Shown one piece after another: positions 1 through 64,000 of a stretch of DNA of 64,000 nucleotides. Position numbers and translations under genes: made by a program. The notes under the pieces were generated by a model. It was not told where the DNA came from, did no database searches, and saw only the letters and a list, made by a program, of their open reading frames with translations. Position 1 is the first letter of the stretch. Each line of letters starts with the position of its first letter. The stretch is from sequence record OP744025. The stretch is one strand, 5' to 3'. This DNA is from Escherichia phage A5-4.

Positions 1-1488
1 ATGTCTGCTACATTCGCACCAGCGAGTCGAAAGCAACAAATGGTTCTCGAATCTGACGCACAAATAATGGTTATCGGTGGTGCAGCGGGATCAGGTAAGT
101 CCTACCTGCTCCAGTTGATGCCTTTGTTGATTGTAAACGACCCTAGAACAGCGTGTATCATGTTCCGTCGTACCGTCCCTCAGATTCGTGGACAAGGTGG
201 TTTGTTCGACAAAGCTAAGGATATTTACAACCAACTGCCTCCGGTAGTTAAGCCTAAGTTTAAAGAAAATGAAATGACTGCGACATTCCCTAACGGTGCA
301 ACCGTTAAGTGGCAGTCTATGCAACACGTAAGCGATAAATTCGATATTCAGGGGTTGGAGTTTACATTTATCGGTGTTGACGAAGGAACACAGTTTGAAT
401 GGGAACAATTGGAATATATGATGTCCCGTTTGCGTTCAAACTCCAAATACCCTTCTCGCATGGTGATCAGTTGTAACCCTGATCCTGACCATTATCTTCG
501 CAAGATGGTTGACTGGTATCTCGATAAGGATGGGTATCCTGATCCTGAAAAAGACGGTGTTATTCGTTATTTCGTCCGTGTGGATGACCAGTACATGTGG
601 GGAGATTCAATAGAGGAGTTGAAGAAACGTTATGGTAAGAAATGTAAGCCTGTATCGTTCACATTCATATCTTCCACTATTTATGACAACCCACCGATGC
701 TTATCAACAACCCCGAATACCTTGCTCAGTTGGAAGGTCTTAACGAGGTTGACCGTGCACGACTTCTTCATGGTAACTGGGATGCTCGTCCGCAGGGTGC
801 AAACTATTTTAAACGTTCTTTCCTCAAAAATGTAGATCATCTCCCGCTTAATTGCGACAAGGTTAGATCTTACGATAAAGCAGGTACAGAGCGTTCCACA
901 GGTAACAAAACACCTGACTTCACGGCAGGTATAGGTGTAGCGCGAGATCAGGATGGGTTCTACTACCTGTTCGGTGATTATTGTGATGAATTCGTTGATA
1001 CTGGCGATTGGTCCACTGGACAAGCCGGACGCTTCTGCAAAAAAGCAGGTGAGCGTGACAAGATTATTCTTAAACAGGCAATACATGACGGAGATGACGT
1101 TAGGATCATCTTCCCTGTTGACCCTGGTCAAGCAGGTCTATCCGAATTTACTACATCTTCTCGTGAGTTATTGAATCAAGGGTTCATGGTTGAGAAAGAC
1201 CCAACACCAGGTAACAAGAAGAAGCTTGTACGCTTCTCTCCGTTTGCTAACTTAGCACAGAACGGATTTGTACGGATTGTTGAGAAATCTTTTCCTATGG
1301 ACACATTAGAAGCTTTATTGAAGGAACTTGAATCTTTCGACGGTGAGAGGTCAACTGGATCACGTAAGGACGACTGGGTGGATGCCATCTCTTCGGGTAT
1401 TAACTATCTGGAGAAAACAGAAATTGTCCGTGCTGTTCCAATACCACGACCTCACGCCCCTACGATGTATTCCAGGTATAGACGATAA
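1..1488 (+). CDS. terL: Terminase large subunit
   Basis: Walker A GGAAGSGKS near N-terminus; 495 aa; immediately upstream of portal. Confidence 0.88.
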   Translation: MSATFAPASRKQQMVLESDAQIMVIGGAAGSGKSYLLQLMPLLIVNDPRTACIMFRRTVPQIRGQGGLFDKAKDIYNQLPPVVKPKFKENEMTATFPNGATVKWQSMQHVSDKFDIQGLEFTFIGVDEGTQFEWEQLEYMMSRLRSNSKYPSRMVISCNPDPDHYLRKMVDWYLDKDGYPDPEKDGVIRYFVRVDDQYMWGDSIEELKKRYGKKCKPVSFTFISSTIYDNPPMLINNPEYLAQLEGLNEVDRARLLHGNWDARPQGANYFKRSFLKNVDHLPLNCDKVRSYDKAGTERSTGNKTPDFTAGIGVARDQDGFYYLFGDYCDEFVDTGDWSTGQAGRFCKKAGERDKIILKQAIHDGDDVRIIFPVDPGQAGLSEFTTSSRELLNQGFMVEKDPTPGNKKKLVRFSPFANLAQNGFVRIVEKSFPMDTLEALLKELESFDGERSTGSRKDDWVDAISSGINYLEKTEIVRAVPIPRPHAPTMYSRYRR

Positions 1489-1503
1489 CTGAGGGGAATT
1501 ATT

Positions 1504-3036
1504 TTGAAGAAGAAGAATAAAGGTCGCAACACACAGGTTCGTAAAGCGACGAGCGAAGAATTAAACGTTGCTCGTTTACGAATGAGTGAGCAAGGTACTT
1601 TTGCTTTAGCTAAGGTTCAGGTGGAAACTGAACGTATGAAAGCTGAAGAAATTAAATGGCCTCAATTGATCGGTACGGTTGAAGCTATGAAACAAGATGC
1701 TACGGTAGCGACTGGTCTTGATATGCTTTACACTTTCGTAGAGAAAGCATTCAAGGACTTCAAAGTAATCCCTGGCAAATCTAAAGAGTCTCAAGACGCA
1801 GCAGAGTTCATTACCTTCTGCCTTCGTAACATGGAAGGTCAAACCCTGCGTCAATTTGCCCGTGACGCTGCCACATTTAACGAATACGGCATCTCTGTAG
1901 TTGAGAAGGTATATACTCAGATCCAGACTGGTGAATATGCAGGACGATTTAAGATTAAAAACCTTGCATTCCGTCCACAGGCTTCTCTGAGTCGTAAAAA
2001 CCCTCTCGTGTACAGCGATGATGGTTCTCGTGTTGTAGGTGTTAAGCAATCCCTTGATTCTTTCAAGAACTACACTGCCAGTCCTCTTGGCGCTTCTATT
2101 AGTGGCCTTATCGGCTCTCGTAAAGGCAATGACGTTGTAATCCCAGCAAACAAGCTGATGATCATGACTACTGGTGGTTCTTCTTCTCAAGCACTCGGCG
2201 TTTCCCCGTTGGTTGCTTGTTACCGACCTTGGCGTGAAAAGGTTCTTATTGAGAACCTCGAAGTTGTTGGTGCTACGAAAGACATGGGCGGCGTTATCGA
2301 ACTGAAGATTCCTTCTGCCATCCTTAACAAAGCTGCCATTGATCCTTCCAGCTACGAAGCAGAAATGGTTCAGGGTTTGATGATGGATGCTGCAAACGCC
2401 CACTCCGGTGAGCAATCTTTCTTTATGCTACCATCTGACGTTAAAGACAACTCACCTTTGTACTCAATGTCTCTGAAAGGCATTGATGGTATGGGTAAAC
2501 AGTACAGCACTCGCGACCTGATCAGTGATCGTAAGAAATCAATTCTTGATCGTTTAGGCGCAGGATTCTTGAACGTAGGTAATGATGCCTCTGGTTCATA
2601 CAACCTGTCGGAATCAAAACAAACTATCCATACTCAATTTGTACAACGTGTTAATGAAATTATCGCTGAAGCACTGAATGAAAACCTGCTCCCTCAGCTT
2701 CTGGCTCTGAACGGTATTCGTCTGGCAGAAAAAGAAATGCCATTCGTTAAATTTGGTCAGATCGTTGATACAGACATGGAAGGTTTCTCTAAAGCGGTTC
2801 AGCGTATGGGTGCTGTCGGCTACTTGCCTAAGACACCGGAAGTTATTAATCGCATTCTTGATGTTCTTGGAATCGATTATCAAGTTGGTGAAGATATTTC
2901 GCAAGAAGAACTTATGCTTCTCCTTGGAGATAATACCAGTCGTTCTGGAGATGGCTTTGCACAGGGGACTTCTGGAAACGGGACTGCAAAGATTAGCGGA
3001 ACAAGAGATAATTCAGTTTCTAATTTAGAAAATTGA
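1504..3036 (+). CDS. Portal protein
   Basis: 510-aa ORF directly after terminase; TTG start after GAGGGG RBS; position and size typical of portal. Confidence 0.7.
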   Translation: MKKKNKGRNTQVRKATSEELNVARLRMSEQGTFALAKVQVETERMKAEEIKWPQLIGTVEAMKQDATVATGLDMLYTFVEKAFKDFKVIPGKSKESQDAAEFITFCLRNMEGQTLRQFARDAATFNEYGISVVEKVYTQIQTGEYAGRFKIKNLAFRPQASLSRKNPLVYSDDGSRVVGVKQSLDSFKNYTASPLGASISGLIGSRKGNDVVIPANKLMIMTTGGSSSQALGVSPLVACYRPWREKVLIENLEVVGATKDMGGVIELKIPSAILNKAAIDPSSYEAEMVQGLMMDAANAHSGEQSFFMLPSDVKDNSPLYSMSLKGIDGMGKQYSTRDLISDRKKSILDRLGAGFLNVGNDASGSYNLSESKQTIHTQFVQRVNEIIAEALNENLLPQLLALNGIRLAEKEMPFVKFGQIVDTDMEGFSKAVQRMGAVGYLPKTPEVINRILDVLGIDYQVGEDISQEELMLLLGDNTSRSGDGFAQGTSGNGTAKISGTRDNSVSNLEN

Positions 3037-3102
3037 TCTTTGATTTAAATCAGACTCTTGCAAAACGAATCGTTCAGTGTTAAAATAAATATCACGGGAG
3101 CA

Positions 3103-3675
3103 ATGATGGAAAACATTACTATCTCCGACCTTCCTTCACAAACCTATCTGTCCCGAATTCAAAAGGGACGGGCTGTGAAAAAGGCCAATGAGCTACTTAA
3201 GCAGGGCTTCAATAAAGAAGCTTCTATTTCTGGAGCCATTGGCTCCGTTCTTGTTCAGAAATCTGCACAGAAAGAAGAGATGATTTCTTACGAAATTATC
3301 TACGAACCTGATACGCCGGATGCTCATGGACAATGGATGAGTAAAGAGACATTAGTTAAAGCACATGCAGATTTCAAGAAAGCTCAAGAAATCGGTGCGG
3401 TAACTGAAAACTTGTACCACTTGGTTGATACCGAAGCATTCAAGATCATAGATCATTGGATTCAGCCAGAAATTGATGTAACTGTCACACAAACAGGAGA
3501 AATCATAAAAGCAGGGTCATGGGTAGCAAAGGTTCAATATTCACCTGAAGTATGGGAGTTAAAGAAAGCTGGCATCGTCGGTGGATTATCTCTTCAGTGC
3601 GGTGGTATGTTGAATGAGGAAACAAATGAGCTATCCGATCTTGATTTCAGTATCGAATTGGAAGAGGAAGAATAA
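3103..3675 (+). CDS. XkdF-like putative prohead protease
   Basis: Motifs DAHGQW, GSWVAKV, GIVGGLSLQCGG resemble XkdF/DUF2213 family; ATG at 3103 after GGGAG RBS preferred over track TTG at 3058. Confidence 0.5.
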   Translation: MMENITISDLPSQTYLSRIQKGRAVKKANELLKQGFNKEASISGAIGSVLVQKSAQKEEMISYEIIYEPDTPDAHGQWMSKETLVKAHADFKKAQEIGAVTENLYHLVDTEAFKIIDHWIQPEIDVTVTQTGEIIKAGSWVAKVQYSPEVWELKKAGIVGGLSLQCGGMLNEETNELSDLDFSIELEEEE

Positions 3676-4769
3676 TGATTAAGACCCTTATAGAGAAAGG
3701 TCGCCAGATTAAATCTCGCGGAATTGCTCTAACTCACCGAGATCAAGGCTACAGTGCGAATAACCGCCACGTAAGCCTCCTCACTAAATCTGACATTGAC
3801 CCTAGCAAACTTACGGTTGATGTTATCAAAGCCCTTGAGCAAGTTCAAGTAACTATCAGTATGGAAGAGTTTTTACGTCGCTTCTTCCACATGTATTGTG
3901 ATGATGCTGAGTTACTTACTAAGCTGCTGGGCTTCACAACTAACTTCGAAGACGAATATGCTGATAAAGATCCTGAAGACTTGGATTCTTATACGGCTGA
4001 TTACATCCGTCGTCATCAAGAATATCTCGATGAGAAGCTTGAAACAATCACTATCATCAAGAAAGCAAAAGAAGGTGCTGACCTTTCTCTCGTTGAACGC
4101 TTCGAGTTAATTAAGACTCGCAAGCAGTTTGAAGACGGATGTAAAGAATTGGGCCTTGACTTTGGTGACAATTCAGAATTACGCAAACCAGAAACTGGTG
4201 AAGTAGTTAAATCAGCTACTAAGCCTGAACCTGTAAGCTCCGCTGGAGCGACCACAACCATCAAGGAGACTCCTGTGGAAAAAGAAGTAGATGTAACCAA
4301 GTCCCAACAATTCATTGATCTGATGAAAGCTAATGAAGCGTTGATGGCTCAGGTTGAAGGTATGAAAGAAACCTTCACCGCTGCTCAAGAAATCGTTAAA
4401 GCTCAGGCTGTTGCAAAACGTGAAGTTGCCTTGAACAAAGCTGCAAGTTTTGGTTTTGTTGCTGATGACCAACGTGAAGCTGTTGCTGACCTGATCGAAG
4501 ACCCAGCTAAAGCATCTGTTGTTGCTGTGCTGGAAAAAGCTGCTGCTGCTCTTAAAGAGAAAGACGAAGCTCTCGTCGCTAAAGATGCAGAAATCGAAGA
4601 GATCAAAAAATCCTTCGCTGACGGCAAAGAAGTAGGTGCTGATGGTCAACTGACTGAAGTTGCTAAAGGCTCTGAAGACGCTCAGGCTCGTTTGAACCGA
4701 GTAATCGCAGAACGTGCAGCAGAGATCGCTAAGGCTGCTAACGGCAATGCTGAATTTATTAACGCCTAA
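3675..4769 (+). CDS. Scaffolding-like coiled-coil protein
   Basis: A/E/K-rich acidic coiled-coil C-terminal half; between protease-like gene and capsid genes. Confidence 0.55.
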   Translation: MIKTLIEKGRQIKSRGIALTHRDQGYSANNRHVSLLTKSDIDPSKLTVDVIKALEQVQVTISMEEFLRRFFHMYCDDAELLTKLLGFTTNFEDEYADKDPEDLDSYTADYIRRHQEYLDEKLETITIIKKAKEGADLSLVERFELIKTRKQFEDGCKELGLDFGDNSELRKPETGEVVKSATKPEPVSSAGATTTIKETPVEKEVDVTKSQQFIDLMKANEALMAQVEGMKETFTAAQEIVKAQAVAKREVALNKAASFGFVADDQREAVADLIEDPAKASVVAVLEKAAAALKEKDEALVAKDAEIEEIKKSFADGKEVGADGQLTEVAKGSEDAQARLNRVIAERAAEIAKAANGNAEFINA

Positions 4770-4789
4770 TTATTGAGGAAACGAATAGA

Positions 4790-5221
4790 ATGGCTAAAGC
4801 ACATGTTGTAACTCTCGAAGGTAACTACTCTGATATCGTACTGGGCCGTGTTGTTGCATTTGGTGACACTGGTTGGAACTTTGAAGAATTAGAAATGGAT
4901 TATACTGCTGATCTGGTCGCAGGTCTGCTGGTTAAAGCTGATGGTACTCCGGCTGCTGTTGCAGACGCTGCTGACGTTTACGGTGTTCTGGTTGACCGTA
5001 AAGTTCTGCCTGGTGTTACCAAGCATGACGGCGCTACCCCGATGGCTGGTGAGAAGCTTCCTATGACTATCGCTGTTCGTGGTCTGACCCTGAACGCAAC
5101 CAAACTGGTCTACGCTGACGGTACTGCAATTGACGCTGCTGGTCGCCTAGCTCTGTCTAAAGCTGGTAACCAAGTAACTGATCGTGTAGTAGCTACCGAA
5201 TTCCTCGGCGCTGTCCTGTAA
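4790..5221 (+). CDS. Putative head decoration or capsid accessory protein
   Basis: 143-aa Ala/Gly/Val-rich protein immediately upstream of major capsid gene. Confidence 0.4.
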   Translation: MAKAHVVTLEGNYSDIVLGRVVAFGDTGWNFEELEMDYTADLVAGLLVKADGTPAAVADAADVYGVLVDRKVLPGVTKHDGATPMAGEKLPMTIAVRGLTLNATKLVYADGTAIDAAGRLALSKAGNQVTDRVVATEFLGAVL

Positions 5222-5244
5222 CTTTTTCGAAGGAGAATATTTAA

Positions 5245-6240
5245 ATGCAAAATGGTGATTTTCAAATCCTGGATTACACTGGCCTGATCTCTACTCTGCC
5301 GCGTGTTGATACCCTGCTTCAAAGCATGAACCTGTTCACTGAGAACTTTGGTCGTACTACTATCGCTAAAATCGAACGTCGTGATGACGGTGCTGGTCAG
5401 ATCAATGCTGTACAGCGTGGTAGCGTTCGTCAGCACCTGGGTAATGATCGTAAAAAGATCGTAAACCTGAACATCCCGTTCTTCCCTCTGGACCGTTCTA
5501 TCGACCGTGCAGACATTCAGAACTTCCGTGAATTCGGTACTGACAACGCTCCGGCAACTGTTGAAGCTGAAGTGGCTCGTCACTTGGCCCGTATTCGTCG
5601 TAGCCATGCAGTTCTGAAGTCTAAAGCAATGTACGCTGCTCTGAAAGGTACTTCCTGGTCGCCAAATGATCCGGTTTGTGATTACGACTACTACGATGTT
5701 TGGGGTGTAACCCAGCAGACTGCTGATGTTGACTTCACCTCTCTGGCTGTTGACCCGATTGAAGTGCTGGAAGCTGAAGCTCGTGCACATATCATCGATT
5801 ACGCAGGTGATCAAGGCGACAACTACGAGATCGTTGTTATGGCATCCCGTCAGTGGTTCTCTGCTCTGATTTCTCACCCGCAGGTAACTGGTGCATACTC
5901 TCAGTATCCGTCTACTCAGGAAATCCTGCGTCGTCGTCTGGGCGGTAATGCTAATAACCGTATCTTCGAACACAAGAACATCCTGTTCATCGAAGACATT
6001 TCCGGTAACATCCCTGCTGGTGAAGCATACATCTTCCCTCGTGGTATCGATCGTATGTTCGAAATCTATTACGCGCCGAGCGACACTCTGGAAGGTGCTA
6101 ACCAAGTAGCTCAGGAACTGTATGTATTCTTCAAAGAATCTCAGTACCTGCGTGAAGCGAAGATCGAATCTGAAACTTCCTTCCTGACTGTTAACAACCG
6201 TCCTGAACTGGTAGTTAAGTCTGTTGGTAAGTTTGAGTAA
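5245..6240 (+). CDS. Major capsid protein (lambda gpE-like)
   Basis: 331 aa; strong RBS; followed by strong terminator; gene order matches lambda C/Nu3/D/E; resembles E-type capsid proteins. Confidence 0.75.
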   Translation: MQNGDFQILDYTGLISTLPRVDTLLQSMNLFTENFGRTTIAKIERRDDGAGQINAVQRGSVRQHLGNDRKKIVNLNIPFFPLDRSIDRADIQNFREFGTDNAPATVEAEVARHLARIRRSHAVLKSKAMYAALKGTSWSPNDPVCDYDYYDVWGVTQQTADVDFTSLAVDPIEVLEAEARAHIIDYAGDQGDNYEIVVMASRQWFSALISHPQVTGAYSQYPSTQEILRRRLGGNANNRIFEHKNILFIEDISGNIPAGEAYIFPRGIDRMFEIYYAPSDTLEGANQVAQELYVFFKESQYLREAKIESETSFLTVNNRPELVVKSVGKFE

Positions 6241-6258
6241 TCTTAATAACTAATTAAA

Positions 6259-6284
6259 GGTCACCTTCGGGTGGCCTTTTTTAT
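6259..6284 (+). terminator. Rho-independent terminator after capsid gene
   Basis: GGTCACC-TTCG-GGTGGCC hairpin followed by TTTTTT. Confidence 0.75.
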
Positions 6285-6364
6285 TATGCCTGTACAATTT
6301 AACCAAAATAGTGTACCATTATAAGATAGGCTATTAATCTAATCAATGACGAAGGAGTTATTTA

Positions 6365-6949
6365 ATGTCTAAGCAAACTCACTTGGAAGTCTTTAAGAGT
6401 GAATATCACATGCTCAAGTTCTTTGGTGAATATCTTGAAAAACTTGATGTAAACACCTCTGCACGTTTAGGTGCATTCCTTTATAGTTACGACGGTAAAC
6501 TGGTTCTTGCTCGTGGACTTTACGATTTCCTAACCCAAATGGAAAAGATGACCGCTCTCGGCATCGATACTATGGCTTCTGCACAAAAAGGTACAAGTTT
6601 CTTAGTGTTTTTCAAAGAAAAACCTAAAGACCCTTTAAAATTTCGATTAGATGTTAAGAAAATCGAGGCTGTTAAAGAAGCTATCGTTGCTGACACCCCG
6701 TCTAAGGTAATGGAAGAGTCTGTTCTTGTCAATACCAAAGTTGAAGAAGTAGAAGTAAAGGCAGAATCATCTGACCGTACTGAAGAAGAAAAAGCACAGA
6801 TCTTGACTAAAGCTGAAGAACTGCGTGATGACAGCAAAAAGGCTGCATCTAAGGCTGCATTGGAAGCTTTCGCTGTGGAATATGGTATTTCACTGAGCAA
6901 AGGCAAAACCTTTGATGGGATGCTTGAAGATTTAGCTGCTGCACTATAA
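6365..6949 (+). CDS. Hypothetical structural-module protein
   Basis: 194-aa ORF with AGGAG RBS; acidic Lys/Glu-rich C-terminus. Confidence 0.6.
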   Translation: MSKQTHLEVFKSEYHMLKFFGEYLEKLDVNTSARLGAFLYSYDGKLVLARGLYDFLTQMEKMTALGIDTMASAQKGTSFLVFFKEKPKDPLKFRLDVKKIEAVKEAIVADTPSKVMEESVLVNTKVEEVEVKAESSDRTEEEKAQILTKAEELRDDSKKAASKAALEAFAVEYGISLSKGKTFDGMLEDLAAAL

Positions 6950-7002
6950 TCCCACCTCATGCCCCTGTTCAGGGGCTTAAAATCCCTAGGAGAATTTTAT
7001 AA

Positions 7003-10000
7003 ATGGCTGAATATAATGATAAGGTCGTGGAAGCATTCGTTACTGCCCCAGATCCTGTCGTAACTACCACTGGTGGTGGAGTTATTTTTGACGGTATTGA
7101 AACAGAAGATACTGTATCAACCCTGCTGATTGGTGATGGTACTGCATCCTCCCCTTTACAAGCGCAAGTCAAACTTTCTCGCCGTGCTGGTAACGCCCTG
7201 ACTATCGTTCAATCCGATACCGAGCAAGGCTTGTTTGCTACTGCCGGAGATGCTAAAGTTTCAGCTTCTCAAGTGAACATTGCAAAATACGTAACTGCGG
7301 AAGAAGCTGCTGCACAAGGCGATGCAGGTCTGGAAGGTATTTTGGTAGAGCCTGTCCATGCGACCACCACCGCAGTTGGCGATGCCTTGGAAATTACCGC
7401 AGATCCTTTGACGGCTAAAAAATCCCGCATTTCCCTGAAAGTTTCCCCTTCCGCAACCAACGCGTTATCTGTAGAGTCAGATGGATTGGCAGTTAAAGTC
7501 TCTCCTGCCGTTGACAACAGCCTGCAAGTCCGTGAAGGTGCACTTTACGTAGCTCCTGTTGGTGCTGATATTTCTCAAGACCCAGGTAACAAACTGGAAC
7601 AGCGTTCAGATGGACTGTTCGTAGAAACCATCAAAGGCGACAAAGGTGATCAGGGCGAGCAAGGACCAGAAGGTCCTCAAGGCCCAGCAGGGGAAGCTGG
7701 ACCTGCTGGACCACAGGGTGAAAAAGGCGACAAAGGCGATCAAGGTGAAGTCGGCCCTGCTGGCGCAACTGGCCCTGCTGGCCTGACTGGTGCAACTGGT
7801 CCTCGTGGTATAGAAGGACCTCGTGGCCCTGCTGGTATTGGTATTAATATCCTAGACACCCTTGCATCTGAAGACCAATTACCTTCTGTTGTTGATCTTT
7901 CGAATGGGGATACCTATGTAATAGGACAGAGTTTCTTTACCGTTATCACTGAAGGTGGTATCAAACAATGGAGAAACGTAGGTAACTTCGCTGGACCTGA
8001 AGGTCTTTCTGCATTTGAAGTTGCTGAAACCGCAGGCTTTGTTGGAACAGTTGATGACTGGTTGGCTACCCTTCGTGGTGCTGATGGAATCGGTCTGCAA
8101 TTACTCGGTTCTTTCCAACGAATTGAAGACCTTCCGGCAGAAGAGAACAACCCAGGCGATGCCTACATCATTCAAGAAAAGATGTATGTTTGGACTGGTG
8201 ATACAGATGGCTGGCAACCTGTAGGACAGATCGGTCCTGAAGGTCGTTCTGCTTATCAGGTCTGGCTGGCTAACGGGAACGTAGGTTCTCAGCGTGAATT
8301 CCTTGAATCACTGAAAGGTGAGAAAGGTGATACTGGCGATCAGGGTCCTCAGGGTATCCCAGGTGCAGATGGTAAAAATGCTAACGCCATTAATATCTTA
8401 GGTTCCGTTGCAGATCAGGCGAGTTTGCCAGAAGGTGCAGATGCAGGTGATGCTTACCTGATCGGTACTAACGTATTCGTTTCTGATGGTGCTGGCAACT
8501 GGCAAGACTTGGGATCTTTCCAAGGTCCGCAAGGTCCTACTGGTGCTAAAGGCGACAAGGGGGACAAAGGGGACAAAGGGGACAAAGGCGATAAAGGTGA
8601 TGACAACTATGCCATCGCAGTTGCTAACGGTTTCCAAGGATCAGTAAATGAATACCTTGCATCTATCAAGGGTGAGAAAGGTGACGTTGGTGCAACTGGC
8701 CCTCGTGGATTAGCTGGTCCACAAGGTGAACAAGGTCCTGTTGGTGCGGGTCTGAATATCCTTGGCTCAGTAGCTTCCGAAGACCAATTGCCTCAGACTG
8801 GTATTAGTGAAGGTGATGCTTATCTGATTGAAGCTGATCTTTATATCTTTACTGGTGGTCAGTGGACTAACGTTGGTAACATCAAAGGTCCCCAAGGGGA
8901 TGTAGGACCACAAGGTCCACAAGGTCCTATTGGTCTGACTGGTGCACAAGGACCGCAGGGTGCAACAGGGGCACAAGGTCCTGCTGGTCCCCAAGGTGAG
9001 ACTGGTCCACAAGGTGGTATTGGTCCACAGGGCGAGACTGGCGAGAAAGGTGACAAGGGCGATAAGGGTGATACTGGAATTGGTATCGTTGCTCGTGGTA
9101 TTGTTGCAACTCAAGAAGCACTTCCTGCCGATGCCACCACTGGTGACTTCTACGTTGTAGAGTCTGAAGGTAATGGTTATGCTTGGGACGGCACTGCATG
9201 GGTACTGACTGGTCTTACTCGTGGACCTCAGGGTCTGAAGGGCGACAAAGGCGACACTGGTGAGAAAGGAGACAAAGGAGACAAAGGCGACGCAGGTGAT
9301 GCACTGAAGCTGAAAGGTTTGGTTGCAACCTCCACTGAACTTCCTTCTACTGCTGAATTAGGTGACTTCTACGTAGCTGAAGACACTGGGATCGGTTACG
9401 CTTGGGATGGCGTGGAATTCGTTTCTGCCGGAACCGTTAGAGGACCGCAAGGTGAAGTAGGGCCTCAGGGTGAAATTGGTCCTCAAGGACCGCAAGGCGA
9501 GAAGGGAGATGCTGGCGACCAAGGACCTCAAGGATTGGTCGGTGAAACAGGTGCAAAAGGTGATAAAGGGGATAAGGGTGACGTTGGCTCTGGTCTGATT
9601 CCGAGAGGAACTTTACCGTCTCAAGCAGACCTTCCTCAAACTGGTGAAGTTGGTGACTTCTACGTAGCTAACGATACTGGTATTGGATATGCTTTTGACG
9701 GAACTACATTCGTAGAAGCTGGCGTTGCCCGTGGTCCACAGGGTGAACAAGGACCTCAGGGTGAACAGGGACCTCAAGGTCTTAAAGGGGATACTGGTGA
9801 AACAGGTGCTCAGGGACCTCAAGGTGCTCAAGGTGAGAAAGGTGATACCGGAGAACGTGGAGAGGTAGGTCCGCAAGGTGATCAGGGTCCGCAAGGTGAG
9901 CAAGGTCCTCAGGGTGATATCGGACCAGGTGTAGAGATCATTGGACGATTTGATACCTCTGATGAATTACCTTCCACGGGTACTTTGGGTCAAGGTTACC

Positions 10001-10794
10001 TTATCCAAGGCGACTTCTGGGGTTGGACTGGTGCAGCATACGAGAACTTGGGTCGTATTCAAGGTCCGGTTGGACCAGTAGGTCCTACGGGTGACCAAGG
10101 ACCACAAGGCCCTGTCGGTAACAAAGGCGATAAAGGCGACCAAGGGACCCTTTGGGTAGTTTTTGCTCGTGCACCAATGGTGAGCGATGGTCGTGTTAAC
10201 GACCTGTACCTCAACTCTTCCACTCTGGAATATTACCGTAAAACTTCCGCAACGAACTGGGCACTGCTCGGATTCTTAGGTGGTGGTAACGTGTATGACG
10301 CACCAGGGGACGGAAAGCTGTATGTCCGTACTGATGGTGGTTGGGTTGAATTACCTACCGCAGAAGTTCTGGAAGCACCTCGTGATGGTAACCAATACGT
10401 CCGTAAAGACGGCGCTTGGACAACTGTTACAGTTCCTGTAACGGAAGCACCACTTGAAGGTGGATTCTACGTCCGTGAAAATGGTGCGTGGGTTAAACTG
10501 GATCAGTACGATTTACGTGTTGTTGCTTCAACTGGTGCAATTGATGCAAGCTCTGGTAATGCTTGGACTTTAGATGGTACAACCAACAAGTCCTTGACTA
10601 TCACCGGATTGCCAGCAGGAAGGGCTAAAACCATAGTTTTACGATTCACTGGTAACGGTGGTCAGATTAACTGGGATAGCCAGATCGCTTGGTCTAACGG
10701 AACAGCACCTACTCTCGGGGCTACTCGCACTATCCTAACCTTGTTCTGGGATGGTGAGTTCCTGACGGGTACTCAAGCAATGACTATAGGTTAA
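7003..10794 (+). CDS. Collagen-like repeat structural protein (modular fibre)
   Basis: 1263 aa; many Gly-X-Y runs (GDKGDKGD, GPQGPQG) alternating with about eight ~45-aa modules carrying SAYQVWL / EFLESLKGEKGD fibre-repeat signatures; non-collagen termini. Confidence 0.85.
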   Translation: MAEYNDKVVEAFVTAPDPVVTTTGGGVIFDGIETEDTVSTLLIGDGTASSPLQAQVKLSRRAGNALTIVQSDTEQGLFATAGDAKVSASQVNIAKYVTAEEAAAQGDAGLEGILVEPVHATTTAVGDALEITADPLTAKKSRISLKVSPSATNALSVESDGLAVKVSPAVDNSLQVREGALYVAPVGADISQDPGNKLEQRSDGLFVETIKGDKGDQGEQGPEGPQGPAGEAGPAGPQGEKGDKGDQGEVGPAGATGPAGLTGATGPRGIEGPRGPAGIGINILDTLASEDQLPSVVDLSNGDTYVIGQSFFTVITEGGIKQWRNVGNFAGPEGLSAFEVAETAGFVGTVDDWLATLRGADGIGLQLLGSFQRIEDLPAEENNPGDAYIIQEKMYVWTGDTDGWQPVGQIGPEGRSAYQVWLANGNVGSQREFLESLKGEKGDTGDQGPQGIPGADGKNANAINILGSVADQASLPEGADAGDAYLIGTNVFVSDGAGNWQDLGSFQGPQGPTGAKGDKGDKGDKGDKGDKGDDNYAIAVANGFQGSVNEYLASIKGEKGDVGATGPRGLAGPQGEQGPVGAGLNILGSVASEDQLPQTGISEGDAYLIEADLYIFTGGQWTNVGNIKGPQGDVGPQGPQGPIGLTGAQGPQGATGAQGPAGPQGETGPQGGIGPQGETGEKGDKGDKGDTGIGIVARGIVATQEALPADATTGDFYVVESEGNGYAWDGTAWVLTGLTRGPQGLKGDKGDTGEKGDKGDKGDAGDALKLKGLVATSTELPSTAELGDFYVAEDTGIGYAWDGVEFVSAGTVRGPQGEVGPQGEIGPQGPQGEKGDAGDQGPQGLVGETGAKGDKGDKGDVGSGLIPRGTLPSQADLPQTGEVGDFYVANDTGIGYAFDGTTFVEAGVARGPQGEQGPQGEQGPQGLKGDTGETGAQGPQGAQGEKGDTGERGEVGPQGDQGPQGEQGPQGDIGPGVEIIGRFDTSDELPSTGTLGQGYLIQGDFWGWTGAAYENLGRIQGPVGPVGPTGDQGPQGPVGNKGDKGDQGTLWVVFARAPMVSDGRVNDLYLNSSTLEYYRKTSATNWALLGFLGGGNVYDAPGDGKLYVRTDGGWVELPTAEVLEAPRDGNQYVRKDGAWTTVTVPVTEAPLEGGFYVRENGAWVKLDQYDLRVVASTGAIDASSGNAWTLDGTTNKSLTITGLPAGRAKTIVLRFTGNGGQINWDSQIAWSNGTAPTLGATRTILTLFWDGEFLTGTQAMTIG
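8551..8604 (+). repeat. Tandem 9-bp coding repeat (GDK)n
   Basis: ggcgacaag/ggggacaaa units repeated about six times within the collagen gene. Confidence 0.8.
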
Positions 10795-10803
10795 TTTTTA
10801 AAT

Positions 10804-10825
10804 GGGGGCTTAGGCCCCCTCTTTC
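10804..10825 (+). terminator. Putative weak terminator hairpin
   Basis: GGGGGC-TTAG-GCCCCC hairpin then CTCTTT. Confidence 0.4.
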
Positions 10826-10839
10826 AGAAAGGAGTTAAT

Positions 10840-11475
10840 ATGGTGATCGATAAGATTTATGGCTGGACCCCCATGATCCGCATGTCTGACATGCGTTATC
10901 CGGTATACCTGGCCGACTACCGTGCTGAATATCCTAACGTATCTATTGGTAGCTTTGTTTACGCTGTCGGTATGGCTGAAGTTGGATATCATGCGGTTTA
11001 TGATGTACCGATGCCGCAAGGTGATGTTGTTACGGAAGGACTTCCAGAATTACGAGAAGACGGTTTCTGGTACAGAACTTGGAACGTTAGAGATTTCACC
11101 GAGCAAGAGATTGCCGATAATCTTATCCGTGAAAAAGAGCAACGCATCAATGAAGCTCGAATGGTTCTAGATAATGAAAGATCTGAGGGTGTTTTTGTAT
11201 CCGGTAAAAGATATCAATCCGACGCTCAAGCTTTTACTTATTACAGTTCTATCTCTGCTGTTGCTAAAGATTCACCTGAAGGTGTTTTTCACTTAGTGAC
11301 CTCTGACAATCAGGTGGAGGAATTTTTTGGTGATGACGTTATTGTCCACATCAAAGAAATTCAAAAAGTAAATGCAAAAATTTACGATGAGTTTGCTAAA
11401 ATTGTAAAAGTTATCCGCGAAGCAAAATCCCCTGAAGAAATCCCTCAAGTTCCTCCCTCGTTCCAAAATATCTAA
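10840..11475 (+). CDS. Hypothetical protein between collagen-like genes
   Basis: 211-aa ORF with GGAG RBS; possible fibre chaperone by position only. Confidence 0.6.
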   Translation: MVIDKIYGWTPMIRMSDMRYPVYLADYRAEYPNVSIGSFVYAVGMAEVGYHAVYDVPMPQGDVVTEGLPELREDGFWYRTWNVRDFTEQEIADNLIREKEQRINEARMVLDNERSEGVFVSGKRYQSDAQAFTYYSSISAVAKDSPEGVFHLVTSDNQVEEFFGDDVIVHIKEIQKVNAKIYDEFAKIVKVIREAKSPEEIPQVPPSFQNI

Positions 11476-11507
11476 TTAATCTCCTAACGTAACAGAAGGA
11501 TGTAAAA

Positions 11508-13091
11508 ATGAGTACACTTGCTCGTGGTATTGCAGGAGAACAAAGAGGCGTATTTTATGGATATGCTCTTTACGATCTGGAACAAAAAAGAAAGATAGCC
11601 TTTAAAGATTTAACTAAGGGTGACTCAGGGGCAAAGGGCGATAAGGGTGATCCTGGTCCAGAAGGTCCACAAGGTGATAAAGGAGATACCGGAGAGCAAG
11701 GCCCTGTAGGACCTCAAGGTCCTGCTGGTGCAACAGGGCCACAAGGTGTGTCTGGTGAAAGAGGACCTCAAGGTCCCGAAGGTCCTGTAGGACCTCAAGG
11801 TCCAATTGGTCCCGAAGGCCCAGTAGGGCCAATTGGCCCCCAAGGTCCAGAAGGTCCTAAAGGAGAGCAAGGTGACCAAGGCCCTTCTGGATCTCAAGGC
11901 CCTCAAGGATTAAAAGGGGATACAGGGCCACAAGGACCTCAAGGTCCCGTTGGACCCAGAGGAGAGACAGGTGCAACAGGACCTGTTGGACCTAAAGGGG
12001 ACACAGGCCCAACAGGTCCAAAAGGAGAAACGGGTGAACAGGGACCCATTGGTCCGCAAGGACCTAAGGGTGATACAGGGCCTGTGGGTCCTGCAAGCTT
12101 AACCTTCAGAGGTTTCTATGAACCTCTTGAAGAATACAACGAAAAGGATACAGTAGCTTATAATGGTTCTACTTATTTTGCGTTAAGAACCAGTACAGGA
12201 GCAACACCGGATATTTCTCCCGATGACTGGGCATTACTTGCAGCTGAAGGTGCAGTTGGACCACAAGGACCTATGGGACCAGAGGGTCCGCAAGGTATCG
12301 CTGGTGCTCAAGGTCAGGAAGGCCCTGTAGGACCGCAAGGTGAACAGGGTCCGGTTGGACCTGTTGGCCCACAAGGCCCACAAGGTCCTGCGGGTCAGGA
12401 AGGAATAGAAGGACCTCAGGGACCTCAAGGAGAAGAAGGCCCTGTGGGACCTCAGGGACCACAAGGGATTGTAGGACCAACAGGTCCACAAGGCCCTCAA
12501 GGCCCCAAAGGGGACACTGGTGCAGTTGGACCACAAGGTCCTCAAGGCCAACAAGGTCTTGATGGTCCACAAGGCCCTGCTGGTCCGCAAGGCGAAAGAG
12601 GTGTTACTGGACTAACCGGACCCCAAGGTCCCAAGGGTGATATCGGCCCTGTGGGTCCGGCTGGCCCTCAAGGTAAGGATGGTAATTCTTACACTATCTA
12701 CAACTGGGGCAACATATCAACGGGCTATGGTGAGATGGTAATACCTGGTGTTACTAACACAGTATTCAGAGTGAGACGAGTAGGAACCACATTAGAATAC
12801 AGTGTACTTAGTAAAGGTGGTGCGAATAGATACCTTGACTTCCATACCATAATTCCAGCCCCCTCTACAGGGGGCGCTGTAATTATCCAATCAGGAAATA
12901 CAACATTGACATCCTCCAGCTCTTTAAATGTTGTTACATCTGCACCTCCTGGTCTTGGTTTTCGACCAATATTCATCTCTTTAAAAGAGTGGGGAGATAG
13001 GGCAATAGTAACCATAGAGGTTTTCCACACAGGTAGAAGTGGAGATGCCAGTTACCCAATACATGTTCGTATGCTAACGACGAAGTATTGA
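11508..13091 (+). CDS. Collagen-like repeat protein with globular C-terminal domain
   Basis: 527 aa; long GPQGP/GxY runs; C-terminal ~150 aa non-collagen. Confidence 0.85.
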
Positions 13092-13097
13092 CATGAA

Positions 13098-13125
13098 AGC
13101 CACCTTCGGGTGGCTTTATTTTTAT
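13098..13125 (+). terminator. Rho-independent terminator
   Basis: AGCCACC-TTCG-GGTGGCT hairpin then TTATTTTTAT. Confidence 0.7.
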
Positions 13126-13181
13126 ACAAATGACTTTCTTTTAATTTTGTGATAACATGTTTTAATACACTGGAGGAATAT

Positions 13182-13703
13182 ATGACTGATGAAGAAGTAG
13201 TACAACTTGTCCGTAACTTTTTAGGCGGTCTTACTGAAGATGAAATGCCTGATAGCATGATTCTGTTTTTCTATAATAAATGGAAGGTCTGTTATGATTT
13301 AGAAAACAGACCTGATCAATTCTCCATTATTCTTTATAACACCGTATTAGATTGTGTCCGCTGGCTTCTGGTTCAAAGCGTTTCAAGTGGTGCTTCTGGC
13401 ATCCGTGAAAGATTTGAGAAGGTAGGTGATGAGACGATATCTGTTAAGTATGGAGATAGCTCAGGTAATTGGCAAAATTTCTTGGATTACCTGCTTGAAC
13501 ATCCCGAATATATAGATCCTTGTTTAAAAGAGGCAAACGGGAATGGTTTAGGTCTTGTCATCATTGGCGGCGTAAGAAGAAATGAAGTTAACCGTGTTCG
13601 TAGAAACCCAAATTCTCATAACGGTTTCATGGAGCAAGGTATCTATCCCGCACCAGGTACAAGATCCAGTGTAAGAAAGCGTAATCCGTGGATGGTTAAG
13701 TAA
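13182..13703 (+). CDS. Hypothetical head-tail region protein
   Basis: ATG at 13182 preceded by GGAGG RBS (track starts at upstream GTG 13149). Confidence 0.55.
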   Translation: MTDEEVVQLVRNFLGGLTEDEMPDSMILFFYNKWKVCYDLENRPDQFSIILYNTVLDCVRWLLVQSVSSGASGIRERFEKVGDETISVKYGDSSGNWQNFLDYLLEHPEYIDPCLKEANGNGLGLVIIGGVRRNEVNRVRRNPNSHNGFMEQGIYPAPGTRSSVRKRNPWMVK

Positions 13704-13766
13704 AGCTTTGAGTTTGTTGCTTTTGCTCATCTATTGTGGTAAAATAACTTTCATGGAGAAATAACC

Positions 13767-14228
13767 GTGAAGAAAACATCGACAATTGATTTTTCTGTCA
13801 TGGATCGCTATTTCGACCAACTCTCAGATTTAGAAACAAAAGAGATTGAGGTGGGCTTCTTTGATGAGGCTCACTATTCTGGTTTAAATATGGCGACTCT
13901 CGCAGCGATTCACGAACTAGGATGGAACAATCTTCCTGAACGTAACTTCATGCTTTCCACATCGATCCATTATCGAGGTGGACTTATCAAGAACCTCAAA
14001 AAACTCAATGATGATTTACTGAAAGGTAAGCCATATGACCCTGTGCTTAAGAAAATAGGTAAAGACTACGCTGACAGCATTCGTTTTACGATTGACCAAG
14101 GTACGTTCTCTAATAACCGAGTGTCTACAGCATGGGCGAGCTATAAAGGGTTCAGTGATGCAATGATCCATTACGGCGATCTTTCAGATTCAGCGAAGTT
14201 TAAGATTGTCCCTCTTACGAAAGACTAA
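13767..14228 (+). CDS. Putative virion morphogenesis / head-tail joining protein
   Basis: 153-aa ORF, GTG start after GGAGA RBS; position between capsid and tail modules. Confidence 0.5.
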   Translation: MKKTSTIDFSVMDRYFDQLSDLETKEIEVGFFDEAHYSGLNMATLAAIHELGWNNLPERNFMLSTSIHYRGGLIKNLKKLNDDLLKGKPYDPVLKKIGKDYADSIRFTIDQGTFSNNRVSTAWASYKGFSDAMIHYGDLSDSAKFKIVPLTKD

Positions 14229-14237
14229 GGAGGCATC

Positions 14238-14678
14238 ATGTCTCGTGGCTATTTATTGTTAAGCCGTCGCAATCAGCTTATTCCTCGTATCGAGGTTGAA
14301 GGTCGCAGACGCGCTTATAAAAAGGTTGATCTGGATGACCCGTTTGATAACGGTGGTCTGGAGATTGAATATACACCATTCACGGCTGTTGAATGTGTCA
14401 TTCAACCAATCAGAGGCAAAGCGCTTCGTGACCAGAACAACCAACTGACTACTGCTGGTGAGGAAGATTATGATTCCTACACTGTGTATTCAGAAACTGT
14501 ATTGTATCGTGCACAAGAAGGAACGGATAAACTTTCTGATCAATTGTGGCTTCCCAATTCTGTTGGTGAGAATAGTTGGTTTACAGTAATGAAAGCTGAC
14601 CGTTACCCAAGTGCAGGCAACATGAGATATCGTTACTATCTGATCGCTGTACCTGTTGGAACAGAGGGTGGATTATAA
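14238..14678 (+). CDS. Hypothetical tail-completion region protein
   Basis: 146-aa ORF; GGAGG RBS. Confidence 0.55.
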   Translation: MSRGYLLLSRRNQLIPRIEVEGRRRAYKKVDLDDPFDNGGLEIEYTPFTAVECVIQPIRGKALRDQNNQLTTAGEEDYDSYTVYSETVLYRAQEGTDKLSDQLWLPNSVGENSWFTVMKADRYPSAGNMRYRYYLIAVPVGTEGGL

Positions 14679-15337
14679 TGGATCAATTGCCTAATGAGTT
14701 TACAAACTCCGACGAGATTATGGGCAATCTCACAAGGGTTATCGGTCGTCTCTTGAAAGACGTAACCACTTATAAGGTGGTTGAAGCTGGTGAAACAATC
14801 CCTAAAGTTGAGGGACCATTCATCCTCGTAGACCTCTCAGATTTAAGCCCTCTCGATTGGGAAACAAATCAGATTGTTGAGAATGGTATTACACACACTG
14901 TTCACAACTACACTGCAACATACACACTCACCGCATATCGTGGAAAACCTCACTGGGCATTGACTCGTTTTCATCAGGCATTGAGCCTTGCATGGATAAG
15001 AGATAAATACTTCCCTGTCGGATCACCTTATGCTTACTCGTCCACTTCTTCTATTGCAAGATTAAGAATTCCTCTTAATGAGCAATATTATGAAAACAGG
15101 GCAAGGGTACTGATTACCTTTAACGTTACGTTCGTTGAAAGTGACTTTGGTCAGTTTGAAAATATCGAGAGCATCATTATCGACACCAGTGTTTCAGATC
15201 CTTCTGGAAACAAGATCGAAAATGAAGCCATTGTAGATATCAACGTCAAACCAGGTGGTGATGGTCCTAGTATCCCGCCAGAACCGGAGATTCCTTTCAC
15301 TTACATCGATACTATCGTTACTGTAAACGAGAAGTAA
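14678..15337 (+). CDS. Hypothetical tail-completion region protein
   Basis: 219-aa ORF overlapping previous stop (ATGA coupling). Confidence 0.55.
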   Translation: MDQLPNEFTNSDEIMGNLTRVIGRLLKDVTTYKVVEAGETIPKVEGPFILVDLSDLSPLDWETNQIVENGITHTVHNYTATYTLTAYRGKPHWALTRFHQALSLAWIRDKYFPVGSPYAYSSTSSIARLRIPLNEQYYENRARVLITFNVTFVESDFGQFENIESIIIDTSVSDPSGNKIENEAIVDINVKPGGDGPSIPPEPEIPFTYIDTIVTVNEK

Positions 15338-15377
15338 ATCCGGTTATTGATAGGCACACGCTTATCAGTGACAAATG

Positions 15378-15393
15378 AGGGGCTTTTAGCCCC
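15378..15393 (+). other. Hairpin upstream of sheath gene
   Basis: AGGGGC-TTTT-AGCCCCT stem-loop without following U-tract. Confidence 0.3.
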
Positions 15394-15449
15394 TAATCAA
15401 TTGGCACTTCCGGTGCTAGTCAATAATCGTCTAGAAGCAGAGGATAAAC

Positions 15450-16865
15450 ATGGCTTATGAAGATAAGGTAGTTGACGTCGAGGTAACGCTTGGCACTCAA
15501 CCTATTGATACCGTAGGGTTTGAAACCCCAATGTTCTTAGCAGTACACAATAATTTCCCTGAACGTCTCCGTCTGTACGGATCTGTGGAAAGTCTGGTTG
15601 GTGATGGATTTGCAGTTGGGTCCGCAGCATATCAATTCGCATCCAATGCATTTGGTGGGTCTTTTGCCCCACAACTGGTAGCAATTGGTCGTATGTCCAT
15701 GTCTGGTTCTCGAATCGACTTCACAGGCACTACCAATACCGAGCGTGTTGTGGTAAACATTACTATCAATAAGGTGGTAAAGGCAATAACTATCACGATC
15801 AACCCTGGAAACACCCCTGGTCAGATCGCAACTGCTCTTGCAGAAGGTATTAACAATGATGTAGATTTGGCTGGTCGCGTTACTGCAACTGTTGAAGGCA
15901 GTACAGTCGTAGTTGTGCAATCCGCAGAGATTATCAGTGTAGGTAAAGGCGAAGGTAGCTACAAGATTGTAAACACCTCTGTTGAAACTGTTGCAACTGT
16001 TCTTCCGCAGGTACTTGCTGAAAACCACAACTGGTACTTCCTGTCTCACGAACAACGCTCTGATGCAGATATCGTTGCAGCGGCTGAATTTGCACAAGCT
16101 AATTACAAACTGCACGTATATAACTCCAGTGACAGCGATGCTCTGGCAGCAGCTAACCAAAGCGCTTCCGTGTTTGATACACTGAAAGCTCTGGGTTACA
16201 ACTCTCTGGGTACTTACGACAAAGAAGCGGATGTAGAATTCACCGAAGGTTCTGTTATCGGCGCAATGGCTGCTAACGATCCTTCTTACGGTGACTCTAT
16301 TCACCTGAAGACAATGCCTGGCATGAAGCCTTCTACGATCTCCGAAACTCAGCGTAGCAACGCTTGGGGACGTAACGCAAACATCTATCGTGCAATGTAC
16401 GGCACTAACAGCTACATCGAAGGACGTACCTCCAGCGGTCAGTATGTTGACGTTATTCGTTTCTCCCATTGGCTTAAATTCCGCATGGAAGAATCTGTAT
16501 TCGGATACATGAAGCGTCGTTCTGATCAAGGCCAGTCCATGAAGATGAGTGATGAAGATCTTCCGGTTCTGCGTTCTATCCTGTTCAACAACCCAATCAA
16601 CATCGGTATTCGTAACGGTGGTATTCTGACTGGTTATGATACAGTGAACCGTGTGAGCTACGATCCAATCATTACTATTCCTCGTCGTGCTGAAATTCCA
16701 AGCAACGACTTGGCTAACCGTATCCTGCGTGATGTTAAAGTTGAAGTAGTTTACAACAACTCCCTGCACTACGTTAAAATTCGCGCTGCTGTTGTTCTGG
16801 ATCGTCCTCAAACTACGACCCAAAGCACTCAGACTTCTTTCACTACTTCTTCTGTAGGGGTGTAA
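15450..16865 (+). CDS. Tail sheath protein
   Basis: 471 aa; followed by 160-aa tube-size ORF, chaperone pair and tape measure (canonical myovirus order). Confidence 0.7.
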   Translation: MAYEDKVVDVEVTLGTQPIDTVGFETPMFLAVHNNFPERLRLYGSVESLVGDGFAVGSAAYQFASNAFGGSFAPQLVAIGRMSMSGSRIDFTGTTNTERVVVNITINKVVKAITITINPGNTPGQIATALAEGINNDVDLAGRVTATVEGSTVVVVQSAEIISVGKGEGSYKIVNTSVETVATVLPQVLAENHNWYFLSHEQRSDADIVAAAEFAQANYKLHVYNSSDSDALAAANQSASVFDTLKALGYNSLGTYDKEADVEFTEGSVIGAMAANDPSYGDSIHLKTMPGMKPSTISETQRSNAWGRNANIYRAMYGTNSYIEGRTSSGQYVDVIRFSHWLKFRMEESVFGYMKRRSDQGQSMKMSDEDLPVLRSILFNNPINIGIRNGGILTGYDTVNRVSYDPIITIPRRAEIPSNDLANRILRDVKVEVVYNNSLHYVKIRAAVVLDRPQTTTQSTQTSFTTSSVGV

Positions 16866-16868
16866 TAG

Positions 16869-17351
16869 ATGGCACTGAATCCTAAGTTAATTAGTCTCCA
16901 GGCGTATGACCCAGCCAAAGTCCTGATCTTTATCGGTGGTCAACGTGTTTCTGGATTCGCCGCTGATACGAAAGTCGTTGTTTCTCGTAACAATGATAAC
17001 ATTACCCCGCTGTCTGGTGTTGATGGTGAAGTAAGTTCGGCTATCGTTCGCGACAACTCTGGTGTAGTAACTATCTCCTTGCAGAATACTTCTGTATGGA
17101 ACGGTTATCTTTCCCAATGGCAGTTGCAAGCCCGTCTGACCGGACTTGTTTACTTCCCAATCCAGATTGAAGGTTCTCAGGGTCTGTCCTTGAACACCTT
17201 TGGTTGGATTCAACGTCAACCAGACCTGACCTATGGATCTGAAGTAGGGCAGATGGACTGGGAAATCGGCGTTGTCGATGCACAACTGAGTGCTGACCAG
17301 ATTCAGGGTGTTGCTGCCGGAATCGGTGGAATCCTCGGTCTGGATCAATAA
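16869..17351 (+). CDS. Tail tube protein
   Basis: 160-aa ORF directly after sheath. Confidence 0.65.
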   Translation: MALNPKLISLQAYDPAKVLIFIGGQRVSGFAADTKVVVSRNNDNITPLSGVDGEVSSAIVRDNSGVVTISLQNTSVWNGYLSQWQLQARLTGLVYFPIQIEGSQGLSLNTFGWIQRQPDLTYGSEVGQMDWEIGVVDAQLSADQIQGVAAGIGGILGLDQ

Positions 17352-17431
17352 TTACGTGAGCCTCAAGGATGAGGCCCTTCTCACGCAATGGATGATATTC
17401 ATATTAACAAGGTGGACACAGGAGTGTAAAC

Positions 17432-17902
17432 GTGCAAGGTTTTAAATTTAAAAAGACCACAGAGATTACTCTTTGCGGCGGTAAGCGATTCACAATCTAT
17501 CATTGGTCGCCTACTCAAGTTATCCGTAATATGCCTAAGATTGGTAAACTGGTAGCTGTTCCTTTGGGTACGATGGCAGGTTCTGCTATTTCCGGTGGAC
17601 AAGATTTTCAAGACGCTGTACCAACAGCAATTCTCTACATCTTAGATCGCATAGATGAAGGTGGTCTGGAAATTATTAATCTTCTGTTGGAAGGTGTAGA
17701 AGTAGACAACATGGGTGGCCCTATTGATATAGACGAAGTGTTCGATGGTCACGTAGAAGATTTGTTTAAACTGCTGGCAGAAATTATACAGGTGAACTAC
17801 GGCTGTTTTTTCGGCAAGAGCGGTTTCGGGACAATCGAAAGTCTCCTTCAGAAGTTCGGTCTGGTTCGCAAGGTGGAGCAACTGGATCAGACGGAAGCCT
17901 GA
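17432..17902 (+). CDS. Tail assembly chaperone (G-like)
   Basis: 156-aa acidic ORF between tube and tape measure; GTG start. Confidence 0.6.
   Translation: MQGFKFKKTTEITLCGGKRFTIYHWSPTQVIRNMPKIGKLVAVPLGTMAGSAISGGQDFQDAVPTAILYILDRIDEGGLEIINLLLEGVEVDNMGGPIDIDEVFDGHVEDLFKLLAEIIQVNYGCFFGKSGFGTIESLLQKFGLVRKVEQLDQTEA
17806..17812 (+). other. Candidate -1 slippery heptamer T TTT TTC
   Basis: X XXY YYZ heptamer in chaperone frame; -1 frame stays open to 18165. Confidence 0.45.
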
Positions 17903-18165
17903 GGCCGCTGAGTACAGTGGAAAGGGCCTTGGAGTATTGTAGAAAAAACTCTAGTCTGAAATGGTATGACTATCTCTATTTCCGTGTCATGGAGAAATTC
18001 AAGGGAGTTAACGAACTTTCTATCGAAAGTGGAGACATGGAAGACCTTCTTAAGAAGAATGAATATATCGATATTCAAGAATATTTGGAAGGGGTTCAAG
18101 ACAAAGAGAAGGAATACGAACGCCAGCGAATGGAACAAGAGGCCCAGTTGAAACGGAGAAAGTAA
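17809..18165 (+). CDS. Chaperone -1 frame extension (GT-like product)
   Basis: -1 frame open from slippery site through track ORF 17917..18165; Lys/Glu-rich tail. Confidence 0.45.
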   Translation, partial: FRQERFRDNRKSPSEVRSGSQGGATGSDGSLRPLSTVERALEYCRKNSSLKWYDYLYFRVMEKFKGVNELSIESGDMEDLLKKNEYIDIQEYLEGVQDKEKEYERQRMEQEAQLKRRK

Positions 18166-18176
18166 ATAAATAGGGC

Positions 18177-18210
18177 TGGAGTCGAAAGACTCTGGCCTTT
18201 ATTTTTATTA
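18177..18210 (+). terminator. Putative terminator hairpin
   Basis: GAGTC-GAAA-GACTC hairpin followed by TTTATTTTTATT. Confidence 0.5.
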
Positions 18211-18222
18211 TGAGGAGTCAAA

Positions 18223-20646
18223 ATGGCTGTTGAAGTAATTGCAACAACAAAGAACCGTGTCATATTTGAAACTGACAAAGGTTCCTATCGAAAAGCTCGT
18301 GAAGAGATTCGAAAACTCTCTAACGAATGGAAAAAGGCTTCAACAGAGGCTACTGCTGCCGGAAAGAATTCTCCTGCTGAGGCTTATAAACAATCTGCCC
18401 GTGAAATGCGATTAGTCAGTAAACGTTTGGAAGAAACTCGCAAACGTGAAGAGAAGAAAGCGACAGATTATCGTATTGCTCTGGCAAAGAAAGAAGCCAA
18501 GGCAAAGGAAGCGATCCAAAAGGTTTCTGCTGCAAAAATACGACAACAGGTTAAAAGCCTGACGGCTGCATCCCCTGGTTCTGCTGAGATGAGAAAGTTC
18601 TATCAGGAACAGGAGAAAGCTGCCCGTGCTGCTGCAAGATCTGCAAACCGTACAGCGACACCTTTACCGCCTTTCAACATTCAACGTGTAGAAGCTGCAA
18701 ACCAATTATTATCCCGTGGCAACAGAGAACCAGGGTCAGGGATTGTTGGAGATCCTAATAGTCGATTCAACCCTGAGTTAATTGCTGCACAAAACAGAGC
18801 GATGCAACGTAGTTCTCGTATCAAGGAGAGGATGCAGAAGCAACAAACTCAAGAACAGGAACGTGAACGTGTCCGCGCTGCTCGCGCTGCTGCCCGTATT
18901 GATGATGTTACAGCACAACAACGTATTCGTCTATCCTCCAGATATGGTCGTGGTTATGCAGGCGCTTTGGGTCGTGATTCAGAGGGTCGTGGGATTGAAG
19001 ATCTTAATAGACAATTCCGTGCGGGAACATTATCATCTGGACAATATCGACAAAGTGTTCAGGCACTCGAAAGACAATTTCGCGCCGCACAATCAAGTGC
19101 TGGGTCTTTCTCTTCTACGTTGAGAGATATTCGTTCTAACTTGGTAAGTGCTACGGCTGCATATGGTGTTTTCTCCGCAGGTGCATCAATCACTCGTCAA
19201 GGTCAATTCTTCGAAGGTATTAATGCAACCTCCTTGCTGATCTCTGATTCAGCAGAAGAGGCTGGTCAGCGTGTTAAGTTTGTTCGTGACGAAGCATACC
19301 GTTTAGGTTTGGATCTGAAAACTGCATCGCAGGGATTTACCCAGTTAGCGATCTCTGCTGATGGTGTTATTAGTAAATCTCAAACAGACGAATTATTTAG
19401 TGCATTTTCTGAATATTCCACCGCACTTCAGGTCGATCCCGTAAGATATCAGCGTGGCATTACAGCAATTCAACAGATCCTTGGTAAAGGTCAAGTAATG
19501 GCTGAAGAACTAAAGGGTCAGTTGGCTGAAGCAATTCCTGGTTCTTTACAGGTATTCTTGAAAGCAACTCAAGAAGCATTCGGCGACACCTCTATCGACA
19601 TTGCAAAATTGTTGAAGTTGATGGAAGATGGTGAATTGAAAGCCTCCAAGATCATACCCCTGGTTGGAAAATACTATGCAGAAGCTGCTAATAAGGGTGG
19701 CGCACTGGATAAAGCTTTAGAAAGTAACCGTGTTGCTTACCAGCGTTTAACTCAGACTTTTGCAGAGTTTCAAAACAGAATATTCCAAGGTGGCTTTGGT
19801 GAACAACTGACAAGAGTTTTCAATAACTTAGCTACAATCCTATCAAGCAATGGTAACGTTGCAAGCACCATCGGTAGATTCTTCGGTAACGTAATTGAAG
19901 GATTTACAGACATGGTTCTTGAAATACATGATAACCTTGTCCTTTTGGATCGTGTGGTGTCTTATTACTTCAAGAAAATAGGTGTTGAAGGTGATACTCT
20001 TCGTCAAGTGTTTGATTGGGGTTCTTATCTCCTTGGTATCGGATTGTTCCTCGGCGGTCTAACTAAAGTGTTTAATATCCTAGCTAAGATTGCAGGATTA
20101 AAAGGTGCACTTAAGGAGATTCGTGGAACCCTTGGTGGAGATTTAGCTACGGGTGGAAAAACCACAACTGGTGCAAACACTACAGCCTCTGGTGGCGCAA
20201 CTACCCCAGGTAAGACAAGTGTAGCTGGAAGATTCAGTCAACTTGGTAAGCTTGGTAAGCTTTTTGGCCTTGGTACGCTTTATTCAGCAGGGTCAGAAAT
20301 CAATGACCGCTTTATCCAAAGTGGAGAGAGCCGATTGGCTGGAGCAGGGCTTGACGCAACAGCTTTCCAGCAGCAATATGGTGTAACTCCACAACCTGTC
20401 GGGTTAACTGATGTGTTCAGAGAGTTGTTTGGTGGCTCTCGTGACATAACTGTAGATCCTAACACTATCTCGACTCCATCTGGTATTCGTCCTAGCGGAT
20501 TCCCTCTGGAGGCTCCAGCAGCACCGCCGGAAGGTAAGATCACTGTTGAGATCAAGAGTGGTGAGATTCGTCAATACATCCGTGCAATTGTGGATGAGGA
20601 AAACGGATTTAACATCAATCTGCTTACTCAAGGTGGTAACCAATAA
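18223..20646 (+). CDS. Tail tape measure protein
   Basis: 807 aa; coiled-coil A/R/Q-rich N-half, hydrophobic segment, Gly-rich C-region; follows chaperones. Confidence 0.85.
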   Translation: MAVEVIATTKNRVIFETDKGSYRKAREEIRKLSNEWKKASTEATAAGKNSPAEAYKQSAREMRLVSKRLEETRKREEKKATDYRIALAKKEAKAKEAIQKVSAAKIRQQVKSLTAASPGSAEMRKFYQEQEKAARAAARSANRTATPLPPFNIQRVEAANQLLSRGNREPGSGIVGDPNSRFNPELIAAQNRAMQRSSRIKERMQKQQTQEQERERVRAARAAARIDDVTAQQRIRLSSRYGRGYAGALGRDSEGRGIEDLNRQFRAGTLSSGQYRQSVQALERQFRAAQSSAGSFSSTLRDIRSNLVSATAAYGVFSAGASITRQGQFFEGINATSLLISDSAEEAGQRVKFVRDEAYRLGLDLKTASQGFTQLAISADGVISKSQTDELFSAFSEYSTALQVDPVRYQRGITAIQQILGKGQVMAEELKGQLAEAIPGSLQVFLKATQEAFGDTSIDIAKLLKLMEDGELKASKIIPLVGKYYAEAANKGGALDKALESNRVAYQRLTQTFAEFQNRIFQGGFGEQLTRVFNNLATILSSNGNVASTIGRFFGNVIEGFTDMVLEIHDNLVLLDRVVSYYFKKIGVEGDTLRQVFDWGSYLLGIGLFLGGLTKVFNILAKIAGLKGALKEIRGTLGGDLATGGKTTTGANTTASGGATTPGKTSVAGRFSQLGKLGKLFGLGTLYSAGSEINDRFIQSGESRLAGAGLDATAFQQQYGVTPQPVGLTDVFRELFGGSRDITVDPNTISTPSGIRPSGFPLEAPAAPPEGKITVEIKSGEIRQYIRAIVDEENGFNINLLTQGGNQ

Positions 20647-20651
20647 TTACA

Positions 20652-20674
20652 GGGGGCTTCGGCCCCCTTTTTTA
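20652..20674 (+). terminator. Rho-independent terminator
   Basis: GGGGGC-TTCG-GCCCCC hairpin then TTTTTT. Confidence 0.8.
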
Positions 20675-20714
20675 TTGTCCTTATTCGTGTTAAAATACTG
20701 AAAGGAGGAAACTT

Positions 20715-21590
20715 ATGGCTACTGATTTAAAACCTAGCACTTACAAAATGGGTACGTACTCACCTGAGCAGATTGCAGCTATCGACAAGGCGTATCAGCA
20801 AGGTCAAGCTGAAGAGGCCCGTCAAAAACAGACGGCACAGAATACCAAGTTGCGTGAAGATGTTCAATACACACTCTTCGCTTCTGGTATAAATACAGGT
20901 AGAGCACCACTTCTTTACGACAAGAACCAAACAGACGATATTGCTATCCTGTTTGACGTTGTTACTACCCACACCTACACAAAGGATTATAACAAGACCA
21001 GTTATGCTGTAGAGTCAAAAGCTAAAGCATCTGATCATGTTGTAACTCAAGATGGTAAATTTAGTTTTTCGGCAGTCATCACTGACTCTCCTTTAATTAT
21101 AAACGAGAGAAACTATATTGATTTCGATACGGACAAAAATAACCCGTTACAATCCAAGCGTCCAGCAAAAGCTGTAGAGATCCTTAAGCAAATTGGTGAT
21201 GGTCATCAACTTGTTACCTTGGTAACAGAAGATGATATCCTGACGAACTATGTGATCACAAACTTCTCTGTTACTCGTGACAATGGTCAGGGAGGTAGCA
21301 TTGCTGTTAGTTTGACCCTTGAAGAGTTCCGTTTCCGTGATATTTCTAAAACAGTTTTAGCAAGAACTACTGCTGATCCTAAGAAAGCTAAGAATGTAAA
21401 CTCTGGCACTAAACAGACCGCAGAGAATGGTTCTGTTAGCGACAACGCTCAAGGTAAGCGTAAAACACCGTATCTCGGAAAGAATGCTGCTGCAAAAGAG
21501 CGAATCGAAAACGCACTTACAGGAACGACAGATTTCTCTGGAGAGGCAGGTAAGAAATATGAATTTGATCCAGCATCTTTGAAGAGGTAA
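20715..21590 (+). CDS. Tail/baseplate protein (hypothetical)
   Basis: 291-aa ORF after tape measure; GGAGG RBS. Confidence 0.55.
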   Translation: MATDLKPSTYKMGTYSPEQIAAIDKAYQQGQAEEARQKQTAQNTKLREDVQYTLFASGINTGRAPLLYDKNQTDDIAILFDVVTTHTYTKDYNKTSYAVESKAKASDHVVTQDGKFSFSAVITDSPLIINERNYIDFDTDKNNPLQSKRPAKAVEILKQIGDGHQLVTLVTEDDILTNYVITNFSVTRDNGQGGSIAVSLTLEEFRFRDISKTVLARTTADPKKAKNVNSGTKQTAENGSVSDNAQGKRKTPYLGKNAAAKERIENALTGTTDFSGEAGKKYEFDPASLKR

Positions 21591-21592
21591 TA

Positions 21593-21961
21593 ATGATTGA
21601 TCTTAACAAGAAATATGTGAGAACATTCGATTTTGAATTGACTGGATACCCTGACGAAACATTCCGTGTGGTCCTCGACTCCGTAACTTACGAGGTTCGT
21701 TTTACATGGAATGAAAGGGATGAGTCTTGGTTATTCTCTTTAGGTGATATCGGTGTTTCTCCTACGATAACTACCAAATTGACTTGCTATAGTGATATTA
21801 TCGGACCTTATCGTTATTTGGATAATGTTCCCGATGGTAACCTGTATTTATTCCCATTGCGAGATATTGCTACTCGTGTGGGTCGTTATAATGTTGGACC
21901 TCTTTCTGGTGTCCAGATGATTTATGCATCCAGAGAGGAAGATGTGGAGGCGATTAATTAA
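21593..21961 (+). CDS. Tail/baseplate protein (hypothetical)
   Basis: 122-aa ORF, stop/start coupled. Confidence 0.55.
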   Translation: MIDLNKKYVRTFDFELTGYPDETFRVVLDSVTYEVRFTWNERDESWLFSLGDIGVSPTITTKLTCYSDIIGPYRYLDNVPDGNLYLFPLRDIATRVGRYNVGPLSGVQMIYASREEDVEAIN

Positions 21962-22917
21962 TGAAGGCATTGGAAAGGACATATACTTTAGTTATCGGAA
22001 GACCTGTTTATATTGGTGAAAAGCCTGTCAACATTGAGCGCTACGCCAGTAACAGTAACCAAGGTGAAGCATATGAGATCAAGGATCTTCATATTACCTT
22101 TCAGTTAAAGAAAGACAACTCAAAGGAACCTAACAAGGGATACGTAAGTGTATTTAACCTTTCCGATGACGTTGTTAACTACCTCAGTATAAACCAAAGG
22201 GAATCTCTCGCTGTCCTTTTAAAAGCGGGATACAATGGTGACGAAAAGCTTATCTTTTCTGGAACAATCGAGTTTGTAGAGGATACTTTCTCAGAGGAAA
22301 CACGAGAGACTAAGTTTATTTTTGGTGATGGAACACTAAACTTAACTACCGCCACAACCTCACGATCTTACAGAAAGGGAACGCCTGTGAATCAGGTTCT
22401 TAATGACCTTATCTCTGATCTTAAGCTACCCAAAGGGCGTGTTGTTCCTTTTAGTGCTGACACATTGCAGAGTTCTATGGCATTTACTGGGAATGCGGCA
22501 CAGAACTTAGAAAACCTTGCAAAAAATACAGGATCTACCTTTTCCATACAGGATGGTGCTGTTTATTGGACAAAAGAAGGTTCTCGGTTTGCAAATGTTA
22601 TGTTTGAGATCTCCGAAGAAGGCGGGATGGTTGGCACACCAACATTAAAGCAACCAAACATCTCGAAGAAGAAAAAGAAGAAAGATACAAAAGAGACTTC
22701 AAATAAGAAGGAGAAGAATGTAAAAGAGGACGTTGGTTTAACAGTAACTACACTCCTTAATGGTGCGATCCTTCCTGAGTCTACAGTATACCTAAACACT
22801 CGCTACATTAAAGGTTTTTACAAAGTCATTGAGTTGACACACAGGGGCGGTTACGAAACAGGCGACTGGGTAACCGAATTAGGTCTTGCAGAAACACGAG
22901 GGGAGTTGATAAGATAA
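21961..22917 (+). CDS. Putative baseplate hub-like protein
   Basis: 318-aa ORF in baseplate block; internal KKKKK/KE-rich loop. Confidence 0.45.
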   Translation: MKALERTYTLVIGRPVYIGEKPVNIERYASNSNQGEAYEIKDLHITFQLKKDNSKEPNKGYVSVFNLSDDVVNYLSINQRESLAVLLKAGYNGDEKLIFSGTIEFVEDTFSEETRETKFIFGDGTLNLTTATTSRSYRKGTPVNQVLNDLISDLKLPKGRVVPFSADTLQSSMAFTGNAAQNLENLAKNTGSTFSIQDGAVYWTKEGSRFANVMFEISEEGGMVGTPTLKQPNISKKKKKKDTKETSNKKEKNVKEDVGLTVTTLLNGAILPESTVYLNTRYIKGFYKVIELTHRGGYETGDWVTELGLAETRGELIR

Positions 22918-22920
22918 CTT

Positions 22921-23613
22921 ATGGCTTACGTAGATCGTTATGATGCAGCACTATCTGTCTTTGTCGGAAGATATCTGCGAAACAACGTGCATACTAACAT
23001 CAGAGGAACAGTGGTTGGCGTTAATTACGCCATTCCCTCTGTCGATGTTAAACCTATGGCACAAACGGAATTTGATAACGGAACAGTAGAAGCTTATCCA
23101 GTTATTTACGATGTTCCGATTAACTTCCCTTCCGGTGCAGGTGGAAAGGCAAGATTATCTATGCCTATAAAAGTCGGAGATTTGGTGGGTGTTGCTTTCT
23201 CTGAAAGGAACGAAGGTGACTTTAAGGATGTGAATACCCATCAATTATTCCCTGGTTGGGCTGTGACGCAGATATTTACTGAAGGTAATGGAAAGGCTGC
23301 TGATCCCGACAACGTTGTTCTTGAGAACGACAAAGGAGTTATGACACTGATGCCCGATGGGGCGATGACGTTTCAGAATCCTGCTGCCAATCTAAAGATT
23401 GAGCAAAGTGGTAAGATGACATTTTCGAATGGTCCTGCCAACATAGAAGTGATGGAGTCTGGAATGGTAAGGGTTAATGGTTGTACCATAACAACTTCCG
23501 GTAATGTGATCACGGCTTCCGGTGTTGATCTGGAAGATTTTTATGCCGACTACCTCAACCACAGACACAGCGGTGTTGAAAGAGGCGGTGATATAAGCGG
23601 GGTTAAAGTATAA
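22921..23613 (+). CDS. Putative baseplate spike (gpV-like)
   Basis: 230-aa ORF; position and size. Confidence 0.4.
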   Translation: MAYVDRYDAALSVFVGRYLRNNVHTNIRGTVVGVNYAIPSVDVKPMAQTEFDNGTVEAYPVIYDVPINFPSGAGGKARLSMPIKVGDLVGVAFSERNEGDFKDVNTHQLFPGWAVTQIFTEGNGKAADPDNVVLENDKGVMTLMPDGAMTFQNPAANLKIEQSGKMTFSNGPANIEVMESGMVRVNGCTITTSGNVITASGVDLEDFYADYLNHRHSGVERGGDISGVKV

Positions 23614-24137
23614 TGGCTACAGTATTTAAAGACTTCCTTTTAGATCCCTTAACAGGGGATCTTGATTTCTCGACAAGGACTTTGCAGGTTGTTACCTCTA
23701 ACCAGATGAGTTTACGTCAAAGGCTTTATCTTCGCTTCGGGATCTGGCAGGGAACTTGGTATTTCGATGAAACAATAGGCTTCCCTTACGGAATGTTTAT
23801 TGCTAAGAAACTGTCAAAAACTGTACTGGACAATAGGATAAAGCAAGAGGTTCGTCAAGAACCGGATGTGATAGCGATAAAAGATTTCAATTCTTCTGTG
23901 GAGATTTACAGCCGTAGTTATAAATGCTTCTTTACGGTTGTAACGTCAGAGGGTGAAGAGATTAACTTCGCATTCTTAGGTGATGATACTTATGAGTATC
24001 CAACACCGCCGGAAGGTAACGTTGAACTGTGTGGTGACGAAGGTTCTTTAATTGAGTTCAAGAACAAACTTTACTACCTGATTAACTTTAGATTACCGAA
24101 ATATGGTGACTCTACTTGGGTCAACACCTGGAAATAA
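23613..24137 (+). CDS. Putative baseplate wedge (gp25/W-like)
   Basis: 174-aa ORF upstream of J-like gene; coupled start. Confidence 0.4.
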   Translation: MATVFKDFLLDPLTGDLDFSTRTLQVVTSNQMSLRQRLYLRFGIWQGTWYFDETIGFPYGMFIAKKLSKTVLDNRIKQEVRQEPDVIAIKDFNSSVEIYSRSYKCFFTVVTSEGEEINFAFLGDDTYEYPTPPEGNVELCGDEGSLIEFKNKLYYLINFRLPKYGDSTWVNTWK

Positions 24138-24142
24138 CCTCA

Positions 24143-24168
24143 AGGGAGCCTCGTGCTCCCTTTTCTTT
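24143..24168 (+). terminator. Putative terminator
   Basis: GGGAGC-CTCGT-GCTCCC hairpin then TTTTCTTTT. Confidence 0.55.
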
Positions 24169-24228
24169 TAATTCTCTGGATATTATGATAAAATACGCTT
24201 ATCGTCTAATTTTGGAGCAGGAGGAACA

Positions 24229-25713
24229 ATGGCGTCCAATTACGGTCTAACGGGTAGTGGATTTAACCTCCCGCCGATGGAAGACTTGATTCAGGAAACG
24301 AAGAAAACTTTCAAGAATGAATTTGGTGAAGATTTCAATACCGAAAGTAACTCAGTTGCTGACAAACTCATTTCTATCTTTAACGAACGTGAATATCAAC
24401 TCTGGTTGTTGATGGGTTCTGTTTATTACGCACAGACAATGCAAGGTGCAGAAGGTATTTACCTTGACGACCTTTTATCTAAGCGTGGTATTTATCGTAA
24501 CGGGAAGACTCGAAGCACAGGTCAGGTTCAGTTGACCATTGATTCCACCATCCCTTACAACATGATTTACTCTGCCTCTGCATACACCATCGACAACGAT
24601 TATCGTCTATCTAATGATGTTCAGGTTGCAGGAAACATTTTCGCTCAGGTCATCCGTGGTTCGGATCTTTCTGTCGGGAGTTACCGATTACAGATCCAGA
24701 ATATTAATGATCAATCGATCAAGACCATGACATATCAATTGACAGCCACCACTGGTGCGCCTGTTATCGCATTCTTCTCTGCAATTAAAGATTTCATTGT
24801 AGAGAACACTATCCTGTCCAACCGTGATAAAATCATTATTGATTCCGTAGCCAACTCTATCCACATTGGGTATGATAGTAACAAGAACCTTATCGGCTTG
24901 TCAAGCAGAATCGATTTCCGTACTCAACCATTGGCAGGTACTAGAACTATCACAATGGATGTTAGAGCTACGGAGCCTGGTTTAACATCTCGTGATGCTT
25001 TCAGTGTTCGTGGAATAAGTCCGGTTCCGGCGGGTTTCCTTGACTTGACGAACCTGATTGCATTCACCCCAGGGTCAGACGTAGAATCAGATAATGAATA
25101 CCGTCTCCGTGCAATTGATGCAGTTAACACAGGAAAGGCCACTCGTGCAGCGATCCTTTCTGCACTGTTGAACAAAGTTGAGGGTATAGAAAAGGTAAGG
25201 ATCTTTGCAAACAATACCGACAAGACTAACTCTGTTGGTGTACCTCCTTACTCCTTCATGCCTGTTGTTTACGGTGGTAACACTGCTGAAATCAGTCAGG
25301 TACTTTACGACACTATCGCTGGTTCCAACAATACGTCAGGGAGTACTTTCTACAACATCACCACTGAAGATGACCAAGTAGAAACAATCTGGCACACGAA
25401 GGCCCAAGCTCGTAACCTGAGTATGAGAATCAGCTATCGTGGAAGACCTCTTTCTGTTGTCGAAGAAACAACTATCTCAAATAGCTTGATTACTGCGATA
25501 AATGGGACTATTATAGCCGGAACTCTGTACAACGTTCAGTTGGTAGGTACAGTTATCAGTTCAACGGCATCATCTCGTTTCACTCAAGTTTTTGTTGAGA
25601 TTAAGAACGTAGAAGAACCTGAGTCTTCCTATGTTGGAACAGATGTATCTGCCGATGTTACTGAAGTATTCGCCCTGTCCGCAGAGAATATTGAATTCCG
25701 TCAGATAGTTTAA
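24229..25713 (+). CDS. Baseplate J-like protein
   Basis: 494-aa ORF; typical size and position for gpJ/gp6-like wedge protein. Confidence 0.55.
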   Translation: MASNYGLTGSGFNLPPMEDLIQETKKTFKNEFGEDFNTESNSVADKLISIFNEREYQLWLLMGSVYYAQTMQGAEGIYLDDLLSKRGIYRNGKTRSTGQVQLTIDSTIPYNMIYSASAYTIDNDYRLSNDVQVAGNIFAQVIRGSDLSVGSYRLQIQNINDQSIKTMTYQLTATTGAPVIAFFSAIKDFIVENTILSNRDKIIIDSVANSIHIGYDSNKNLIGLSSRIDFRTQPLAGTRTITMDVRATEPGLTSRDAFSVRGISPVPAGFLDLTNLIAFTPGSDVESDNEYRLRAIDAVNTGKATRAAILSALLNKVEGIEKVRIFANNTDKTNSVGVPPYSFMPVVYGGNTAEISQVLYDTIAGSNNTSGSTFYNITTEDDQVETIWHTKAQARNLSMRISYRGRPLSVVEETTISNSLITAINGTIIAGTLYNVQLVGTVISSTASSRFTQVFVEIKNVEEPESSYVGTDVSADVTEVFALSAENIEFRQIV

Positions 25714-25722
25714 GGAGAAAGA

Positions 25723-26364
25723 ATGGCAGAGGTTACAGAAAAGAAGGATGTTAACCACATACATCCTCTGCCTGATTTCGTCAAAGGGGGTATTGATTAT
25801 TTACCCCCTGAGATCTTTGAGAATAAAGATAATATCCAAAAGGTCCTTGAGATCTTCTTGAAACGTCTTGAACTCATAGATCAGAAAGCTGTTGAACTGG
25901 CAGAGATGAGAACGATCATCAATGCAGAGGGCGACACTCTCGACGAAATAGGCAGACAAAACGGTATCTTCCGTAACGGATTGAATGATCCTGAGTACAG
26001 GGCTGTTATTATAATCCTTACAGGTATTGGATCTAAAAGTGGAACAAGATCTGAAATTATATCCACATTGAAGCAATTATTCGGTGAAGAGGGTGTGACT
26101 ACCTATAAGGGTAGAAACTACCGTATGGATATTAACATCTTCAATACCTGTGTGGAAGTTGAGCTTATTCTTGACCAAATACTTGATATGCTCCCTCTGG
26201 TGACTCACTTGCGAGTTGTGGAGAATCAGGGATACCCGTTTGGATTTGAGGGTGACGAACAAGCATTTGGGTGGGCATCCGTCTACGACACTGATCGTAC
26301 TGGCGCGGGTGGACTTGCAACTTTAGTTTATGTATCTGACGACGAAGACCCTTGGGGCTTTTAA
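25723..26364 (+). CDS. Tail protein (gpI-like, putative)
   Basis: 213-aa ORF between J-like and fibre genes. Confidence 0.45.
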   Translation: MAEVTEKKDVNHIHPLPDFVKGGIDYLPPEIFENKDNIQKVLEIFLKRLELIDQKAVELAEMRTIINAEGDTLDEIGRQNGIFRNGLNDPEYRAVIIILTGIGSKSGTRSEIISTLKQLFGEEGVTTYKGRNYRMDINIFNTCVEVELILDQILDMLPLVTHLRVVENQGYPFGFEGDEQAFGWASVYDTDRTGAGGLATLVYVSDDEDPWGF

Positions 26365-26376
26365 TGGGAGAATTTA

Positions 26377-28011
26377 ATGGCTAGACCAACAACACCGATT
26401 GTTGTCTTTGCGGCACAAGATGTTAACCTTCCTGGTACTGGAAGACCTAACAAATCAAAACCGATTGATGACCTTTTAGCAAAGGGCTATGACAAAGGGC
26501 AAAAACCAGCGGCAGAAGAATTCAACTATATTCTTCACCAGTCTGGTGCTTGGCTTAATTGGATCGTAGAAGAGAAGTTTCCAGAGGTTGAAGAAGAATA
26601 CAAGCGACTGATTCAGGAACTCGAAACACGAGTAAACAATCAACTGGAAGTTATTCGTGAAGATGTTGCGAACGTAAGACAAGCTGTTGCAACCTTAAGA
26701 ACTTATGTAGAGCAGACTGTTGCAGATCTTCGTCGTGAGATCACTGCGGTTGATCAGCGTGTTACTCGTTTGTCTCAAGACTTGGATAATGCTGTTTCCA
26801 GATTGAACGCACGTATTGATGAACTTGAACCCCGTTTAGTCCCTATTGGTGCAATATTGACTTGGGCTGGTCAGGTCCCTCCTGCGGGATTCTTAGAGTG
26901 TAATGGTCAGGTATTTAGTACATCACAGAACCCGAAACTATATGAGGTTCTGGGAAGAAACGTGGTGCCTGATTATCGTGGACTCTTCCTTCGTGGATGG
27001 GCACATGGTTCTGGTGCTTATGATCCAGATTCTGGTCGTGGGTTAGGTTCTATACAAGGGGATGCAATTAGAAACATTACCGGAAACATGGGTTGGGAAA
27101 GTATCCGTACTGACCACGGATATCGCCAATCTGGTGCGCTTTATACTCAAGTTAACTCTTATGCTGGACCAGACCATGACGGTGGAAACCCTGCTGGCGA
27201 CATTAAGTTCGATGCAAGCCGAGTAGTTCCTACCGCACCGGAAAACAGACCTAAGAACGTCGCGGTAATGTATATTATCAAGACTGACCAAGCTCAAGGG
27301 ACAGGGAGTTTATCTCCTACTGCGCTTGTTACGACACCAGATAGCATTACTAACCGTGTTGGATTTACTCGTGGAATTTCTGCACAGGTACTTCCTGCCA
27401 ACTTAGCAAGTCAATACCCTGTAACTTGGACCTCTCAAAATGGTAACGTTGCAACGGTAGATAGTGCGGGTAACGTAAGACTGACTGGCCCAGGTGAGAC
27501 AAACATTATAGCTTCTATCGCTACTGGAATCTCGGCTCAAATTAAGATAGTTTCGTACACAGCCCTGAGTGCCGTTTCTATTGGGACAATACCGAGTATA
27601 CAGGTGAACAGATCTGAACTGATCCCTGTGAATAAAACACCTGCGAACTCTAACGAACCACTTGAATATTCTAGTAGTAATTCTAACGTAGCTGTCGTGA
27701 CTCAAAGCGGGTATGTTTCTGGTGTTGCTCCAGGTACTGCTGTTATTACTGTTCGTGGATCTATTACAGGTATCCAAGCAACGAGACAAGTTACAGTTAT
27801 TCCAGCCGTAATTGTTCAAACTATCGAAGATGTTCGTTTAGGTATTGAGCAACAAACCACTATGAATGGTGATAACTATACCACCCCTGTTCGTGCTCCG
27901 GCAGGATGTGTTATTACTGGTGTTGTTTCAGCGGGACTTGGATTAAACCAAGGTTATTACAAGCCAATCCAGAAGCGTATGTCTGGCGTATGGGTAACGG
28001 TGGAGGGCTAA
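26377..28011 (+). CDS. Tail fibre protein with tail-collar and Ig-like domains
   Basis: Coiled-coil N-part; collar-like motif FLECNGQVFSTSQNPKLYEVLG; tandem Big_2-like segments. Confidence 0.75.
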   Translation: MARPTTPIVVFAAQDVNLPGTGRPNKSKPIDDLLAKGYDKGQKPAAEEFNYILHQSGAWLNWIVEEKFPEVEEEYKRLIQELETRVNNQLEVIREDVANVRQAVATLRTYVEQTVADLRREITAVDQRVTRLSQDLDNAVSRLNARIDELEPRLVPIGAILTWAGQVPPAGFLECNGQVFSTSQNPKLYEVLGRNVVPDYRGLFLRGWAHGSGAYDPDSGRGLGSIQGDAIRNITGNMGWESIRTDHGYRQSGALYTQVNSYAGPDHDGGNPAGDIKFDASRVVPTAPENRPKNVAVMYIIKTDQAQGTGSLSPTALVTTPDSITNRVGFTRGISAQVLPANLASQYPVTWTSQNGNVATVDSAGNVRLTGPGETNIIASIATGISAQIKIVSYTALSAVSIGTIPSIQVNRSELIPVNKTPANSNEPLEYSSSNSNVAVVTQSGYVSGVAPGTAVITVRGSITGIQATRQVTVIPAVIVQTIEDVRLGIEQQTTMNGDNYTTPVRAPAGCVITGVVSAGLGLNQGYYKPIQKRMSGVWVTVEG

Positions 28012-28013
28012 TT

Positions 28014-28526
28014 ATGAGAATGAATAACTTCAAGCTTTATACACCGGAAGTTAAAGCTTTTGGAGAGGGTGTTCAGTATTTTCAGGACGATAAAGGTCGT
28101 GATTTCTACGACTCTCGTGAACTGTTCAAAAAGAAATATGTTGTTTTCTTTGATGAACATAGCATTGTCCGTGGCTGGGCAAAGAGTGAAGAGGTTACCC
28201 GTCTTCACCCAGGTGGTTTGTCTGTTGTGGATCTTAATACACTCCCCAAAGATTTTTCTTTGCAAGGTGGTGTTTGGTCATTCAACGGTAAACAGGTAGT
28301 TAAGGCAGATTATGACCCTGCTTTTAGCACCGCTGCAAGAAAGGCTGGCATTCTGCAAGTGATCGGTTCTGTTATCGTCCCGCTTCAGGATGCTGTTGAA
28401 TTGGGAGATGCTACAGACGATGAGCTTGAGAGATATAACGATCTTCGCAAGATGAGAGTTAAAGTCATGCGTATCCCTGATAGCACCTCCCCTGGTGATA
28501 TCGACTGGTCAGAGTTCACCTTTTAA
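28014..28526 (+). CDS. Tail fibre assembly protein
   Basis: ~170 aa directly downstream of fibre gene; ATG at 28014 with GGAGGG RBS. Confidence 0.6.
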   Translation: MRMNNFKLYTPEVKAFGEGVQYFQDDKGRDFYDSRELFKKKYVVFFDEHSIVRGWAKSEEVTRLHPGGLSVVDLNTLPKDFSLQGGVWSFNGKQVVKADYDPAFSTAARKAGILQVIGSVIVPLQDAVELGDATDDELERYNDLRKMRVKVMRIPDSTSPGDIDWSEFTF

Positions 28527-28534
28527 CCTTAGAT

Positions 28535-28554
28535 AAGTCGGGCTTCGGCCCGAC
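28535..28554 (+). other. Stable hairpin without U-tract
   Basis: AGTCGGGC-TTCG-GCCCGACT perfect 8-bp stem. Confidence 0.4.
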
Positions 28555-28565
28555 TATGGAGACTT

Positions 28566-28898
28566 ATGATTGTTGATATAATGGCAGTTCTGAAAGCACT
28601 TTGGGGTCTTTTAACATTCATTTTGCTGGGTGCACTAAAGATCTTTTACACCGACTTTAAAAAATTAGAGTCACGTCAAAGTGAGCTTGAAAAAGATGTT
28701 CTTCGTTTGAAGGAATCTGCGGTTACTAAGGATAGTATCGATGCCATTCTTGACCGTAAGATAAAGCATATCACTGATACGATTCAAGATATCAGGACCG
28801 ATATCACAGATATGCGAAAGGAAGCGAAAGAAGAAAACCACGCTCTACAGAAAGATATTCGAGAGTTACTAAACAAAATTATTGAGAACCGCAAATGA
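28566..28898 (+). CDS. Membrane-anchored coiled-coil protein
   Basis: N-terminal TM helix then heptad-like charged region. Confidence 0.55.
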   Translation: MIVDIMAVLKALWGLLTFILLGALKIFYTDFKKLESRQSELEKDVLRLKESAVTKDSIDAILDRKIKHITDTIQDIRTDITDMRKEAKEENHALQKDIRELLNKIIENRK

Positions 28899-29353
28899 TT
28901 ACAGCCATAATATATGGCATTTGTTTCGTAATCCTTGCTACTCGAAAAGAGAGTGGAACAAAGATAATGGCTGGGCTTTGCCTAGCCTATCTCGTATTGG
29001 AGAACCTGATCCTTTGGTTCTTCTCTACGCAACAATATTTCGACATCACTCTTTATTTTAATGTTCTCTGGACATTGGATTCGATACTGCTTTTCACTAT
29101 GGGTTGTACAGTGAAAGGATTACGACAAAAGCTTATCGTATGCCTAAGTATTCCGTTCATGCTTATTCAAGTGTTTGCAATCCAATATCCAGAATTGTTC
29201 CCCTTATGGGTTTACGAATTCGCTCTTAGAGACGCTCACAAATATTTCATAGAAACCTTTGTGTTCGTTTATTCTTGGAAGGATAATACCGTACCGGAAT
29301 GGATAAGAACAGCAGTAGTGATATTTCTAGTGCTCATTGCCCACATGGTATGA
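28895..29353 (+). CDS. Multi-pass membrane protein
   Basis: 152 aa, about four hydrophobic helices; coupled start. Confidence 0.55.
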   Translation: MITAIIYGICFVILATRKESGTKIMAGLCLAYLVLENLILWFFSTQQYFDITLYFNVLWTLDSILLFTMGCTVKGLRQKLIVCLSIPFMLIQVFAIQYPELFPLWVYEFALRDAHKYFIETFVFVYSWKDNTVPEWIRTAVVIFLVLIAHMV

Positions 29354-29375
29354 ACATTGATAATGAAGGTGATCT

Positions 29376-29636
29376 ATGTTAAAATTTCTCAAAGACCTAG
29401 TGACCTCTGCGGTGGAACCAGATAAAGCTTCTCATACGAAGTTTTGGTCTAACGTAGGTATGGCTGCTATGACTGCCGTCTTTCTCTGGTATGGATTCAA
29501 CAATACATTGCCTGAATGGTACGTATGGCTTTATGCCCCTACGGTAGTGGCCCCACACCTGTTGAGTGACCTCATCAACCTCCGTTGGGGATTATCTTTG
29601 AAAAAAGATAAAGACCCTTCCGACGAAAACAAGTAA
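29376..29636 (+). CDS. Small two-TM membrane protein (holin-like)
   Basis: 86 aa, two hydrophobic segments, charged C-tail. Confidence 0.45.
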   Translation: MLKFLKDLVTSAVEPDKASHTKFWSNVGMAAMTAVFLWYGFNNTLPEWYVWLYAPTVVAPHLLSDLINLRWGLSLKKDKDPSDENK

Positions 29637-29648
29637 GAGGAGAAAACT

Positions 29649-32600
29649 GTGTCGTCTAATACTGATATATTGGCACTGGTAAGCACTGAAGCAGACCTCG
29701 CTGTTGATCAGATCATCGAAGACTCTCGAAGACTTCATTTGATCGTCAACGGAACTGCAACAGAACAAGCTGTTACAGAAGATGGTAGCTTAATTCCTAG
29801 TGTACGTAAAGCGATAATTGATAACTTTTATTTTAAAACTCCACCGTTACCGTGGAGAAATGGAAGTTCAGTTATTGAATTCAATCAGTTGTATGCCTTT
29901 ACCGATGTAAATGGCAACGTAACTTGGTGGTATGCCCCAGGTGCAACCAGCAGTACCCCTGTCGTTATGCGAGATAGTCCAATCAACGACGGGAAGTTTA
30001 GACCTTTCTTCGATAAAGGTAACATTCAAGAAACTTACGCCCCTATCCTTTCCCCTGTCTTCCGTGGAAACCCTACCGTACCCCTTGCTGCTGAAGGCGA
30101 TAGCTCATTTACTATCGCGAACACCGCTTGGGTTAGCCGAGAAATAGAAAAAGTACGTGGTGAGGTTCTTGAAGAATCCAGAGGTGAATTCCAAAACATT
30201 ATCGTTGCAGATGATGCGAGTCTGAAAGATCTCTATGTAAGTGGAGAAACCATCTTTACTGGTGATAGGATCGCTGCTCTTGATGCCGAGTTATCTTTAA
30301 AAAGATTACGAATGACAGGTACAGGCGCAGAAATCGCATTTGAACAAAATGGTGTTCCACCCCAAGCAGGATTAACAAAAAGAACAAATATCAAACCTTT
30401 CCAAGTCACCACTGGGGTTGTTGATACAGATAATATAACTGCGAGAGAGATCAAGGTTGGAAATACCTCTGTTTCCACGAATTCCCTCGATGTTGATGGA
30501 TTCATGCAAGGTGACTATCTTCACTTACAGGGTAATGCCAACAACGCAGAAGACCGCCCACAACTGATCGTTGACGGTGTTGCGGAAATAAATACTCTTC
30601 GTGTGACGAACACCATTGAAGGATTGAAGGCTGACGTTGAAGGTCTGGATATTAATCCTAACAGTATTGTGGTTGAAAGAACTGCGGAGATCAAGGGAAA
30701 TACAACCCTTGGTGCAGATCTTTCCGTTTCTGGCAATACCGTATTGAAAGATGTACGCATCGATGGTACTCTTACTGGCGCGGGAATCGGCGTTGATGGT
30801 AAAGATATTTCTCCTCGTAACGTGAGTGCAACATCCGTAACAGTTGCAGAGAATTTAAATATCACAGGTCCAACTAATGCTTCCGGCGATGTTACAGTAA
30901 ACAACCTCACTGTTAACGGGACACTTAGAGCAGATATCGATTTTGGAACAAGTGCTGTTGAATTTCAAGATTTAACTGTAACCAATAGAGCTACGATTAA
31001 AGATCTTGAGATCACTGGCAACGTTACAGGTTTTACTCCCTCTGTTGATGGAGAAGCAATATCCCCTTCATCTGTGACAACGACAGGGAACATTGATGTT
31101 GGAAACAATCTACGTGTCCGTGGCGATCTTAGCCTAGATGGTGAATTGAGCCTTCCAAGCTTAGATACTGGAGATATCTCCGCTGCTGAAATTGACGCTG
31201 CAAGTCTTTCGGTTAGTGGTGACATTACCGCAGGGACAACCTCGACTACAACGGTTAATAATCTTGTGGTAACAGGAACCACTACAGGAATCACTGTAAC
31301 GGGAAATGTTGATGGGCAAGACATTCTCCCATCGTCGGTAGAAACAACGTCTGTAGAAGCTTCTGAGAGCGTTACAACGGCAAACCTGACAGCCACTGGA
31401 GAAACTCAGGTAAATAACCTGACAATCACGGGAACTGTAACAGGTTTTGAAGTAGACCTCACTGGAAGGGACATTCAGGTTAATACCCTGACGGTTACTC
31501 GTGGATCAACTTTTGACGAGGTTACTGCTAATAACATAACCAACAATCAAAAGATTACTACGGTAGATCTTCAGGTAACTGGAAACCTGACAAATGCCAA
31601 TGGTGAGCAATTCTTTGCAAACGTCACTGGTCAAGACATTCTTCCAAATAGTGTGCAGTCTGCAACGTCTGTGAGAACTAAAACGCTACGTGTCGAAGAG
31701 ACTAGCCTCTTGGAAGGTGCTGTTACCTTAAATGATGGTTTGACTATCACCGCTGGTAATATCACATCTGTTCAAGGTCAAGCAAGCTTCAATGACGTAC
31801 AGGTATTTGGATCTCTTCTGGACGCGAATGGTAACGCCTTAGGGACAGCGGAAAGCATAAACGGTAAAGATATCTCTCCCCGTAGCGTAACCGCTCAAGT
31901 TGAGATTCAGACTACTGCAATTGTTGCTACAGGTCAAGCTGAAGTTGGTTCTTTGATTTCAACTGGACAAGTAACGGCAGGAAGCTTAGAGGTTTCAGGG
32001 ATAGGCAACATTGATCAAGTCATCACCGATGATATCCGTGCTGGTAAAGTGACTTCCGGTAACACTGTTATCACTCGCACTGTCGGGTCTAATGACCCCG
32101 CTCTTGAAGTTCGTGGACCAGGTGAGATTCAGGGCGACCTTAATGTAACCGGAACTGTAACTGGTAACATTGACCTTAGCTCTCAAGACGTTAACGTTGC
32201 TTCTATGACCTCAACGGGAACAGTAAATGCCCTTTCCATTGAGTCTCGTACATCGGTAACTGGATTGTCTGGTACATTCGGTGAAGATTATGAAGGTGCA
32301 CCTACCTATGGTATAACTTCTCTTTCCGGCGCAAACATCAACAAGAACCTTCGAGTTGGTGGAAACCTGACTGTTGTTGGTAACATCTCTGGCAATATCG
32401 ACTTATCTGGAAAGGCGATCGAGCCTGCATCTTTGTCTACCACGACAGCTACGTTAACGACGGCGAACATAACAGACCTGACTGTAACTGGTCAGTTTAA
32501 TATCCCGACTGTACCGTTAAATGTTCAATCCCTTAGTTCTGAAAACGCTATTTCTGCAAGCAAGTTCAGCACCACACCAAAAGAAGTAAGCACCACCTCT

Positions 32601-32882
32601 TCTTCTTACATCCCAGACGGCTCAACGAGCATATATAACGTAAACGTTATAAATGATGTTGAAGTGAAAGCGCCGATTGGCCTGTTGAGTTCAGGAAAAG
32701 GTGAGTCAGTATTCCTCTTCTTTGAACAGGATGGTACTGGTGGACATGCGGTAACATTCGGATCGGAGTTTGTTGTGCACGGTACTGAAACCATCAACAC
32801 AGATGCAAACACTGTGTCGGTAGTTAACATGGTTTATCGTGGCAAAGGCCCATTGATTGACGTATTCATCACTCGTCGCTAA
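29649..32882 (+). CDS. Large tail fibre / tail spike protein
   Basis: 1077 aa; N-terminal TAWVSREI-type attachment motif; long iterated NxT/GxVxG beta-helix-like repeats; GTG start after GAGGAG. Confidence 0.8.
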   Translation: MSSNTDILALVSTEADLAVDQIIEDSRRLHLIVNGTATEQAVTEDGSLIPSVRKAIIDNFYFKTPPLPWRNGSSVIEFNQLYAFTDVNGNVTWWYAPGATSSTPVVMRDSPINDGKFRPFFDKGNIQETYAPILSPVFRGNPTVPLAAEGDSSFTIANTAWVSREIEKVRGEVLEESRGEFQNIIVADDASLKDLYVSGETIFTGDRIAALDAELSLKRLRMTGTGAEIAFEQNGVPPQAGLTKRTNIKPFQVTTGVVDTDNITAREIKVGNTSVSTNSLDVDGFMQGDYLHLQGNANNAEDRPQLIVDGVAEINTLRVTNTIEGLKADVEGLDINPNSIVVERTAEIKGNTTLGADLSVSGNTVLKDVRIDGTLTGAGIGVDGKDISPRNVSATSVTVAENLNITGPTNASGDVTVNNLTVNGTLRADIDFGTSAVEFQDLTVTNRATIKDLEITGNVTGFTPSVDGEAISPSSVTTTGNIDVGNNLRVRGDLSLDGELSLPSLDTGDISAAEIDAASLSVSGDITAGTTSTTTVNNLVVTGTTTGITVTGNVDGQDILPSSVETTSVEASESVTTANLTATGETQVNNLTITGTVTGFEVDLTGRDIQVNTLTVTRGSTFDEVTANNITNNQKITTVDLQVTGNLTNANGEQFFANVTGQDILPNSVQSATSVRTKTLRVEETSLLEGAVTLNDGLTITAGNITSVQGQASFNDVQVFGSLLDANGNALGTAESINGKDISPRSVTAQVEIQTTAIVATGQAEVGSLISTGQVTAGSLEVSGIGNIDQVITDDIRAGKVTSGNTVITRTVGSNDPALEVRGPGEIQGDLNVTGTVTGNIDLSSQDVNVASMTSTGTVNALSIESRTSVTGLSGTFGEDYEGAPTYGITSLSGANINKNLRVGGNLTVVGNISGNIDLSGKAIEPASLSTTTATLTTANITDLTVTGQFNIPTVPLNVQSLSSENAISASKFSTTPKEVSTTSSSYIPDGSTSIYNVNVINDVEVKAPIGLLSSGKGESVFLFFEQDGTGGHAVTFGSEFVVHGTETINTDANTVSVVNMVYRGKGPLIDVFITRR

Positions 32883-32885
32883 TAG

Positions 32886-32910
32886 AGGCCCTTCGGGGCC
32901 TTTTCTTTTT
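32886..32910 (+). terminator. Rho-independent terminator
   Basis: AGGCCC-TTCG-GGGCCT hairpin then TTTTCTTTTT. Confidence 0.75.
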
Positions 32911-32921
32911 AGGAGGACAAC

Positions 32922-34157
32922 ATGATCCCTTTTCCAATTATTAATTTCGGTGGCGGTGTTCCACTACCTATAGGCGTTACAATCAAGTATGCAGTAAGTA
33001 CCAGCACCGGAAATATTTTTATTCTGCTTACCAATGGGCATCTATATGTAACCGGATCTAATTATCTAAACGGGCTTGGTAAAACAGGGACCACAAATAA
33101 TGCAACTTCGGGATGGTCACTTACTAACACAGGTGTTGAAGAAGTTTATGAGGTAGGAACAGAAAGTACACTGTACGGCGGTGTGTGGGTTAAGAAAAAT
33201 AATAACCACTATGAATATATCTCTGCTGTGGTCTTTCCCACTGTTGACACAACTCTCCAAAACAGTTGGAACGTCTTGCCTGAATCCGCATACATCGTTG
33301 ATGGTGTAAATATTTTATCTTCAGCAATACAAATAGCCAGATCATACGCGATCCAACCCGACGGCACTGTTTACAGACTGCTTCCCGAGGGGCCGCAAGT
33401 AGCTTGGCCTGAAAAAACAAAATACCTGTATTTTGCAAACTATAATGCTATTCGTGTCGAGGTGGATGGGACTTTAAAATACCGAGGCGACAATGGTGTA
33501 GATCAAGTGGCAGGCACTTCTGCCGGAACAACATTATCAACTTGGACAACCATCGGGGATTCTTCTGTAAGGTATATTAGGGCAAAATGTGCTCGTGGTC
33601 AAGTGGCTAACACGAGTGGCGGTTCAGGTGCTCAATCTATTGTACTTGTTGTTGCACAGAGGGAAGATGGGTCATGGGATGCAGTTGGATCGACAGCAAG
33701 AGCAGGGATAAACTCAACCAACGTCCTCGGTCCTAATTTAGCACCTATGACAAGCATACCTGCGGGGGTTGAAGTTTATGTCACTAACCAGGTCAGTTAT
33801 ACAAACGCAAGTGTGGGAACAAGGGGAGCATTGCAAGTGTTCATCTCCGATAGGGTTAATGGCATCTATCAATCAACGGGTGGACAAGGTGGATACACCT
33901 ATTCTTTATTTAGGAATCTTTCTATAACCACTAATGCAACATCTTTCGATAATATATCTGAAGATATTATAAACGATGGTGGTATCCTTCACATGACGGG
34001 TTCATTATCCGATACTTTCAAAGTGATTGTTAGTGGTAATGGTAATCTTTACTGGACAGGGAGAGGATATTCAGGGGCTATGTACCCTGCTGACTTTACG
34101 GCCTCTAATACGATAGCTCAGAAGTTTAACTTGGAAGGTATAGTTATTCCAGCATAA
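32922..34157 (+). CDS. Repeat beta-propeller-like tail accessory protein
   Basis: 411 aa with RCC1-like motifs (LYVTGSNYLNGLG, LYWTGRGYSG); last gene of plus arm. Confidence 0.55.
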   Translation: MIPFPIINFGGGVPLPIGVTIKYAVSTSTGNIFILLTNGHLYVTGSNYLNGLGKTGTTNNATSGWSLTNTGVEEVYEVGTESTLYGGVWVKKNNNHYEYISAVVFPTVDTTLQNSWNVLPESAYIVDGVNILSSAIQIARSYAIQPDGTVYRLLPEGPQVAWPEKTKYLYFANYNAIRVEVDGTLKYRGDNGVDQVAGTSAGTTLSTWTTIGDSSVRYIRAKCARGQVANTSGGSGAQSIVLVVAQREDGSWDAVGSTARAGINSTNVLGPNLAPMTSIPAGVEVYVTNQVSYTNASVGTRGALQVFISDRVNGIYQSTGGQGGYTYSLFRNLSITTNATSFDNISEDIINDGGILHMTGSLSDTFKVIVSGNGNLYWTGRGYSGAMYPADFTASNTIAQKFNLEGIVIPA

Positions 34158-34161
34158 AGAA

Positions 34162-34186
34162 AAGGCGCTCAAATGAGCGCCTTTAT
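34162..34186. terminator. Bidirectional terminator between convergent arms
   Basis: AAAGGCGCTC-AAAT-GAGCGCCTTT hairpin flanked by A-run and T-run. Confidence 0.8.
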
Positions 34187-34205
34187 TTTTATCTAAATTT
34201 TACGA

Positions 34206-35381
34206 TCAAAACGGAATATCGTCGTCAAAATCCATATCATCTACAGACATATTCACATGGCCTTCGATATCAGGTGTAGGTGAATCTTCTGCTGACGGAG
34301 TTAACTGCGGTTCCGGCTCAGGTTTCTTTTCTTCTTTCTTAGGAGTTGAAGCACCGTTACGGATCTTATCTTCCAGTTGACAGATGAATCGGAAATTCTC
34401 TTCAGTCTTAGCAATAAACGTTTCAATGTTATTACTTCCCCAACGGGCAGAAAGAATACCACACTGGCCTAAACGAGCACCAAAAGAATAATCATCCATA
34501 GATTTAAACTCTTCGCGAAGTTTTGCTTTAATGGAGTCCATCGCTGCAAGAACTTGCTCTACAACAATACCCTGATTTGCGATCGTTTCATTCGGGAACA
34601 TTGCATCTGTGATAGACAGTGCATTACCTAAACGAATGGGGAGATCATCCTTACCTTTACCTGAACGAGAACCTGTTCCGGTGTTTGCACCTTTTGGACC
34701 ATATGCTTTAAAGCCAGTTACAGTACCATCTTCTGCACGAACACCTGCAATACGACCACCTTCTGAAATCTGACCTGCTTGTTCATCAGTAAGATTTACA
34801 GTAACTTCTGTGCCATCTTCCAGCTTAACAACTACCTTATTGCCTTCGATAGATGTGATATCACCATAAATCTTCTTAGCTGCACCACCAGACGGCTTTT
34901 GCTGCTGTTGGGAACCACTTGATTGCTGCTGTTGCTGACGAGGCTCACGAGCACCGGATGCGTCAGTAATTTTGATACGTGCTTTCTTACCTTCTGTAGA
35001 AGAACCTTGACTACCATCTTCTTTGGTATAGGTCTTGATAACAACAGGTAAACGAATTTTCATACCCTCTTTAAGATCAGTGTAACCACCTTCAGGATTT
35101 TTAATCTGGAACTGATTCTCATACTTCAGGTTTTTAACTTCACCCTCACCAAAAGAAATCCATGCTTGATCTTCACCTTCTTTAAGAAGAACCGCATAGC
35201 GGTGGGTATTGTTAATGCTTTTCTGCTGACCAGTATTCTTGTCTTTGAAGGTAGTCACTCGTGGGCTACCATCTCCATTAATACGTTTGATCATGATACG
35301 TTCAATCGTACCTGCTGCGATGTTTACTGTGGTATCGGAAACAGCATCGTATACAGCATTGATAACTTTAACTTCAGACAT
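34206..35381 (-). CDS. SSB-like protein with acidic C-terminal tail
   Basis: Ends MDFDDDIPF; Q-rich linker; 391 aa multi-domain; consensus promoter and AAAGGAG RBS upstream. Confidence 0.7.
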   Translation of the reverse strand: MSEVKVINAVYDAVSDTTVNIAAGTIERIMIKRINGDGSPRVTTFKDKNTGQQKSINNTHRYAVLLKEGEDQAWISFGEGEVKNLKYENQFQIKNPEGGYTDLKEGMKIRLPVVIKTYTKEDGSQGSSTEGKKARIKITDASGAREPRQQQQQSSGSQQQQKPSGGAAKKIYGDITSIEGNKVVVKLEDGTEVTVNLTDEQAGQISEGGRIAGVRAEDGTVTGFKAYGPKGANTGTGSRSGKGKDDLPIRLGNALSITDAMFPNETIANQGIVVEQVLAAMDSIKAKLREEFKSMDDYSFGARLGQCGILSARWGSNNIETFIAKTEENFRFICQLEDKIRNGASTPKKEEKKPEPEPQLTPSAEDSPTPDIEGHVNMSVDDMDFDDDIPF

Positions 35382-35428
35382 TTAAATCTCCTTTAACTAT
35401 TGAACACACCATTTAAGGCCGAGAAACT

Positions 35429-35457
35429 ATATTACAACTAACTTATTTGAATTGCAA
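35429..35457 (-). promoter_or_regulatory. Sigma70-like promoter for SSB-like gene
   Basis: TTGCAA-17 nt-TAATAT on minus strand ~50 nt upstream of start. Confidence 0.55.
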
Positions 35458-35464
35458 ACAACTT

Positions 35465-35845
35465 TTAGAGATAAACTCGCTTAACTTTTTCATGAACATT
35501 ATCAAACAAAGTGTTGATCATCTGCAAGTCTTTAATAAGTTCTTCCGTAAATTGTTCTTCTTTGTGAGCAAACACACGAGAACGGTCAATGTTTACGGGA
35601 TCTGCACTTTGGTCACCAGACAGGTCGAAAATGTCGATACCAATACGAGCACGACCTTTTTCAATCTTATTCTCATCATCAATACCATAAACACTCATGA
35701 TTTGCATTTCACGATCTTCTTCACTGTTTGTATAGATGATCGTGGTATTCAGATTCTTAATGCCATCATAAATGTGGATATTACGTGTAGCTGAGATAGG
35801 AATCCAATCACCAACCAAATAATCTTTACCGTCGAAAATACTCAT
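35465..35845 (-). CDS. Hypothetical protein
   Basis: 126-aa ORF in colinear minus operon. Confidence 0.6.
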   Translation of the reverse strand: MSIFDGKDYLVGDWIPISATRNIHIYDGIKNLNTTIIYTNSEEDREMQIMSVYGIDDENKIEKGRARIGIDIFDLSGDQSADPVNIDRSRVFAHKEEQFTEELIKDLQMINTLFDNVHEKVKRVYL

Positions 35846-35899
35846 CTTCTTTCCTCTTTTGTTTAAGTGGGGCCATTATGCCCCACACTTAACTTTCTG

Positions 35900-36472
35900 T
35901 CAAGGACGTTTCGGTGGACTAACGACACCTTTTTTAGATAAAGGTAATTCGTCTGCATCTTTTCCACGGAGAGATTCTAACCACTCATCTAAAGATAGAG
36001 GTACTTTGCCAACACCCTTGGACCATACAGATAAGCAATACAGGTCGTATGCAGATGGGCCAGCATCACCCTTGTCACCATACGGCCCTTTTAAACTCGC
36101 CAACCAATCCTTTTCATTCAGTGGGATAGTGCCTGGATCTTCTTGTCGAAGAACTCTTAGGTATGTTTCATAAGCAGACTCTCCACGGGGACCCATTGGA
36201 CCAGGTAAACCTTGCGGTCCCTTTGCATACTCTAAATATGCAGACTTTGAACCATCATTGACCACTGAAACTTTATACAATGACCAAGCCAACAGAACTA
36301 TCCAACAAGCAAACAATGCAAGCGGGTAAGGGATCATTGAAGTAAAGAATGACAGGGCTAAAATTACAACCTTGTTCTTGTGATCACGACGGAAAGCGAT
36401 GATCACAGGGGCTAACCAGATAGCAAAGATAACCCACGCAGATAAGATAAACAACCAACTAATGTATTCCAT
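35900..36472 (-). CDS. Two-TM membrane protein with collagen/fibre-repeat ectodomain
   Basis: N-terminal hairpin of two TM helices (AFRRDHKNK...CWIVLLAWSL) then GPQGLPGPMGPRGE, SAYETYL, DWLASLKGPYGDKGD, SAYDLY, EWLESLRG; GAGGAGG RBS. Confidence 0.7.
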   Translation of the reverse strand: MEYISWLFILSAWVIFAIWLAPVIIAFRRDHKNKVVILALSFFTSMIPYPLALFACWIVLLAWSLYKVSVVNDGSKSAYLEYAKGPQGLPGPMGPRGESAYETYLRVLRQEDPGTIPLNEKDWLASLKGPYGDKGDAGPSAYDLYCLSVWSKGVGKVPLSLDEWLESLRGKDADELPLSKKGVVSPPKRP

Positions 36473-36660
36473 TAAGCCTCCTCAGTATCGTCTTTAAAGT
36501 AATCTAACATCCAACTCTCTACAGGTTTCGCATAGTAACCCGTTCGCCCTTTCTTTTGGAACTCCATAACAATTTCATTTGCAATACCTTTTGTGATTGC
36601 GATCCCGATCAGTGCACCACCAGGCCCCATTACTGCATGTGAACTAAGATCATTACTCAT
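36472..36660 (-). CDS. Hypothetical small protein
   Basis: 62-aa ORF; TAATG coupling to downstream gene. Confidence 0.55.
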   Translation of the reverse strand: MSNDLSSHAVMGPGGALIGIAITKGIANEIVMEFQKKGRTGYYAKPVESWMLDYFKDDTEEA

Positions 36661-36952
36661 TTTTAACCCCCTTCATTTTATCTCTTAAACTTTGAGCATC
36701 CCACGTATAACCTGAGGAGATACCTTTTTCACGTTCACTATCTTTGAACTTGCAAATTACAGATTTTGCTTCACCATCAACAACAACCGCATAACTGTTG
36801 TAGTAATTGTGTTGCTTCTTGCAAAATTCGTGTAACTCCTTGACCTCTGTTGGCATCAGAGAAGGTAGATTCTTGTATCGCTTTGTATGCTCGTCTTCAC
36901 CTTCTTTACAACCTATGAGAAGAAGTATACATAAAACGATCAACCTTTTCAA
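36653..36952 (-). CDS. Putative lipoprotein
   Basis: Signal peptide with lipobox LLIGC; TTG start after GGAGG. Confidence 0.55.
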   Translation of the reverse strand: MKRLIVLCILLLIGCKEGEDEHTKRYKNLPSLMPTEVKELHEFCKKQHNYYNSYAVVVDGEAKSVICKFKDSEREKGISSGYTWDAQSLRDKMKGVKNE

Positions 36953-37104
36953 TAGTTACCTCCTAAATATTTTGTGATCTCTACTGCAAATATTGTTCCA
37001 AGTATAAACCATGTTGCACTTAACACGTTGAAAGGTAAAAACCTTGAACCTGCAAGAGAAACCATAATAAAGAACGTTACAAAAATTTCTGGAGAAATCA
37101 TCAT
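36949..37104 (-). CDS. Small hydrophobic protein (51 aa; absent from track)
   Basis: ATG overlaps upstream stop (ATGA); TGA overlaps downstream TTG start; one predicted TM. Confidence 0.5.
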   Translation of the reverse strand: MMISPEIFVTFFIMVSLAGSRFLPFNVLSATWFILGTIFAVEITKYLGGNY

Positions 37105-37502
37105 TGTTTTATAGTTCCCTTTGCAATCAATTCGTCAACCTCATCCTCTGCACGACACATAATCTGATAAATAGTCTCCGGATTGTTTAAGAATTCCGTA
37201 TACTTCTTGATACGGCATACTAAACGTGAACGAACTTGCCGCTCCCGAGTAACATGACGAAAATAATGACCTTTCTGACGATAAACCCAAGCATAGTATA
37301 CAGTCTTTGCTCGATTGCGATCTGAACCTAAACGCTCAGCCAACAGAGTGTAAGGGTCATTATTAGTGGGACCAAACAAAAATATTTCTGCAAAACTTTC
37401 TTTAACGATACGAGATTCTTCATCCGTGATTCGCGGACATTCTTCAGAACCGTAGCGTGGTGTTTTAGTGGCATTTGGCTTCTTAGGGTATACTTTACGC
37501 AT
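37101..37502 (-). CDS. Hypothetical basic protein
   Basis: 133-aa ORF, Arg/Lys-rich. Confidence 0.6.
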   Translation of the reverse strand: MRKVYPKKPNATKTPRYGSEECPRITDEESRIVKESFAEIFLFGPTNNDPYTLLAERLGSDRNRAKTVYYAWVYRQKGHYFRHVTRERQVRSRLVCRIKKYTEFLNNPETIYQIMCRAEDEVDELIAKGTIKQ

Positions 37503-37569
37503 TTCATCACTCCTCTAATTAAAACTCTTACTCCCGATGTGAGGAGCCTTTCGGCCCCTCTCTTAAATA

Positions 37570-38178
37570 TCAATCACAACTGCTTGAAGAACTACTACTG
37601 CTACTGTCAGAAGAATAACTATCATATGAAGATGAGCTTTCATACGAACTTGATCGACTTGAAGAACAGTAAGAACTTGAACTACTTGTACGATCTTCAC
37701 TGGAGGACATTACAGCAGCATACGTTGCCACACCACCTAAAGCTGCCACCTGAGGATCAACCTGGCTAGTTCCATATCCGTTTGGAGAGTCGCTCATTTT
37801 ACGTGGCGCTGCCCGACGTGCCTGATCAATATATTGTCGCTTTGCCTTCGGTGGTAATTTCTTACCTTGAGCATAAGACGGCAGTTCAACACCCTTCAGT
37901 TGTTCATCCAAAGGTTTCGGCGGCGTAGCCTGTGATTTTGGTCGTTCAACAGAGATATCAACAACCTTCATCGTCTTATCTTTGATGTTTAACCCAACCA
38001 ATACCTCATTTTCTTTTAATGGTTCTTCTAAAGATCGTGTTTCAACTGGACTGAATTTAACGCTTGCAGTTTCTTGACGTTGTTCAGCTTGCTTTGCGAT
38101 ATACTTATCGATCGCCGCAGTTTCTACTTCCAGCGGAATAAATAATGATTTTACCCAAGCAACAAACTTCTTGATCAT
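37570..38178 (-). CDS. Hypothetical protein with poly-Ser C-terminal tail
   Basis: 202 aa; last ~45 residues almost entirely Ser with Tyr/Asp. Confidence 0.6.
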   Translation of the reverse strand: MIKKFVAWVKSLFIPLEVETAAIDKYIAKQAEQRQETASVKFSPVETRSLEEPLKENEVLVGLNIKDKTMKVVDISVERPKSQATPPKPLDEQLKGVELPSYAQGKKLPPKAKRQYIDQARRAAPRKMSDSPNGYGTSQVDPQVAALGGVATYAAVMSSSEDRTSSSSSYCSSSRSSSYESSSSYDSYSSDSSSSSSSSSCD

Positions 38179-38399
38179 ACTCTTTCTCCTTTTTCATCAA
38201 TAACGATTAATGGCTCAATAACTAAAAGGCGCTGCTTCATAAGACTTTTTATAGTCTCATCGATATCAGATAGAAGAATATCTTTTTGACTTTCTATCCA
38301 ATTACGTGCTGCCTTTTCTGAGACAAAGGCAATACCTTCTTGACCAATGTCCCACTCACAGAATACTTTATACACCATCATCCTCACCCTTGTCAACAT
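38175..38399 (-). CDS. Hypothetical small protein
   Basis: 74-aa ORF, coupled. Confidence 0.55.
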   Translation of the reverse strand: MLTRVRMMVYKVFCEWDIGQEGIAFVSEKAARNWIESQKDILLSDIDETIKSLMKQRLLVIEPLIVIDEKGERV

Positions 38400-38685
38400 T
38401 ATTTGGATTCAGTTTCTTTTCTGCCTGTTTCAAAATAATATCTAGCTTTTCAATTTCTTTGTGGAGAGGTTCAGACAACAACTTCTCACCAAAAAGCCAG
38501 AACTTCTTCATACCTTTTTTGACACCCTTCCCCATAAAATTAGCAAGATCTTCAAGCTTCCATGCAATAAAGCTAATAACCGCTGCAATAAGATGAACAA
38601 GTGCCAACAACACACGGTGCGGGTTTAAAATGCCAAGACAGATAAGCATAAAGATTATTTTTGTAAAGCCCCATACAATTTTCAT
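38368..38685 (-). CDS. Membrane protein
   Basis: 105 aa with two hydrophobic helices. Confidence 0.55.
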   Translation of the reverse strand: MKIVWGFTKIIFMLICLGILNPHRVLLALVHLIAAVISFIAWKLEDLANFMGKGVKKGMKKFWLFGEKLLSEPLHKEIEKLDIILKQAEKKLNPNNVDKGEDDGV

Positions 38686-39068
38686 TCGTAATTAATCCCC
38701 ACGTTAACAATTTCCCCAGTTTTATCATTGAACACTTCAATATCATAGTATTCAATAACGCCTTCTTCATCAAAAGAACTTTTCTGTTTACAAGGTGATA
38801 CCCAAAAGCCGTGAATTACCGCCTCTTCAAGACCATCAGTGCCGGACACACGACTTAATGTTGGATAAGGGACCAGTATAGGTTTTACTTCACCACACCC
38901 ACACGTACAGCAAAATACTTCATCTTCTTCCAGTTGGTACAGTCGCTTTTCTGGAACAAAAGTCAGATGCGCCAAAGGATATTTAGAGACGATGGCATTA
39001 ATATAAGGTTTTCCTGCCAAGCTGTCAATAAATTCATTAAACTCTTTTCTATTTTTTGATAAGCTCAT
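38682..39068 (-). CDS. Hypothetical Cys-cluster protein
   Basis: 128 aa; CCTCGC motif. Confidence 0.55.
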   Translation of the reverse strand: MSLSKNRKEFNEFIDSLAGKPYINAIVSKYPLAHLTFVPEKRLYQLEEDEVFCCTCGCGEVKPILVPYPTLSRVSGTDGLEEAVIHGFWVSPCKQKSSFDEEGVIEYYDIEVFNDKTGEIVNVGINYE

Positions 39069-39301
39069 CGAGTACCTCCAAAAATATTTAAAGCTTTAGA
39101 ATAATCAATGTGACCTGGAACAGTGTGGGCCTCTTGTACAAGGCATTGCCGACAAATACGTGACACAACTGTTGTCTTGATCTCTTCTGTATCGTAGAAG
39201 CGAGACATTACCTTTGTAACTTGATTGCATTGAGTAATAACAAAATCGTGTTTACAACTTGGTTTGTTTTCTTCAGTTTCTTTCTTTTTAAAAGGCCACA
39301 T
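39065..39301 (-). CDS. Small zinc-ribbon-like protein
   Basis: CxHD...CxQ...CRQC spacing. Confidence 0.5.
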   Translation of the reverse strand: MWPFKKKETEENKPSCKHDFVITQCNQVTKVMSRFYDTEEIKTTVVSRICRQCLVQEAHTVPGHIDYSKALNIFGGTR

Positions 39302-39309
39302 GGTGACTC

Positions 39310-39492
39310 CTATTCTTCAACTATTTCGTATTCATCTTTCAAGAGCATAAATTGATAGCCCTTGCCCTTATTCGCAATAATAGTACCAGACGCGCTTTCT
39401 TTTGTCACGAAAAGAATTGAATCTTTTTGGACACCGTAATACTTAAGTTGCTCAAGCAGTTTGGTCTTTGATTCTAAGATTTTGACTTTCAT
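39310..39492 (-). CDS. Hypothetical small protein
   Basis: 60-aa ORF. Confidence 0.5.
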   Translation of the reverse strand: MKVKILESKTKLLEQLKYYGVQKDSILFVTKESASGTIIANKGKGYQFMLLKDEYEIVEE

Positions 39493-39749
39493 TAGATATC
39501 AATTACTACGATTTCAAGCATTGAATTTTCAACAGCTTCCTTAAGCTCATCGTATACAATAATAGACCAATCATTATTAAGATTACCTTTGATCAGTTTA
39601 GCCACCTGTTCTAACGAAGTCACAAAAGGTGTGTCACATTCATTATTGGAGAGACTTAACTTTGTATACATAAAGCCATCATCGTCAGCAGTCTGCCAAA
39701 ATGAAACAAATTCACCACTGACCTTATGTTTTGCTGAGTAAAATTTCAT
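39492..39749 (-). CDS. Hypothetical small protein
   Basis: 85-aa ORF. Confidence 0.55.
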   Translation of the reverse strand: MKFYSAKHKVSGEFVSFWQTADDDGFMYTKLSLSNNECDTPFVTSLEQVAKLIKGNLNNDWSIIVYDELKEAVENSMLEIVVIDI

Positions 39750-39770
39750 TTAATTATCCTCTCTGCCAGT

Positions 39771-40037
39771 TTATAATTTTTCTTTGCCCAAAGTAAGACT
39801 AATTTCGAAAGTTTTTGTTATAACTTTGTCGTCTTTGTCGAAGAAATCAAACTGGACATAACTCTCGGCCGAACTGACAACCAGGCCTACAGAGACAGTC
39901 CCTTCTGGTACGAGAGCCTTATATTCTTCTTTTAGCACAACGTCGTAAAAATACAACGCTCCACAATAAACTTCATCCCAACCATCAAAAGATTCGATGA
40001 AAGCTTTTTCAATACCAACTAAAGTCTTTTCTGACAT
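39771..40037 (-). CDS. Hypothetical small protein
   Basis: 88-aa ORF. Confidence 0.55.
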   Translation of the reverse strand: MSEKTLVGIEKAFIESFDGWDEVYCGALYFYDVVLKEEYKALVPEGTVSVGLVVSSAESYVQFDFFDKDDKVITKTFEISLTLGKEKL

Positions 40038-40060
40038 TATATTTTCCTCTTCGTTTCAAG

Positions 40061-40333
40061 TTAGATATAGTCTACACCAGCTTGTTCCAACAAGTCAAGC
40101 CTTAATTTAAGTTCTTTTTCACGATAGTCGGAAACAAGTTTATCCTTTTTCTTTTCTTCTTCTTCGAACTGGTCGAGTGGAAGAATACGAATAATGTGTT
40201 CTGCCTTCATGTAGGATGTTGATCCGATAAGCTGAACATTACCATTTGGCAGTAGTCGGCCTTTGATCACCCGATAACGAGGAAACAGGTCATATTTGAC
40301 GATTGCTGTAACTGCCATATTACTCATGTGCAT
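40061..40333 (-). CDS. Hypothetical small protein
   Basis: 90-aa ORF. Confidence 0.55.
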   Translation of the reverse strand: MHMSNMAVTAIVKYDLFPRYRVIKGRLLPNGNVQLIGSTSYMKAEHIIRILPLDQFEEEEKKKDKLVSDYREKELKLRLDLLEQAGVDYI

Positions 40334-40646
40334 TCTCCATGTCAGAAATTCGATCTTCTACCCAACCACGACGGTAAATGTTGAGGTAAGATTTACCTTT
40401 TGAACCATGATGGGCATATTCGTCAAAATCAAAATCGAAAGGTGTCTCGGTATTAAGACCTGCATCAAAGAATTGATTCTTCATTTCGAATTGCACTTTC
40501 ATGTCTGGATCATTTTTACCCAGGAATGAGGACAAATTAAAACAAAGGCCAGCGCCTCGGTAAAAAGCACCATCTTTTGGTGCACCGATATCTAACCATT
40601 TTTTATATTCTTGATAGAAATTAAGAAGTTGTGGGCTGCTTTTCAT
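40320..40646 (-). CDS. Hypothetical protein, paralog of 50822..51118
   Basis: Shared FYxxYxxWLDxGAP...GLC...DAGLN...PFD motif pattern. Confidence 0.6.
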   Translation of the reverse strand: MKSSPQLLNFYQEYKKWLDIGAPKDGAFYRGAGLCFNLSSFLGKNDPDMKVQFEMKNQFFDAGLNTETPFDFDFDEYAHHGSKGKSYLNIYRRGWVEDRISDMENAHE

Positions 40647-40704
40647 TTTGTTCTCCTCATTTGTTTGATAGGACTACTATAACATAGTCCTATCCGCTTG
40701 TATA

Positions 40705-40947
40705 CTATTTAATTAAAGATTTTATAAATGCCTGATATGATTCAAGGTCCTCTTCTTTAATGTGGACTGTACCAGTCTCATCACCTGAAGAATTGAACAT
40801 CTGTACGATAAGATCTTGGTTGCCAGACGAAATGCAAGATAAGTTGCCTGGCTTCAAGCACTCGTTGTATGTTGCCGCTACATCGGTAAAAGCCGCAACG
40901 TTCCAGACACCACAATAATCCATACTTCTTTGAATAATAAAAATCAT
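40705..40947 (-). CDS. Hypothetical small protein
   Basis: Internal ATG start 1 nt after upstream stop preferred over track start 40995. Confidence 0.5.
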   Translation of the reverse strand: MIFIIQRSMDYCGVWNVAAFTDVAATYNECLKPGNLSCISSGNQDLIVQMFNSSGDETGTVHIKEEDLESYQAFIKSLIK

Positions 40948-40948
40948 C

Positions 40949-41326
40949 TTATACTCCAAATGTGGATTTGATTTCAGCAATAACCTCATGCACATTGTTT
41001 TCGTTTACTTCAAATGTGTAGGACGTTGGTTTAAGGAACGTCTGAGGTGAAACATTAACAAAGAATTCAAATTCATCATCAAAAATTTCAAAGTATTTTC
41101 CAGGTGTTGATTCTTGGCTTTTGAAAACAGTACCATCTTCCATAGTAACAGAAGAAACAGATTTTTCACCAAGGGTGTATGTTTTTAGCTCGTCAACAAC
41201 GAAACTGGGGCCGTGGCGACGGAGTATTTCAACCATAGTTCGGTTAGCTCCACAAATACCAGTACGCTTAATAAATAACTCTTCACACCGAGGATTGAGA
41301 ATATAAGTTTTTCCTACTTGCATCAT
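40949..41326 (-). CDS. Tandem paralog family member 1
   Basis: N-terminal M-x-GKTY-LN and C-terminal SNAQE...I...FNLA shared with next two genes. Confidence 0.65.
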   Translation of the reverse strand: MMQVGKTYILNPRCEELFIKRTGICGANRTMVEILRRHGPSFVVDELKTYTLGEKSVSSVTMEDGTVFKSQESTPGKYFEIFDDEFEFFVNVSPQTFLKPTSYTFEVNENNVHEVIAEIKSTFGV

Positions 41327-41336
41327 TACAATCTCC

Positions 41337-41696
41337 TTATGCTAAGTTAAATGTGGATTTGATCAGGTCAATAACCTCTTGTGCGTTGCTCTCCGACACA
41401 GATACCTGAATAATTTTAAGGTCGCTGACCTCTTCAAAGTATTCGAACTCAGATTCACGAAGTTCAAAGTACATTGCCCCACAGCCCACACTGAATGAAT
41501 CACACCCTACAGCGCCATCTTCTGTTGTGATGTTATTAACATACTCATCACCTTCGATCATGCTCATGTTGTTAACAATAAATCGTGGCCCGTGCTCATC
41601 CAGAAAAGAAACAATCTCGTGATTGTAACTTGGGTCAGCCTTAATAAATTTGTCTACGAGTTTTGGATTAAGTTTATAAGTTTTACCCACTTCCAT
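41337..41696 (-). CDS. Tandem paralog family member 2
   Basis: About 50% identical by eye to 41708..42082. Confidence 0.65.
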   Translation of the reverse strand: MEVGKTYKLNPKLVDKFIKADPSYNHEIVSFLDEHGPRFIVNNMSMIEGDEYVNNITTEDGAVGCDSFSVGCGAMYFELRESEFEYFEEVSDLKIIQVSVSESNAQEVIDLIKSTFNLA

Positions 41697-41707
41697 TTTT
41701 GTTCTCC

Positions 41708-42082
41708 TTACGCCAGGTTAAAGGTAGCTTTAATCAAATCTAAAGTTTCTTGTGCATTACTACGAGAGACGGCAACCTGAATAATAACAGGGTCTTCATC
41801 TTCCCCGACTTCTTTGAAGAAGGGGAATTCACTCTCTGCAAGTTCAAAGTATACACACTTGTTACCTTCGCGGTCGTGAAAAACGTCACTACCTAAAGTA
41901 CCATCTTCAAATATGACATTGTTAACATATCTAACATTATCATAAAAGTAGGTGTTGTTGACAACAAATTTAGGACCGTGTTTATAAAGAAGATCAGCCA
42001 ATTCTTGATTGTAGCTAGGGTCCATACTAATAAAAGCTTTTTCTAAGTCTTTATTAAGAATATAAGTTTTTCCGATTTCCAT
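41708..42082 (-). CDS. Tandem paralog family member 3
   Basis: As above. Confidence 0.65.
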   Translation of the reverse strand: MEIGKTYILNKDLEKAFISMDPSYNQELADLLYKHGPKFVVNNTYFYDNVRYVNNVIFEDGTLGSDVFHDREGNKCVYFELAESEFPFFKEVGEDEDPVIIQVAVSRSNAQETLDLIKATFNLA

Positions 42083-42095
42083 CTTTGTTTTCCTC

Positions 42096-42272
42096 TTATT
42101 TGTTGATGAATTGGCTAAGGATTTCGATAAGATCTTTAGCTTGTTTCTTGTCGAGAATCACGCTGTCTCCTGCATGGCAGATTTCAATAACATCCTCTTC
42201 TGCATGATATTCAACTTCCTTTGCATGAAAATCTTCAGTTTCTTTAATCACTTTTACAATGCGCTGTGTCAT
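42096..42272 (-). CDS. Small protein (58 aa; absent from track)
   Basis: ATG preceded by GGGAGAG RBS; fills gap on coding strand. Confidence 0.5.
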   Translation of the reverse strand: MTQRIVKVIKETEDFHAKEVEYHAEEDVIEICHAGDSVILDKKQAKDLIEILSQFINK

Positions 42273-42382
42273 CTTGTTTCTCTCCCTTTCTCTCTTTCAT
42301 CGTTTAGTTTCGATAAGGTGATAGTACATCAACTAACCAATTATTATTTAGCAATTAGTGCTAAACGCCATAATCAATCTTA

Positions 42383-42625
42383 TTAATTTTCATTTAATAC
42401 CCTTAGTGCTCTCTTTTCACAAATATCCCTGAGCCTGATTACCTCTCCTATTAGATAGGAAATAGCCTTAGCTTGTACTGGTTCATCGTAATCCCCAACC
42501 GTCCCAAACACTTCATCGAGAGATAGGAAGAACTCTGAAGAGTAAATACTGTTTTGATCTTCTATAGCACGGTCTGCATTAAATTTAATATCTTCCAGGG
42601 CGCTATTACTGATATTCATAGTCAA
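42383..42625 (-). CDS. Hypothetical small acidic protein
   Basis: 80-aa ORF. Confidence 0.55.
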   Translation of the reverse strand: MTMNISNSALEDIKFNADRAIEDQNSIYSSEFFLSLDEVFGTVGDYDEPVQAKAISYLIGEVIRLRDICEKRALRVLNEN

Positions 42626-43047
42626 ACTCCATAATCTATCTTAACAAGCTTCCCTTTGTAGTATCCAAAGTTTTTAGGAAATGCGTCGTACTCGAAGAAA
42701 TCTCGGTCAAGGGTTCTATCTTTATCGTTATCAACCTCATCATAAAGTTTTTGTAGATCAGCTGTAAATAATCCCTTATTCTCTACTGGTTTAGCCTTGT
42801 GCATCACAACCATAAGTCCGAATCTGTTTGAGTAAGCTATTGGGCATAGATGCGGGTTATTATACCCTTTCCACTGACCCTCCGTCATATTGCTGAGCAT
42901 TCCCTGAACAAACGCCTTCCATGAATTAAATCTTGGGAACTTAATCGCATACTTGTTTGTGATTATGACAATTCTCGTCCCACCACTCCTGTTTATCTGC
43001 ATCTTAATATCTCCAGACCTCGTTACTTGTTTCGATGAGGGCATCAT
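42622..43047 (-). CDS. Hypothetical protein with kinase-like motif spacing
   Basis: YAIKF, DRDFFEYDAFPKNFG, IDYG; only 141 aa. Confidence 0.5.
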   Translation of the reverse strand: MMPSSKQVTRSGDIKMQINRSGGTRIVIITNKYAIKFPRFNSWKAFVQGMLSNMTEGQWKGYNNPHLCPIAYSNRFGLMVVMHKAKPVENKGLFTADLQKLYDEVDNDKDRTLDRDFFEYDAFPKNFGYYKGKLVKIDYGV

Positions 43048-43085
43048 ACCAGAATGAATCTGTGTGTCAACACTTTTTATTCAGG

Positions 43086-43112
43086 CAATAAAAAACCACC
43101 CCGAAGGGTGGC
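43086..43112 (-). terminator. Rho-independent terminator after polymerase 3' exon
   Basis: On minus strand GCCACCC-TTCG-GGGTGG then TTTTTTATT. Confidence 0.7.
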
Positions 43113-43129
43113 TTAAGATTAAAATTTCA

Positions 43130-43429
43130 TTAGTGACAATCTCCCCAGCTGTATCCACAAAGGTATTCTCCAGTTATCATCACTGGTGATTTCATCATCT
43201 TAGCTGCTTGTTCGACACAACGAACAACCATCTCTCCTACAGGGCAGTATGTAATAGTGAAGATACCATTTTCATCTGGATCACACTTAAACTTCCCTTC
43301 CTTCACGCAATGACCATCCAAGATCATTTTCTTAGCCAAGCAAGCTTCTACAAATTTCTTCGCGTCAGCTTCATTGTCAAAGGTCCAAGTCTTCTTAAAC
43401 TTGTGTGGCACTTCAAGCTGGTATTCATC
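43130..43429 (-). CDS. DNA polymerase (family A) 3' exon
   Basis: Begins DEYQLEVPHK (motif C, cf. Klenow HDELVFEVHKDD); ends ...GYSWGDCH (cf. T7 ...GPNWAICH). Confidence 0.65.
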   Translation of the reverse strand, partial: DEYQLEVPHKFKKTWTFDNEADAKKFVEACLAKKMILDGHCVKEGKFKCDPDENGIFTITYCPVGEMVVRCVEQAAKMMKSPVMITGEYLCGYSWGDCH

Positions 43430-44201
43430 CAAAAGTTTAACGAGGTCGTTACTCTCGCCCACATCATTACATGTTGCCATACGTTTTCACGTATGGATCG
43501 GACTATATCACCATCCTTTTCAGGATGCTCCCCATTTCGACGGCACTTGCTCGCCTACGCCTCTCGGCTAGTCTCTGAACGTTAGGACCATGTGTAGTCA
43601 CAAGAGATGTGTGTCCAGTTTTTACGGATTTTTATGGACCTTACCACGTTGTAAGGATAACCCATATCCCGAATCTGTGCACTTCCATAACCTTGCCCCA
43701 GGAAGTTGCAAATCTCTCTAACCTCTTCTTCGGTAACTATACTTCTGGCGTTATCAACCCCTGTTGCTGAACGACATTTATCAGCAAAGGTTTTCTTGAT
43801 ATTTCCACCACGAGTTGTCCATTGGAGGTTTGAATAGTGGTTATTCCTTTTGTCAGGCCACTTATGATCAACCTCCGGCAAACCTTCAGGGTTTGGTACA
43901 AAACACTCTGCCACCAAAACGTGAACAGCCTTTGTAGTCGTCCTTTTGTTGAGATACAGACTTACAATAAGATACCCACGTCCATTATCAACTGCCGCCA
44001 TTGGTTTCCCTCGACGACCTATAATGGTCCCGTCTTCATAAACCTTGTAACCGAAATAATCTTTATATTCCACATGATCCTCTTCGCTGCTGATTAACAT
44101 AGTCTCATACTAACTCACACTTGAATTAATATCAACCTTAGTCTTCCAGCAATTAAAGGAGTTTTCGATGTGAGTTACCTCACAAAGCCACAATGTTACT
44201 T
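43430..44201 (-). mobile_element. Group I intron in DNA polymerase gene
   Basis: Group I elements R (GTTCAGAGACTAG) and S (GATATAGTCC) flanking a P8-like hairpin; free-standing HNH ORF; exon ends in U, intron ends in G; splice restores YYHDEYQLEV. Confidence 0.7.
43582..44100 (-). CDS. Intron-encoded HNH endonuclease
   Basis: GYLIVSL motif plus HNH core LVAECFVPNP...VDHKWPDKRNN...NLQWTT. Confidence 0.75.
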   Translation of the reverse strand: MLISSEEDHVEYKDYFGYKVYEDGTIIGRRGKPMAAVDNGRGYLIVSLYLNKRTTTKAVHVLVAECFVPNPEGLPEVDHKWPDKRNNHYSNLQWTTRGGNIKKTFADKCRSATGVDNARSIVTEEEVREICNFLGQGYGSAQIRDMGYPYNVVRSIKIRKNWTHISCDYTWS

Positions 44202-46085
44202 ATGGTAATAGATAATACGTCTAACGCCTTCATCATACCAACCTTTCTTGACCAACTGCCAGTGCAGGAGGATACCCACCAAGTCAAACAGTGCAGCACC
44301 ACCATTCTGCTGATAAGCATTAAGCAATGAGTGTTTGGAACGAGTGTAGATCTTACGCCCATCCAGACCATAGATGAATCGCTTACCGTTAGCTTCCCAA
44401 AACTTCTCTAATGCTTCTTTACGACCTTTCAAGCCGATGTTGCTATCCCAGAATGCGTCGATTACTGCTTGGGCTTTCTCAAGACTGATACCAAGCATTG
44501 ATGCAATCTTCGCTGCCTGTGCCCCGTACATGATTCCGTATGTCACCCCTTTACCTTCGCCACGAGAAACCTTCTTCCCTGCTGCTTTGGTATATGCTTC
44601 TGCGTTTCGGGAGTGAGCATCTCCAGATTCCATGATACGAAGATAAGCACCGCCATCGAAATCATAAGCGCCCCATGCTGCGATCATGCCTTCCAAGTTT
44701 GAACCGTCGATACCTACCTGATATTTACCCTCAGAGGCTCTGAATAGTTCACGCATCTCTTTACCGAGAAGAACTTTCTCATCCGGCTTAGGTACGTTTG
44801 CTACGATCGTATGCTTACGACGACCTGTGTTAGTTATTCCACTATAACGGGCCGGAAGTTTACCGTCAACTCGTAGACGTGGATGGTTAAGCCATCCGGT
44901 ATCAACCTTCTCTTCTTTCAGCGGGTCAAGAACAGATCGTCGGTTACGTAAAGACAGCCATTTAACAATCTGTTTAGCCATTTCACCATCTACTCGCTCA
45001 AGGTTAGGGCAAAGACCTTGCTGATCCTTAAGTTGCGGGGATGTTGGCAATGCACGAGCTTTCTTACGGAAAAACTTGAACATCTTTTCTTTATCTGACC
45101 ACTGCTTAGGTGTGATCGCCAAGCTTTTCAGAATCAGATCACGATACTCCGTCTGATCCAAATCTTCAATGTATTGACGAACAATCAGATCAACCTCACT
45201 ATCAGGACGCTGTTTCTTGAACTGATCTTTAGTTGCATCCTTTGTACGCCAAATTGTTGGGACCCACCCTGCATCACGGATCAGGAACTTCTTAACGTCG
45301 TCCTGGTTACCAATACGCATCGGAATCATAATGTCCGGCATCTTTTGTTCTTTGATATCCATCAAAGCACGAGCCATATCTTCCGGCGGCAAAGGAACAA
45401 GTCCTTGCTGCTTAACGTTTTGTGCACGGATAAAATCACCCATTTTGGATTCATCCTCTACACCGTGCTCAACACAATACTTGATCGCGGCGGCAGTAAG
45501 AGATCCGTCAGCCTTAAACGGCTTACTTGGTGCACCTTTAAACTCCAAGGCTTCCCAATTGATATTATAACCTAACTTCTCTAACCATTTCCAACCTGTA
45601 CCGGAAAGAGATCCATCACCCTTGAAAGGTTTAGATGGGAATGTCGGTTGTGCTGATTTCGACATCTCTTTCTTCGGCAACTTAGGTTCAACCTCTAACT
45701 CAATGTCTGTCATCATCTTATCGATACGATCACGAAGCTTGAGTGCTTTTTCTTCATCAAATGAAACACCCTGAATTTCTTGCTCAATCATCAGGTAGTC
45801 AGTCAACATACCTCGACGCAGGGCATTCTTCCAGTTGATCATTTTATACTTCTTCTGATCTTTGTCTGTTTCATCCTTATACATGAAGCGTTTATCATCC
45901 GGCATAGATTCACAAGAGATCTCTTTCATCAGAGCATCCCATACCATTTCGTTGATAATTACGTCTTCAATAATACGATCGCAATACTTCCAAAGTGGAA
46001 GGCCACGCCAATCTTCGATCGCCACTTTCTGGTTAGCTACTCGCATACCCCAAGCTTCAAGCCCGTGTGGCCCTACAGGCTTCAT
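44202..46085 (-). CDS. DNA polymerase (family A) polymerase-domain exon
   Basis: HGLEAWG (cf. T7 HALEAWG), Exo III-like DRIIEDVII, motif A/B region, ...GVRRIIYYH at exon end; track ORF reads through to stop at 44196. Confidence 0.75.
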
Positions 46086-46531
46086 TTTACCGTGACGGGG
46101 TTCTTTACCATCTCAGGACAACCGCGAGGCAGAGGGCGATCTGGATACAGTGTACGGGACATTGAAAGTGTATCGAAGATGTTTACTTGTTTACCATTAA
46201 TCGTACCCATGCAACCAGGGTCTGCAAACATATCGTAAGTTGTTCCAAGCATCTTCTTAAACAACTGGAGGTCGTAGCCGAAGATGTTGTGGATAGCAAT
46301 TGCTTTAGGCTCTGTGACAAACCACTCGTTTAATTCCTCAATGGTCCGAATCTTAAAGTTTTTACCTTTAGATTGGATAAATTTAACAGCTTGATCGTAA
46401 CCTTCCCGCTGGGGATCAAGAAAGATGTTCCAGTTATCTTTTTTATACTCTTTAAACAAGACGCAGTGAATCAGATCAACCTCTGTCAATAGACCATTCG
46501 CTTCCGCATCTCCAATAAATAAGCCTTTCAT
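46082..46531 (-). CDS. DNA polymerase N-terminal 3'-5' exonuclease segment
   Basis: Exo I DAEANGL and Exo II HNIFGYD; ATG at 46531 after AAGGAG RBS preferred over track start 46555; 4-nt overlap with next ORF in a different frame. Confidence 0.65.
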   Translation of the reverse strand: MKGLFIGDAEANGLLTEVDLIHCVLFKEYKKDNWNIFLDPQREGYDQAVKFIQSKGKNFKIRTIEELNEWFVTEPKAIAIHNIFGYDLQLFKKMLGTTYDMFADPGCMGTINGKQVNIFDTLSMSRTLYPDRPLPRGCPEMVKNPVTVK

Positions 46532-46604
46532 TTTTTCTCCTTCTTCAAGCTCCAACTAGACTAAAACAAAGCCCAGCCGGAGGTATGACCCTTCGGCTAG
46601 GTTA

Positions 46605-46697
46605 TCAAAAGTGTCGGTATCCTTCATCAATAAAATAAAGCATCACTAACAGGGCGAATACCCCACATAAGAAGATCAAGCCCAATAAGGTGGGCAT
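46605..46697 (-). CDS. Possible 30-aa hydrophobic peptide
   Basis: ATG overlapping upstream stop (TGATG); single hydrophobic helix. Confidence 0.3.
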   Translation of the reverse strand: MPTLLGLIFLCGVFALLVMLYFIDEGYRHF

Positions 46698-46930
46698 CAG
46701 TCTTCTATTACCTCAAATTCACCACTAAAAGCTACGATAGTTTCACCGTAGCCCATGTTCAATCGGGCAGTTGTAGGTTTGCCATTCCTAGATAGATAGT
46801 ACACCCTCGCTTCGTAAATGTCACCAACTTTTACACCGTAAGCCTGTAGGTCTTTGTTATTGATATCTTTATTTTCAGCATTGATTATTCGAACACTGCT
46901 GATCTCTGAGTATACAGAATTATCTTTCAT
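46697..46930 (-). CDS. Hypothetical small protein
   Basis: Internal ATG coupled (TAATG) to upstream stop preferred over track start 46972. Confidence 0.5.
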   Translation of the reverse strand: MKDNSVYSEISSVRIINAENKDINNKDLQAYGVKVGDIYEARVYYLSRNGKPTTARLNMGYGETIVAFSGEFEVIED

Positions 46931-47214
46931 CAGTATTTTTCCTCTGGACGGAAAACTCCACGGCAAGCCCACATACTTGCTTCTTTGAGGCGATCTTTAG
47001 CCTTAGATAAGCAATCAGATGCAAAAAGCACGGAATCTAGATCCCCTTCGGGAATCGAAGAGTCATTAGCCAGTCGATTATATTCCTCAATAATCTCGTC
47101 TTCTAATGCTTTTAAAATAAGACCTAAACGAATTTCAGCATCTTTAATGGCATTCACCTTACCGATTTTTTCATCGGTGTGTGGTTTGTAGCCCTTAATG
47201 TCATCAATAGCCAT
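46930..47214 (-). CDS. Hypothetical acidic protein
   Basis: 94-aa ORF. Confidence 0.55.
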   Translation of the reverse strand: MAIDDIKGYKPHTDEKIGKVNAIKDAEIRLGLILKALEDEIIEEYNRLANDSSIPEGDLDSVLFASDCLSKAKDRLKEASMWACRGVFRPEEKY

Positions 47215-47696
47215 TACCAGTCCTCCTCTGTTTGTTCATACTCTGAAGGGGTGATGAAGTAATTCTGACCCCGCTTGCACTGGTTGAAAGTCCCAACATA
47301 CCAAGTACCGATATCCATGTTGATGAAAGTTTCTTCTTGAACAAAGATCAGATCAGCAAGATTATTGTCTGATCGTTGAGTCGCTAATAAAATATGCTCA
47401 AAATCTGCTAATGTCAGGTTATAACAGAAGCCGTCTTCGTCTTCCATGATTGCAACAACAGAACTACGCCCTTGGGTAAATTTACGAAACTGTAGACGTA
47501 AATGGCGATGCTCATGATCATTAGTCTTAACCTTTTTTCGATTTTCAAAGTATTCTTCGGAATAGTGTGGATGCTTTAATTTCAGTTTTTCAATTTCCTC
47601 AATAGAAAGAGCGTCCTTATCCCAACCAGTAAACCACTTACCATTATCATTAAATACCGCAGGGTATTTACGCTTACTTAAATCTTTAAACATCAT
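47214..47696 (-). CDS. Hypothetical protein
   Basis: Start at ATGATG after GGAGG RBS preferred over track start 47756. Confidence 0.55.
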   Translation of the reverse strand: MMFKDLSKRKYPAVFNDNGKWFTGWDKDALSIEEIEKLKLKHPHYSEEYFENRKKVKTNDHEHRHLRLQFRKFTQGRSSVVAIMEDEDGFCYNLTLADFEHILLATQRSDNNLADLIFVQEETFINMDIGTWYVGTFNQCKRGQNYFITPSEYEQTEEDW

Positions 47697-48018
47697 AGTC
47701 CTCCCCATAAATATCTTGAATTTTTGAAACCAGGTATTCAGGATCACTACCATCATACCACACTTCTACGAAAACCTTTTGGGAATCCTTAACGATCTTT
47801 GCCCCTACTCTTTCAATCCCCTTAAAGAAAGATTGTAAGATGTAATCATCCAGCAAGTTCACCCCGTAAGCATCGTGGAGAGATTTCTCATCGTGAACAT
47901 ACACAACCATCTTACCATCGTAGGTGAGTTGGATATGGGGATCATCTTCCCAAGCAATAGCCGGAGAATCCGGCTCAAGCTTTGCGATAACCCCAATCGT
48001 CAAGCAGTTGTCACTCAC
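47686..48018 (-). CDS. Hypothetical protein
   Basis: 110-aa ORF, coupled. Confidence 0.55.
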   Translation of the reverse strand: MSDNCLTIGVIAKLEPDSPAIAWEDDPHIQLTYDGKMVVYVHDEKSLHDAYGVNLLDDYILQSFFKGIERVGAKIVKDSQKVFVEVWYDGSDPEYLVSKIQDIYGEDYDV

Positions 48019-49232
48019 TCCTTACCTCCTGCGATACGTAACATTTGGATAGTTTTCTCCAGTTCTTTACGAGGTTTGGCAACCAGGCGACGTTCATGTC
48101 GCTTAAGGAAACCCTCTAAAAACTCCAACGGTTTAAATGATAACACTTCCTGAACTGATTCGTCAACAGCATATTCTTTCTGGACCATACGATAAACCGG
48201 ATTCTTTACAGTTACCGGAGTATAACCCTTCGTGATCGCCATCTGAGTAACAACACGTTTCTTACCGTCGGTCCACGAATCGTCAATAGGGAAAGAATCT
48301 TTTCCGTATTTTTCAGCGAACAACTTAACTGCTGTCTTTGTCAGGTCGTCCTGATCTTCTTGTGACCGACTTTGACCCCAATAATAGCCACCAGAGGTCT
48401 TAGCACGACGTTCTGAGAACAAAGCAAGGTCATCGTACTGCTCAAGAGCTAAACGCGCCAGAAGTTCGATATCGTCGCTTTCTGACAGTAGTCGGTTTGC
48501 TTCGTACTTAACCTCAAAAGTATTTGCACTGTCACGATCACGGTCAAGAGTAAAAGCCTCTGGCTTAAAATCATAATCGAATTTAAAATTACCTGGAACA
48601 CGAGTAACGAACAGTCCATTTACAAACAGGTTGCAGTCGCCACCTGTGATAGAGCCATCCTCTTCTTCATTTTGGTATTCGTCCGCAGCATTGTATAGCT
48701 TAGTATAAGCTTTACCGCGGTCATTCTGAATAACGACTGTACGTTCAGTAGTTGGTGCATAGTTATCCATAATTTCCGACATAGCGTACTGAGGGATGTT
48801 TTCAATGATAACGGTCACAGTATTTGAATCACGACCCGATAAGGCGTTTTCATGGATATCCACCGCCAAAATGTTCTGTTCGTATGTGGTATCGTAAACC
48901 ATATTTGGAATCCAAAGATCATTACCATTTTCGATAACGATATCTGCGCCTTCACGAACAAGCACCAGAAGACCCACTTTCAGACCTTCACCAAACTTAC
49001 CGATCTTACTGTCATCATCACGTTTGGTTGAAACACCCATCAAAAGGCCGGAAACAGGAACAACACCGCCACGAGAGATGATTGTGATCTTACCTTGATT
49101 ACTATCATCATTCCCAAAATAAATATTGAAATCTTCTGTATCGATAGCATTTTGCATGAGTTCACGAGCACCTTGCCACCATGACCAGTGGCTGACGTAA
49201 TTTTCAGTGATGCTCAATTTAATCTGTTTCAT
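48015..49232 (-). CDS. GHKL-family ATPase (Bergerat fold)
   Basis: N-box ELMQNAIDTED and G-box IGKFGEGLKVG. Confidence 0.6.
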   Translation of the reverse strand: MKQIKLSITENYVSHWSWWQGARELMQNAIDTEDFNIYFGNDDSNQGKITIISRGGVVPVSGLLMGVSTKRDDDSKIGKFGEGLKVGLLVLVREGADIVIENGNDLWIPNMVYDTTYEQNILAVDIHENALSGRDSNTVTVIIENIPQYAMSEIMDNYAPTTERTVVIQNDRGKAYTKLYNAADEYQNEEEDGSITGGDCNLFVNGLFVTRVPGNFKFDYDFKPEAFTLDRDRDSANTFEVKYEANRLLSESDDIELLARLALEQYDDLALFSERRAKTSGGYYWGQSRSQEDQDDLTKTAVKLFAEKYGKDSFPIDDSWTDGKKRVVTQMAITKGYTPVTVKNPVYRMVQKEYAVDESVQEVLSFKPLEFLEGFLKRHERRLVAKPRKELEKTIQMLRIAGGKE

Positions 49233-49244
49233 TTATTTGTCCTC

Positions 49245-49961
49245 TTATTTGTTGTATTGATAAATTGCTTCAGCTAAGCCCCGTGGGGTTAGTGACCGGA
49301 TCATCTTAGTTCTTGCTGACTTACCTCCTAACTTATTCTGCTGATCTGACCAACCAGGTGCAACAGGAACCGGAGAGGTTTTTGGAATTATAAACCCATT
49401 TCCTGTCCAAAGTCCAGTCTTTTTCGGATAAGCATCCCTTGGTTTAATGTATTGAGGAAAATAAGGGTTAACATCATTTACCGGAAGGTAACCGCCATAT
49501 TCCCAAGGGTTAAAATATACAGTAGGTTTTCGCCATTGTCCAGCTAAAACACTTACTGGGTTTTCAATCATATACGGACAATCGAAAACAAATTCAGCAA
49601 GCCAAGCTGCAATCTTCGCAGTTCTTACCGCCTTGACCTGGAAGAAAGGATCTTTTGCTTTCTTCGATGCAAAGTGACGAGAACCACTAACAGCCATATC
49701 GGTACATGGAGGATAGGCAAGGATCAGGTCCGGCGCAGGCAATCCTAAGTTCTCTACATTCTCCATCCATTCAATATCGATAAAGGCGTTAACGTAAGTG
49801 ATGTTGGGATGAATTTCCTTTACGCCTTCATAATCCCCGTGATCAGCATCGTCATAGTTGAAGCAGTAGCATTTGTGCCCTGCCTTCGCCCAGGGAAGAA
49901 CATCAATCCCTGAACCAGAAAAGAGACTCCAGATAATCTTTTTATTCATCGTAGCATCCAA
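49245..49961 (-). CDS. Minimal C5 cytosine methyltransferase-like protein
   Basis: Motif I LFSGSGI, motif IV YPPC, motif VI IENPV in canonical order and spacing; only 238 aa. Confidence 0.5.
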   Translation of the reverse strand: MDATMNKKIIWSLFSGSGIDVLPWAKAGHKCYCFNYDDADHGDYEGVKEIHPNITYVNAFIDIEWMENVENLGLPAPDLILAYPPCTDMAVSGSRHFASKKAKDPFFQVKAVRTAKIAAWLAEFVFDCPYMIENPVSVLAGQWRKPTVYFNPWEYGGYLPVNDVNPYFPQYIKPRDAYPKKTGLWTGNGFIIPKTSPVPVAPGWSDQQNKLGGKSARTKMIRSLTPRGLAEAIYQYNK

Positions 49962-50254
49962 ATAGTGGTTAATTTACAAATACACCAGAAAATCCCGATC
50001 AGTGTAGCCAGAGTAATAACACAAGTCAATACTATAGGTAAGAATATCGTCATAATCACTGCAAAGACTGAAATACCTATGCTTGCAATAAGATCCGGCA
50101 CGAAATAGTGAAATGGATCTCTTGCCTTTTTAATGTTGTCCCATGTTATTACTACGGAGCTAAGGACGAGCCAGAATAAAAAGTACAAAATGCAAGGAAA
50201 TAAAGTCATGTGTGACTTAACCATATCAAACCACATGTTGTAGAATTCAATCAT
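49946..50254 (-). CDS. Membrane protein
   Basis: 102 aa, three hydrophobic helices. Confidence 0.55.
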   Translation of the reverse strand: MIEFYNMWFDMVKSHMTLFPCILYFLFWLVLSSVVITWDNIKKARDPFHYFVPDLIASIGISVFAVIMTIFLPIVLTCVITLATLIGIFWCICKLTTIWMLR

Positions 50255-50574
50255 TCAGTTTTCCTCGGTACAGATGCAATAACAGCCTTTTCGACGAGAC
50301 ATACAATAAATCTCCCAATCCCTGCCAAAAGGAGAGCAAAGACTGTAAAAGGCAACCCATAAATAAGAACCAAAATCATCAATCCAAAACAAGCGGAAAA
50401 CAGGACTTCTGTGCCTAGCCACATTTTGGAGTAATTGATATAATTATGCCGCAATTTTAAAAACAGTCCAGCAATAGAGCCTACAGAAAATATACCAATC
50501 AACCAAGGTGCAGTTACAAATGAACGACTGAACCCTTCCCAAAAAACAAAAACATTAATGATTGCTTCGATCAT
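50251..50574 (-). CDS. Membrane protein
   Basis: 107 aa, about three hydrophobic helices. Confidence 0.55.
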   Translation of the reverse strand: MIEAIINVFVFWEGFSRSFVTAPWLIGIFSVGSIAGLFLKLRHNYINYSKMWLGTEVLFSACFGLMILVLIYGLPFTVFALLLAGIGRFIVCLVEKAVIASVPRKTE

Positions 50575-50825
50575 AAACCATACCTCGCTTCATATAAGAA
50601 TTCATCAAGATCTTTACTGTCGTCGGAACCTTCTACTGTCAACGGCATCAGGTGTTCTTTGAAATAATAGCAAAGATTGCCGGAACTCGTTTCCACTAAA
50701 CATGTGGTTTTGCAAACCATCTTAACTTTCACCGATAGTCCCGCATCTTCATGGCTGTGGACCATTGCAAGACAACCATCATAAAGCTTATCCTCGTAAG
50801 GTAAGCAAGGATCTGGATTTTTCAT
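50571..50825 (-). CDS. Hypothetical Cys-rich small protein
   Basis: 84-aa ORF. Confidence 0.55.
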   Translation of the reverse strand: MKNPDPCLPYEDKLYDGCLAMVHSHEDAGLSVKVKMVCKTTCLVETSSGNLCYYFKEHLMPLTVEGSDDSKDLDEFLYEARYGL

Positions 50826-51118
50826 CGTGAACTTTCCTCCTCCGCATGTTTACGCACCCATTCTACACGGGACGCGTTCAGGTGTTTGTTATCGTCGTAG
50901 TGATACGCTTTCCAACCTTCGTCGAAAGGGAACTCCCAGTTCAGTCCGGCATCGGTAAACTGTTGCTGCATCTCTTTGAGTAACTTATAGTCACACTCTG
51001 AAAACTCTTCCAGTGCGTTACACAGACCGCAGGTCCGATCAAACGTCTCGGAGTGTGGTGCACCAGCGTCAAGCCACTCAGCATAGGCTTTATAGAATGC
51101 TTTAAGTTGCTCGCTCAT
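50822..51118 (-). CDS. Hypothetical protein, paralog of 40320..40646
   Basis: Shared FYxxYxxWLDxGAP...GLC...DAGLN motif pattern. Confidence 0.6.
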   Translation of the reverse strand: MSEQLKAFYKAYAEWLDAGAPHSETFDRTCGLCNALEEFSECDYKLLKEMQQQFTDAGLNWEFPFDEGWKAYHYDDNKHLNASRVEWVRKHAEEESSR

Positions 51119-51514
51119 TTATTTATCCTCTGCATATGCAATCTTAGTCATGTAGTCAATACAATCATATTGAACATTGTGGCTATTAAAAACAGCCTTG
51201 TCTTTGTAAATAACTTGCCAATAATCAATGCTTTCAATTTCGGAAAGGTATGCAACACACTCCCCTTTTGGATTAATAAGTTCAACTCGATCAGTTTCTC
51301 GTAATTTCCAACCAGTAGGTAACTGAACAGCTTGTTCCTTAAAAATCACAATATCGTCACGGTGACCAGTTGCCCTTTTAAATGCCCGCAGTAATTCTTT
51401 GTATTCACGATATTTCACATAAAGGCCGTCCTCTGATTTTTCCATACGGGCTTCATTGATATTGCAATTACCATCCATATCTCCAACCAGGTCGTAACGA
51501 TATACAGGTTTCAT
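51119..51514 (-). CDS. Hypothetical protein
   Basis: 131-aa ORF. Confidence 0.55.
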   Translation of the reverse strand: MKPVYRYDLVGDMDGNCNINEARMEKSEDGLYVKYREYKELLRAFKRATGHRDDIVIFKEQAVQLPTGWKLRETDRVELINPKGECVAYLSEIESIDYWQVIYKDKAVFNSHNVQYDCIDYMTKIAYAEDK

Positions 51515-51723
51515 TTTTTAACTTTCTCCTTTTTCTCAGGTTTTACATCGCAAACTTTTTGTTGATAACTGATCGGTGTTACATAGCGCCACGTCTTTTT
51601 AAGGTTCTCAACGAGGATTCGCATTTGTTCCTCATCAGCACCCCAGCCTGCGGTATGTGCTATTTCATCAACACTCATCTGGCATTTAACGTACCATCTT
51701 GTAATTGTCTTCGATTGTATCAT
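51511..51723 (-). CDS. Hypothetical small protein
   Basis: 70-aa ORF. Confidence 0.5.
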   Translation of the reverse strand: MIQSKTITRWYVKCQMSVDEIAHTAGWGADEEQMRILVENLKKTWRYVTPISYQQKVCDVKPEKKEKVKK

Positions 51724-51750
51724 TATCGTTTCCTTGAGGTCAAGAGATTT

Positions 51751-52047
51751 TTATTTAATACCTAATTCTTTTGCACTGTAAATATCATTACCTTCATAGC
51801 CTTTGTAGTAGATCAGGATATCTTTGACAATCTCTCCCGTCGGTCCGCTCCGGCGAGTACGTGGTCGCTGTGCATTGACCAAATAAACTTCACCACGAGT
51901 ATTTATTTTTGTTGTACGATGGCCTTCGACAAAGGTCAAAGTTGTATATGCAGGAACCTTAACAAGAACTTCTACCTGGTCACCAGCAGTATTCTGTTGT
52001 TCATTTGCCATATCATCTTTAACAACAGTAGTCATAAGTTTGGTCAT
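51751..52047 (-). CDS. Hypothetical protein
   Basis: 98-aa ORF. Confidence 0.55.
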   Translation of the reverse strand: MTKLMTTVVKDDMANEQQNTAGDQVEVLVKVPAYTTLTFVEGHRTTKINTRGEVYLVNAQRPRTRRSGPTGEIVKDILIYYKGYEGNDIYSAKELGIK

Positions 52048-52049
52048 TT

Positions 52050-52313
52050 TTATTCTCCTTTGTTCAGTGTGGATACGAATTCGATATAAGATTCTGCATT
52101 TCGTTTATGATAAATCTTAGGGTAACTTTCGGTTACTTTGCTGTATTTGATGTATCGCTCAAACATACCGACGACACCACCAATGGAATGCACAACAACG
52201 CCCTCTTCACCAACAAAGGTAACAACCTCTACGAATGGAGTATTATCGTAAGAGCGATTTACAATCAGGTCGCCAACTTCAAATTCGATTTTATCATTTT
52301 GTGAGTAGTACAT
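52050..52313 (-). CDS. Hypothetical protein
   Basis: ATG at 52313 after AAGGAG RBS preferred over track start 52373. Confidence 0.55.
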   Translation of the reverse strand: MYYSQNDKIEFEVGDLIVNRSYDNTPFVEVVTFVGEEGVVVHSIGGVVGMFERYIKYSKVTESYPKIYHKRNAESYIEFVSTLNKGE

Positions 52314-52409
52314 TTGTTTTCTCCTTTCTGTTTGGTATGGGAGAAGTATAGGGAAGTTTGATGAGGGTGTCAATAGAAAAAACCGCCCGAAGGCGGTTTA
52401 TTTTTAGGA

Positions 52410-53519
52410 TCAGAAAGGTGCGTCGTCGTCCCAATCATCCGGCTCTGTGTCCGGCACATCAGGAATATCACCTGTGGATTCAACGATACTTTGTTGTTCC
52501 CACGTAGGTTCTTCTGAAGGTTGTTCCATTTCTTCCATAACCTTCTTGATCTCTTCCTCTTGCTCACGCAGGAAGTTATCATCCGGCTCAGGAATATCTT
52601 CCTCTTTAATATCTGAACGAGTGAGATCACTGTTTTGTTCAGACAGAGGTTGAATCTCTGCTGCTTTAGGCTTAAAGTCTGGAGAACGATGATCATCTTC
52701 TGGATGAGCGGCATACCACTCACGAAGAGTTTCATAAGGACTCTCTAAGAAGCCCTCTGGCGGTTCCAGATAATCACCCGTGTCAATGTCATAGAACACA
52801 GGGAATTTACCAGCACGACCGTGTTTACGGTCATCCAGAATAACAAAGTAAGAAGTGTTACGTTGTTTCATCGGGAGTTCTGGATCTTTGTTACGTTCAA
52901 TACCCCACATGTAATAAGTGTTACGCATCATTGCACGGCTACCAGCAAACTGCGCTGACTGGACTTGACCACCAAATTCATGAGGCTTACCAGATTCAGG
53001 CTTGTTAAGGTGACAGAAGCAATAATAGGTAAAGCCAAGCTCTTTTGCCAGTTTGGAGATCTCATCAGAGAATCGTTCCAGTTCCTGGTTAGCTTCGGAA
53101 GCACTCATACCTTGCACAAGACGAGTGATTGGGTCAATAAAGATATCTTCACAACCTTCTACGATCACTGCGTGACGGATAGCACCTTTCAGTTCATCCC
53201 ATACTGCACGACCATAGTTGTTATAATAGATAACACTATCACCAACTTCATCAGTAGCCTTGATCAGTTCTTCTTGCTTAAAGTAGCCACGTTGACCTTC
53301 AAATACTTCATTACCCCAAATGTCACGGAAAGTTCCATCTTCTTGAGGAATCATTACCTTTTCTGCGTTAACAAAGTCTTTATGATAACGCTTACCTGCG
53401 ATCTTTTTACAGGTAATTTCGTTCTCTTCTTCAAACTTAAACACCGCAGCCTTTGACTTCTCAATACCTGTAATGTGTTCTACCATCTGGTTAAGAAGTT
53501 CAGACTTACCCATTTTCAC
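52410..53519 (-). CDS. Primase-helicase (T7 gp4-like) 3' exon, helicase core
   Basis: Begins within Walker A (V)KMGKSELL; CFCHLNKPESGKPHEFGGQ matches T7 ICHLKNPDKGKAHEEGRP; acidic tail ...DDWDDDAPF. Confidence 0.75.
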   Translation of the reverse strand: MKMGKSELLNQMVEHITGIEKSKAAVFKFEEENEITCKKIAGKRYHKDFVNAEKVMIPQEDGTFRDIWGNEVFEGQRGYFKQEELIKATDEVGDSVIYYNNYGRAVWDELKGAIRHAVIVEGCEDIFIDPITRLVQGMSASEANQELERFSDEISKLAKELGFTYYCFCHLNKPESGKPHEFGGQVQSAQFAGSRAMMRNTYYMWGIERNKDPELPMKQRNTSYFVILDDRKHGRAGKFPVFYDIDTGDYLEPPEGFLESPYETLREWYAAHPEDDHRSPDFKPKAAEIQPLSEQNSDLTRSDIKEEDIPEPDDNFLREQEEEIKKVMEEMEQPSEEPTWEQQSIVESTGDIPDVPDTEPDDWDDDAPF

Positions 53520-54268
53520 CGTTATGTTCGACAGGGTTCGCTACTCCCTGCCCGTTCTCTTACGAACTGCTACATGTCCCCATGCAGACCAGACTATATC
53601 TTCAACCTGTTTCCAGGTGCTATGCACTTCGGACCGCTTGGCCCTACTCTACTCGATTCAAGAGTCTAGCTCTTGTCTTTCGATAGTCGTTGCTCCTTCC
53701 TCTCAACCGCTTTGTAATTTGTCTTACGGTATCTCTGTGTATCCCAAAATGCTCTGCAATTTCTTTTTGTTGAAGCGTGGTATTAATAACCATTTCGTAA
53801 ACCTGCTTCTCAAAATCATCAGCATATCTATTTGGATTTCTTCTACCGTTGGCCCAACCATGATCGACATTTTCTTTCGTGGTTGTCCATTCCAAATTAA
53901 CATCGTTGTTGTTTTGCCTGTCGCTATCTTTATGATTAACAACAGGAAGGTTATGAGGGTTATCAACGTAGTGTTCAGCCACCAATTGGTGAATAAATCT
54001 ACGTGTAACCTTACCATCTTTACTTAACGAAACTCTAAGATACCCTGAACTATTGGTATCCGGTTTGAGTTTTTTAAGCTTCCGGTAAACATCTCCCCTT
54101 CGGGTAATGATGTAATTTTCAAAACCTTTTATTCTTTTCATTTCCCCCCCTTGCAATAAACAAAGAGGTTGAGAGGCTTGGATCAGGATTACGTGTTCTA
54201 CGCTTCCCCTGAGTTCACATAGTATTTAGTCGAGGCATCTCTGCCAAGGCTGGCTAGACTTAATGTTT
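53520..54268 (-). mobile_element. Group I intron in primase-helicase gene
   Basis: Intervening block splits the P-loop; S element GATATAGTCT and P8-like hairpin CACCTG-GAAA-CAGGT downstream of HNH ORF; splice as GAG|VKMGKS fits U-before/G-last rule. Confidence 0.65.
53644..54156 (-). CDS. Intron-encoded HNH endonuclease
   Basis: GYLRVSL plus LVAEHYVDNP...VNHKDSDRQNN...NLEWTT; paralog of 43582..44100. Confidence 0.75.
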   Translation of the reverse strand: MQGGEMKRIKGFENYIITRRGDVYRKLKKLKPDTNSSGYLRVSLSKDGKVTRRFIHQLVAEHYVDNPHNLPVVNHKDSDRQNNNDVNLEWTTTKENVDHGWANGRRNPNRYADDFEKQVYEMVINTTLQQKEIAEHFGIHRDTVRQITKRLRGRSNDYRKTRARLLNRVE

Positions 54269-55204
54269 ACCAGCACCGATGAAGTAACCTTCACCTGGAC
54301 GACGACCCAAGGTAAGCTTGGTCATGGTGGGCCAAGGGAACTTCTTGCCGAGTTTAGGGATCTCATGTGCCTTTTCGCGGAACTGTGAATAAGTCGAGAA
54401 ACCATCCGGCACATATTCCTTTGGCTTCATTGCAGCCCAAAACAACTGATCAGAAAGTCCTTTGTTATACATGTCGCAAGGGTCCATATCTTCTGGAATG
54501 TCCACGACCTTCATTTGTGGAATTACAGAGTATACCGCTGCAACTGCATCTTTACCTTTCATGATCCCTTTGGCCTTCTCTGCTTCTGTCGCACGGTCAG
54601 CATCGAAAGCTACGATAATCTCTTCAAACTTACTCAGAAGCTTATAGTTATTCTTCTGTGATAAGTTTTGCACGGCATTGGATGTACCGTTAGAGATAGA
54701 TACAACTGTGAAGTTTGGTTTACGAGTGGAACCATCCTTCGGTTTGTACTTCTCTGTCAATACCTGCCACAAGATTGCAGCATCATATTCACCTTCAGTG
54801 ATAAAGATCATACGTTTGGAAGACTTATTTGCACCTTCCAGCCCAAACATATCACAAGCCACAGATTGGAAACCAATAGTTGTAAAGTGACCTTTCTGTT
54901 GCTTAGGGATCGTAAGATCACGCTTCTTAAAACCTACAACCTTACCTTCTAATGTATACGGGAAATAATGTGCTTCTGGTGTCATACCGTCTTTAGCTGA
55001 CAGTTTGGTACGAATACCAAATCGTTTAGCTGTCTTTTCGTCGATACCGCGCTCAGGGATACTTTTGCACGGGTAAGTCAATACGTCTTCAACTGTTTCT
55101 TCTACACGAGACACACCACCACCATAATTACGTGCTACTGAAGCTTTAGGATTTTTATGTCCAAACTTATAACCGCCAAACAAACTTTCGCCAATAGTGC
55201 TCAT
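54269..55204 (-). CDS. Primase-helicase (T7 gp4-like) 5' exon, TOPRIM primase part
   Basis: TOPRIM IFITEGEYDAAIL and VAFDAD; ends ...GEGYFIGAG at start of Walker A; no zinc-ribbon Cys motifs. Confidence 0.7.
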
Positions 55205-55362
55205 TACTGCTCCTTGATCATCGTCGCCAAATAAATAGTGTTACCGTTTGAATTAATACCTGCTGTTACAGGACCCATCAATTTATAACCATAATCGTAA
55301 TGCTTCAGTATATATTTCTGAAGAGACAATAGATTTGTATACGATAGGATCTTAATGTCCAT
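55204..55362 (-). CDS. Small protein (52 aa; absent from track)
   Basis: ATG overlaps upstream stop (TGATG); stop overlaps primase ATG (TAATG). Confidence 0.45.
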   Translation of the reverse strand: MDIKILSYTNLLSLQKYILKHYDYGYKLMGPVTAGINSNGNTIYLATMIKEQ

Positions 55363-55670
55363 CAAAAACCTCCAGTTTCTTCATCAAATGCCTGACTTAC
55401 TTGTGCATCACGGATACGTTCTTCAATACAACGATACACTACTTCATACGGGATATCAAGAGCAATTTCTTCACCATCTTCATAAACAGTGATTGAAAAA
55501 ATATCTAAGTAATCTTCGGCATCCCAATCTGACTCTGCATCTGGAATACCTTTGTACATAACAACCTCTACTTCAACAACCACCTCTTTACCGATCGCCT
55601 TATGAAAATGTGTGAATTCGAAGTTTACTGTACGCATTTTATTTTCTCCTGATAATTTATATTTATTCAA
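55362..55670 (-). CDS. Hypothetical acidic protein
   Basis: 102-aa ORF. Confidence 0.55.
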   Translation of the reverse strand: MNKYKLSGENKMRTVNFEFTHFHKAIGKEVVVEVEVVMYKGIPDAESDWDAEDYLDIFSITVYEDGEEIALDIPYEVVYRCIEERIRDAQVSQAFDEETGGF

Positions 55671-55673
55671 TTC

Positions 55674-55865
55674 TTACTTTTTGGAAATGATATGTTCTTC
55701 ACGAACTTGAAGCTTAGTACCATCTGTCATTTCGACAAGATAAGCATTGCAAAGAATGTATTCTTGTAGCAACAAGACCTTACCATCACCTTTCTTACCG
55801 TACTTTTCGTCAACTTGGTCGAAACTTACTTCATCGTTGATTGCATATTTAAACACATTACTCAT
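55674..55865 (-). CDS. Hypothetical small protein
   Basis: 63-aa ORF. Confidence 0.5.
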   Translation of the reverse strand: MSNVFKYAINDEVSFDQVDEKYGKKGDGKVLLLQEYILCNAYLVEMTDGTKLQVREEHIISKK

Positions 55866-56239
55866 GCGTATTCAACCTCACTGATCATTTCAAAACCATC
55901 ATTTTGGATTAACGTTTTAACAAAGCCAATATTACCATCTTCTATGTTTCTGTGCAACCACATATACCCTTCAGCACAGTAAACATTAACACCGTAGCCT
56001 AGTTTAGCTGCTCGTTCAAAATCACCACTTTCTTTCTTAACCAAACAACGAACCATCTTTTTCATCAGTCTTTCCCCCTTATGATCAGGAACAACGTACT
56101 TATTGATTGCCTTAACAAGATGTTCCCGTAATTGTTGTGTATGACCATACTTTGAAACAGTTTCCATAATCTCACCAATGCACTTATTGAACAGGTGGGG
56201 TGGAATTTTTAACTTTCCGAATTGATCCATATCAACCAC
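55862..56239 (-). CDS. Hypothetical protein
   Basis: 125-aa ORF. Confidence 0.55.
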   Translation of the reverse strand: MVDMDQFGKLKIPPHLFNKCIGEIMETVSKYGHTQQLREHLVKAINKYVVPDHKGERLMKKMVRCLVKKESGDFERAAKLGYGVNVYCAEGYMWLHRNIEDGNIGFVKTLIQNDGFEMISEVEYA

Positions 56240-56449
56240 CTAAGTTAGTGAAATCTCTATTGTAACTTTAGCTTTACCTGCCACCATTGCAGTTCCAGAT
56301 TGTAACGCAAGCTCGATAGTTTCAAAATTTACAGATGGACTTTGCAACAATATACCATCAACAGCACGGAAAACCTCAGGCTTTTGACTATCCCGATTGA
56401 TAAAATATAATTCTCGGCTCTCCATAAACTTCACAATGTCAAACATCAT
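56240..56449 (-). CDS. Hypothetical small protein
   Basis: 69-aa ORF. Confidence 0.5.
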   Translation of the reverse strand: MMFDIVKFMESRELYFINRDSQKPEVFRAVDGILLQSPSVNFETIELALQSGTAMVAGKAKVTIEISLT

Positions 56450-56452
56450 CGC

Positions 56453-56677
56453 TTACTCCTCAATAATTTCAAGTTTACCGTTAATAGTATACAGAGTTGT
56501 CGCCTTCTCTTCAACAACTTTTAACGCGTTAATGACAGAATCATAAAACTCTTCAGATTCCTTAACTTCTTGTTTGCACTTCTTGATATGGTCGGCACTA
56601 ATATCCCGAAGACTCAACAGTTGTGCACGATTAAGTACAGACAAGTCTACAGAAAAATCATCAACTTTAAAACTCAT
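56453..56677 (-). CDS. Hypothetical small acidic protein
   Basis: 74-aa ORF. Confidence 0.5.
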   Translation of the reverse strand: MSFKVDDFSVDLSVLNRAQLLSLRDISADHIKKCKQEVKESEEFYDSVINALKVVEEKATTLYTINGKLEIIEE

Positions 56678-56724
56678 ATTTAATCTCCTTGTTTGTGTTC
56701 AGTTACTTTATCACTTTGAGAGAA

Positions 56725-56753
56725 AGATGCAACAAGATTATTGCATCTTTTTT
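56725..56753 (-). terminator. Putative terminator after helicase gene
   Basis: AGATGCAA...TTGCATCT hairpin; T-run on plus side, weaker on minus. Confidence 0.4.
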
Positions 56754-56759
56754 AATTAT

Positions 56760-58118
56760 TTACTGGTTATTGAAAATACTCGGGAACTTCTCGTGATAGA
56801 AGTCTACAACATCCTGATCAACGATGATATCTTTTACTCGCAGACGCTTCATCAGGCGAAGACCTTCTACGGATGTGGCACGAGATAGCATAACGTAGGC
56901 TTGCCCAGGTGTAAAAGTACCAAAACCAAGATCAATATTTACTTTACCCAAGGTAAGACCCTGCGCTTTGTGACCCGTGATCGCATAGCCTAACTTAAAT
57001 GGGTACTGGATATACTCACCGATAGATTTATCGACAAGAACAGTTTTTTCAACCATCTTCTTGATCGTCTTTTTGGTTCCGTCCGGCATATCAACTTCTT
57101 CCTCTTCAAGCATCATCTTTTTCTCAGGTACTTGAGCAACGTTGTTCCATGTTGCAGGGCCGATTGGGACCATCTTGCCATCGATATCTACAACAACAAA
57201 GGTTTTTGCGATACGACGAACAATGCCGACTGTACCGTTGACATAATCAGGCACTTTCTTCTTCTGATCATTGTCGTTAACAACAATCATTACTTTAAGA
57301 CCTTCCTTGAGAAAGAGTTTTTCATTAACTGGACGTTCAACAAACTCACCAGTAATACGGGCATTAAATTCATGCTGTTCAGCATTAATCTTTGCGTACT
57401 CTTTGTTGTTAATCTCTTCTGCCAGCTTGTTTGTGGTAGTTAAAGTTACTGCCCCGTCAAGTGGACGACCAAAGCAACGCTGGTTAAAGAAGTTAACGGC
57501 ATCAGGGATGTTTTTCCCGATACGAATATTGTTCAGGTGTTCTGCAAACACTGGATCACTTTGACGATGAACTTTAGGAAGATAAGCATAGGTCAGATTC
57601 AAAGATTCCCAAGTTTCACACCCAAAAGGAATTTCTTTCCCGTGCAGTTCACGGAACAAAGGAACTTCTTCTTTCTTAAGTACAGGCTTGATCTGGAAGC
57701 CGTCACCAAACATGATGATCTGGAGTCCACCAAAAGGCTTATCGGATTTACGATGGTGGCGAAGTTTCATATCGATTTCTTTCAGTTTGTCACTTCGAGT
57801 CATACCGATCTCATCGAACACGATACCATCGAGTGCATCAGATGCCATAAGCATAGCTGCCTTTTTAGATTTTGCTTTATAATCCTCGGAAGTTGTGACA
57901 CCAAAGGTTAAACCAAACGCTTTATGGGTAGTAACACCACGGATGTTTAATGATGCCACGCCTGTTGGACCAACAAACAGAAAACTATCAGCAAAGAAGT
58001 CACGCAGTGCTGCGATCATCATACTTTTACCACTACCACCAGGTCCGGTGATAAAAACGTTTTCCCCATTCATGATTGCTTGCATTGCCGCTTCGTTACC
58101 GATCACTGTCTTAGTCAT
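56760..58118 (-). CDS. SF1B DNA helicase (Dda/RecD/PIF1-like)
   Basis: Walker A GPGGSGKS, Walker B FDEIGM, motif GDGFQIKPV. Confidence 0.75.
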   Translation of the reverse strand: MTKTVIGNEAAMQAIMNGENVFITGPGGSGKSMMIAALRDFFADSFLFVGPTGVASLNIRGVTTHKAFGLTFGVTTSEDYKAKSKKAAMLMASDALDGIVFDEIGMTRSDKLKEIDMKLRHHRKSDKPFGGLQIIMFGDGFQIKPVLKKEEVPLFRELHGKEIPFGCETWESLNLTYAYLPKVHRQSDPVFAEHLNNIRIGKNIPDAVNFFNQRCFGRPLDGAVTLTTTNKLAEEINNKEYAKINAEQHEFNARITGEFVERPVNEKLFLKEGLKVMIVVNDNDQKKKVPDYVNGTVGIVRRIAKTFVVVDIDGKMVPIGPATWNNVAQVPEKKMMLEEEEVDMPDGTKKTIKKMVEKTVLVDKSIGEYIQYPFKLGYAITGHKAQGLTLGKVNIDLGFGTFTPGQAYVMLSRATSVEGLRLMKRLRVKDIIVDQDVVDFYHEKFPSIFNNQ

Positions 58119-58329
58119 TATTTAGTTCCTCATATTCATATGGGTAGAGTAGATATCCTTTGTTGTCTTTTAGTGCTACGGCTATAACACTCTCAAGGTA
58201 AAAATCATCATCATAGTGAATTTCTTCAATTACAAGAATATCACCTTTCTTTGGATGGTCATCGCGATCACTGAAATCATTTAGTAACTTTATTTTTACG
58301 TTTTTCATATAACATCTCCGCTGCCACAA
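58111..58329 (-). CDS. Hypothetical small protein
   Basis: 72-aa ORF. Confidence 0.5.
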   Translation of the reverse strand: MWQRRCYMKNVKIKLLNDFSDRDDHPKKGDILVIEEIHYDDDFYLESVIAVALKDNKGYLLYPYEYEELNND

Positions 58330-58489
58330 GGGTTAAGATCATTGCCATATACATTACAATAGAAGTCACGCTGATTTCAATGAAAACCTCGTCGGTTACA
58401 TGATCAAAGTAAGCATCCTTTACATATCTGACACCTACTAGCCAAAATGTCATAACTACAGCAAATGTCAGTATCATGCGTTTTATCAT
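58277..58489 (-). CDS. Small membrane protein
   Basis: Two hydrophobic helices; true start may be an internal Met. Confidence 0.45.
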   Translation of the reverse strand: MIKRMILTFAVVMTFWLVGVRYVKDAYFDHVTDEVFIEISVTSIVMYMAMILTLVAAEMLYEKRKNKVTK

Positions 58490-59001
58490 TTCTTTTTCTC
58501 CTCTTTGTCTTTGTAAAAGATGTGATTTTCTATGGTGACTGTTCTTTTTAGAAGTTTACGCCAAACAGGTTTAACCTTCTTAGTATGATAGTACAGAGAT
58601 CCGTGTGTTGGGTCAAACCTTTTATACAAAACCTCATTATTTTTTATCTTGTGTACAAACTTGGAGATGCTTAGAGCGCCCTCCCAGGAATCTTTATCGG
58701 TTATGCTATAAGAGGATTTAGTTAATGTCCATGAGAACTGAGAGGCTTGATATACAACCCCTTTCATTGTCCTTGGGAATTTATCATTTTTCATCCGATT
58801 CATTGTAACAAAGGCAACAGCCATTTGCCCATTTATTGTCTCACCTCGTGACTCCATATAGACATTACAGGCCAAGGCATTTACAGAATTATCCTTTTTG
58901 GTACATTTATGAATAACCTTCTGTGCTCTCTCTTTGGCATAAGTGACGCCTGGTGCCAGAGACAGAGTACAAATCAAACCACATAAAACTAATTTTTTCA
59001 T
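58486..59001 (-). CDS. SleB/CwlJ-like cell-wall hydrolase with signal peptide (putative endolysin)
   Basis: N-terminal signal-like MKKLVLCGLICTLSLAPGVTYA; core ALACNVYMESRGE...GQMAVAFVTMNR resembles Hydrolase_2. Confidence 0.55.
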   Translation of the reverse strand: MKKLVLCGLICTLSLAPGVTYAKERAQKVIHKCTKKDNSVNALACNVYMESRGETINGQMAVAFVTMNRMKNDKFPRTMKGVVYQASQFSWTLTKSSYSITDKDSWEGALSISKFVHKIKNNEVLYKRFDPTHGSLYYHTKKVKPVWRKLLKRTVTIENHIFYKDKEEKKK

Positions 59002-59047
59002 TTTTCCTCCAATTGAGGACCCAGCTTATCACTGGGTCACCCTCTTG

Positions 59048-59434
59048 TCAACTACCTTCGATATGCTTCTGAATTTGATCAGCAATGCCTTTCCATAAAC
59101 CATTAAGGAAAGGGTTACTTGTGATGATTTCGCCCAACCAAGGGCCATACAGGCGGTATACGTAGTCATCTGTGATCGCATAGATACTTCCATCACGTAC
59201 AGCAAGACCACGTACAAGGGAGGTTGTTACACGACGACCTGCAAACCCCGTCTTTTGGTATTCCAGTTCAGAATGTTCAATATAACCTACCAGATTTACC
59301 AGATTTTGAGTTCCATCAATTGCAAACCCACATTTCTTTTCAAGGTCTTCTGAAATCTTACTGATCCCCTCTAATGCGAAGTTACCTCCAAATTTTAGGC
59401 CGTACTTAGCTGCAAGTTTATCGTGCGCTGTCAT
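59048..59434 (-). CDS. Hypothetical protein
   Basis: 128-aa ORF. Confidence 0.55.
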   Translation of the reverse strand: MTAHDKLAAKYGLKFGGNFALEGISKISEDLEKKCGFAIDGTQNLVNLVGYIEHSELEYQKTGFAGRRVTTSLVRGLAVRDGSIYAITDDYVYRLYGPWLGEIITSNPFLNGLWKGIADQIQKHIEGS

Positions 59435-59625
59435 TTTACACTTTCCTTGATCAGTTGTTCAAAAGTTTCAACATCCTGAGTGATATGTGCTGTACTTCCA
59501 TCACGGAAGACAACAACGGTAGTTTCTTCACCAAAATGATTACCTTCACGAAAGAGAAGAATCTCTTCTACACGTAGAGCAACTTTAAGACCACCCTCAC
59601 CTGTCAAATTTGCTTTTACGAACAT
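59431..59625 (-). CDS. Hypothetical small protein
   Basis: 64-aa ORF. Confidence 0.5.
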   Translation of the reverse strand: MFVKANLTGEGGLKVALRVEEILLFREGNHFGEETTVVVFRDGSTAHITQDVETFEQLIKESVK

Positions 59626-59816
59626 TATAAACCTCCCATGCTACGAAGAATAACATCTTTCATACGAATAAGAATTTCATTCTTATCCACCTCAGGAAAA
59701 ATTTCAACCAGTTTAATAAGTAAACTTCTTCCACTTTTATACTCACCCGATCTTGCAAGGTGTAGAACAGTTCTTGCAAACTCTAACTCGTCTAAAGGTA
59801 CTTTTCCTTCAACCAT
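59625..59816 (-). CDS. Hypothetical small protein
   Basis: 63-aa ORF. Confidence 0.5.
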   Translation of the reverse strand: MVEGKVPLDELEFARTVLHLARSGEYKSGRSLLIKLVEIFPEVDKNEILIRMKDVILRSMGGL

Positions 59817-60028
59817 TCCGCAGCCTCCTTCAAGTTGTCAAACACTTTATAAGCAACACCTGTATATTCTGAATCCCAATCGTCACTTGGGTCATAATCC
59901 TCGTTAATCTCTTCTACATCAACATGATACTTATTTTCGTAGTCCTTTTCAACAAGAATACGAAGATCATGATAAACAGATGCTTCAACTTGGTCTGCTA
60001 TTTTATCAAAGTAATCTCGATCTGTCAT
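59792..60028 (-). CDS. Hypothetical small acidic protein
   Basis: Internal ATG just after upstream stop preferred over track start 60070. Confidence 0.5.
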   Translation of the reverse strand: MTDRDYFDKIADQVEASVYHDLRILVEKDYENKYHVDVEEINEDYDPSDDWDSEYTGVAYKVFDNLKEAAEWLKEKYL

Positions 60029-60030
60029 CT

Positions 60031-60282
60031 TTATACCCCACAACGTTGGAGAAAAGCTTCGCAAATGCACAAAAAATCTTCTTTTTCTACATTCTTGATA
60101 TCCATACCGATCTCTTTAAAAAGTTTAGGAAGATCAAGAGCCTTCGCGTCCTTTTCTAACTTGAAATAGCCGTTCTTATCATACGGAATTTTTTGGAGGA
60201 ATAGAACATCTGGATTATCAGAGCCTTTTGTTTTTGTTGCTAGATAATCATAAATATCTTCACGAGGTACTGGCTTCTTCAT
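60031..60282 (-). CDS. Hypothetical small protein
   Basis: 83-aa ORF. Confidence 0.5.
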   Translation of the reverse strand: MKKPVPREDIYDYLATKTKGSDNPDVLFLQKIPYDKNGYFKLEKDAKALDLPKLFKEIGMDIKNVEKEDFLCICEAFLQRCGV

Positions 60283-60283
60283 A

Positions 60284-60727
60284 TTATTCTCCTGTCAAAT
60301 TTAATTTGTCACCTTTTCGCATCTCAAGGAAGGCTTTGAGATCTCCAAACTTAGTTTCCGTAAACGCAGAACCTGCCGGAGCTTTGTTATAATCCCATGT
60401 TTCCTTTGCTTCGTCAATATCTCCCACACGAGATTCAATTTTCTTTCTGAATTCGTAAACGGAATACTTTGAACGAATAACTTTCGGCGGTACGTAACGC
60501 ATAATGCCTGCGTCGCTTGATCTCTTTGATAATGAAACCTTTTGTTGATGCATTTTAACACATCTTAAAACGTACTCCTCGAATTCCTTTTTAAAAGCCA
60601 GGTGAATCAAGGATTCTGGTGCAGAGAAGTGAACCTTGCGATAAGACCCATCATCATCCATAAGGTAACACACTTCTGGTTTTCCTGCAAAAACTTCAAC
60701 ATCAAAACTTTCAATCTGGAACTTCAT
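60284..60727 (-). CDS. Hypothetical protein
   Basis: 147-aa ORF. Confidence 0.55.
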   Translation of the reverse strand: MKFQIESFDVEVFAGKPEVCYLMDDDGSYRKVHFSAPESLIHLAFKKEFEEYVLRCVKMHQQKVSLSKRSSDAGIMRYVPPKVIRSKYSVYEFRKKIESRVGDIDEAKETWDYNKAPAGSAFTETKFGDLKAFLEMRKGDKLNLTGE

Positions 60728-60771
60728 AAAGTAAAACCCCCATCGGTTAGGATAGGGGTATATTACATTGG

Positions 60772-60966
60772 TTACTCTACAGAGTCAACCGTTTCAACAA
60801 AGATAATATCACCATATTTCAGCTTACGGCGGTTGTCACCTTTGTGGGTGTGGTCCACAGGGTTAAATGATCCAATATCATTGGAATGTTTCCAGCCAGA
60901 TTTAACAGAAAACTGCTTAACAACAGCAGCAAAATCTTCCGGCTTTAACTCAATCATATGCTCCAT
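60772..60966 (-). CDS. Hypothetical small protein
   Basis: 64-aa ORF. Confidence 0.5.
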   Translation of the reverse strand: MEHMIELKPEDFAAVVKQFSVKSGWKHSNDIGSFNPVDHTHKGDNRRKLKYGDIIFVETVDSVE

Positions 60967-61053
60967 TACATACTCCTTTCATAAGAAATTTCTCTATAGG
61001 GGCTTCATAGAGTAAAACCCCTATTGATTAAGATAGAACCTATTATCAGTTAT

Positions 61054-61443
61054 TTACTCGTCAACAACTTTCCAACTCCAAAGATAACCATCTTTAGGCA
61101 TAGTGGAACCTTTAACAAATATCATTTCGTCATAAAGATCATTTTCGTTAGGCAAATCTTCTAGGAGTTTAAACTCAACATTGTTATACTCATTATAGAT
61201 GATTTGTGCACGGAGTTTCTTGCCTACCTTAATGGAGTTAGTTTCTGATCGAACACATTCAATAATGTATCCCTTTTCATAAGAAATTTCTTCACGAGAT
61301 ACCTTATAGACCTTGACCAACGCAGGAAATTCCTTTTGTATTTTCAAAGCTGTATGCTGCGCTTCTTGTTCACTATCATAACCCTTGAAGAATTTAAAAA
61401 CTTCACCTTCCCACTTGATCCAGACTTCATATTCTTTTTCCAT
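61054..61443 (-). CDS. Hypothetical protein
   Basis: 129-aa ORF. Confidence 0.55.
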   Translation of the reverse strand: MEKEYEVWIKWEGEVFKFFKGYDSEQEAQHTALKIQKEFPALVKVYKVSREEISYEKGYIIECVRSETNSIKVGKKLRAQIIYNEYNNVEFKLLEDLPNENDLYDEMIFVKGSTMPKDGYLWSWKVVDE

Positions 61444-61453
61444 GTATCACCTC

Positions 61454-61771
61454 TTAAGAAATAAGTTGGATTTTTGGACCTTTTTCTTTTTCTGCTTGAC
61501 GCAGGCGTTCACGAACGTACAGTTCGATATCAGTTGGTCGCCACAATTCAACTATAACCACATCGAAACGGTTTTCGTGAGCACCAGGTTGTTTATTCAT
61601 GTAGCTTGCCATCAGGTCTGCACTTTCTTGATCAGCAAATACAGCTTTTGCTACGATTGGCTTACCATCTTCAGTTTGTCCCATACTCATGCTCGGAATG
61701 TTGTGACCTGCATCATTATCACGAATAGCAAACACAAGAGTAGTTTCAGCATTTTTCAGAAAGTCAGTCAT
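61454..61771 (-). CDS. Hypothetical protein
   Basis: 105-aa ORF. Confidence 0.55.
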   Translation of the reverse strand: MTDFLKNAETTLVFAIRDNDAGHNIPSMSMGQTEDGKPIVAKAVFADQESADLMASYMNKQPGAHENRFDVVIVELWRPTDIELYVRERLRQAEKEKGPKIQLIS

Positions 61772-61991
61772 TAATAATCTCCACGTCAGAATTGATATCA
61801 GTTTTATAAAACAGTCCCAGAGTTTCTGCGACCCCTATCTCTATGAAAACAGCATCCTCATACACAACTGCATCAGAGGTTGCGTATACTTTATTATAAA
61901 TTGGCTGGCCTGTAAAGTCACAATCAACAATATATTTAAACTTTTGGCCTTTCTTTACATCACGGGCCTTGATCAGCTTAACATTAATCAT
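61764..61991 (-). CDS. Hypothetical small protein
   Basis: 75-aa ORF. Confidence 0.5.
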   Translation of the reverse strand: MINVKLIKARDVKKGQKFKYIVDCDFTGQPIYNKVYATSDAVVYEDAVFIEIGVAETLGLFYKTDINSDVEIIND

Positions 61992-62679
61992 CGGTACTCC
62001 CTATTTGTAATGGTACAATACCTAAAGCTTCCAAACCTGCCTCCACGACCTTACGATTTACAGAAGCCTCAAACTCTGCTTGTGCTTTCGCCTTAACAAC
62101 CTCGGAGTTTTCCTTAAACACGTTAATCGCATGTTGAGTGATATCCGGCAGCTTTGAATGAACACGAGTGATCTTATTCTTAAGTTCAGTCAATTCTTTC
62201 TTTGTTGCCTTACCTTTCTCAATAAGTTGCTGGACTTCAATTACGGCTTCCAGATGGTCCTTTAAAAGATCTTTTAAGTCTTTATCCACGTTCAAGCCGA
62301 TCATGTCAGAACTGTTTTGTTGTCCCTCAATGCCAGGAACATATCCATCGCCCTTGATATATCTTAATGTGATTGGTACGCCTTGTCCACTATGGGATGC
62401 CACTAACTCTGCCCATTGGTAAGATGTTAATTCAATCTCAATGACACGAGAGTTTCGTGACGTATAATAAGACGGCAAACCATAAGAGATCTCCTGGTAT
62501 GCGGTATCAATACGTAAACAAACACGTTGATTATGGGTCGTGTCTGATCCGAACATTTCCACATTCCCACCAGTTGGGTGAGTGATTGATGCCAACCCAT
62601 AAGCTGGGTGTGTCTGGATTACACGCTCAAATACTCCAGCTTCAGATAATTTTACTTCGGGCTTCATTACGTTTCTCAT
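61984..62679 (-). CDS. Hypothetical protein
   Basis: 231-aa ORF; coiled-coil C-terminal half. Confidence 0.6.
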   Translation of the reverse strand: MRNVMKPEVKLSEAGVFERVIQTHPAYGLASITHPTGGNVEMFGSDTTHNQRVCLRIDTAYQEISYGLPSYYTSRNSRVIEIELTSYQWAELVASHSGQGVPITLRYIKGDGYVPGIEGQQNSSDMIGLNVDKDLKDLLKDHLEAVIEVQQLIEKGKATKKELTELKNKITRVHSKLPDITQHAINVFKENSEVVKAKAQAEFEASVNRKVVEAGLEALGIVPLQIGSTDD

Positions 62680-62687
62680 AAAATCCC

Positions 62688-62888
62688 CTATTTTATTTTT
62701 ACAATGTATTTAGAAGTTCTTCGGATTCTTTGGGTCCTTGTCCAAGTTGGGTCAACATACTCTATTCCTGCCATACCCTTACTCGGGATGATTCTGGTGA
62801 TAATCCCCTTAAATATAGTTTTACGATCGTCATAAGTAAAAGCTACTTTGTCACCAACTTTCATCTCTATACCCATTAAATCTTTCAA
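62688..62888 (-). CDS. Hypothetical small protein
   Basis: 66-aa ORF. Confidence 0.5.
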   Translation of the reverse strand: MKDLMGIEMKVGDKVAFTYDDRKTIFKGIITRIIPSKGMAGIEYVDPTWTRTQRIRRTSKYIVKIK

Positions 62889-62892
62889 ATCA

Positions 62893-63117
62893 TCAACCCC
62901 GTCTTTCTTTCAGTTCCTGTAAGAACAACTCATCAGCAAGATTATTTAAACTATTTGCCAGATTTCGGGCTTGTTCACGAGTAACACGAATACCAACAGA
63001 ATCACAACCCTCACGATCGCAGTAGTCAATTCCGATCAGGATTTTACCTTTTTCAGTTGAGGGTGTAATATTAATTTCTGCCTGATAATCTACGCCAATA
63101 TCCTGGAATGTCATCAT
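62893..63117 (-). CDS. Hypothetical small protein
   Basis: 74-aa ORF. Confidence 0.5.
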   Translation of the reverse strand: MMTFQDIGVDYQAEINITPSTEKGKILIGIDYCDREGCDSVGIRVTREQARNLANSLNNLADELFLQELKERRG

Positions 63118-63272
63118 TTTGTGTATACCTCTTGTATTTCTGCGATTAATGTTTCAGAGGAACTGGCAATTTCTGCTCGGACTTCCTCTGCTTTTTCTTT
63201 ATCTTCAAATAGGGTCGGATGAATTTGAGCATCCTCACCACAATGAAGACACAGTATAGCATAATACTTCAT
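63117..63272 (-). CDS. Small Cys-containing protein (51 aa; absent from track)
   Basis: ATG overlaps upstream stop (TGATG) and its stop overlaps next ATG; CLHCG motif. Confidence 0.45.
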
Positions 63273-63634
63273 CACTTATTACCTTTTTCTTCTTCATGCG
63301 GCTTAACAATAATCTCTTCAATAATCTCAGGATCAATGTTTTTAGTATACATAAAAGTATAAAGCGCCGTTTTCAAAGCGGCACGTTTACCATAGTAATG
63401 ATCTGCGATGCCATTCTGTTTTGATAGTTTATGAATCTCCACTATTTTGCTTTCAACTTCTTCGTTGGAGATCTCTATATACTCGACTGCTGACATGCGT
63501 TCAATAAATATTGCATTAAGACCGTATAACTTGGCATCTCGCTCCACGTATTCTTTGAATCGCTGCCACTCTACCTCATCTTTGATAAGGTCTGCAATTT
63601 TAAAGATTACTGGGTGCTTACGTGATTTGGTCAT
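63272..63634 (-). CDS. Hypothetical protein
   Basis: 120-aa ORF. Confidence 0.55.
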   Translation of the reverse strand: MTKSRKHPVIFKIADLIKDEVEWQRFKEYVERDAKLYGLNAIFIERMSAVEYIEISNEEVESKIVEIHKLSKQNGIADHYYGKRAALKTALYTFMYTKNIDPEIIEEIIVKPHEEEKGNK

Positions 63635-63690
63635 TTATTCTCTCCTCGTTTGTTTTGATAGGGTCATATTACACGACCCTTGATATGGTG

Positions 63691-63948
63691 TCAACTAAAA
63701 ATTAAAGAAACAACGTGGTAAATTACTTGGGGAAAGATAACTACGAAGTACAGATCAACAAATCCAGAGATAAAGTGATAAGCCTTCAGTTTTGTACGTT
63801 TACCTTTGTAAAAATCAGAGATGATTTTGAAATATTTATAAAGATTCCTTAAAAGTGCAAAACCGATCAACCCCAATCCACTAAGAACCACAACAAAAAG
63901 TGAAAACTGGACGTCCGCACTAAAAACACCAATAATAAGATCTAACAT
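63691..63948 (-). CDS. Small membrane protein
   Basis: 85 aa with two hydrophobic helices; first visible gene of minus arm. Confidence 0.55.
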   Translation of the reverse strand: MLDLIIGVFSADVQFSLFVVVLSGLGLIGFALLRNLYKYFKIISDFYKGKRTKLKAYHFISGFVDLYFVVIFPQVIYHVVSLIFS

Positions 63949-64000
63949 TAAATTTCCTCCAATTCAGACTCTACGATGTAAAAACCTTGTAATATTTCAT

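Follow-up and report, generated by a model that had tools for sequence, protein, structure and literature searches.

A giant beaded collagen-like protein of Escherichia phage A5-4 as a candidate long virion fiber

The window analyzed here, a 64,000-nucleotide stretch of Escherichia phage A5-4 (OP744025), carries at 7003–10794 (+) a gene for a 1263-aa, ∼129 kDa collagen-like protein. The best explanation overall, to which we assign a probability of about 55%, is that this protein forms a homotrimeric, beaded adhesion fiber mounted on the tail or baseplate of the virion. The reading frame opens with an ATG, an AGGAG ribosome-binding site lies 8 nt 5' of it, and the product matches the PHROG 3904 profile over its full length (E = 0, 1063 bits), as the N-terminal and C-terminal regions also do separately; the catalogue label of this family is "tail fiber". 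The window shares ∼99% identity with Escherichia phage A7_1 (Septuagintavirus, Vequintavirinae), and the gene and its virion abundance in near-identical E. coli phages are already known.

A giant modular collagen-like protein had been predicted from the DNA, and the domain anatomy bears this out. When every stretch of at least four Gly-X-Y triplets is counted as a collagen run, the protein has nine runs of 7–23 triplets each, 128 triplets in total, which make up ∼30% of its length, and Pfam Collagen (PF01391) matches it at 152 bits (cut-off 27, E 3e-45). All features given here lie on the plus strand. The N-terminal non-collagen region (aa 1–211, 7003–7635), presumed to be the attachment end, contains shaft repeats of the form N.L....DGL.V; residues 1–66 are conserved across Certre-, Seuna-, and Septuagintaviruses. 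A tblastn search with the N-terminal domain matched 66 phage records, and a search of a homologous-protein database returned none. Collagen run 1 (23 triplets, Pfam Collagen) follows at 7636–7842, runs 2–5 lie at 8317–8379, 8524–8604, 8671–8751, and 8887–9084, and runs 6–9 at 9223–9303, 9442–9594, 9733–9930, and 10063–10152. Pro, Asp, and Glu predominate at X and Gln, Lys, and Thr at Y. A helical motif, SA(Y/F).VA..(A/N)GF.G...(D/E)(W/Y/F)L.(S/T)L(K/R)G, is present in three copies (7993–8088, 8233–8325, and 8599–8679) and recurs as tandem repeats in 12 database matches. Toward the C-terminus, three tandem foldon-like beta-hairpins (aa 1096–1172, 10288–10518) are supported by Pfam Fibritin_C (41.8 bits versus a cut-off of 21, aa 1080–1119) and by foldon matches in the PDB, the middle hairpin, EAPRDGNQYVRKDGAW, being a close match to the T4 fibritin foldon. 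The remainder is a distal beta-rich domain (aa 1173–1263, 10519–10791), a putative ligand-binding tip.

The original prediction also described about eight ∼45-aa modules sharing a degenerate signature. There are exactly eight, of ∼46 aa, at 7840–7989 (aa 280–329), 8092–8232 (aa 364–410), 8386–8523 (aa 462–507), 8749–8886 (aa 583–628), 9082–9222 (aa 694–740), 9301–9441 (aa 767–813), 9592–9732 (aa 864–910), and 9928–10062 (aa 976–1020). They are related, with pairwise identities of 25–58%, and each scores 57–73 bits against their own profile, which gave 0 matches in 200 shuffles of the protein. The proposed signature is roughly right, but the gap from LP to GD is 5–7 residues rather than 3, and its second part, G-x-G-Y-x-W-D-G, describes modules 5–7 and does not fit the others. 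The module family is widespread, with >5000 protein clusters. It has no Pfam family and no solved structure; its profile gave chance matches only against PDB sequences, and Foldseek returned no PDB match below E 0.6. An AF2 model of module 4 (pLDDT 79) has four strands and a short helix, a predicted fold with weak resemblance to the trimerization domains of the multiplexin collagens XV/XVIII. A homologue search with aa 278–445 recovered only helical-motif proteins and no beta-module proteins. The idea that the module is itself a foldon-like hairpin was rejected, as a profile–profile comparison of 8 modules with 10 hairpins gave a probability of 0.3%.

From this anatomy we infer a "beads-on-a-string" trimer in which aa 1–211 would provide a short attachment and shaft region, followed by nine collagen triple-helix rods that would amount to ∼110 nm of triple helix altogether. 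The rods would be spaced by the eight small four-stranded beta modules and the three helical motifs, which may act as trimerization and registration nodes, nucleating and stapling short hydroxyproline-free triple helices and supplying hinge points. At the C-terminus, the three foldon-like hairpins would form a clamp, and the conserved distal domain may cooperate with a co-inherited virion protein, p211. Such a fiber would likely be well over 120 nm long, exceeding the tail, and its function would most likely be long-reach, low-specificity adhesion, by which the phage first touches the host surface, or appendages on it, in a reversible manner. The C-terminus is near-invariant, as receptor-binding tips that determine specificity usually are not, and the distal domain is conserved in jumbo phages as well as in Seunavirus. 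An AF2 model of the C-terminal 213 aa, built on a four-sequence alignment, was poor (pLDDT 54), and we regard it as unreliable.

Hydroxyproline-free, charged Gly-X-Y repeats are shared with Scl1/Scl2, Lcl, BclA, and the E. coli O157 prophage EPcl proteins, in which non-collagen trimerization domains flank the collagen (PMC3368898). Each of these bacterial and prophage proteins combines a single long collagen domain with a single globular head, whereas the protein in the window has nine rods and eight presumed internal nodes. Its scores lie far under the NCBIfam cut-offs (e.g., 192 versus 500), so that the collagen repeat alone is common to it and the bacterial and prophage collagen-like proteins. 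Should the modules prove to be autonomous trimerization nodes, they would explain how phages assemble collagen fibers on the 100-nm scale and would have practical value in the design of recombinant hydroxyproline-free collagens. The standard tool for recombinant collagen engineering at present is the T4 foldon.

Orthologs are found in Septuagintavirus (A7_1 A71_110 and W70_131), Certrevirus (phiTE_215, CB7_10, and CR9_008), and Seunavirus (PVP-SE1 gp068), and in these Vequintavirinae the gene position, the N- and C-terminal domains, the collagen runs, and the modules are all as in the window. Within the genus the protein hardly varies: a single substitution (T782A) and an additional GDK triplet set the A7_1 and A73 fibers apart from that of the window. 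The 8.2-kb region of W70 has 99.2% DNA identity to the window, and phiTE_215 is ∼55% identical to the window protein. Septuagintaviruses have 8 modules, 128–129 triplets, and 3 foldon hairpins, whereas Certrevirus has 7, ∼96, and 2, respectively; between genera the numbers range from 82 to 129 triplets and from 6 to 8 modules. The 42 kb examined in rV5 (gp028 to gp069) lack the gene. Several of the Vequintavirinae genera with homologs are under development for biocontrol and therapy. Our searches for literature on PVP-SE1 collagen and for additional "Pagoda" papers found nothing useful, and a lead on phiKZ gp146 was dropped because the paper concerns the unrelated Goslar gp146.

Absence from virions, which the original prediction had named as its own refutation, is contradicted by mass spectrometry of these relatives. 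W70_131 yielded 2032 spectra, the top count among the 28 virion proteins identified, and CB7_10 was identified with 39 peptides (PMC7344957); the cited papers thus show that the fiber is present in virions and abundant there. Expressed per kDa, the W70 fiber gives 15.8 spectra versus 8.9 for the LTF and 11.2 for the STF, which hints at >18 copies. The gene is under purifying selection, with dN/dS ∼0.1 (0.03–0.12) in each region of the fiber.

The gene lies between the capsid gene and head–tail genes and apart from the tail fibers, as had been noted from the DNA: the MCP gene is upstream at 5245–6240, the neck genes are downstream at 13149–15337, and the orthologs of the modeled phiTE short and long tail fibers are far downstream at 26377–28011 and 29649–32882. 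It belongs to a four-gene cassette bounded by two strong intrinsic terminators. The upstream one follows the major capsid gene (6256–6279; 10-bp stem with 5 GC pairs and a T-tract), and the phiTE annotation has a terminator at the equivalent position; the downstream one lies at 13096–13117, and in phiTE a terminator follows phiTE_217. Synteny of the cassette with phiTE_214–217 is conserved, and relatives keep the order MCP, p194, fiber, p211, variable gene, neck genes. The first cassette gene, p194 (6365–6949, PHROG 3259), is 56% identical to phiTE_214 and matches phrog_1051 and rV5 gp058 over its C-terminal 45 aa. Its orthologs W70_132 and CB7_9 are absent from the virion MS identifications, and p194 is probably an assembly factor rather than a virion component. 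Downstream of the fiber gene, p211 (10840–11475, PHROG 4998) is a virion protein whose orthologs were identified by MS (W70_130, 114 spectra; CB7_11, 7 peptides). In Erwinia jumbo phages p211 again lies directly downstream of a fiber-type C-terminal domain, and the co-occurrence and adjacency of the two are seen across families; Kashira is without p211. The final gene (11508–13091) encodes a second collagen-like protein, of 527 aa, at the position of phiTE Pagoda and with a shared N-terminal motif (hhalign probability 87%, E 3.8e-6, for its N-terminus versus Pagoda), and its ortholog W70_129 gave 728 spectra in virion MS.

This neighborhood had led the original prediction to suggest a head fiber or decoration. 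On that account a trimer would sit on the capsid, at pentons or decoration trimers, as a long "hair" that catches host structures such as flagella, compare phages 7-7-1 and phiCbK. A terminator-bounded cassette between the MCP and neck genes that ends in a homolog of the capsid protein Pagoda is in keeping with it, as are the very high spectrum count and the case of Atu_ph07, a phage that encodes two proteins with the same module and whose thin "hairy whiskers" are said to be associated mainly with the capsid; thin, flexible collagen helices would also vanish by averaging in icosahedral maps. However, MCP, DEC, and Pagoda together explain the 3.6 Å capsid map of phiTE, for which the main text of the cryo-EM paper reports no further attachment, and TEM of W70 places thin fibers at the tail. 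Searches of Pfam, PHROGs, NCBIfam, and the PDB gave no similarity to known capsid-binding domains (phi29 gp8.5, P68 head fiber, Hoc, pb10, and the Pagoda anchor) or to head-fiber and decoration families. We therefore consider a capsid location for the giant protein unlikely and that part of the prediction unsupported. The 527-aa protein is, judged by its sequence, a better candidate for a head fiber, and the link between its gene and Pagoda makes it a concrete, testable one for collagen head fibers in this phage group.

Attachment to the tail, taken as a separate question, we put at even odds. The phiTE study, the sole cryo-EM work on a relative, describes a third fiber near the baseplate that was left unmodeled; locus-tag numbers are not used in its main text. 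As phiTE_215 is the sole remaining annotated fiber of that phage, the others being accounted for, we suggest by elimination that the third fiber is phiTE_215; the tail- or baseplate-mounted fiber of our preferred reading would be its counterpart. A further, weak indication comes from the Agrobacterium phage 7-7-1 protein gp015 (PDB 9RKV), a baseplate-anchored long tail fiber: aa 3–127 match its residues 91–215 (9rkv_M; E 5.8e-5, 26.5 bits) and share the motif GDG(T/S)AS.PL.A.VKL...AGN. The match is mostly a generic shaft motif, and only ∼30 of the matched residues lie within the anchor region, 1–120. The main gp015 anchor (1–90) has no counterpart in the giant protein, and gp015 differs further in having a beta-helix and a jelly-roll tip and no collagen. 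Against a tail location stand the setting of the gene, which has head and neck genes around it and shares its operon-like cassette with one for capsid decoration, and the spectrum count per kDa, higher than that of the LTF and STF, with its hint of >18 copies.

A third location, the head–tail junction, would make the protein a functional analogue of T4 fibritin (Wac), a whisker anchored at the neck, extending along a tail of ∼100–120 nm, and both contacting and regulating the long tail fibers. The two proteins share a foldon beta-hairpin near the C-terminus (EAPRDGNQYVRKDGAW versus EAPRDGQAYVRKDGEW, above the Fibritin_C cut-off), the gene adjoins the neck genes, and the fiber, at an estimated ∼110 nm of collagen with the nodes added, would be about as long as the tail. 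The phiTE authors propose contact between the LTF and the third fiber, made by the LTF bending toward the capsid, which would also suit a whisker. Nevertheless, the components listed for the phiTE connector reconstruction are limited to portal, adapter, head completion protein, tail terminator, sheath, and tube. Density for a collar or whisker is missing from it, and the main text makes no mention of a collar, a whisker, or "head fib-". The protein also departs from fibritin in its build. Fibritin is a trimeric phage fiber, as ours presumably is, but its shaft is a segmented alpha-helical coiled coil, whereas here the shaft is collagen and beta modules, and Pfam and PHROGs gave no match to coiled-coil families; similarity to the N-terminal neck-binding domain is absent, and the foldon hairpins, three in tandem, are followed by ∼90 further residues rather than being terminal. 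A neck whisker is thus a poor prospect in our estimation.

A broader reading, which we offer tentatively and hold to be improbable as a whole, treats the modules as an undescribed, widespread class of collagen-registering trimerization nodes that would let phages build very long hydroxyproline-free collagen fibers, with the collagen XV/XVIII trimerization domain as an analogue or a relative. The cassette would then encode two fibers: the 527-aa protein might sit on capsid hexamers via a Pagoda-type anchor and give a collagen-haired head, and the giant protein might be a third tail fiber or whisker cooperating with the long tail fibers.

Finally, near-perfect 9-bp repeats at 8551–8604 had been singled out as a likely substrate for slipped-strand length variation. 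The repeat is real: TRF reports 8548–8597 with period 9 and 5.6 copies, encoding (KGD)6 within 8548–8604. "Near-perfect" is slightly generous, as matches are 87% and the longest perfect stretch is ∼3 units. The length of this run is identical in the window, A7_1, A73, W70, UPEC06, and LTH01. A length difference does exist elsewhere, in the KGD run at 9049–9073, where genome comparison shows that the window is without one 9-bp (GDK) unit, at ∼9063, that is found in the five relatives. We considered whether the repeats form a contingency locus, in which slipped-strand mispairing would frequently produce in-frame length variants that tune fiber reach or evade host defenses. This clean single-unit difference falls precisely at a perfect two-copy repeat (GATAAGGGT x2 in the five relatives), and triplet number varies among genera, as a contingency locus would lead one to expect. 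Yet in the six genomes, a small sample, eight of the nine runs are constant and the ninth differs by a single unit, and the lone difference may be an assembly error. The (KGD)6 run is invariant in length and yet carries synonymous differences, which indicates that it is not undergoing homogenization. The repeats are short and imperfect (63–93% matches, except for two short two-copy arrays), and the low dN/dS together with near-invariant length within the genus makes the gene unlike a contingency locus, a reading that we regard as very doubtful. We note that minus-strand ORFs within the fiber gene reach 115 aa; these we treat as a side effect of a coding sequence that is repetitive and rich in G+C.

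The ORF at 7003-10794 (+) is real, follows a good Shine-Dalgarno sequence, and encodes the 1263-aa collagen-like protein originally predicted, referred to here as the giant fiber. Its nine Gly-X-Y runs, of 7-23 triplets each, total 128 triplets (~30% of the protein), with P, D, or E predominating at X and Q, K, or T at Y, and the Pfam Collagen model matches with an E-value of 3e-45. About eight modules had been noticed between the collagen runs; we find exactly eight related segments of 44-50 aa, with the consensus G.Gl.ilG.va....LP.t.....GD.Yvi......wdG....w...G and 25-58% pairwise identity. All eight reach 57-73 bits on a joint profile, whereas 200 shuffled versions of the protein produced no hits. 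A helical motif, SA(Y/F).VA..(A/N)GF.G...(D/E)(W/Y/F)L.(S/T)L(K/R)G, is present in three copies that deviate somewhat from one another (7993-8088, 8233-8325, and 8599-8679). The C-terminal 213 aa comprise a degenerate ninth module, three tandem foldon-like hairpins, the middle one of which almost reproduces the T4 fibritin foldon (Pfam Fibritin_C, 41.8 bits with the cut-off at 21), and a beta-rich distal domain of ~90 aa. Unrelated proteins in the database also contain the helical motif, in the form SAY.VWL..GN.GT...FL.SLKG, repeated in long tandem arrays; one of these proteins is named from the bacterium Peijinzhouia sedimentorum, and several combine the motif with Pfam Mtd_N.

The ~46-aa module is unmatched in Pfam and NCBIfam and has no sequence match among solved structures. 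It is very common even so: among 1.84 billion proteins, a profile of the eight copies matches 5176 cluster representatives with E ≤ 1e-3, of which 808 reach E ≤ 1e-10, and a single protein can hold as many as 15 copies. Six of seven sampled matches had any Pfam match, and all six also carry collagen repeats; one sampled protein ends in a Peptidase_S74 intramolecular chaperone, a typical tail-fiber ending. Modeled with AF2 from an alignment of the eight paralogs, module 4 has a pLDDT of 79 (core 83-92) and shows four beta-strands and a short helix. Foldseek places this fold in many phage "tail fiber" or "collagen" proteins among viral predicted structures (TM 0.7-0.8, 35-50% identity) and returned nothing significant from solved structures. 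The modules were also compared with the foldon hairpin, and kinship between the two was rejected. We infer that the modules are small trimerization and registration nodes that nucleate and clamp adjacent short, hydroxyproline-free triple helices. The module is also found in two "tail fiber" proteins of the Agrobacterium phage Atu_ph07, one of which is the top structural match in BFVD; the description of this phage reports thin "hairy whiskers", apparently mainly capsid-associated, whose relation to the module proteins is a correlation only.

Over 5000-13200, the sequence is 99.4% identical to Escherichia phage A7_1, 99.2% to A73 and W70, and 91-93% to UPEC06 and LTH01, which together form the genus Septuagintavirus of the subfamily Vequintavirinae (PMC11370258). 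Records of these relatives label the gene "tail fiber protein" or "collagen triple helix repeat-containing protein". In ESI-MS/MS of purified W70 particles, the ortholog W70_131 (phrog_3904, 129 kDa) gave 2032 spectra, the most of 28 virion proteins; for comparison, the major capsid protein (MCP) gave 1596, the second collagen protein W70_129 gave 728, and the p211 ortholog W70_130 gave 114, and the p194 ortholog W70_132 was undetected. The ortholog CB7_10 of Pectobacterium phage CB7 is represented by 39 unique peptides in a virion protein list that includes CB7_11 (7 peptides) and CB7_12 (8) and from which CB7_9 is absent (PMC7344957). Absence from virions, named beforehand as counterevidence, can therefore be eliminated. 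The giant fiber is an already catalogued, proteomics-confirmed virion fiber of a published phage genus. A homologue search of a protein collection gave no matches for the N-terminal 211 aa and only three for the C-terminal domain, compared with 66 and 488 phage records, respectively, by tblastn; the indexed collection seems to be without this phage group.

The gene is the second of four enclosed by strong intrinsic terminators with near-identical stem-loops, one just after the MCP gene (6256-6279, +; AAAGGTCACCTTCGGGTGGCCTTT) and one at the downstream end of the cassette (13096-13117, +; AAAGCCACCTTCGGGTGGCTTT); terminators are annotated at both of these positions in phiTE as well. The order is p194 (6365-6949, +), giant fiber, p211 (10840-11475, +), and a second collagen-like protein of 527 aa (11508-13091, +), and this synteny is kept in Certrevirus and Seunavirus. 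In phage rV5, just two small genes separate the MCP gene from the neck genes, and no giant-fiber homolog was found in the 42 kb examined (gp028 to gp069), so the giant fiber is accessory within the subfamily. The conserved first gene product, p194, went undetected in the virions of both W70 and CB7, and over its C-terminal 45 aa it matches rV5 gp058 and PHROG 1051 ("minor head protein inhibitor of protease"). p211 (PHROG 4998) is a virion protein in both phages and has more distant homologs in Ralstonia, Burkholderia, and Pseudomonas (EL) jumbo phages. The giant-fiber C-terminal domain and p211 are also an adjacent pair in Erwinia jumbo phages, with p211 directly downstream, and each has homologs in Ralstonia and Pseudomonas (phiKZ/EL-like) jumbo phages, a pairing that suggests functional partnership at the distal end, with p211 possibly a tip partner or adhesin. 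The stop codons of p194 and the giant fiber are each followed closely by a short G+C-rich hairpin lacking a T-tract (CCCCTGTTCAGGGG, 6962-6976, +, and GGGGGCTTAGGCCCCC, 10804-10819, +, respectively).

The tandem 9-bp run proposed as a slippage substrate is real (TRF 8548-8597, 5.6 copies, 87% matches), but this (KGD)6 run, at 8551-8604, has equal length in all six genomes despite synonymous differences. A one-unit difference does exist elsewhere: the ortholog is 1266 aa in all five relatives, which carry a perfect two-copy repeat (GATAAGGGT twice) at ~9063, where one 9-bp unit (one GDK triplet) is missing from the window. The slippage idea is thus weakly supported, at a run other than the one flagged. 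Across genera, triplets and modules number 128-129 and 8 in Septuagintaviruses, 95-97 and 7 in phiTE and CR9, 91 and 7 in PVP-SE1, and 82 and 6 in Kashira. The N-terminus, collagen, modules, and C-terminus all have dN/dS values of 0.03-0.12 relative to UPEC06 and LTH01; for the helical motifs the value is 0.00 against UPEC06 (no nonsynonymous changes in 82 codons) and 0.09 against LTH01. Along the gene, dS spans 0.05 to 0.57 (~ten-fold) and DNA identity to these two phages runs from 73% to 100% across 150-nt blocks while the protein is nearly constant; a recombination mosaic lies within 7003-10794. Slippage can occur, but the pattern is that of a structural gene under strong constraint rather than that of a contingency locus.

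A tail or baseplate site is the reading we favor, at a probability of roughly 0.5-0.55. The cryo-EM baseplate model of the Certrevirus phiTE contains one short and one long tail fiber (PMC11972413), which PDB sequence searches identify as phiTE_236 and phiTE_241, chains of 9cuy. Apart from these two, NC_020201 has a single annotated fiber, phiTE_215, which is the giant fiber's ortholog (55% identity); neither it nor its two neighbors were found in any PDB entry. By elimination, phiTE_215 would be the third, unmodeled fiber that the phiTE authors describe near the baseplate. Thin fibers at the tail are described from TEM of W70 (PMC11370258). Residues 3-127 of the giant fiber also show a weak match (E 5.8e-5) to residues 91-215 of phage 7-7-1 gp015, a baseplate-anchored long tail fiber. 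Against a tail location, head and neck genes flank the gene, its cassette ends in a gene for a capsid protein, and the giant fiber yields 15.8 spectra per kDa, more than the long (8.9) or short (11.2) tail fiber. The head fiber originally envisaged is unsupported for this protein and unlikely, as the phiTE authors describe their 3.6 Å map of the capsid in terms of MCP, trimeric DEC, and a hexamer-centered "Pagoda" protein (PMC11972413). Attachment to the neck is more doubtful still; the phiTE connector consists of portal, adapter, head-completion protein, tail terminator, sheath, and tube, and the text of that paper nowhere uses "collar", "whisker", or "head fib-" (PMC11972413).

The head-fiber idea fits the 527-aa protein better, provided that the assignment of Pagoda to pTE217 by MS abundance (PMC11972413) is correct. 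It occupies the position of the phiTE Pagoda gene, and its first ~35 residues align with the first residues of pTE217, CR9_010, a 110-aa Kashira protein, and PVP-SE1 gp066, the last labeled "head fiber protein" in RefSeq. hhalign supports the N-terminal motif shared with Pagoda (probability 87%, E 3.8e-6, 32 columns), and in CR9_010 and the Kashira protein this motif runs directly into short collagen runs. From these sequence features the 527-aa protein is a candidate collagen head fiber. The last ~120 aa of this protein are hypervariable, and phages that are otherwise near-identical differ by many triplets in the length of its collagen.

For the giant fiber, we propose a homotrimeric beaded fiber whose register would be held by the eight internal nodes, the three helical motifs, and the C-terminal triple foldon clamp. 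Its 384 collagen residues compute to a span of ~110 nm from collagen alone, so the fiber would be longer than the 100-120 nm tail. The conserved beta domain at its end would act with p211, and the fiber could serve as a long-reach tether making the first, reversible contact. The tip is near-invariant, in contrast to the hypervariable tip of the neighboring 527-aa protein, a difference that suggests a ligand that is conserved and not recognition specific to particular strains. Flagellotropism is a property of Certreviruses and is suspected for Septuagintavirus by the W70 authors (PMC11370258); the flagellum is a candidate ligand.

What the first reader, a model, noticed from the sequence alone, without database searches (positions are those of the whole stretch)
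17800..18165. Candidate programmed -1 frameshift in the tail assembly chaperone pair
The chaperone ORF contains the heptamer T TTT TTC (17806-17812) in the X XXY YYZ register (codons TGT TTT TTC = C F F). The -1 frame is open from there through the downstream track ORF to 18165. A slip would give a G/GT-like pair, as in lambda and many other tailed phages, with an ~119-aa Lys/Glu-rich extension.
Basis: partly seen in the sequence, partly recalled or inferred. Interest (0 to 1): 0.5.

Follow-up and report, generated by a model that had tools for sequence, protein, structure and literature searches.

The report
Tail chaperone -1 ribosomal frameshift site
This phage almost certainly makes a short and a long version of its tail-assembly chaperone by letting a few ribosomes slip back one base at a TTTTTTC sequence; this is a well-known phage trick that has simply not been annotated in this phage group.

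Summary
T_TTT_TTC (17806-17812) lies in X_XXY_YYZ register in a tail assembly chaperone gene (17432-17902, Pfam Phage_TAC_15). That gene sits between the tube gene and the tape-measure gene of a Vequintavirinae-like E. coli myophage. The -1 frame is open from 17770 to 18165.

A slip would give a 244-aa fusion: 127 aa of chaperone plus a 117-aa extension.

The single-sequence evidence is weak. The comparative evidence is strong:
- All 43 unique T-type sequences keep TTT-TTC preceded by a codon ending in T, although that residue varies (Cys, Pro, Ser).
- Synonymous codon identity rises from 46% upstream to 99.5% at the heptamer.
- The -1 frame stays open through a variable linker of at least 12 different lengths.
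- An R-F-R motif in the -1 frame is conserved directly after the site.
- Barbavirus-like phages carry G_GGA_AAG three codons downstream instead.

No conserved downstream RNA structure exists. An SD-like element lies 10-13 nt upstream in most lineages, but not all.

The homologous site is already annotated as a frameshift in the Felix O1-like phage Moogle (2015). It was proposed for Andersonviridae and Vandenendeviridae in 2025. No Vequintavirinae-type record inspected annotates it.

Verdict: real, ordinary, a new member of a known kind. There is no experimental proof.

The parts
15450..16865 (+). Tail sheath gene (context)
   Evidence: phrog_205 'tail sheath', E = 1e-105.
16869..17351 (+). Tail tube / virion structural protein gene (context; the likely partner of the extension)
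   Evidence: phrog_280, E = 1e-38; Pfam KPP10_Orf10, E = 2e-9.
17432..17902 (+). TAC-N: frame-0 tail assembly chaperone, 156 aa, GTG start with an AGGAG SD
   Evidence: Pfam Phage_TAC_15, E = 8e-22; phrog_3840, E = 2e-63. SD energy -7.9 kcal/mol. In the AF2 model the folded core ends at residues 126-127, and residues 128-156 have pLDDT < 50.
17790..17795 (+). SD-like AGGTGA, 10 nt upstream of the heptamer (possible stimulator)
   Evidence: Duplex with the 16S 3' tail is -8.4 kcal/mol, in the top 3.5% of positions in the locus. Most relatives have GGAGGT 13 nt upstream, at -10 to -15 kcal/mol. It is absent in Certrevirus, Mydovirus, 2L372X and Barba.
17806..17812 (+). Slippery heptamer T_TTT_TTC, the -1 shift site
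   Evidence: In register. Invariant in 43 of 44 unique relatives, where the preceding codon is always NNT (TGT, CCT, TCT or AGT). Synonymous codon identity is 99.5% here against 46% upstream.
17812..17902 (+). Dual-coding overlap: frame 0 encodes the TAC-N tail (GKSGFG...LDQTEA); frame -1 encodes RQERFRD... and the start of the linker
   Evidence: Synonymous codon identity is 62-71%, against 46% upstream. The Gly codon at +5 is GGT in 42 of 42 sequences, which fixes the -1-frame R-F-R motif.
17812..18165 (+). -1-frame extension of 117 aa plus TAA stop. With 17432-17812 it forms TAC-NC, 244 aa: join(17432..17812,17812..18165)
   Evidence: Open frame. The C-terminal ~80 aa match phrog_10409 (E = 2e-22) and phrog_8811 (E = 1e-20). 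AF2 predicts residues 1-33 disordered and then helices, at low confidence.
18172..18209 (+). Terminator-like hairpin with T tract, between the TAC-NC stop and the tape-measure gene start
   Evidence: 12-bp stem with 6 GC pairs. A terminator is annotated at the same place in rV5 and Murica.
18223..20646 (+). Tape measure protein gene (context)
   Evidence: phrog_5255, E = 1.7e-290; Pfam TMP_3.

Best explanation
This is a programmed -1 ribosomal frameshift in the tail assembly chaperone gene.

Most ribosomes read 17432-17902 in frame and make the 156-aa TAC-N. A minority slip back one base when tRNA-Phe occupies both the P site (UUU) and the A site (UUC) on U_UUU_UUC at 17806-17812. Both tRNAs re-pair with UUU, and translation continues in the -1 frame to the TAA at 18163-18165. 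The product is the 244-aa TAC-NC. It consists of the folded chaperone domain (residues 1-127), a disordered Gly/Ser/charged linker, and a helical C-terminal domain of about 80 aa.

By analogy with lambda gpG/gpGT and P2 gpE/gpE+E', the shared N domain would coat the tape-measure protein. The rare C-terminal domain would recruit the tube protein, and neither product would end up in the virion.

The slip needs no downstream RNA structure. An upstream SD-like element may raise its frequency.

Shown here: the sequence anatomy, homology, and conservation of the site and frame. Inferred: that the slip occurs, its efficiency, and the roles of the two products.
For: (1) Anatomy: the heptamer is in register and the -1 frame is open from 17770 to 18165.

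(2) Identity and position: it is a Phage_TAC_15 chaperone lying between the tube and tape-measure genes.

(3) Conservation across relatives:
- 54 loci were found through the chaperone. They cover Vequintavirinae, Stephanstirmvirinae, Plateaulakevirus and metagenomic relatives.
- 10 further loci were found through the extension only, a search that is blind to the slip site.
- All 64 have an in-register canonical heptamer and a -1 ORF running 63-98 codons past the frame-0 stop.

(4) Nucleotide-level selection:
- 43 of 43 T-type sequences use TTT-TTC.
- The preceding codon always ends in T, although it encodes Cys, Pro or Ser from two codon families.
- Synonymous codon identity is 46% upstream, 99.5% at the heptamer and 62-71% in the overlap.

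(5) The -1 frame is under protein-level selection directly after the site: R-x-x-R-F-R is conserved, and Gly +5 is GGT in 42 of 42. In 2L372X and rV5 the -1 frame opens only 1-3 codons before the heptamer, which pins the entry point.

(6) The linker takes at least 12 different lengths (30-54 codons), and every one preserves the frame.

(7) Barbavirus and a divergent relative have no T run. They carry G_GGA_AAG in register 3 codons downstream.

(8) U_UU.U_UU.C is among the motifs that are efficient in E. coli (PMC4066793).

(9) The homologous FF column in Moogle (same Pfam family; hhalign probability 97%) carries the same heptamer, and that record annotates it as a joined frameshift CDS.

(10) Gene callers start the downstream ORF at 6 or more different places in 13 close homologues.
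Against: There is no experimental evidence here or in any paper found: no trans-frame peptide and no reporter assay. No conserved downstream stimulatory structure exists (z = 0.05; alifold finds 0 pairs), so efficiency may be low. In this window GTG 17917 has a weak SD (-5.6 kcal/mol, similar to the sheath gene's -5.8), so some independent initiation of an 82-aa product cannot be excluded. The chaperone-anchored IMG/VR scan used a peptide pattern containing FF, which biases that sample towards keeping the two Phe residues, though not towards their codons. The extension-anchored scan does not have this bias.
Confidence: 0.9

Rival explanations
1. The two ORFs are separate genes. The downstream ORF is translated only from its own start (GTG 17917, or ATG 17989 as annotated in phage A73), and the heptamer is just a Cys-Phe-Phe coding accident.
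For: All 14 related GenBank records inspected annotate a separate downstream 'hypothetical protein' or nothing at all. GTG 17917 has a weak SD-like GAGG upstream (-5.6 kcal/mol).
Against: The start position is not conserved: there are 6 or more different called starts in 13 close homologues. The annotated ATG 17989 has no SD (-0.6 kcal/mol) and cuts into the conserved domain. The -1 frame is open and under amino-acid selection (R-F-R) 35 codons upstream of GTG 17917. Frame is preserved through a linker of variable length. Synonymous conservation peaks at the heptamer. The heptamer swap in Barbavirus also argues against this rival.
Confidence: 0.05
2. The frame change is made by RNA polymerase, not the ribosome. 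Transcriptional slippage on the T6 run deletes one U or adds two, producing a minority mRNA that encodes the fusion.
For: The site is a homopolymeric T run, and such runs cause transcriptional slippage in some bacterial and phage genes (reviewed in PMC5009743). The title cited in PMC12846349 indicates that a non-ribosomal mechanism has been suggested for T4-like chaperone genes; that paper could not be read here.
Against: The run is only 6 T, and it is exactly 6 in all 43 T-type sequences, never longer. From general knowledge, efficient slippage usually needs 7-9 or more. The Barbavirus-like clade replaces it with G_GGA_AAG, which has no run longer than 3 but is the classic lambda ribosomal heptamer. 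The flanking Z base (C) and the X base are conserved, as expected for tRNA re-pairing.
Confidence: 0.04
3. It is a sequencing or assembly homopolymer error, and the true gene is a single continuous ORF (T7 rather than T6).
For: Homopolymer runs are error-prone on some sequencing platforms.
Against: T6 is found in 43 unique sequences from independent isolates and metagenomes. The frame-0 tail downstream is itself conserved (G-F-G...L-D-Q) and ends at a conserved position.
Confidence: 0.01

Closest known systems
Tape-measure chaperone frameshift of Felix O1-like phages (Citrobacter phage Moogle, KM236239, CPT_Moogle67/68; Ounavirinae/Andersonviridae)
   Same: Same Pfam family (Phage_TAC_15, E = 7.5e-20). 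The profile alignment (hhalign probability 97.3%, E = 2e-11) puts Moogle LEANFGSFF on the window's IQVNYGCFF. Moogle has the same T_TTT_TTC in register, GGAGG 13 nt upstream, and a -1 extension that starts R-x-x-x-F and ends in a similar ...DLL...Y[IL][DE]IQ... helix. It also lies in the same position, upstream of the tape-measure gene. It was annotated as a joined CDS in 2015 (PMC4319497).
   Different: Protein identity is only about 27%. Moogle TAC-N is shorter (133 aa), with just 14 codons between slip and stop against 29 here. It belongs to a different family-level taxon. The window's group has never been annotated this way.
Conserved 'GTTTTT' -1 PRF proposed for Vandenendeviridae (Pakpunavirus Adele) and Andersonviridae (PMC12846349, Dec 2025)
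   Same: The same argument and the same motif: the window has TGTTTTTTC. An open -1 frame is kept across divergent alleles, and the downstream 'hypothetical protein' is reinterpreted as the C-terminal domain of TAC-NC. That paper notes that these families are related to Vequintavirinae.
   Different: That study did not examine the chaperone locus of Vequintavirinae, Stephanstirmvirinae, Plateaulakevirus or Barbavirus. It is also purely in silico. It does not report the G_GGA_AAG replacement or the upstream SD-like element.
Phage P2 gpE / gpE+E'
   Same: P2 is a myovirus with the order sheath-tube-chaperone-tape measure. It uses a -1 shift on a T6 heptamer (TTTTTTG) with no downstream structure (PMC3091744, citing Christie 2002 and Xu 2004).
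   Different: No detectable sequence homology was tested or found. P2 E is 91 aa. The Z base is G, not C.
Phage lambda gpG / gpGT
   Same: This is the functional paradigm. A -1 slip late in the chaperone gene gives a roughly 30:1 ratio of short to long product. The G part binds the tape-measure protein and the T part binds the major tail protein, and neither is in the virion (PMC5009743). The Barbavirus-like relatives use lambda's own heptamer, G_GGA_AAG.
   Different: Lambda is a siphovirus with a different chaperone family and a different heptamer from the window's. In lambda the slip lies very near the end of G (from memory). Here it lies 29 codons before the stop, at the edge of the folded domain, so TAC-N has its own conserved 29-aa tail.

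Membership tests
G/GT-type tail assembly chaperone with programmed -1 frameshift (Xu, Hendrix & Duda 2004) | Gene pair located between the major tail (tube) gene and the tape-measure gene | tested here: met
   Tube 16869-17351, chaperone 17432-17902, -1 ORF to 18165, tape-measure gene 18223-20646.
G/GT-type tail assembly chaperone with programmed -1 frameshift (Xu, Hendrix & Duda 2004) | The upstream ORF belongs to a recognised tail assembly chaperone family | tested here: met
   Pfam PF21822 Phage_TAC_15: 78.6 bits against a cut-off of 22, E = 8e-22. phrog_3840 'tail assembly chaperone', E = 2e-63. The fold search against PDB was uninformative.
G/GT-type tail assembly chaperone with programmed -1 frameshift (Xu, Hendrix & Duda 2004) | Canonical X_XXY_YYZ heptamer in the frame-0 register, inside the overlap of the two frames | tested here: met
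   T_TTT_TTC at 17806-17812 is the only in-register heptamer in the 17770-17902 overlap.
G/GT-type tail assembly chaperone with programmed -1 frameshift (Xu, Hendrix & Duda 2004) | Heptamer and frame relationship conserved in divergent relatives, beyond what protein coding requires | tested here: met
   All 64 related loci keep it. There are 43 unique T_TTT_TTC sequences plus a G_GGA_AAG clade. Synonymous identity is 99.5% at the site against 46% upstream. At least 12 linker lengths all stay in frame.
G/GT-type tail assembly chaperone with programmed -1 frameshift (Xu, Hendrix & Duda 2004) | The downstream ORF lacks its own conserved translation start | tested here: inconclusive
   No conserved start column exists, and called starts are scattered. 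ATG 17989 has no SD. GTG 17917 in this window has a weak SD, -5.6 kcal/mol.
G/GT-type tail assembly chaperone with programmed -1 frameshift (Xu, Hendrix & Duda 2004) | The fusion protein is actually made at a low fixed ratio and is required for tail assembly | not testable with these tools
   This needs proteomics, a reporter assay or genetics. No paper found reports it for this phage group.
Phage_TAC_15 T_TTT_TTC site (Felix O1 / Moogle type) | The slip site sits at the homologous alignment column (...N-[YF]-G-x-F-F) of the same protein family | tested here: met
   hhalign of the chaperone alignment against Moogle TAC-N gives probability 97.3% and aligns the FF columns. Both carry TTTTTTC in register.
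dnaX / IS-type stimulated -1 PRF | SD-like sequence about 6-17 nt upstream of the heptamer | tested here: inconclusive
   The window has AGGTGA 10 nt upstream (-8.4 kcal/mol, top 3.5%). It is strong in most lineages but absent in four, and it is confounded by the conserved L-E-V-N codons.
dnaX / IS-type stimulated -1 PRF | Stable downstream hairpin or pseudoknot | tested here: not met
   MFE is -19.5 kcal/mol against a shuffle mean of -19.65 (z = 0.05). RNAalifold on 10 diverse relatives gives 0 pairs.
Transcriptional slippage site | Long homopolymer run whose length, not its codon register, is what is conserved | tested here: not met
   The run is exactly T6 everywhere, and one clade replaces it with GGGAAAG.

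The most novel reading that the evidence does not exclude
The site may be more than a copy of lambda G/GT. It lies exactly at the end of the folded chaperone domain, 29 codons before the stop. Ribosomes therefore choose between two alternative, separately conserved C-terminal modules encoded in about 90 nt of dual-coding sequence. The upstream SD-like element (strong, weak or absent depending on lineage) and the choice of heptamer (T_TTT_TTC or G_GGA_AAG) could act as evolvable settings for the TAC-N:TAC-NC ratio. The terminator directly after the -1 stop could separately limit tape-measure expression.
Probability: 0.3. Interest if true: 0.35.

Novelty: new member of a known kind. Interest (0 to 1): 0.22.

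Why it matters
The main value is for annotation. None of the 14 related GenBank or RefSeq records inspected annotates a slippage product. These include rV5, CR3, phi92-like and phAPEC8-like phages, several of which are of interest for phage therapy. None of the 45 closest protein clusters in a 5.8-billion-protein collection contains a fused product either. Instead the C-terminal domain is called as a 'hypothetical protein' with inconsistent starts.

Recognising one conserved site, join(17432..17812,17812..18165), fixes that across several genera. It also extends the frameshift recently proposed for Andersonviridae and Vandenendeviridae to Vequintavirinae, Stephanstirmvirinae, Plateaulakevirus and Barbavirus, which supports a common origin for this tail module.

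The natural swap between T_TTT_TTC and G_GGA_AAG, and the variable upstream SD-like element, give a ready-made comparative series for anyone measuring how phages tune frameshift efficiency. The finding does not change what is understood about recoding or tail assembly.

Tried and rejected
- **Downstream stimulatory structure.** Folding 17813-17890 and 17813-17860 gave energies no better than shuffles (z = 0.05 and 0.73). RNAalifold on 10 diverse relatives predicted no pairs. Rejected.
  - The extension alone gave a low-confidence model (pLDDT 56), so no fold search was run on it.
  - TAC-N gave pLDDT 67. Foldseek against PDB gave nothing significant: best E = 1.4, with the HK97 chaperone 2ob9 only at rank 14 (E = 4.7).
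- **Sequence search of the fusion against PDB chains.** Nothing below E = 0.3.
- **Slip-site-blind scan with the N-terminal part of the chaperone.** The alignment was too divergent to yield a search pattern. It was replaced by a scan anchored on the extension.
- **Literature.** No paper in the library links rV5-like or Vequintavirus phages with a chaperone frameshift. The rV5 genome and proteome paper never mentions a frameshift. Vladimirov et al. 2022 on T4-like chaperone genes is not held.
- **Phage-encoded tRNA-Phe.** None is present in the window.
- **Other heptamers or a +1 shift.** There is no other in-register heptamer in the overlap, and the +1 frame runs only 12 codons past the stop.

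Full report
**What the window is.** The region is 99.5% identical to Escherichia phages A73 and W70 (unclassified Vequintavirinae). It is more distantly related to CR3 and phiTE (Certrevirus) and to rV5. The local gene order is typical of a contractile tail module:
- sheath, 15450-16865
- tube, 16869-17351
- a 156-aa ORF, 17432-17902
- an 82-aa ORF in another frame, ending at 18165
- tape measure, 18223-20646

The 156-aa ORF is a tail assembly chaperone: Pfam Phage_TAC_15 at E = 8e-22 and phrog_3840 at E = 2e-63. The C-terminal ~80 residues of the downstream ORF match two PHROG families of unknown function. It is therefore a real, conserved coding sequence.

**Checking the observation.** Codons 17804-17812 are TGT TTT TTC, so TTTTTTC at 17806-17812 is in X_XXY_YYZ register. 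The -1 frame is open from 17770 to the TAA at 18163-18165. A slip gives ...NYGCFF|RQERFRD... and a 244-aa product, 127 + 117 aa.

On its own the heptamer is not remarkable. The window has 58 in-register XXXYYYZ heptamers in about 20,000 ORF codons, so about 0.13 are expected in this overlap. It is, however, the only one followed by a long -1 ORF that passes the frame-0 stop.

**Comparative evidence.** I collected the locus from three sources:
- 14 GenBank phages
- 40 IMG/VR contigs found through the chaperone
- 29 IMG/VR contigs found through the extension only, 10 of them new; this scan is blind to the slip site

Chaperone identity to the window ranges from 99% down to about 27%. The set spans Vequintavirinae (Vequintavirus, Certrevirus, Seunavirus, Mydovirus, Henunavirus), Stephanstirmvirinae (phi92-like and phAPEC8-like), Plateaulakevirus, Barbavirus and unclassified metagenomic lineages.

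Every locus has an in-register canonical heptamer at the same place. Every locus also has a -1 ORF extending 63-98 codons beyond the frame-0 stop.

Among 44 unique sequences, 43 have TTT-TTC. The preceding codon always ends in T (TGT, CCT, TCT or AGT), even though it encodes Cys, Pro or Ser. Among same-amino-acid pairs, synonymous codon identity is:
- 46% in the chaperone body
- 99.5% at the three heptamer codons
- 62-71% in the overlap downstream

Five codons after the site, a Gly codon is GGT in 42 of 42 sequences. This fixes an R-F-R motif in the -1 frame. The -1 frame is therefore under protein-level selection about 35 codons upstream of any candidate start for the downstream ORF. In Aeromonas phage 2L372X and in rV5 the -1 frame opens only 1 and 3 codons before the heptamer, which pins where the frame is entered.

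Between the R-F-R motif and the conserved C-terminal domain lies a Gly/Ser/Asp-rich linker. It takes at least 12 different lengths, and none breaks the frame.

**The heptamer swap.** Rheinheimera Barbavirus phages and a divergent metagenomic relative (L084) have no Phe-Phe and no T run (YGCLTSGKSF and YGCIISGKGF). Three codons downstream they carry G_GGA_AAG, in register and with the -1 frame open. The same F-R motif follows the slip. G_GGA_AAG is the lambda G/GT heptamer. Replacing one canonical tRNA-slippage motif with another is what ribosomal frameshifting predicts. It is hard to reconcile with RNA-polymerase slippage on a homopolymer, or with two independent genes.

**Stimulators.** There is no downstream structure. 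The 78 nt after the site fold no better than shuffles (z = 0.05), and RNAalifold on ten diverse relatives predicts nothing. P2 also has none (PMC3091744).

Upstream, most lineages have GGAGGT 13 nt before the heptamer, with duplex energies of -10 to -15 kcal/mol against the 16S 3' tail (top 0.2-3% of positions in each locus). The window has the weaker AGGTGA 10 nt upstream (-8.4 kcal/mol, top 3.5%). Certrevirus, Mydovirus, 2L372X and Barbavirus have nothing.

This resembles the SD stimulator of dnaX and IS elements. It is not universal, and it overlaps conserved Leu-Glu-Val-Asn codons, so I treat it only as a possible modulator. In E. coli, U_UU.U_UU.C belongs to the efficient class of heptamers, because the A-site tRNA re-pairs cognately (PMC4066793).

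**Rivals.**
- *Separate initiation.* This is what all current annotations imply. In the window GTG 17917 has a weak SD (-5.6 kcal/mol), and the ATG used in A73 has none. Called starts fall at six or more positions in 13 close homologues, and rV5's gp050 was simply extended back to the heptamer. None of this explains the conservation upstream of those starts.
- *Transcriptional slippage.* The swap to GGGAAAG argues against it, as does the fact that the run is always exactly T6.
- *Homopolymer sequencing error.* This is excluded by 43 independent sequences and by a conserved frame-0 tail.

**Structure.** AF2 on TAC-N (pLDDT 67) shows a folded core ending at residues 126-127, exactly the Phe-Phe. 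The frame-0 tail has low confidence. The extension model is poor (pLDDT 56) but suggests about 33 disordered residues followed by helices. The slip thus sits at a domain boundary and swaps one C-terminal module for another. Fold and sequence searches against solved structures were uninformative.

**Comparison with what is known.** The mechanism is the classic tail-chaperone frameshift of lambda G/GT and P2 E/E+E' (PMC5009743; PMC3091744).

The site itself is also already known in a sister lineage. Felix O1-like phage Moogle annotates its 'tape measure chaperone' as a joined CDS. Its TAC-N belongs to the same Pfam family. A profile alignment (probability 97%) superimposes its LEANFGSFF on the window's IQVNYGCFF. 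It carries the same T_TTT_TTC, with GGAGG 13 nt upstream.

A December 2025 paper proposed, in silico, a conserved 'GTTTTT' -1 frameshift for Vandenendeviridae and Andersonviridae. It noted that these families are related to Vequintavirinae but did not examine their chaperone locus (PMC12846349).

None of the 14 related records I opened annotates slippage. None of the 45 closest protein clusters in the 5.8-billion-protein collection covers more than 54% of the fusion.

**Verdict.** This is a new, unannotated member of a well-known kind. Its value lies in annotation and in the natural variation of heptamer and SD-like element across the family. Interest is low to moderate.

Noticed in passing
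window 18172-18209: A strong terminator-like hairpin (12-bp stem plus T tract) sits between the stop of the -1 ORF (18165) and the tape-measure start (18223). The rV5 and Murica records annotate a terminator at the same place. The chaperone pair and the tape-measure gene may therefore be partly uncoupled at the level of transcription.
   Followed up: partly
L014 1486-1492; L083 1441-1447; L084 1432-1438: Barbavirus-like phages replace T_TTT_TTC with the lambda heptamer G_GGA_AAG, three codons downstream in the same chaperone family. This is a natural swap of slippery sequence.
   Followed up: yes
window 17790-17795, and the homologous position in relatives: An SD-like element (GGAGGT, or AGGTGA in the window) lies 10-13 nt upstream of the heptamer in most lineages, Moogle included. 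It is absent in Certrevirus, Mydovirus, 2L372X and Barbavirus.
   Followed up: partly
L008, L009, L037-L053 (phi92-like and phAPEC8-like loci): Stephanstirmvirinae-type relatives have two overlapping in-register heptamers, C_CCT_TTT followed by T_TTT_TTC. A slip on either gives the same protein.
   Followed up: no
GenBank MG0656xx records (H50, H51; H89, H100, H107): About 23 records named 'Campylobacter phage' carry an rV5-type chaperone locus that scores the same as E. coli Vequintavirus phages. The host label looks doubtful.
   Followed up: no
OY978796.1 (H38): The chaperone homologue in Klebsiella phage vB_Kpn_K45PH128C2 is labelled 'HNH endonuclease', probably a mis-annotation.
   Followed up: no
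window 17917-18165 and homologues: Annotators and gene callers start the downstream ORF at many different positions: ATG 17989 in A73, GTG 17917 by ORF scan, back at the heptamer in rV5 gp050, and six or more positions in 13 close homologues.
   Followed up: yes
window 17357-17385: An imperfect GC-rich inverted repeat (GTGAGCCTCAAGGATGAGGCCCTTCTCAC) lies just after the tube gene stop. Murica annotates a terminator at the equivalent place and rV5 annotates a promoter upstream of the chaperone gene. The consensus scan here did not flag it.
   Followed up: no
window 1-64000: ARAGORN finds no tRNA gene anywhere in the 64-kb window, so no phage tRNA-Phe is encoded here that could influence the slip.
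   Followed up: yes

Follow-up and report, generated by a model that had tools for sequence, protein, structure and literature searches.

The T4 holin gene t directly follows tail-fibre gene 38 and lies far from the endolysin gene e. In the dual-start motifs of lambda S and phage 21 S, two starts are set apart by basic residues, and the pinholes made by pinholins do not let soluble endolysin out. All experimentally confirmed holins are late genes (PMC9239132), and the same study, of phage Mu, left open the role of DUF2730-type proteins in phages with soluble endolysins. According to the genome papers, no holin has been identified in LL12/rV5-like phages or in KPP-1, CB7 has only a candidate holin, next to its SleB-like gene, and the Septuagintavirus paper lists two hydrolases only. 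Here, we analyse three consecutive membrane-protein genes, A, B and C, in a phage of the last of these groups. Comparison with other phages suggests that this trio may be the missing cell-bursting timer, that is, a holin plus helpers.

The stretch analysed (64,000 nucleotides, hereafter the window) comes from a Septuagintavirus (Vequintavirinae) phage and is 99.6% identical to Escherichia phage A7_1; the phage is a virulent myophage of 140 kb and is not transposable. Along the + arm of the window, tail, baseplate and fibre genes come after the large terminase gene (TerL). The ORFs confirm that the trio lies where the original prediction had placed it, between the tail-fibre assembly gene (Tfa) and a large fibre gene (Table 1), and it is the sole membrane-protein set found on this late arm. 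The start of B overlaps the stop of A (ATGA). A terminator scan around the trio found none between Tfa and the 1077-aa fibre gene, the hairpin between Tfa and A going unreported because it has no T tail, and promoter-like sites were not enriched in a promoter scan of the same region. The place of the trio in the fibre operon on the structural arm, together with its tight junctions, points to late expression. The GC content of A and B is 37-39%, against 44% in the flanks, which we judge uninformative because these genes are rich in membrane and Lys/Glu codons.

Table 1. Features in and around the trio and at the SleB/CwlJ-like locus of the window.
Feature	Coordinates	Strand	Evidence or description
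Tfa (tail-fibre assembly gene)	28014-28526	+	PF02413 Caudo_TAP E=3e-11; phrog_136 E=2e-39
GC-rich hairpin GTCGGGC-TTCG-GCCCGAC, no T-run	28536-28556	+	read directly; between Tfa and A
Gene A	28566-28898	+	110 aa; phrog_5345 E=1e-35, full length
Gene B	28895-29353	+	152 aa; phrog_7451 E=1e-61, full length
Gene C	29376-29636	+	86 aa; phrog_1322 E=1.3e-29, full length
1077-aa tail-fibre gene	29649-32882	+	phrog_4549 E=2e-249; W70 orthologue detected in virions
70-aa two-TMD ORF	58277-58489	-	ATG overlaps SleB stop (ATGA); holin/pinholin-like candidate
SleB/CwlJ-like hydrolase	58486-59001	-	PF07486 E=2e-23; phrog_938 endolysin E=6e-27; TIGR02869 E=2.5e-17

A, B and C are real genes and not chance ORFs, since all three show full-length matches to PHROG families, homologues recur and so does the gene order. 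Using tblastn, we detected homologues of A in 219 phage records, of B in 106 and of C in 373. The order Tfa-A-B-C-fibre was seen again in 29 IMG/VR loci, the adjacency of Tfa and A is retained in CB7, PVP-SE1, rV5, phAPEC8 and Aeromonas 2L372X, and the conservation of both A and C extends from Septuagintavirus as far as rV5, phAPEC8 and Aeromonas Plateaulakevirus. Pfam and NCBIfam searches with the three proteins returned only coiled-coil noise and nothing meaningful. The transmembrane counts first proposed (one, four and two for A, B and C, respectively) are reasonable but not exact: depending on the source, B has three segments, six helices or four transmembrane domains (TMDs), and C has two helices or one TMD.

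Conservation within the block is strongest for C, which consists of an N-terminal amphipathic helix, an SHTKFWSN motif and two membrane helices and ends in a charged C-terminal tail (LKKDKDPSDENK) that is variable in every alignment. In the structural model, of low confidence (pLDDT 59), the helices span H19-41 and H47-71 (23-25 residues each) and enclose hydrophobic stretches at residues 27-43 and 48-66; they are weakly hydrophobic, falling below the standard Kyte-Doolittle cut-off (KD 1.6), and the homologue in the PVP-SE1 record is given one TMD. With at least one TMD, C is of holin size (usually under 150 aa), and its charge distribution indicates a probable N-in/C-in topology. We favour a holin reading of C because of its 86 residues, two helices and non-conserved charged tail, and because the trio is the only membrane set found on the structural arm while confirmed holins are all late. 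Against this reading stand its unusual conservation and its invariant polar residues (SHTKFWSN and LRWG), and no dual-start motif is present. PHROG 1322, the family of C, bears no annotation beyond 'membrane protein'. Its longer members, of 150-167 aa, carry an extra N-terminal TMD and a long charged tail, a class I-like layout. Neither C itself nor its close relatives matched Pfam DUF2644, a distant relative (L084) scored just below threshold (20.8 bits against a cut-off of 22), and one cluster has a precomputed PF10841 match.

Elsewhere, C-like genes belong to compact lysis cassettes of unrelated phages, most clearly in the Mu-like Pseudomonas phage Bise. There, the order is Mor, an M15 endolysin, the C-like gene, an Rz-like gene with an embedded lipoprotein, a coiled-coil protein and TerS. 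The Bise endolysin (Peptidase_M15_4, phrog_2649 1.6e-32) has no signal sequence, and its stop is overlapped by the start of the C-like gene (phrog_1322 1.2e-19); the Rz-like protein has 165 aa, and its gene contains, in the +1 frame, an ORF for a proline-rich lipoprotein (lipobox LAVSAC); the protein before TerS is a 92-aa coiled-coil protein with an N-terminal TMD. Metagenome contig L143 has the same layout. In metagenomic contig L079, the C-like gene is followed by genes for a 149-aa coiled-coil-plus-TMD protein and a PF00959 lysozyme (9e-39), with overlapping stops and starts. In contigs L104 and L132, the gene of a Glyco_hydro_108 endolysin (1.5e-21 and 7.6e-20, respectively) comes first, then that of a 146-aa protein and then the C-like gene. 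Including L150, six loci thus place a C-family member next to an endolysin or spanin, and this adjacency comes only from distant homologues of C (23-44% identity). The flanking endolysins belong to three classes, M15, GH24 and GH108; differing endolysin classes beside one small membrane protein are the mix-and-match pattern typical of holins. C-like genes also adjoin a one-TMD coiled-coil partner in eight loci (L070, L080, L086, L140, L147, L148, L150 and L158), and L131 encodes, two genes away from its C-like gene, a protein that attains the Pfam DUF2730 threshold (25.5 against 24.9 bits).

About half of the C-like contexts outside Vequintavirinae show no endolysin within the flanks examined, and in this genome C is not next to an endolysin or spanin gene, SleB being ~29 kb off and the M15 endolysin and spanins lying outside the window. 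When the C-family HMM was run against the lysis regions of Mu, Pasteurella AFS-2018a, Shewanella MuM16-2 and Pseudoalteromonas HS6, none matched; Bise was the sole match among Mu-like lysis regions, so C-like genes are not a general Mu-like feature. Even so, a lysis role, which the original prediction had offered as one option for the whole trio, is the best-supported reading, mainly for C, because C-family genes fill the holin slot of compact cassettes in unrelated phages.

The genomic setting also fits a role of the trio in assembling or positioning tail fibres or baseplates at the inner membrane, with A as a tethered partner of the fibre shaft or of Tfa and no part in lysis. A always directly follows Tfa, the PVP-SE1 genes overlap Tfa, and C always stays within the baseplate/fibre block, even where this is rearranged (in the phAPEC8 type: gp25-like, C, J ... 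Tfa, A). C-like genes follow fibre genes in L070, L086 and L147 as well, and the heptad-rich tail of A shares weak coiled-coil Pfam matches with the N-terminus of the 544-aa fibre. The conservation of C can be read both ways, since it equals that of the baseplate proteins while the neighbouring fibres diverge strongly. We nevertheless consider this role unlikely: C-like genes occur with no fibre gene nearby in Bise, between Mor/endolysin and the spanins, and in L079, beside terminase and lysozyme genes; long-form relatives are found in replication modules; and a place at the end of the fibre operon suits a late lysis gene too, as with T4 t. We know of no membrane-anchored fibre chaperone.

The same block contains virion proteins, and an injection role had been raised for the trio; its proteins would then be minor virion components that form or guide a DNA-injection channel across the host inner membrane. 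Its place among the baseplate and fibre genes agrees with this, as does the record of phage Paula, which labels the C homologue a 'conserved phage structural protein'. However, mass spectrometry of W70 and CB7 virions detected the flanking fibre and baseplate proteins and neither the trio nor Tfa, a non-detection that is not absolute, as small hydrophobic proteins can escape the method. In W70 virions (ESI-MS/MS; block 96% identical), the products of genes 106, 107 and 112 onward were detected and those of 108-111 were not, and in CB7 the 'MS/MS confirmed' note is carried by CB7_29-31 and 36-37 but not by CB7_33-35. An injection role therefore seems very improbable.

The hydrolase proposed as the lysin is present as first described, with a SleB/CwlJ-like domain and a Sec-like N-terminus. 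Its N-terminal sequence, MKKLVLCGLICTLSLAPGVTYA/KE, resembles a cleavable Sec signal; AxA-type cleavage motifs occur in the SleB proteins of the window, CB7 and rV5, and the CB7 and rV5 orthologues look cleavable too. Compared with a SAR-type releasin partner, it starts with MKK and has a core of 12 residues with many Cys, Gly, Thr and Ser, yet this ends in the typical AxA-type motif. Among the window ORFs tested it is the only lysin-like gene, as had been claimed, but the same genome type encodes a soluble Peptidase_M15_4 endolysin outside the window (UPEC06 26460-26843, QUL77199, E=6e-15), which has no membrane-protein neighbour. Directly upstream of TerL, just outside the window, UPEC06 encodes a typical i-spanin/o-spanin pair (LVGC lipobox in the o-spanin), and the CB7 paper reports a spanin pair at the same place in Certrevirus, rV5 and PVP-SE1. 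The proposed split of lysis functions between the arms is thus right in that the lysis genes are dispersed, but a simple division, with the trio on one arm and the lysin on the other, fails because SleB has an overlapping two-TMD partner and because a second endolysin and the spanins lie outside the window. This 70-aa partner and the M15 endolysin were both overlooked in the original prediction.

The 70-aa ORF is the main competitor of C for the holin role, possibly as the pinholin-like half of a pair with the exported hydrolase; the trio would then have another membrane function or be at most an accessory of lysis inhibition or timing. It has TMDs at ~2-20 and 39-57, an N-terminus (MIKRM) that in its sequence resembles the dual-start pattern of pinholins and holins, with two potential starts that differ by two basic residues, a basic C-terminal tail (KRKNKVTK) and a start that overlaps the SleB stop by 4 nt, suggesting translational coupling. 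The CB7 authors proposed its positional analogue, CB7_82, as a class II holin; the CB7 SleB was toxic when expressed, and CR3_087 has been linked to lysis. The distribution of the 70-aa ORF argues otherwise: tblastn detected it in the five closest phages only, and the rV5 SleB stop overlaps rIIA instead, without any small membrane ORF there, so it is not the holin of the whole group. On the minus arm, the pair is surrounded by helicase and early-type genes, with what reads as a perfect sigma-70 -35 hexamer upstream, and the soluble M15 endolysin would not escape through a pinhole. We think it unlikely, on balance, that this ORF is the holin in place of C.

Gene A encodes a short acidic N-terminal tail, one N-terminal TMD, a KK junction and a charged helical domain of ~80 residues (21 K/R and 20 D/E). 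D4, K10 and D30-F-K-K are invariant in the family; D4 precedes the TMD, and the invariant K32 follows it together with K33 (90% or more of the sequences). By the positive-inside rule, A is predicted to be N-out/C-in with its charged domain in the cytoplasm. In this predicted topology it shows the architecture of the Mu releasin gp25 (DUF2730), namely a TMD, a short periplasmic tail, a dibasic junction and a cytoplasmic helix, and it is therefore a candidate holin regulator. The genomic position of A is not that of a releasin gene, being in the fibre operon, ~30 kb from SleB, in a phage that is not Mu-like.

Profile comparisons point in the same direction, though faintly. An hhalign comparison of the A family with DUF2730 gave a probability of 65% (P=6e-5) over 76 columns that include the TMD, and bias from TMD and coiled coil is possible; its score of 30.1 was ~5.8 sd above that of column-shuffled controls (mean 14.3, sd 2.7, max 23.8). 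When the A-family HMM was run on 2651 ORFs, six of the seven DUF2730 proteins were the best non-family matches, and the DUF2730 HMM, after itself, found ~20 A-family ORFs as next best (E from 2.6e-4). The A protein of PVP-SE1 matched phrog_736, the Mu gp25 family, over its full length (E=0.0099). Neither A nor five members of its family matched Pfam PF10805 even at E<=10, whereas Mu gp25 scores 50 bits. Coiled-coil and TMD proteins readily give false profile matches; we regard the similarity between A and DUF2730 as weak and borderline but reciprocal. The A family showed no significant hhalign similarity to the set of Bise, L143 and L131 partners (probability 1.8%), so the link between A and phrog_462 rests solely on phAPEC8 gp177 (E=5.7e-7). 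Among 1.84 billion representative proteins, the A-family profile found only 16 matches, none with an informative domain; most are phage-type proteins of ~100 aa, and one of 207 aa looks chimeric. A search for related loci with Mu gp25 returned near-identical Mu copies only.

B is a multi-pass protein in which three segments pass a strict hydropathy cut-off, whereas its AlphaFold (AF2) model (pLDDT 82) has six helices and the homologue in the PVP-SE1 record four TMDs. All B homologues carry a precomputed PF26221.1 match, a family that no paper was found to mention, and fold searches returned generic helical bundles only, so that neither sequence nor fold provides a functional link. B is absent from rV5 and phAPEC8 and may be a lineage-specific accessory membrane component. 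It has conserved polar intramembrane residues, which would also suit a superinfection-exclusion, immunity or receptor-masking module. Exclusion genes often adjoin receptor-binding genes, as T5 llp and T1/phi80 cor do, and the trio is similarly placed; in PHROG, phrog_1322 falls into the category 'moron, auxiliary metabolic gene and host takeover', and A weakly matches phrog_1625, 'bacteriocin production or immunity' (E=0.001). Against such a module, the genes are core rather than accessory, their synteny being kept in different genera and in hosts that range from Escherichia to Aeromonas; they are embedded with tight or overlapping junctions in a late operon, while exclusion requires early expression; no signal peptide or lipobox for outer-membrane targeting was found in A, B or C; and a scan of species-representative bacterial genomes showed the family to be nearly absent from prophages (one locus). 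An exclusion function is thus improbable.

Taken together, we favour, with middling confidence, a model in which C is the holin, A its regulator and the lysis genes are scattered over four loci; each functional step that follows is inferred. The trio would be a late-expressed inner-membrane module controlling lysis. C, as a class II-type holin, would build up in the inner membrane while late genes are expressed and would then make it permeable, freeing the soluble Peptidase_M15_4 endolysin. Depolarisation might follow as well, which would switch on the Sec-exported SleB-like hydrolase. Disruption of the outer membrane would come next, by the Rz/Rz1-type spanins whose genes lie upstream of TerL. 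As a membrane-tethered cytoplasmic coiled coil, A would tune the activity of C or of the endolysin, whether as antiholin, releasin-like protein or timing factor, and B would be an accessory membrane protein of some lineages only. More tentatively, A and C may be one case of a widespread, hitherto overlooked two-component lysis-timing module, made of a phrog_1322/DUF2644-like holin and a membrane-tethered coiled-coil partner that either shares ancestry with the Mu releasin (DUF2730) or has converged on it. It is possible, if doubtful, that this module ranges over Mu-like, rV5-, phAPEC8- and PVP-SE1-like, Aeromonas and many uncultured phages, and that B joins it as a third subunit in Vequintavirinae, where it would co-ordinate the M15 and SleB-like hydrolases from within the fibre operon.

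Few phages are isolated and put to use in therapy and biocontrol as often as the rV5-, PVP-SE1-, CR3- and phAPEC8-like myophages, and several of their genome papers state that a holin cannot be found; C with A as its partner is a concrete and testable candidate. If C is a holin, it defines a new holin family, now annotated 'membrane protein' only, makes this the second large phage lineage after the T-evens with its lysis clock inside the tail-fibre operon, and offers a lead on DUF2730-type proteins in phages with soluble endolysins. An A-C module, if real, would extend releasin biology beyond transposable phages and SAR endolysins. Lysis-timing genes also matter for burst-size engineering and endolysin production.

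Several described systems resemble parts of this arrangement. In the XhlA-XhlB-XlyA modules of PBSX and SPbeta, a one-TMD coiled-coil protein and a small two-TMD holin likewise form a pair where the tail-fibre genes end, but there the XhlA TMD is C-terminal, the endolysin gene adjoins the pair and the phages infect Gram-positive hosts; matches to XhlA were faint and far below threshold (E=0.012 for the rV5 A protein and E=0.49 for a Bise-type partner). A resembles the Rz/Rz1 spanins in having one N-terminal TMD and a charged coiled coil, with weak Rz-like PHROG matches (E ~2e-3). We rejected the spanin option that the original prediction had included: the charge distribution of A predicts N-out/C-in, the opposite of an i-spanin; no o-spanin is embedded, overlapping or adjacent, with no lipobox ORF in any frame across 28566-29700; and the typical pair already sits upstream of TerL. 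As in T4, the candidate holin module directly follows the fibre-assembly gene within the fibre operon, and the endolysin and spanins are encoded at distant loci. There, however, a single gene is inserted where three membrane genes stand here, and its product T (218 aa, one TMD, a large periplasmic domain) shows no sequence likeness to the proteins of this locus, nor do the antiholins RI and RIII.

C differs from holins in general in that here it is not beside an endolysin and, with no dual-start motif, has weakly hydrophobic helices and an unusually conserved sequence; no sequence relation was found between it and any named holin family, its PHROG name being 'membrane protein'. Its homologues nevertheless fill the holin slot by M15, GH24 and GH108 endolysins and Rz/Rz1 spanins. 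Like the class II holins (such as phage 21 S68), C is small, with two helices, a probable N-in/C-in topology, a variable charged tail and a place in a late operon. For A, the comparison is with Mu gp25 (PMC9239132). A falls below the Pfam model, lies ~30 kb from the exported hydrolase and is not within five genes of an endolysin; the signal of the SleB-like protein looks Sec-cleavable rather than like a SAR domain; and the system here, unlike that of Mu, is predicted to have a holin. The two proteins are of the same size class (110 against 99 aa) and share a short acidic periplasmic N-tail, one TMD in a predicted N-out/C-in orientation, a dibasic junction and a predicted helical cytoplasmic domain of ~75-80 aa, and L131 has a genuine DUF2730 protein along with its C-like gene.

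Over positions 26000-33000, the window shares 99.6% identity with Escherichia phage A7_1 and 92-96% with W70, A73, LTH01 and UPEC06, near relatives for which the genus Septuagintavirus (Vequintavirinae) has recently been described (PMC11370258). The plus arm (~1-34200) opens with the large terminase gene (TerL), followed by tail, baseplate and fibre genes, and the minus arm holds mostly small genes together with replication genes. Hydropathy scanning of the window found genes A, B and C as the sole membrane-protein set on the plus arm and numerous small membrane ORFs on the minus arm. At the start of the latter, a protein with three N-terminal TMDs continues into collagen-like G-X-Y stretches (GPQGLPGPMGPRGE ... 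GPYGDKGDAGP). The trio lies between a Caudo_TAP fibre-assembly gene (Tfa) and the gene for a 1077-aa fibre, whose GTG start is 12 nt from the end of C, and its three ORFs have exactly the coordinates of the original prediction. The transmembrane counts proposed there (one, four and two) held as to membrane character, while the exact numbers are uncertain. A has a single N-terminal hydrophobic segment, then ~80 residues including 21 K/R and 20 D/E; B is multi-pass, with six helices in its predicted model (pLDDT 82) and four TMDs by the count of the PVP-SE1 annotators; C has an amphipathic N-terminus followed by two long helices of weak hydrophobicity. The hairpin ahead of the trio could be an RNA processing/stability element or an attenuator.

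Coordinates of the trio, the SleB/CwlJ-like hydrolase locus and associated features in the window
Feature	Position	Strand	Details
Hairpin GTCGGGC-TTCG-GCCCGAC	28536-28556	+	between Tfa and A; strong, without a T tail
Gene A	28566-28898	+	110 aa; ribosome-binding site GGAG
Gene B	28895-29353	+	152 aa; start within the A stop codon (ATGA)
Gene C	29376-29636	+	86 aa; GAAGGTGA site of its own
Bidirectional terminator	34161-34184		boundary between plus and minus arms
Collagen-like protein	35900-36472	-	190 aa; start of minus arm
70-aa ORF	58277-58489	-	directly 3' of the SleB-like gene; ATG overlaps its stop codon
SleB-like hydrolase	58486-59001	-	PF07486 at 2e-23
TTGACA hexamer	59046-59051	-	perfect; upstream of the SleB-like gene, 17 nt 5' of TGATAAGCT (~59020-59030; extended -10-like)

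Each protein matched a PHROG family end to end (E=1e-35 for A, 1e-61 for B and 1e-29 for C), with tblastn matches in 219, 106 and 373 phage records, respectively. The order Tfa-A-B-C-fibre is common to CB7 (CB7_33-35), PVP-SE1 (gp44-42, where the junctions overlap from Tfa onward) and 29 IMG/VR loci. Aeromonas phage 2L372X has it as well; its B-like multi-TMD ORF (~147 aa, ~5500-5960) falls in an annotation gap of the deposited record (MK813938, L007). The order is Tfa-A-fibre-C-fibre in rV5-type phages, with a short-fibre paralogue in place of B; in phAPEC8-type phages, A still follows Tfa and C lies between the gp25-like wedge and J-like baseplate genes. A and C thus constitute a conserved pair, with B confined to particular lineages. 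C is the best conserved gene of the block (80% identity to CB7, 60% to PVP-SE1 and 49% to rV5), its identity equalling or exceeding that of the J-like baseplate protein wherever the J-like gene was detected. Exclusion would agree with the PHROG category, but it is at odds with this core, late-operon, cross-genus conservation of the trio and with the scarcity of the family among prophages of species-representative bacterial genomes (one locus). The injection-related role that had also been considered, or any role as virion components, is contradicted by two virion proteomes: mass spectrometry of W70 and CB7 found the flanking fibre and baseplate proteins abundant and detected none of A, B, C and Tfa.

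C had no match in Pfam or NCBIfam models, and C-like genes in unrelated phages were found through the C-family alignment in IMG/VR, metagenomes and GenBank phages. Pseudomonas phage Bise is Mu-like and transposable, with Gam and Mor genes; a proline-rich lipoprotein, MFRLLLPAICLAVSAC..., is encoded in the +1 frame of its Rz-like gene. From its gene content, the Bise region reads as a full endolysin/holin/Rz-Rz1 cassette whose sole holin candidate is the C-like gene; a diverged metagenomic relative (L143) is laid out alike. In L079, a C-like gene is followed by a 149-aa coiled-coil protein with a C-terminal TMD and by a PF00959 lysozyme (9e-39), with overlapping stops and starts throughout and terminase and portal genes adjoining. 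The order in L104 and L132 is a Glyco_hydro_108 endolysin, a 146-aa protein and the C-like gene. This ~146-aa protein (L104 3116-3556, L132 790-1227) is conserved and carries an HExxH-like motif (TAIHELIHILL), and could be an unrecognised lysis-cassette component. A protein above the Pfam DUF2730 threshold lies two genes from the C-like gene in L131, and L150 has a C-like gene flanked by a coiled-coil-plus-TMD protein and an i-spanin-like protein. A one-TMD coiled-coil partner adjoins the C-like gene in seven further loci (L070, L080, L086, L140, L147, L148 and L158), and such pairs frequently lie where fibre genes end.

C-like genes lie within two genes of an endolysin in at least four settings that are unlike one another, with three different endolysin classes involved; we estimate, rather than compute from a null, that a random gene in a phage of 50-250 genes would lie within two genes of its endolysin with a chance of ~2-8%. 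A role of the trio in fibre or baseplate assembly agrees with its synteny, yet it is at odds with the C-like genes in fibre-free lysis cassettes. Given the endolysin adjacency, the size, the two helices and the variable charged tail, holin is the best-supported function for the C family, a case of guilt by association at 23-44% identity.

A long form of the family (150-167 aa in uncultured contigs) carries an additional TMD at its N-terminus and a long tail of acidic or basic charge. In Stenotrophomonas Menderavirus phages, whose replication genes are T4-like, in Xanthomonas phage X1 and in many uncultured-phage contigs, it occurs alone, on the opposite strand, in replication modules. Such lone genes were seen between DNA polymerase and dUTPase/regA of large phages (L066, L088, L082, L093 and relatives; L099), the X1 protein (L099) being 97 aa long. 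In Stenotrophomonas phage Moby (NC_048802, L100 ~3500-3700), the C-like ORF is unannotated, the opposite-strand ORF gp033 being called instead, and an annotated terminator follows it.

An Asp ahead of the TMD of A is invariant and a Lys-Lys behind it invariant or nearly so, a charge pattern that predicts an N-out/C-in topology and a cytoplasmic coiled coil. This is opposite to the topology of an i-spanin and the same as that of Mu gp25, a 99-aa 'releasin' required for membrane release of the Mu SAR endolysin; gp25 exposes no more than four residues to the periplasm, and its dibasic junction is conserved (PMC9239132). Pairwise BLASTP of A with gp25 gave E=9e-4 over the N-terminus and TMD, and the PVP-SE1 A protein matched phrog_736, the family of gp25, over its full length at E=0.0099. 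Using hhalign, a 23-sequence A alignment matched seven diverse DUF2730 proteins with a probability of 65% (P=6e-5, score 30.1); the reversed alignment scored 17.4, and 60 within-segment column shuffles scored 14.3 on average (sd 2.7, maximum 23.8). Among 2651 six-frame ORFs, the top non-family matches of the A-family HMM were to six of the seven DUF2730 proteins, and the next ones to the C-like genes' partners in L079, L080 and Bise, and a DUF2730 HMM placed ~20 A-family ORFs next after its own family, from E=2.6e-4. No A-family member reached the Pfam PF10805 threshold, the A family and Bise-type partners aligned insignificantly in hhalign, and TMD-plus-coiled-coil proteins readily give spurious profile matches. 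By architecture and context, A would be a membrane-tethered regulator of the releasin or antiholin type and at most a possible DUF2730 member. In the representative library, a 207-aa protein (P0097) has an N-terminal domain bearing an HxxxH-DE-type motif (THSNVFHADE) fused to an A-like coiled coil without TMD, and is probably a chimera created by assembly or gene calling.

Several polar residues inside the helices of B are strongly conserved (D62, S63, Q92, Q97, H115 and E120), and its confident model matched only generic helix bundles. Every B homologue (P0102-P0139) carries the precomputed Pfam label PF26221.1, of which no mention was found in the searchable literature. B is dispensable in the rV5 and phAPEC8 lineages. 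B may have an accessory role, such as antiholin or stabiliser; alternatively, its role may be unrelated, such as immunity.

The SleB-like proteins of the window, CB7 and rV5 have a basic start, a ~12-residue hydrophobic core and an AxA-type site, so that the signal peptide of the original prediction has the appearance of a cleavable Sec signal; the CB7 paper likewise gives the protein a signal peptide. That paper reports toxicity of the SleB-like protein upon expression and refers to a study in which the CR3 homologue was implicated in lysis of the host. Its authors also proposed CB7_82, the positional analogue of the 70-aa ORF, as a class II holin. This ORF, missed in the original prediction, has two TMDs, an N-terminus MIKRM and a basic C-terminal end (KRKNKVTK). 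Its two in-frame starts with basic residues between them are reminiscent of the dual-start motif in the holins of lambda and phage 21. It may act as the holin in this phage, and it could even be the sole one there, but not in rV5-type relatives: it was detectable in the five nearest phages only, and in rV5 the SleB stop overlaps rIIA, leaving no small membrane ORF, so it cannot be a group-wide holin. In rV5_ev158 (L036), a 4-nt overlap joins the SleB-like gene (2498-2998) to rIIA (2995-4977); in rV5-type phages the partner to which the exported hydrolase is translationally coupled is thus not a small membrane ORF but a gene that the record annotates as 'lysis inhibitor'. Identity of the 70-aa ORF to its relatives is only 86-93%, below that of SleB to LTH01 (100%) and of the fibre block to A7_1 (99.6%), which indicates local mosaicism. 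Promoter-like elements upstream of SleB, where an inverted repeat (GACCCAG/CTGGGTC) overlaps the TTGACA hexamer, suggest early or middle transcription of the pair by host sigma-70.

Outside the window, two more lysis loci are present in the closely related UPEC06. One encodes a Peptidase_M15_4 endolysin of 127 aa that lacks a signal sequence and has no membrane protein encoded beside it. The other, immediately 5' of TerL, encodes a 119-aa protein whose TMD is N-terminal and then a lipoprotein of 99 aa (lipobox LVGC), and is the position at which the CB7 paper places the spanins of Certrevirus, rV5 and PVP-SE1. Even without the trio, the lysis genes thus occupy at least three loci.

The LL12, KPP-1 and CB7 papers left the holin of such phages unidentified or only guessed at it, the lysis entry in the Septuagintavirus paper (PMC11370258) consists of two wall hydrolases, and database labels for the trio read 'hypothetical' or 'membrane protein'; C is here proposed as a candidate new holin family, with A as its releasin-like partner. 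The proposal is based on comparative genomics. Late transcription of the fibre operon would yield C, A and B together with the fibres; C would build up in the inner membrane, and A (and B) would set or restrain its triggering time. Triggering would release the cytoplasmic M15 endolysin and, through collapse of the membrane potential, may also unleash the periplasmic SleB-like enzyme, and the spanins encoded beside TerL would finally break the outer membrane. T4 has a similar arrangement, its holin gene t coming after fibre gene 38 and its endolysin and spanin genes lying elsewhere; the candidate holin proposed here likewise lies by the fibre genes, apart from the other lysis genes.
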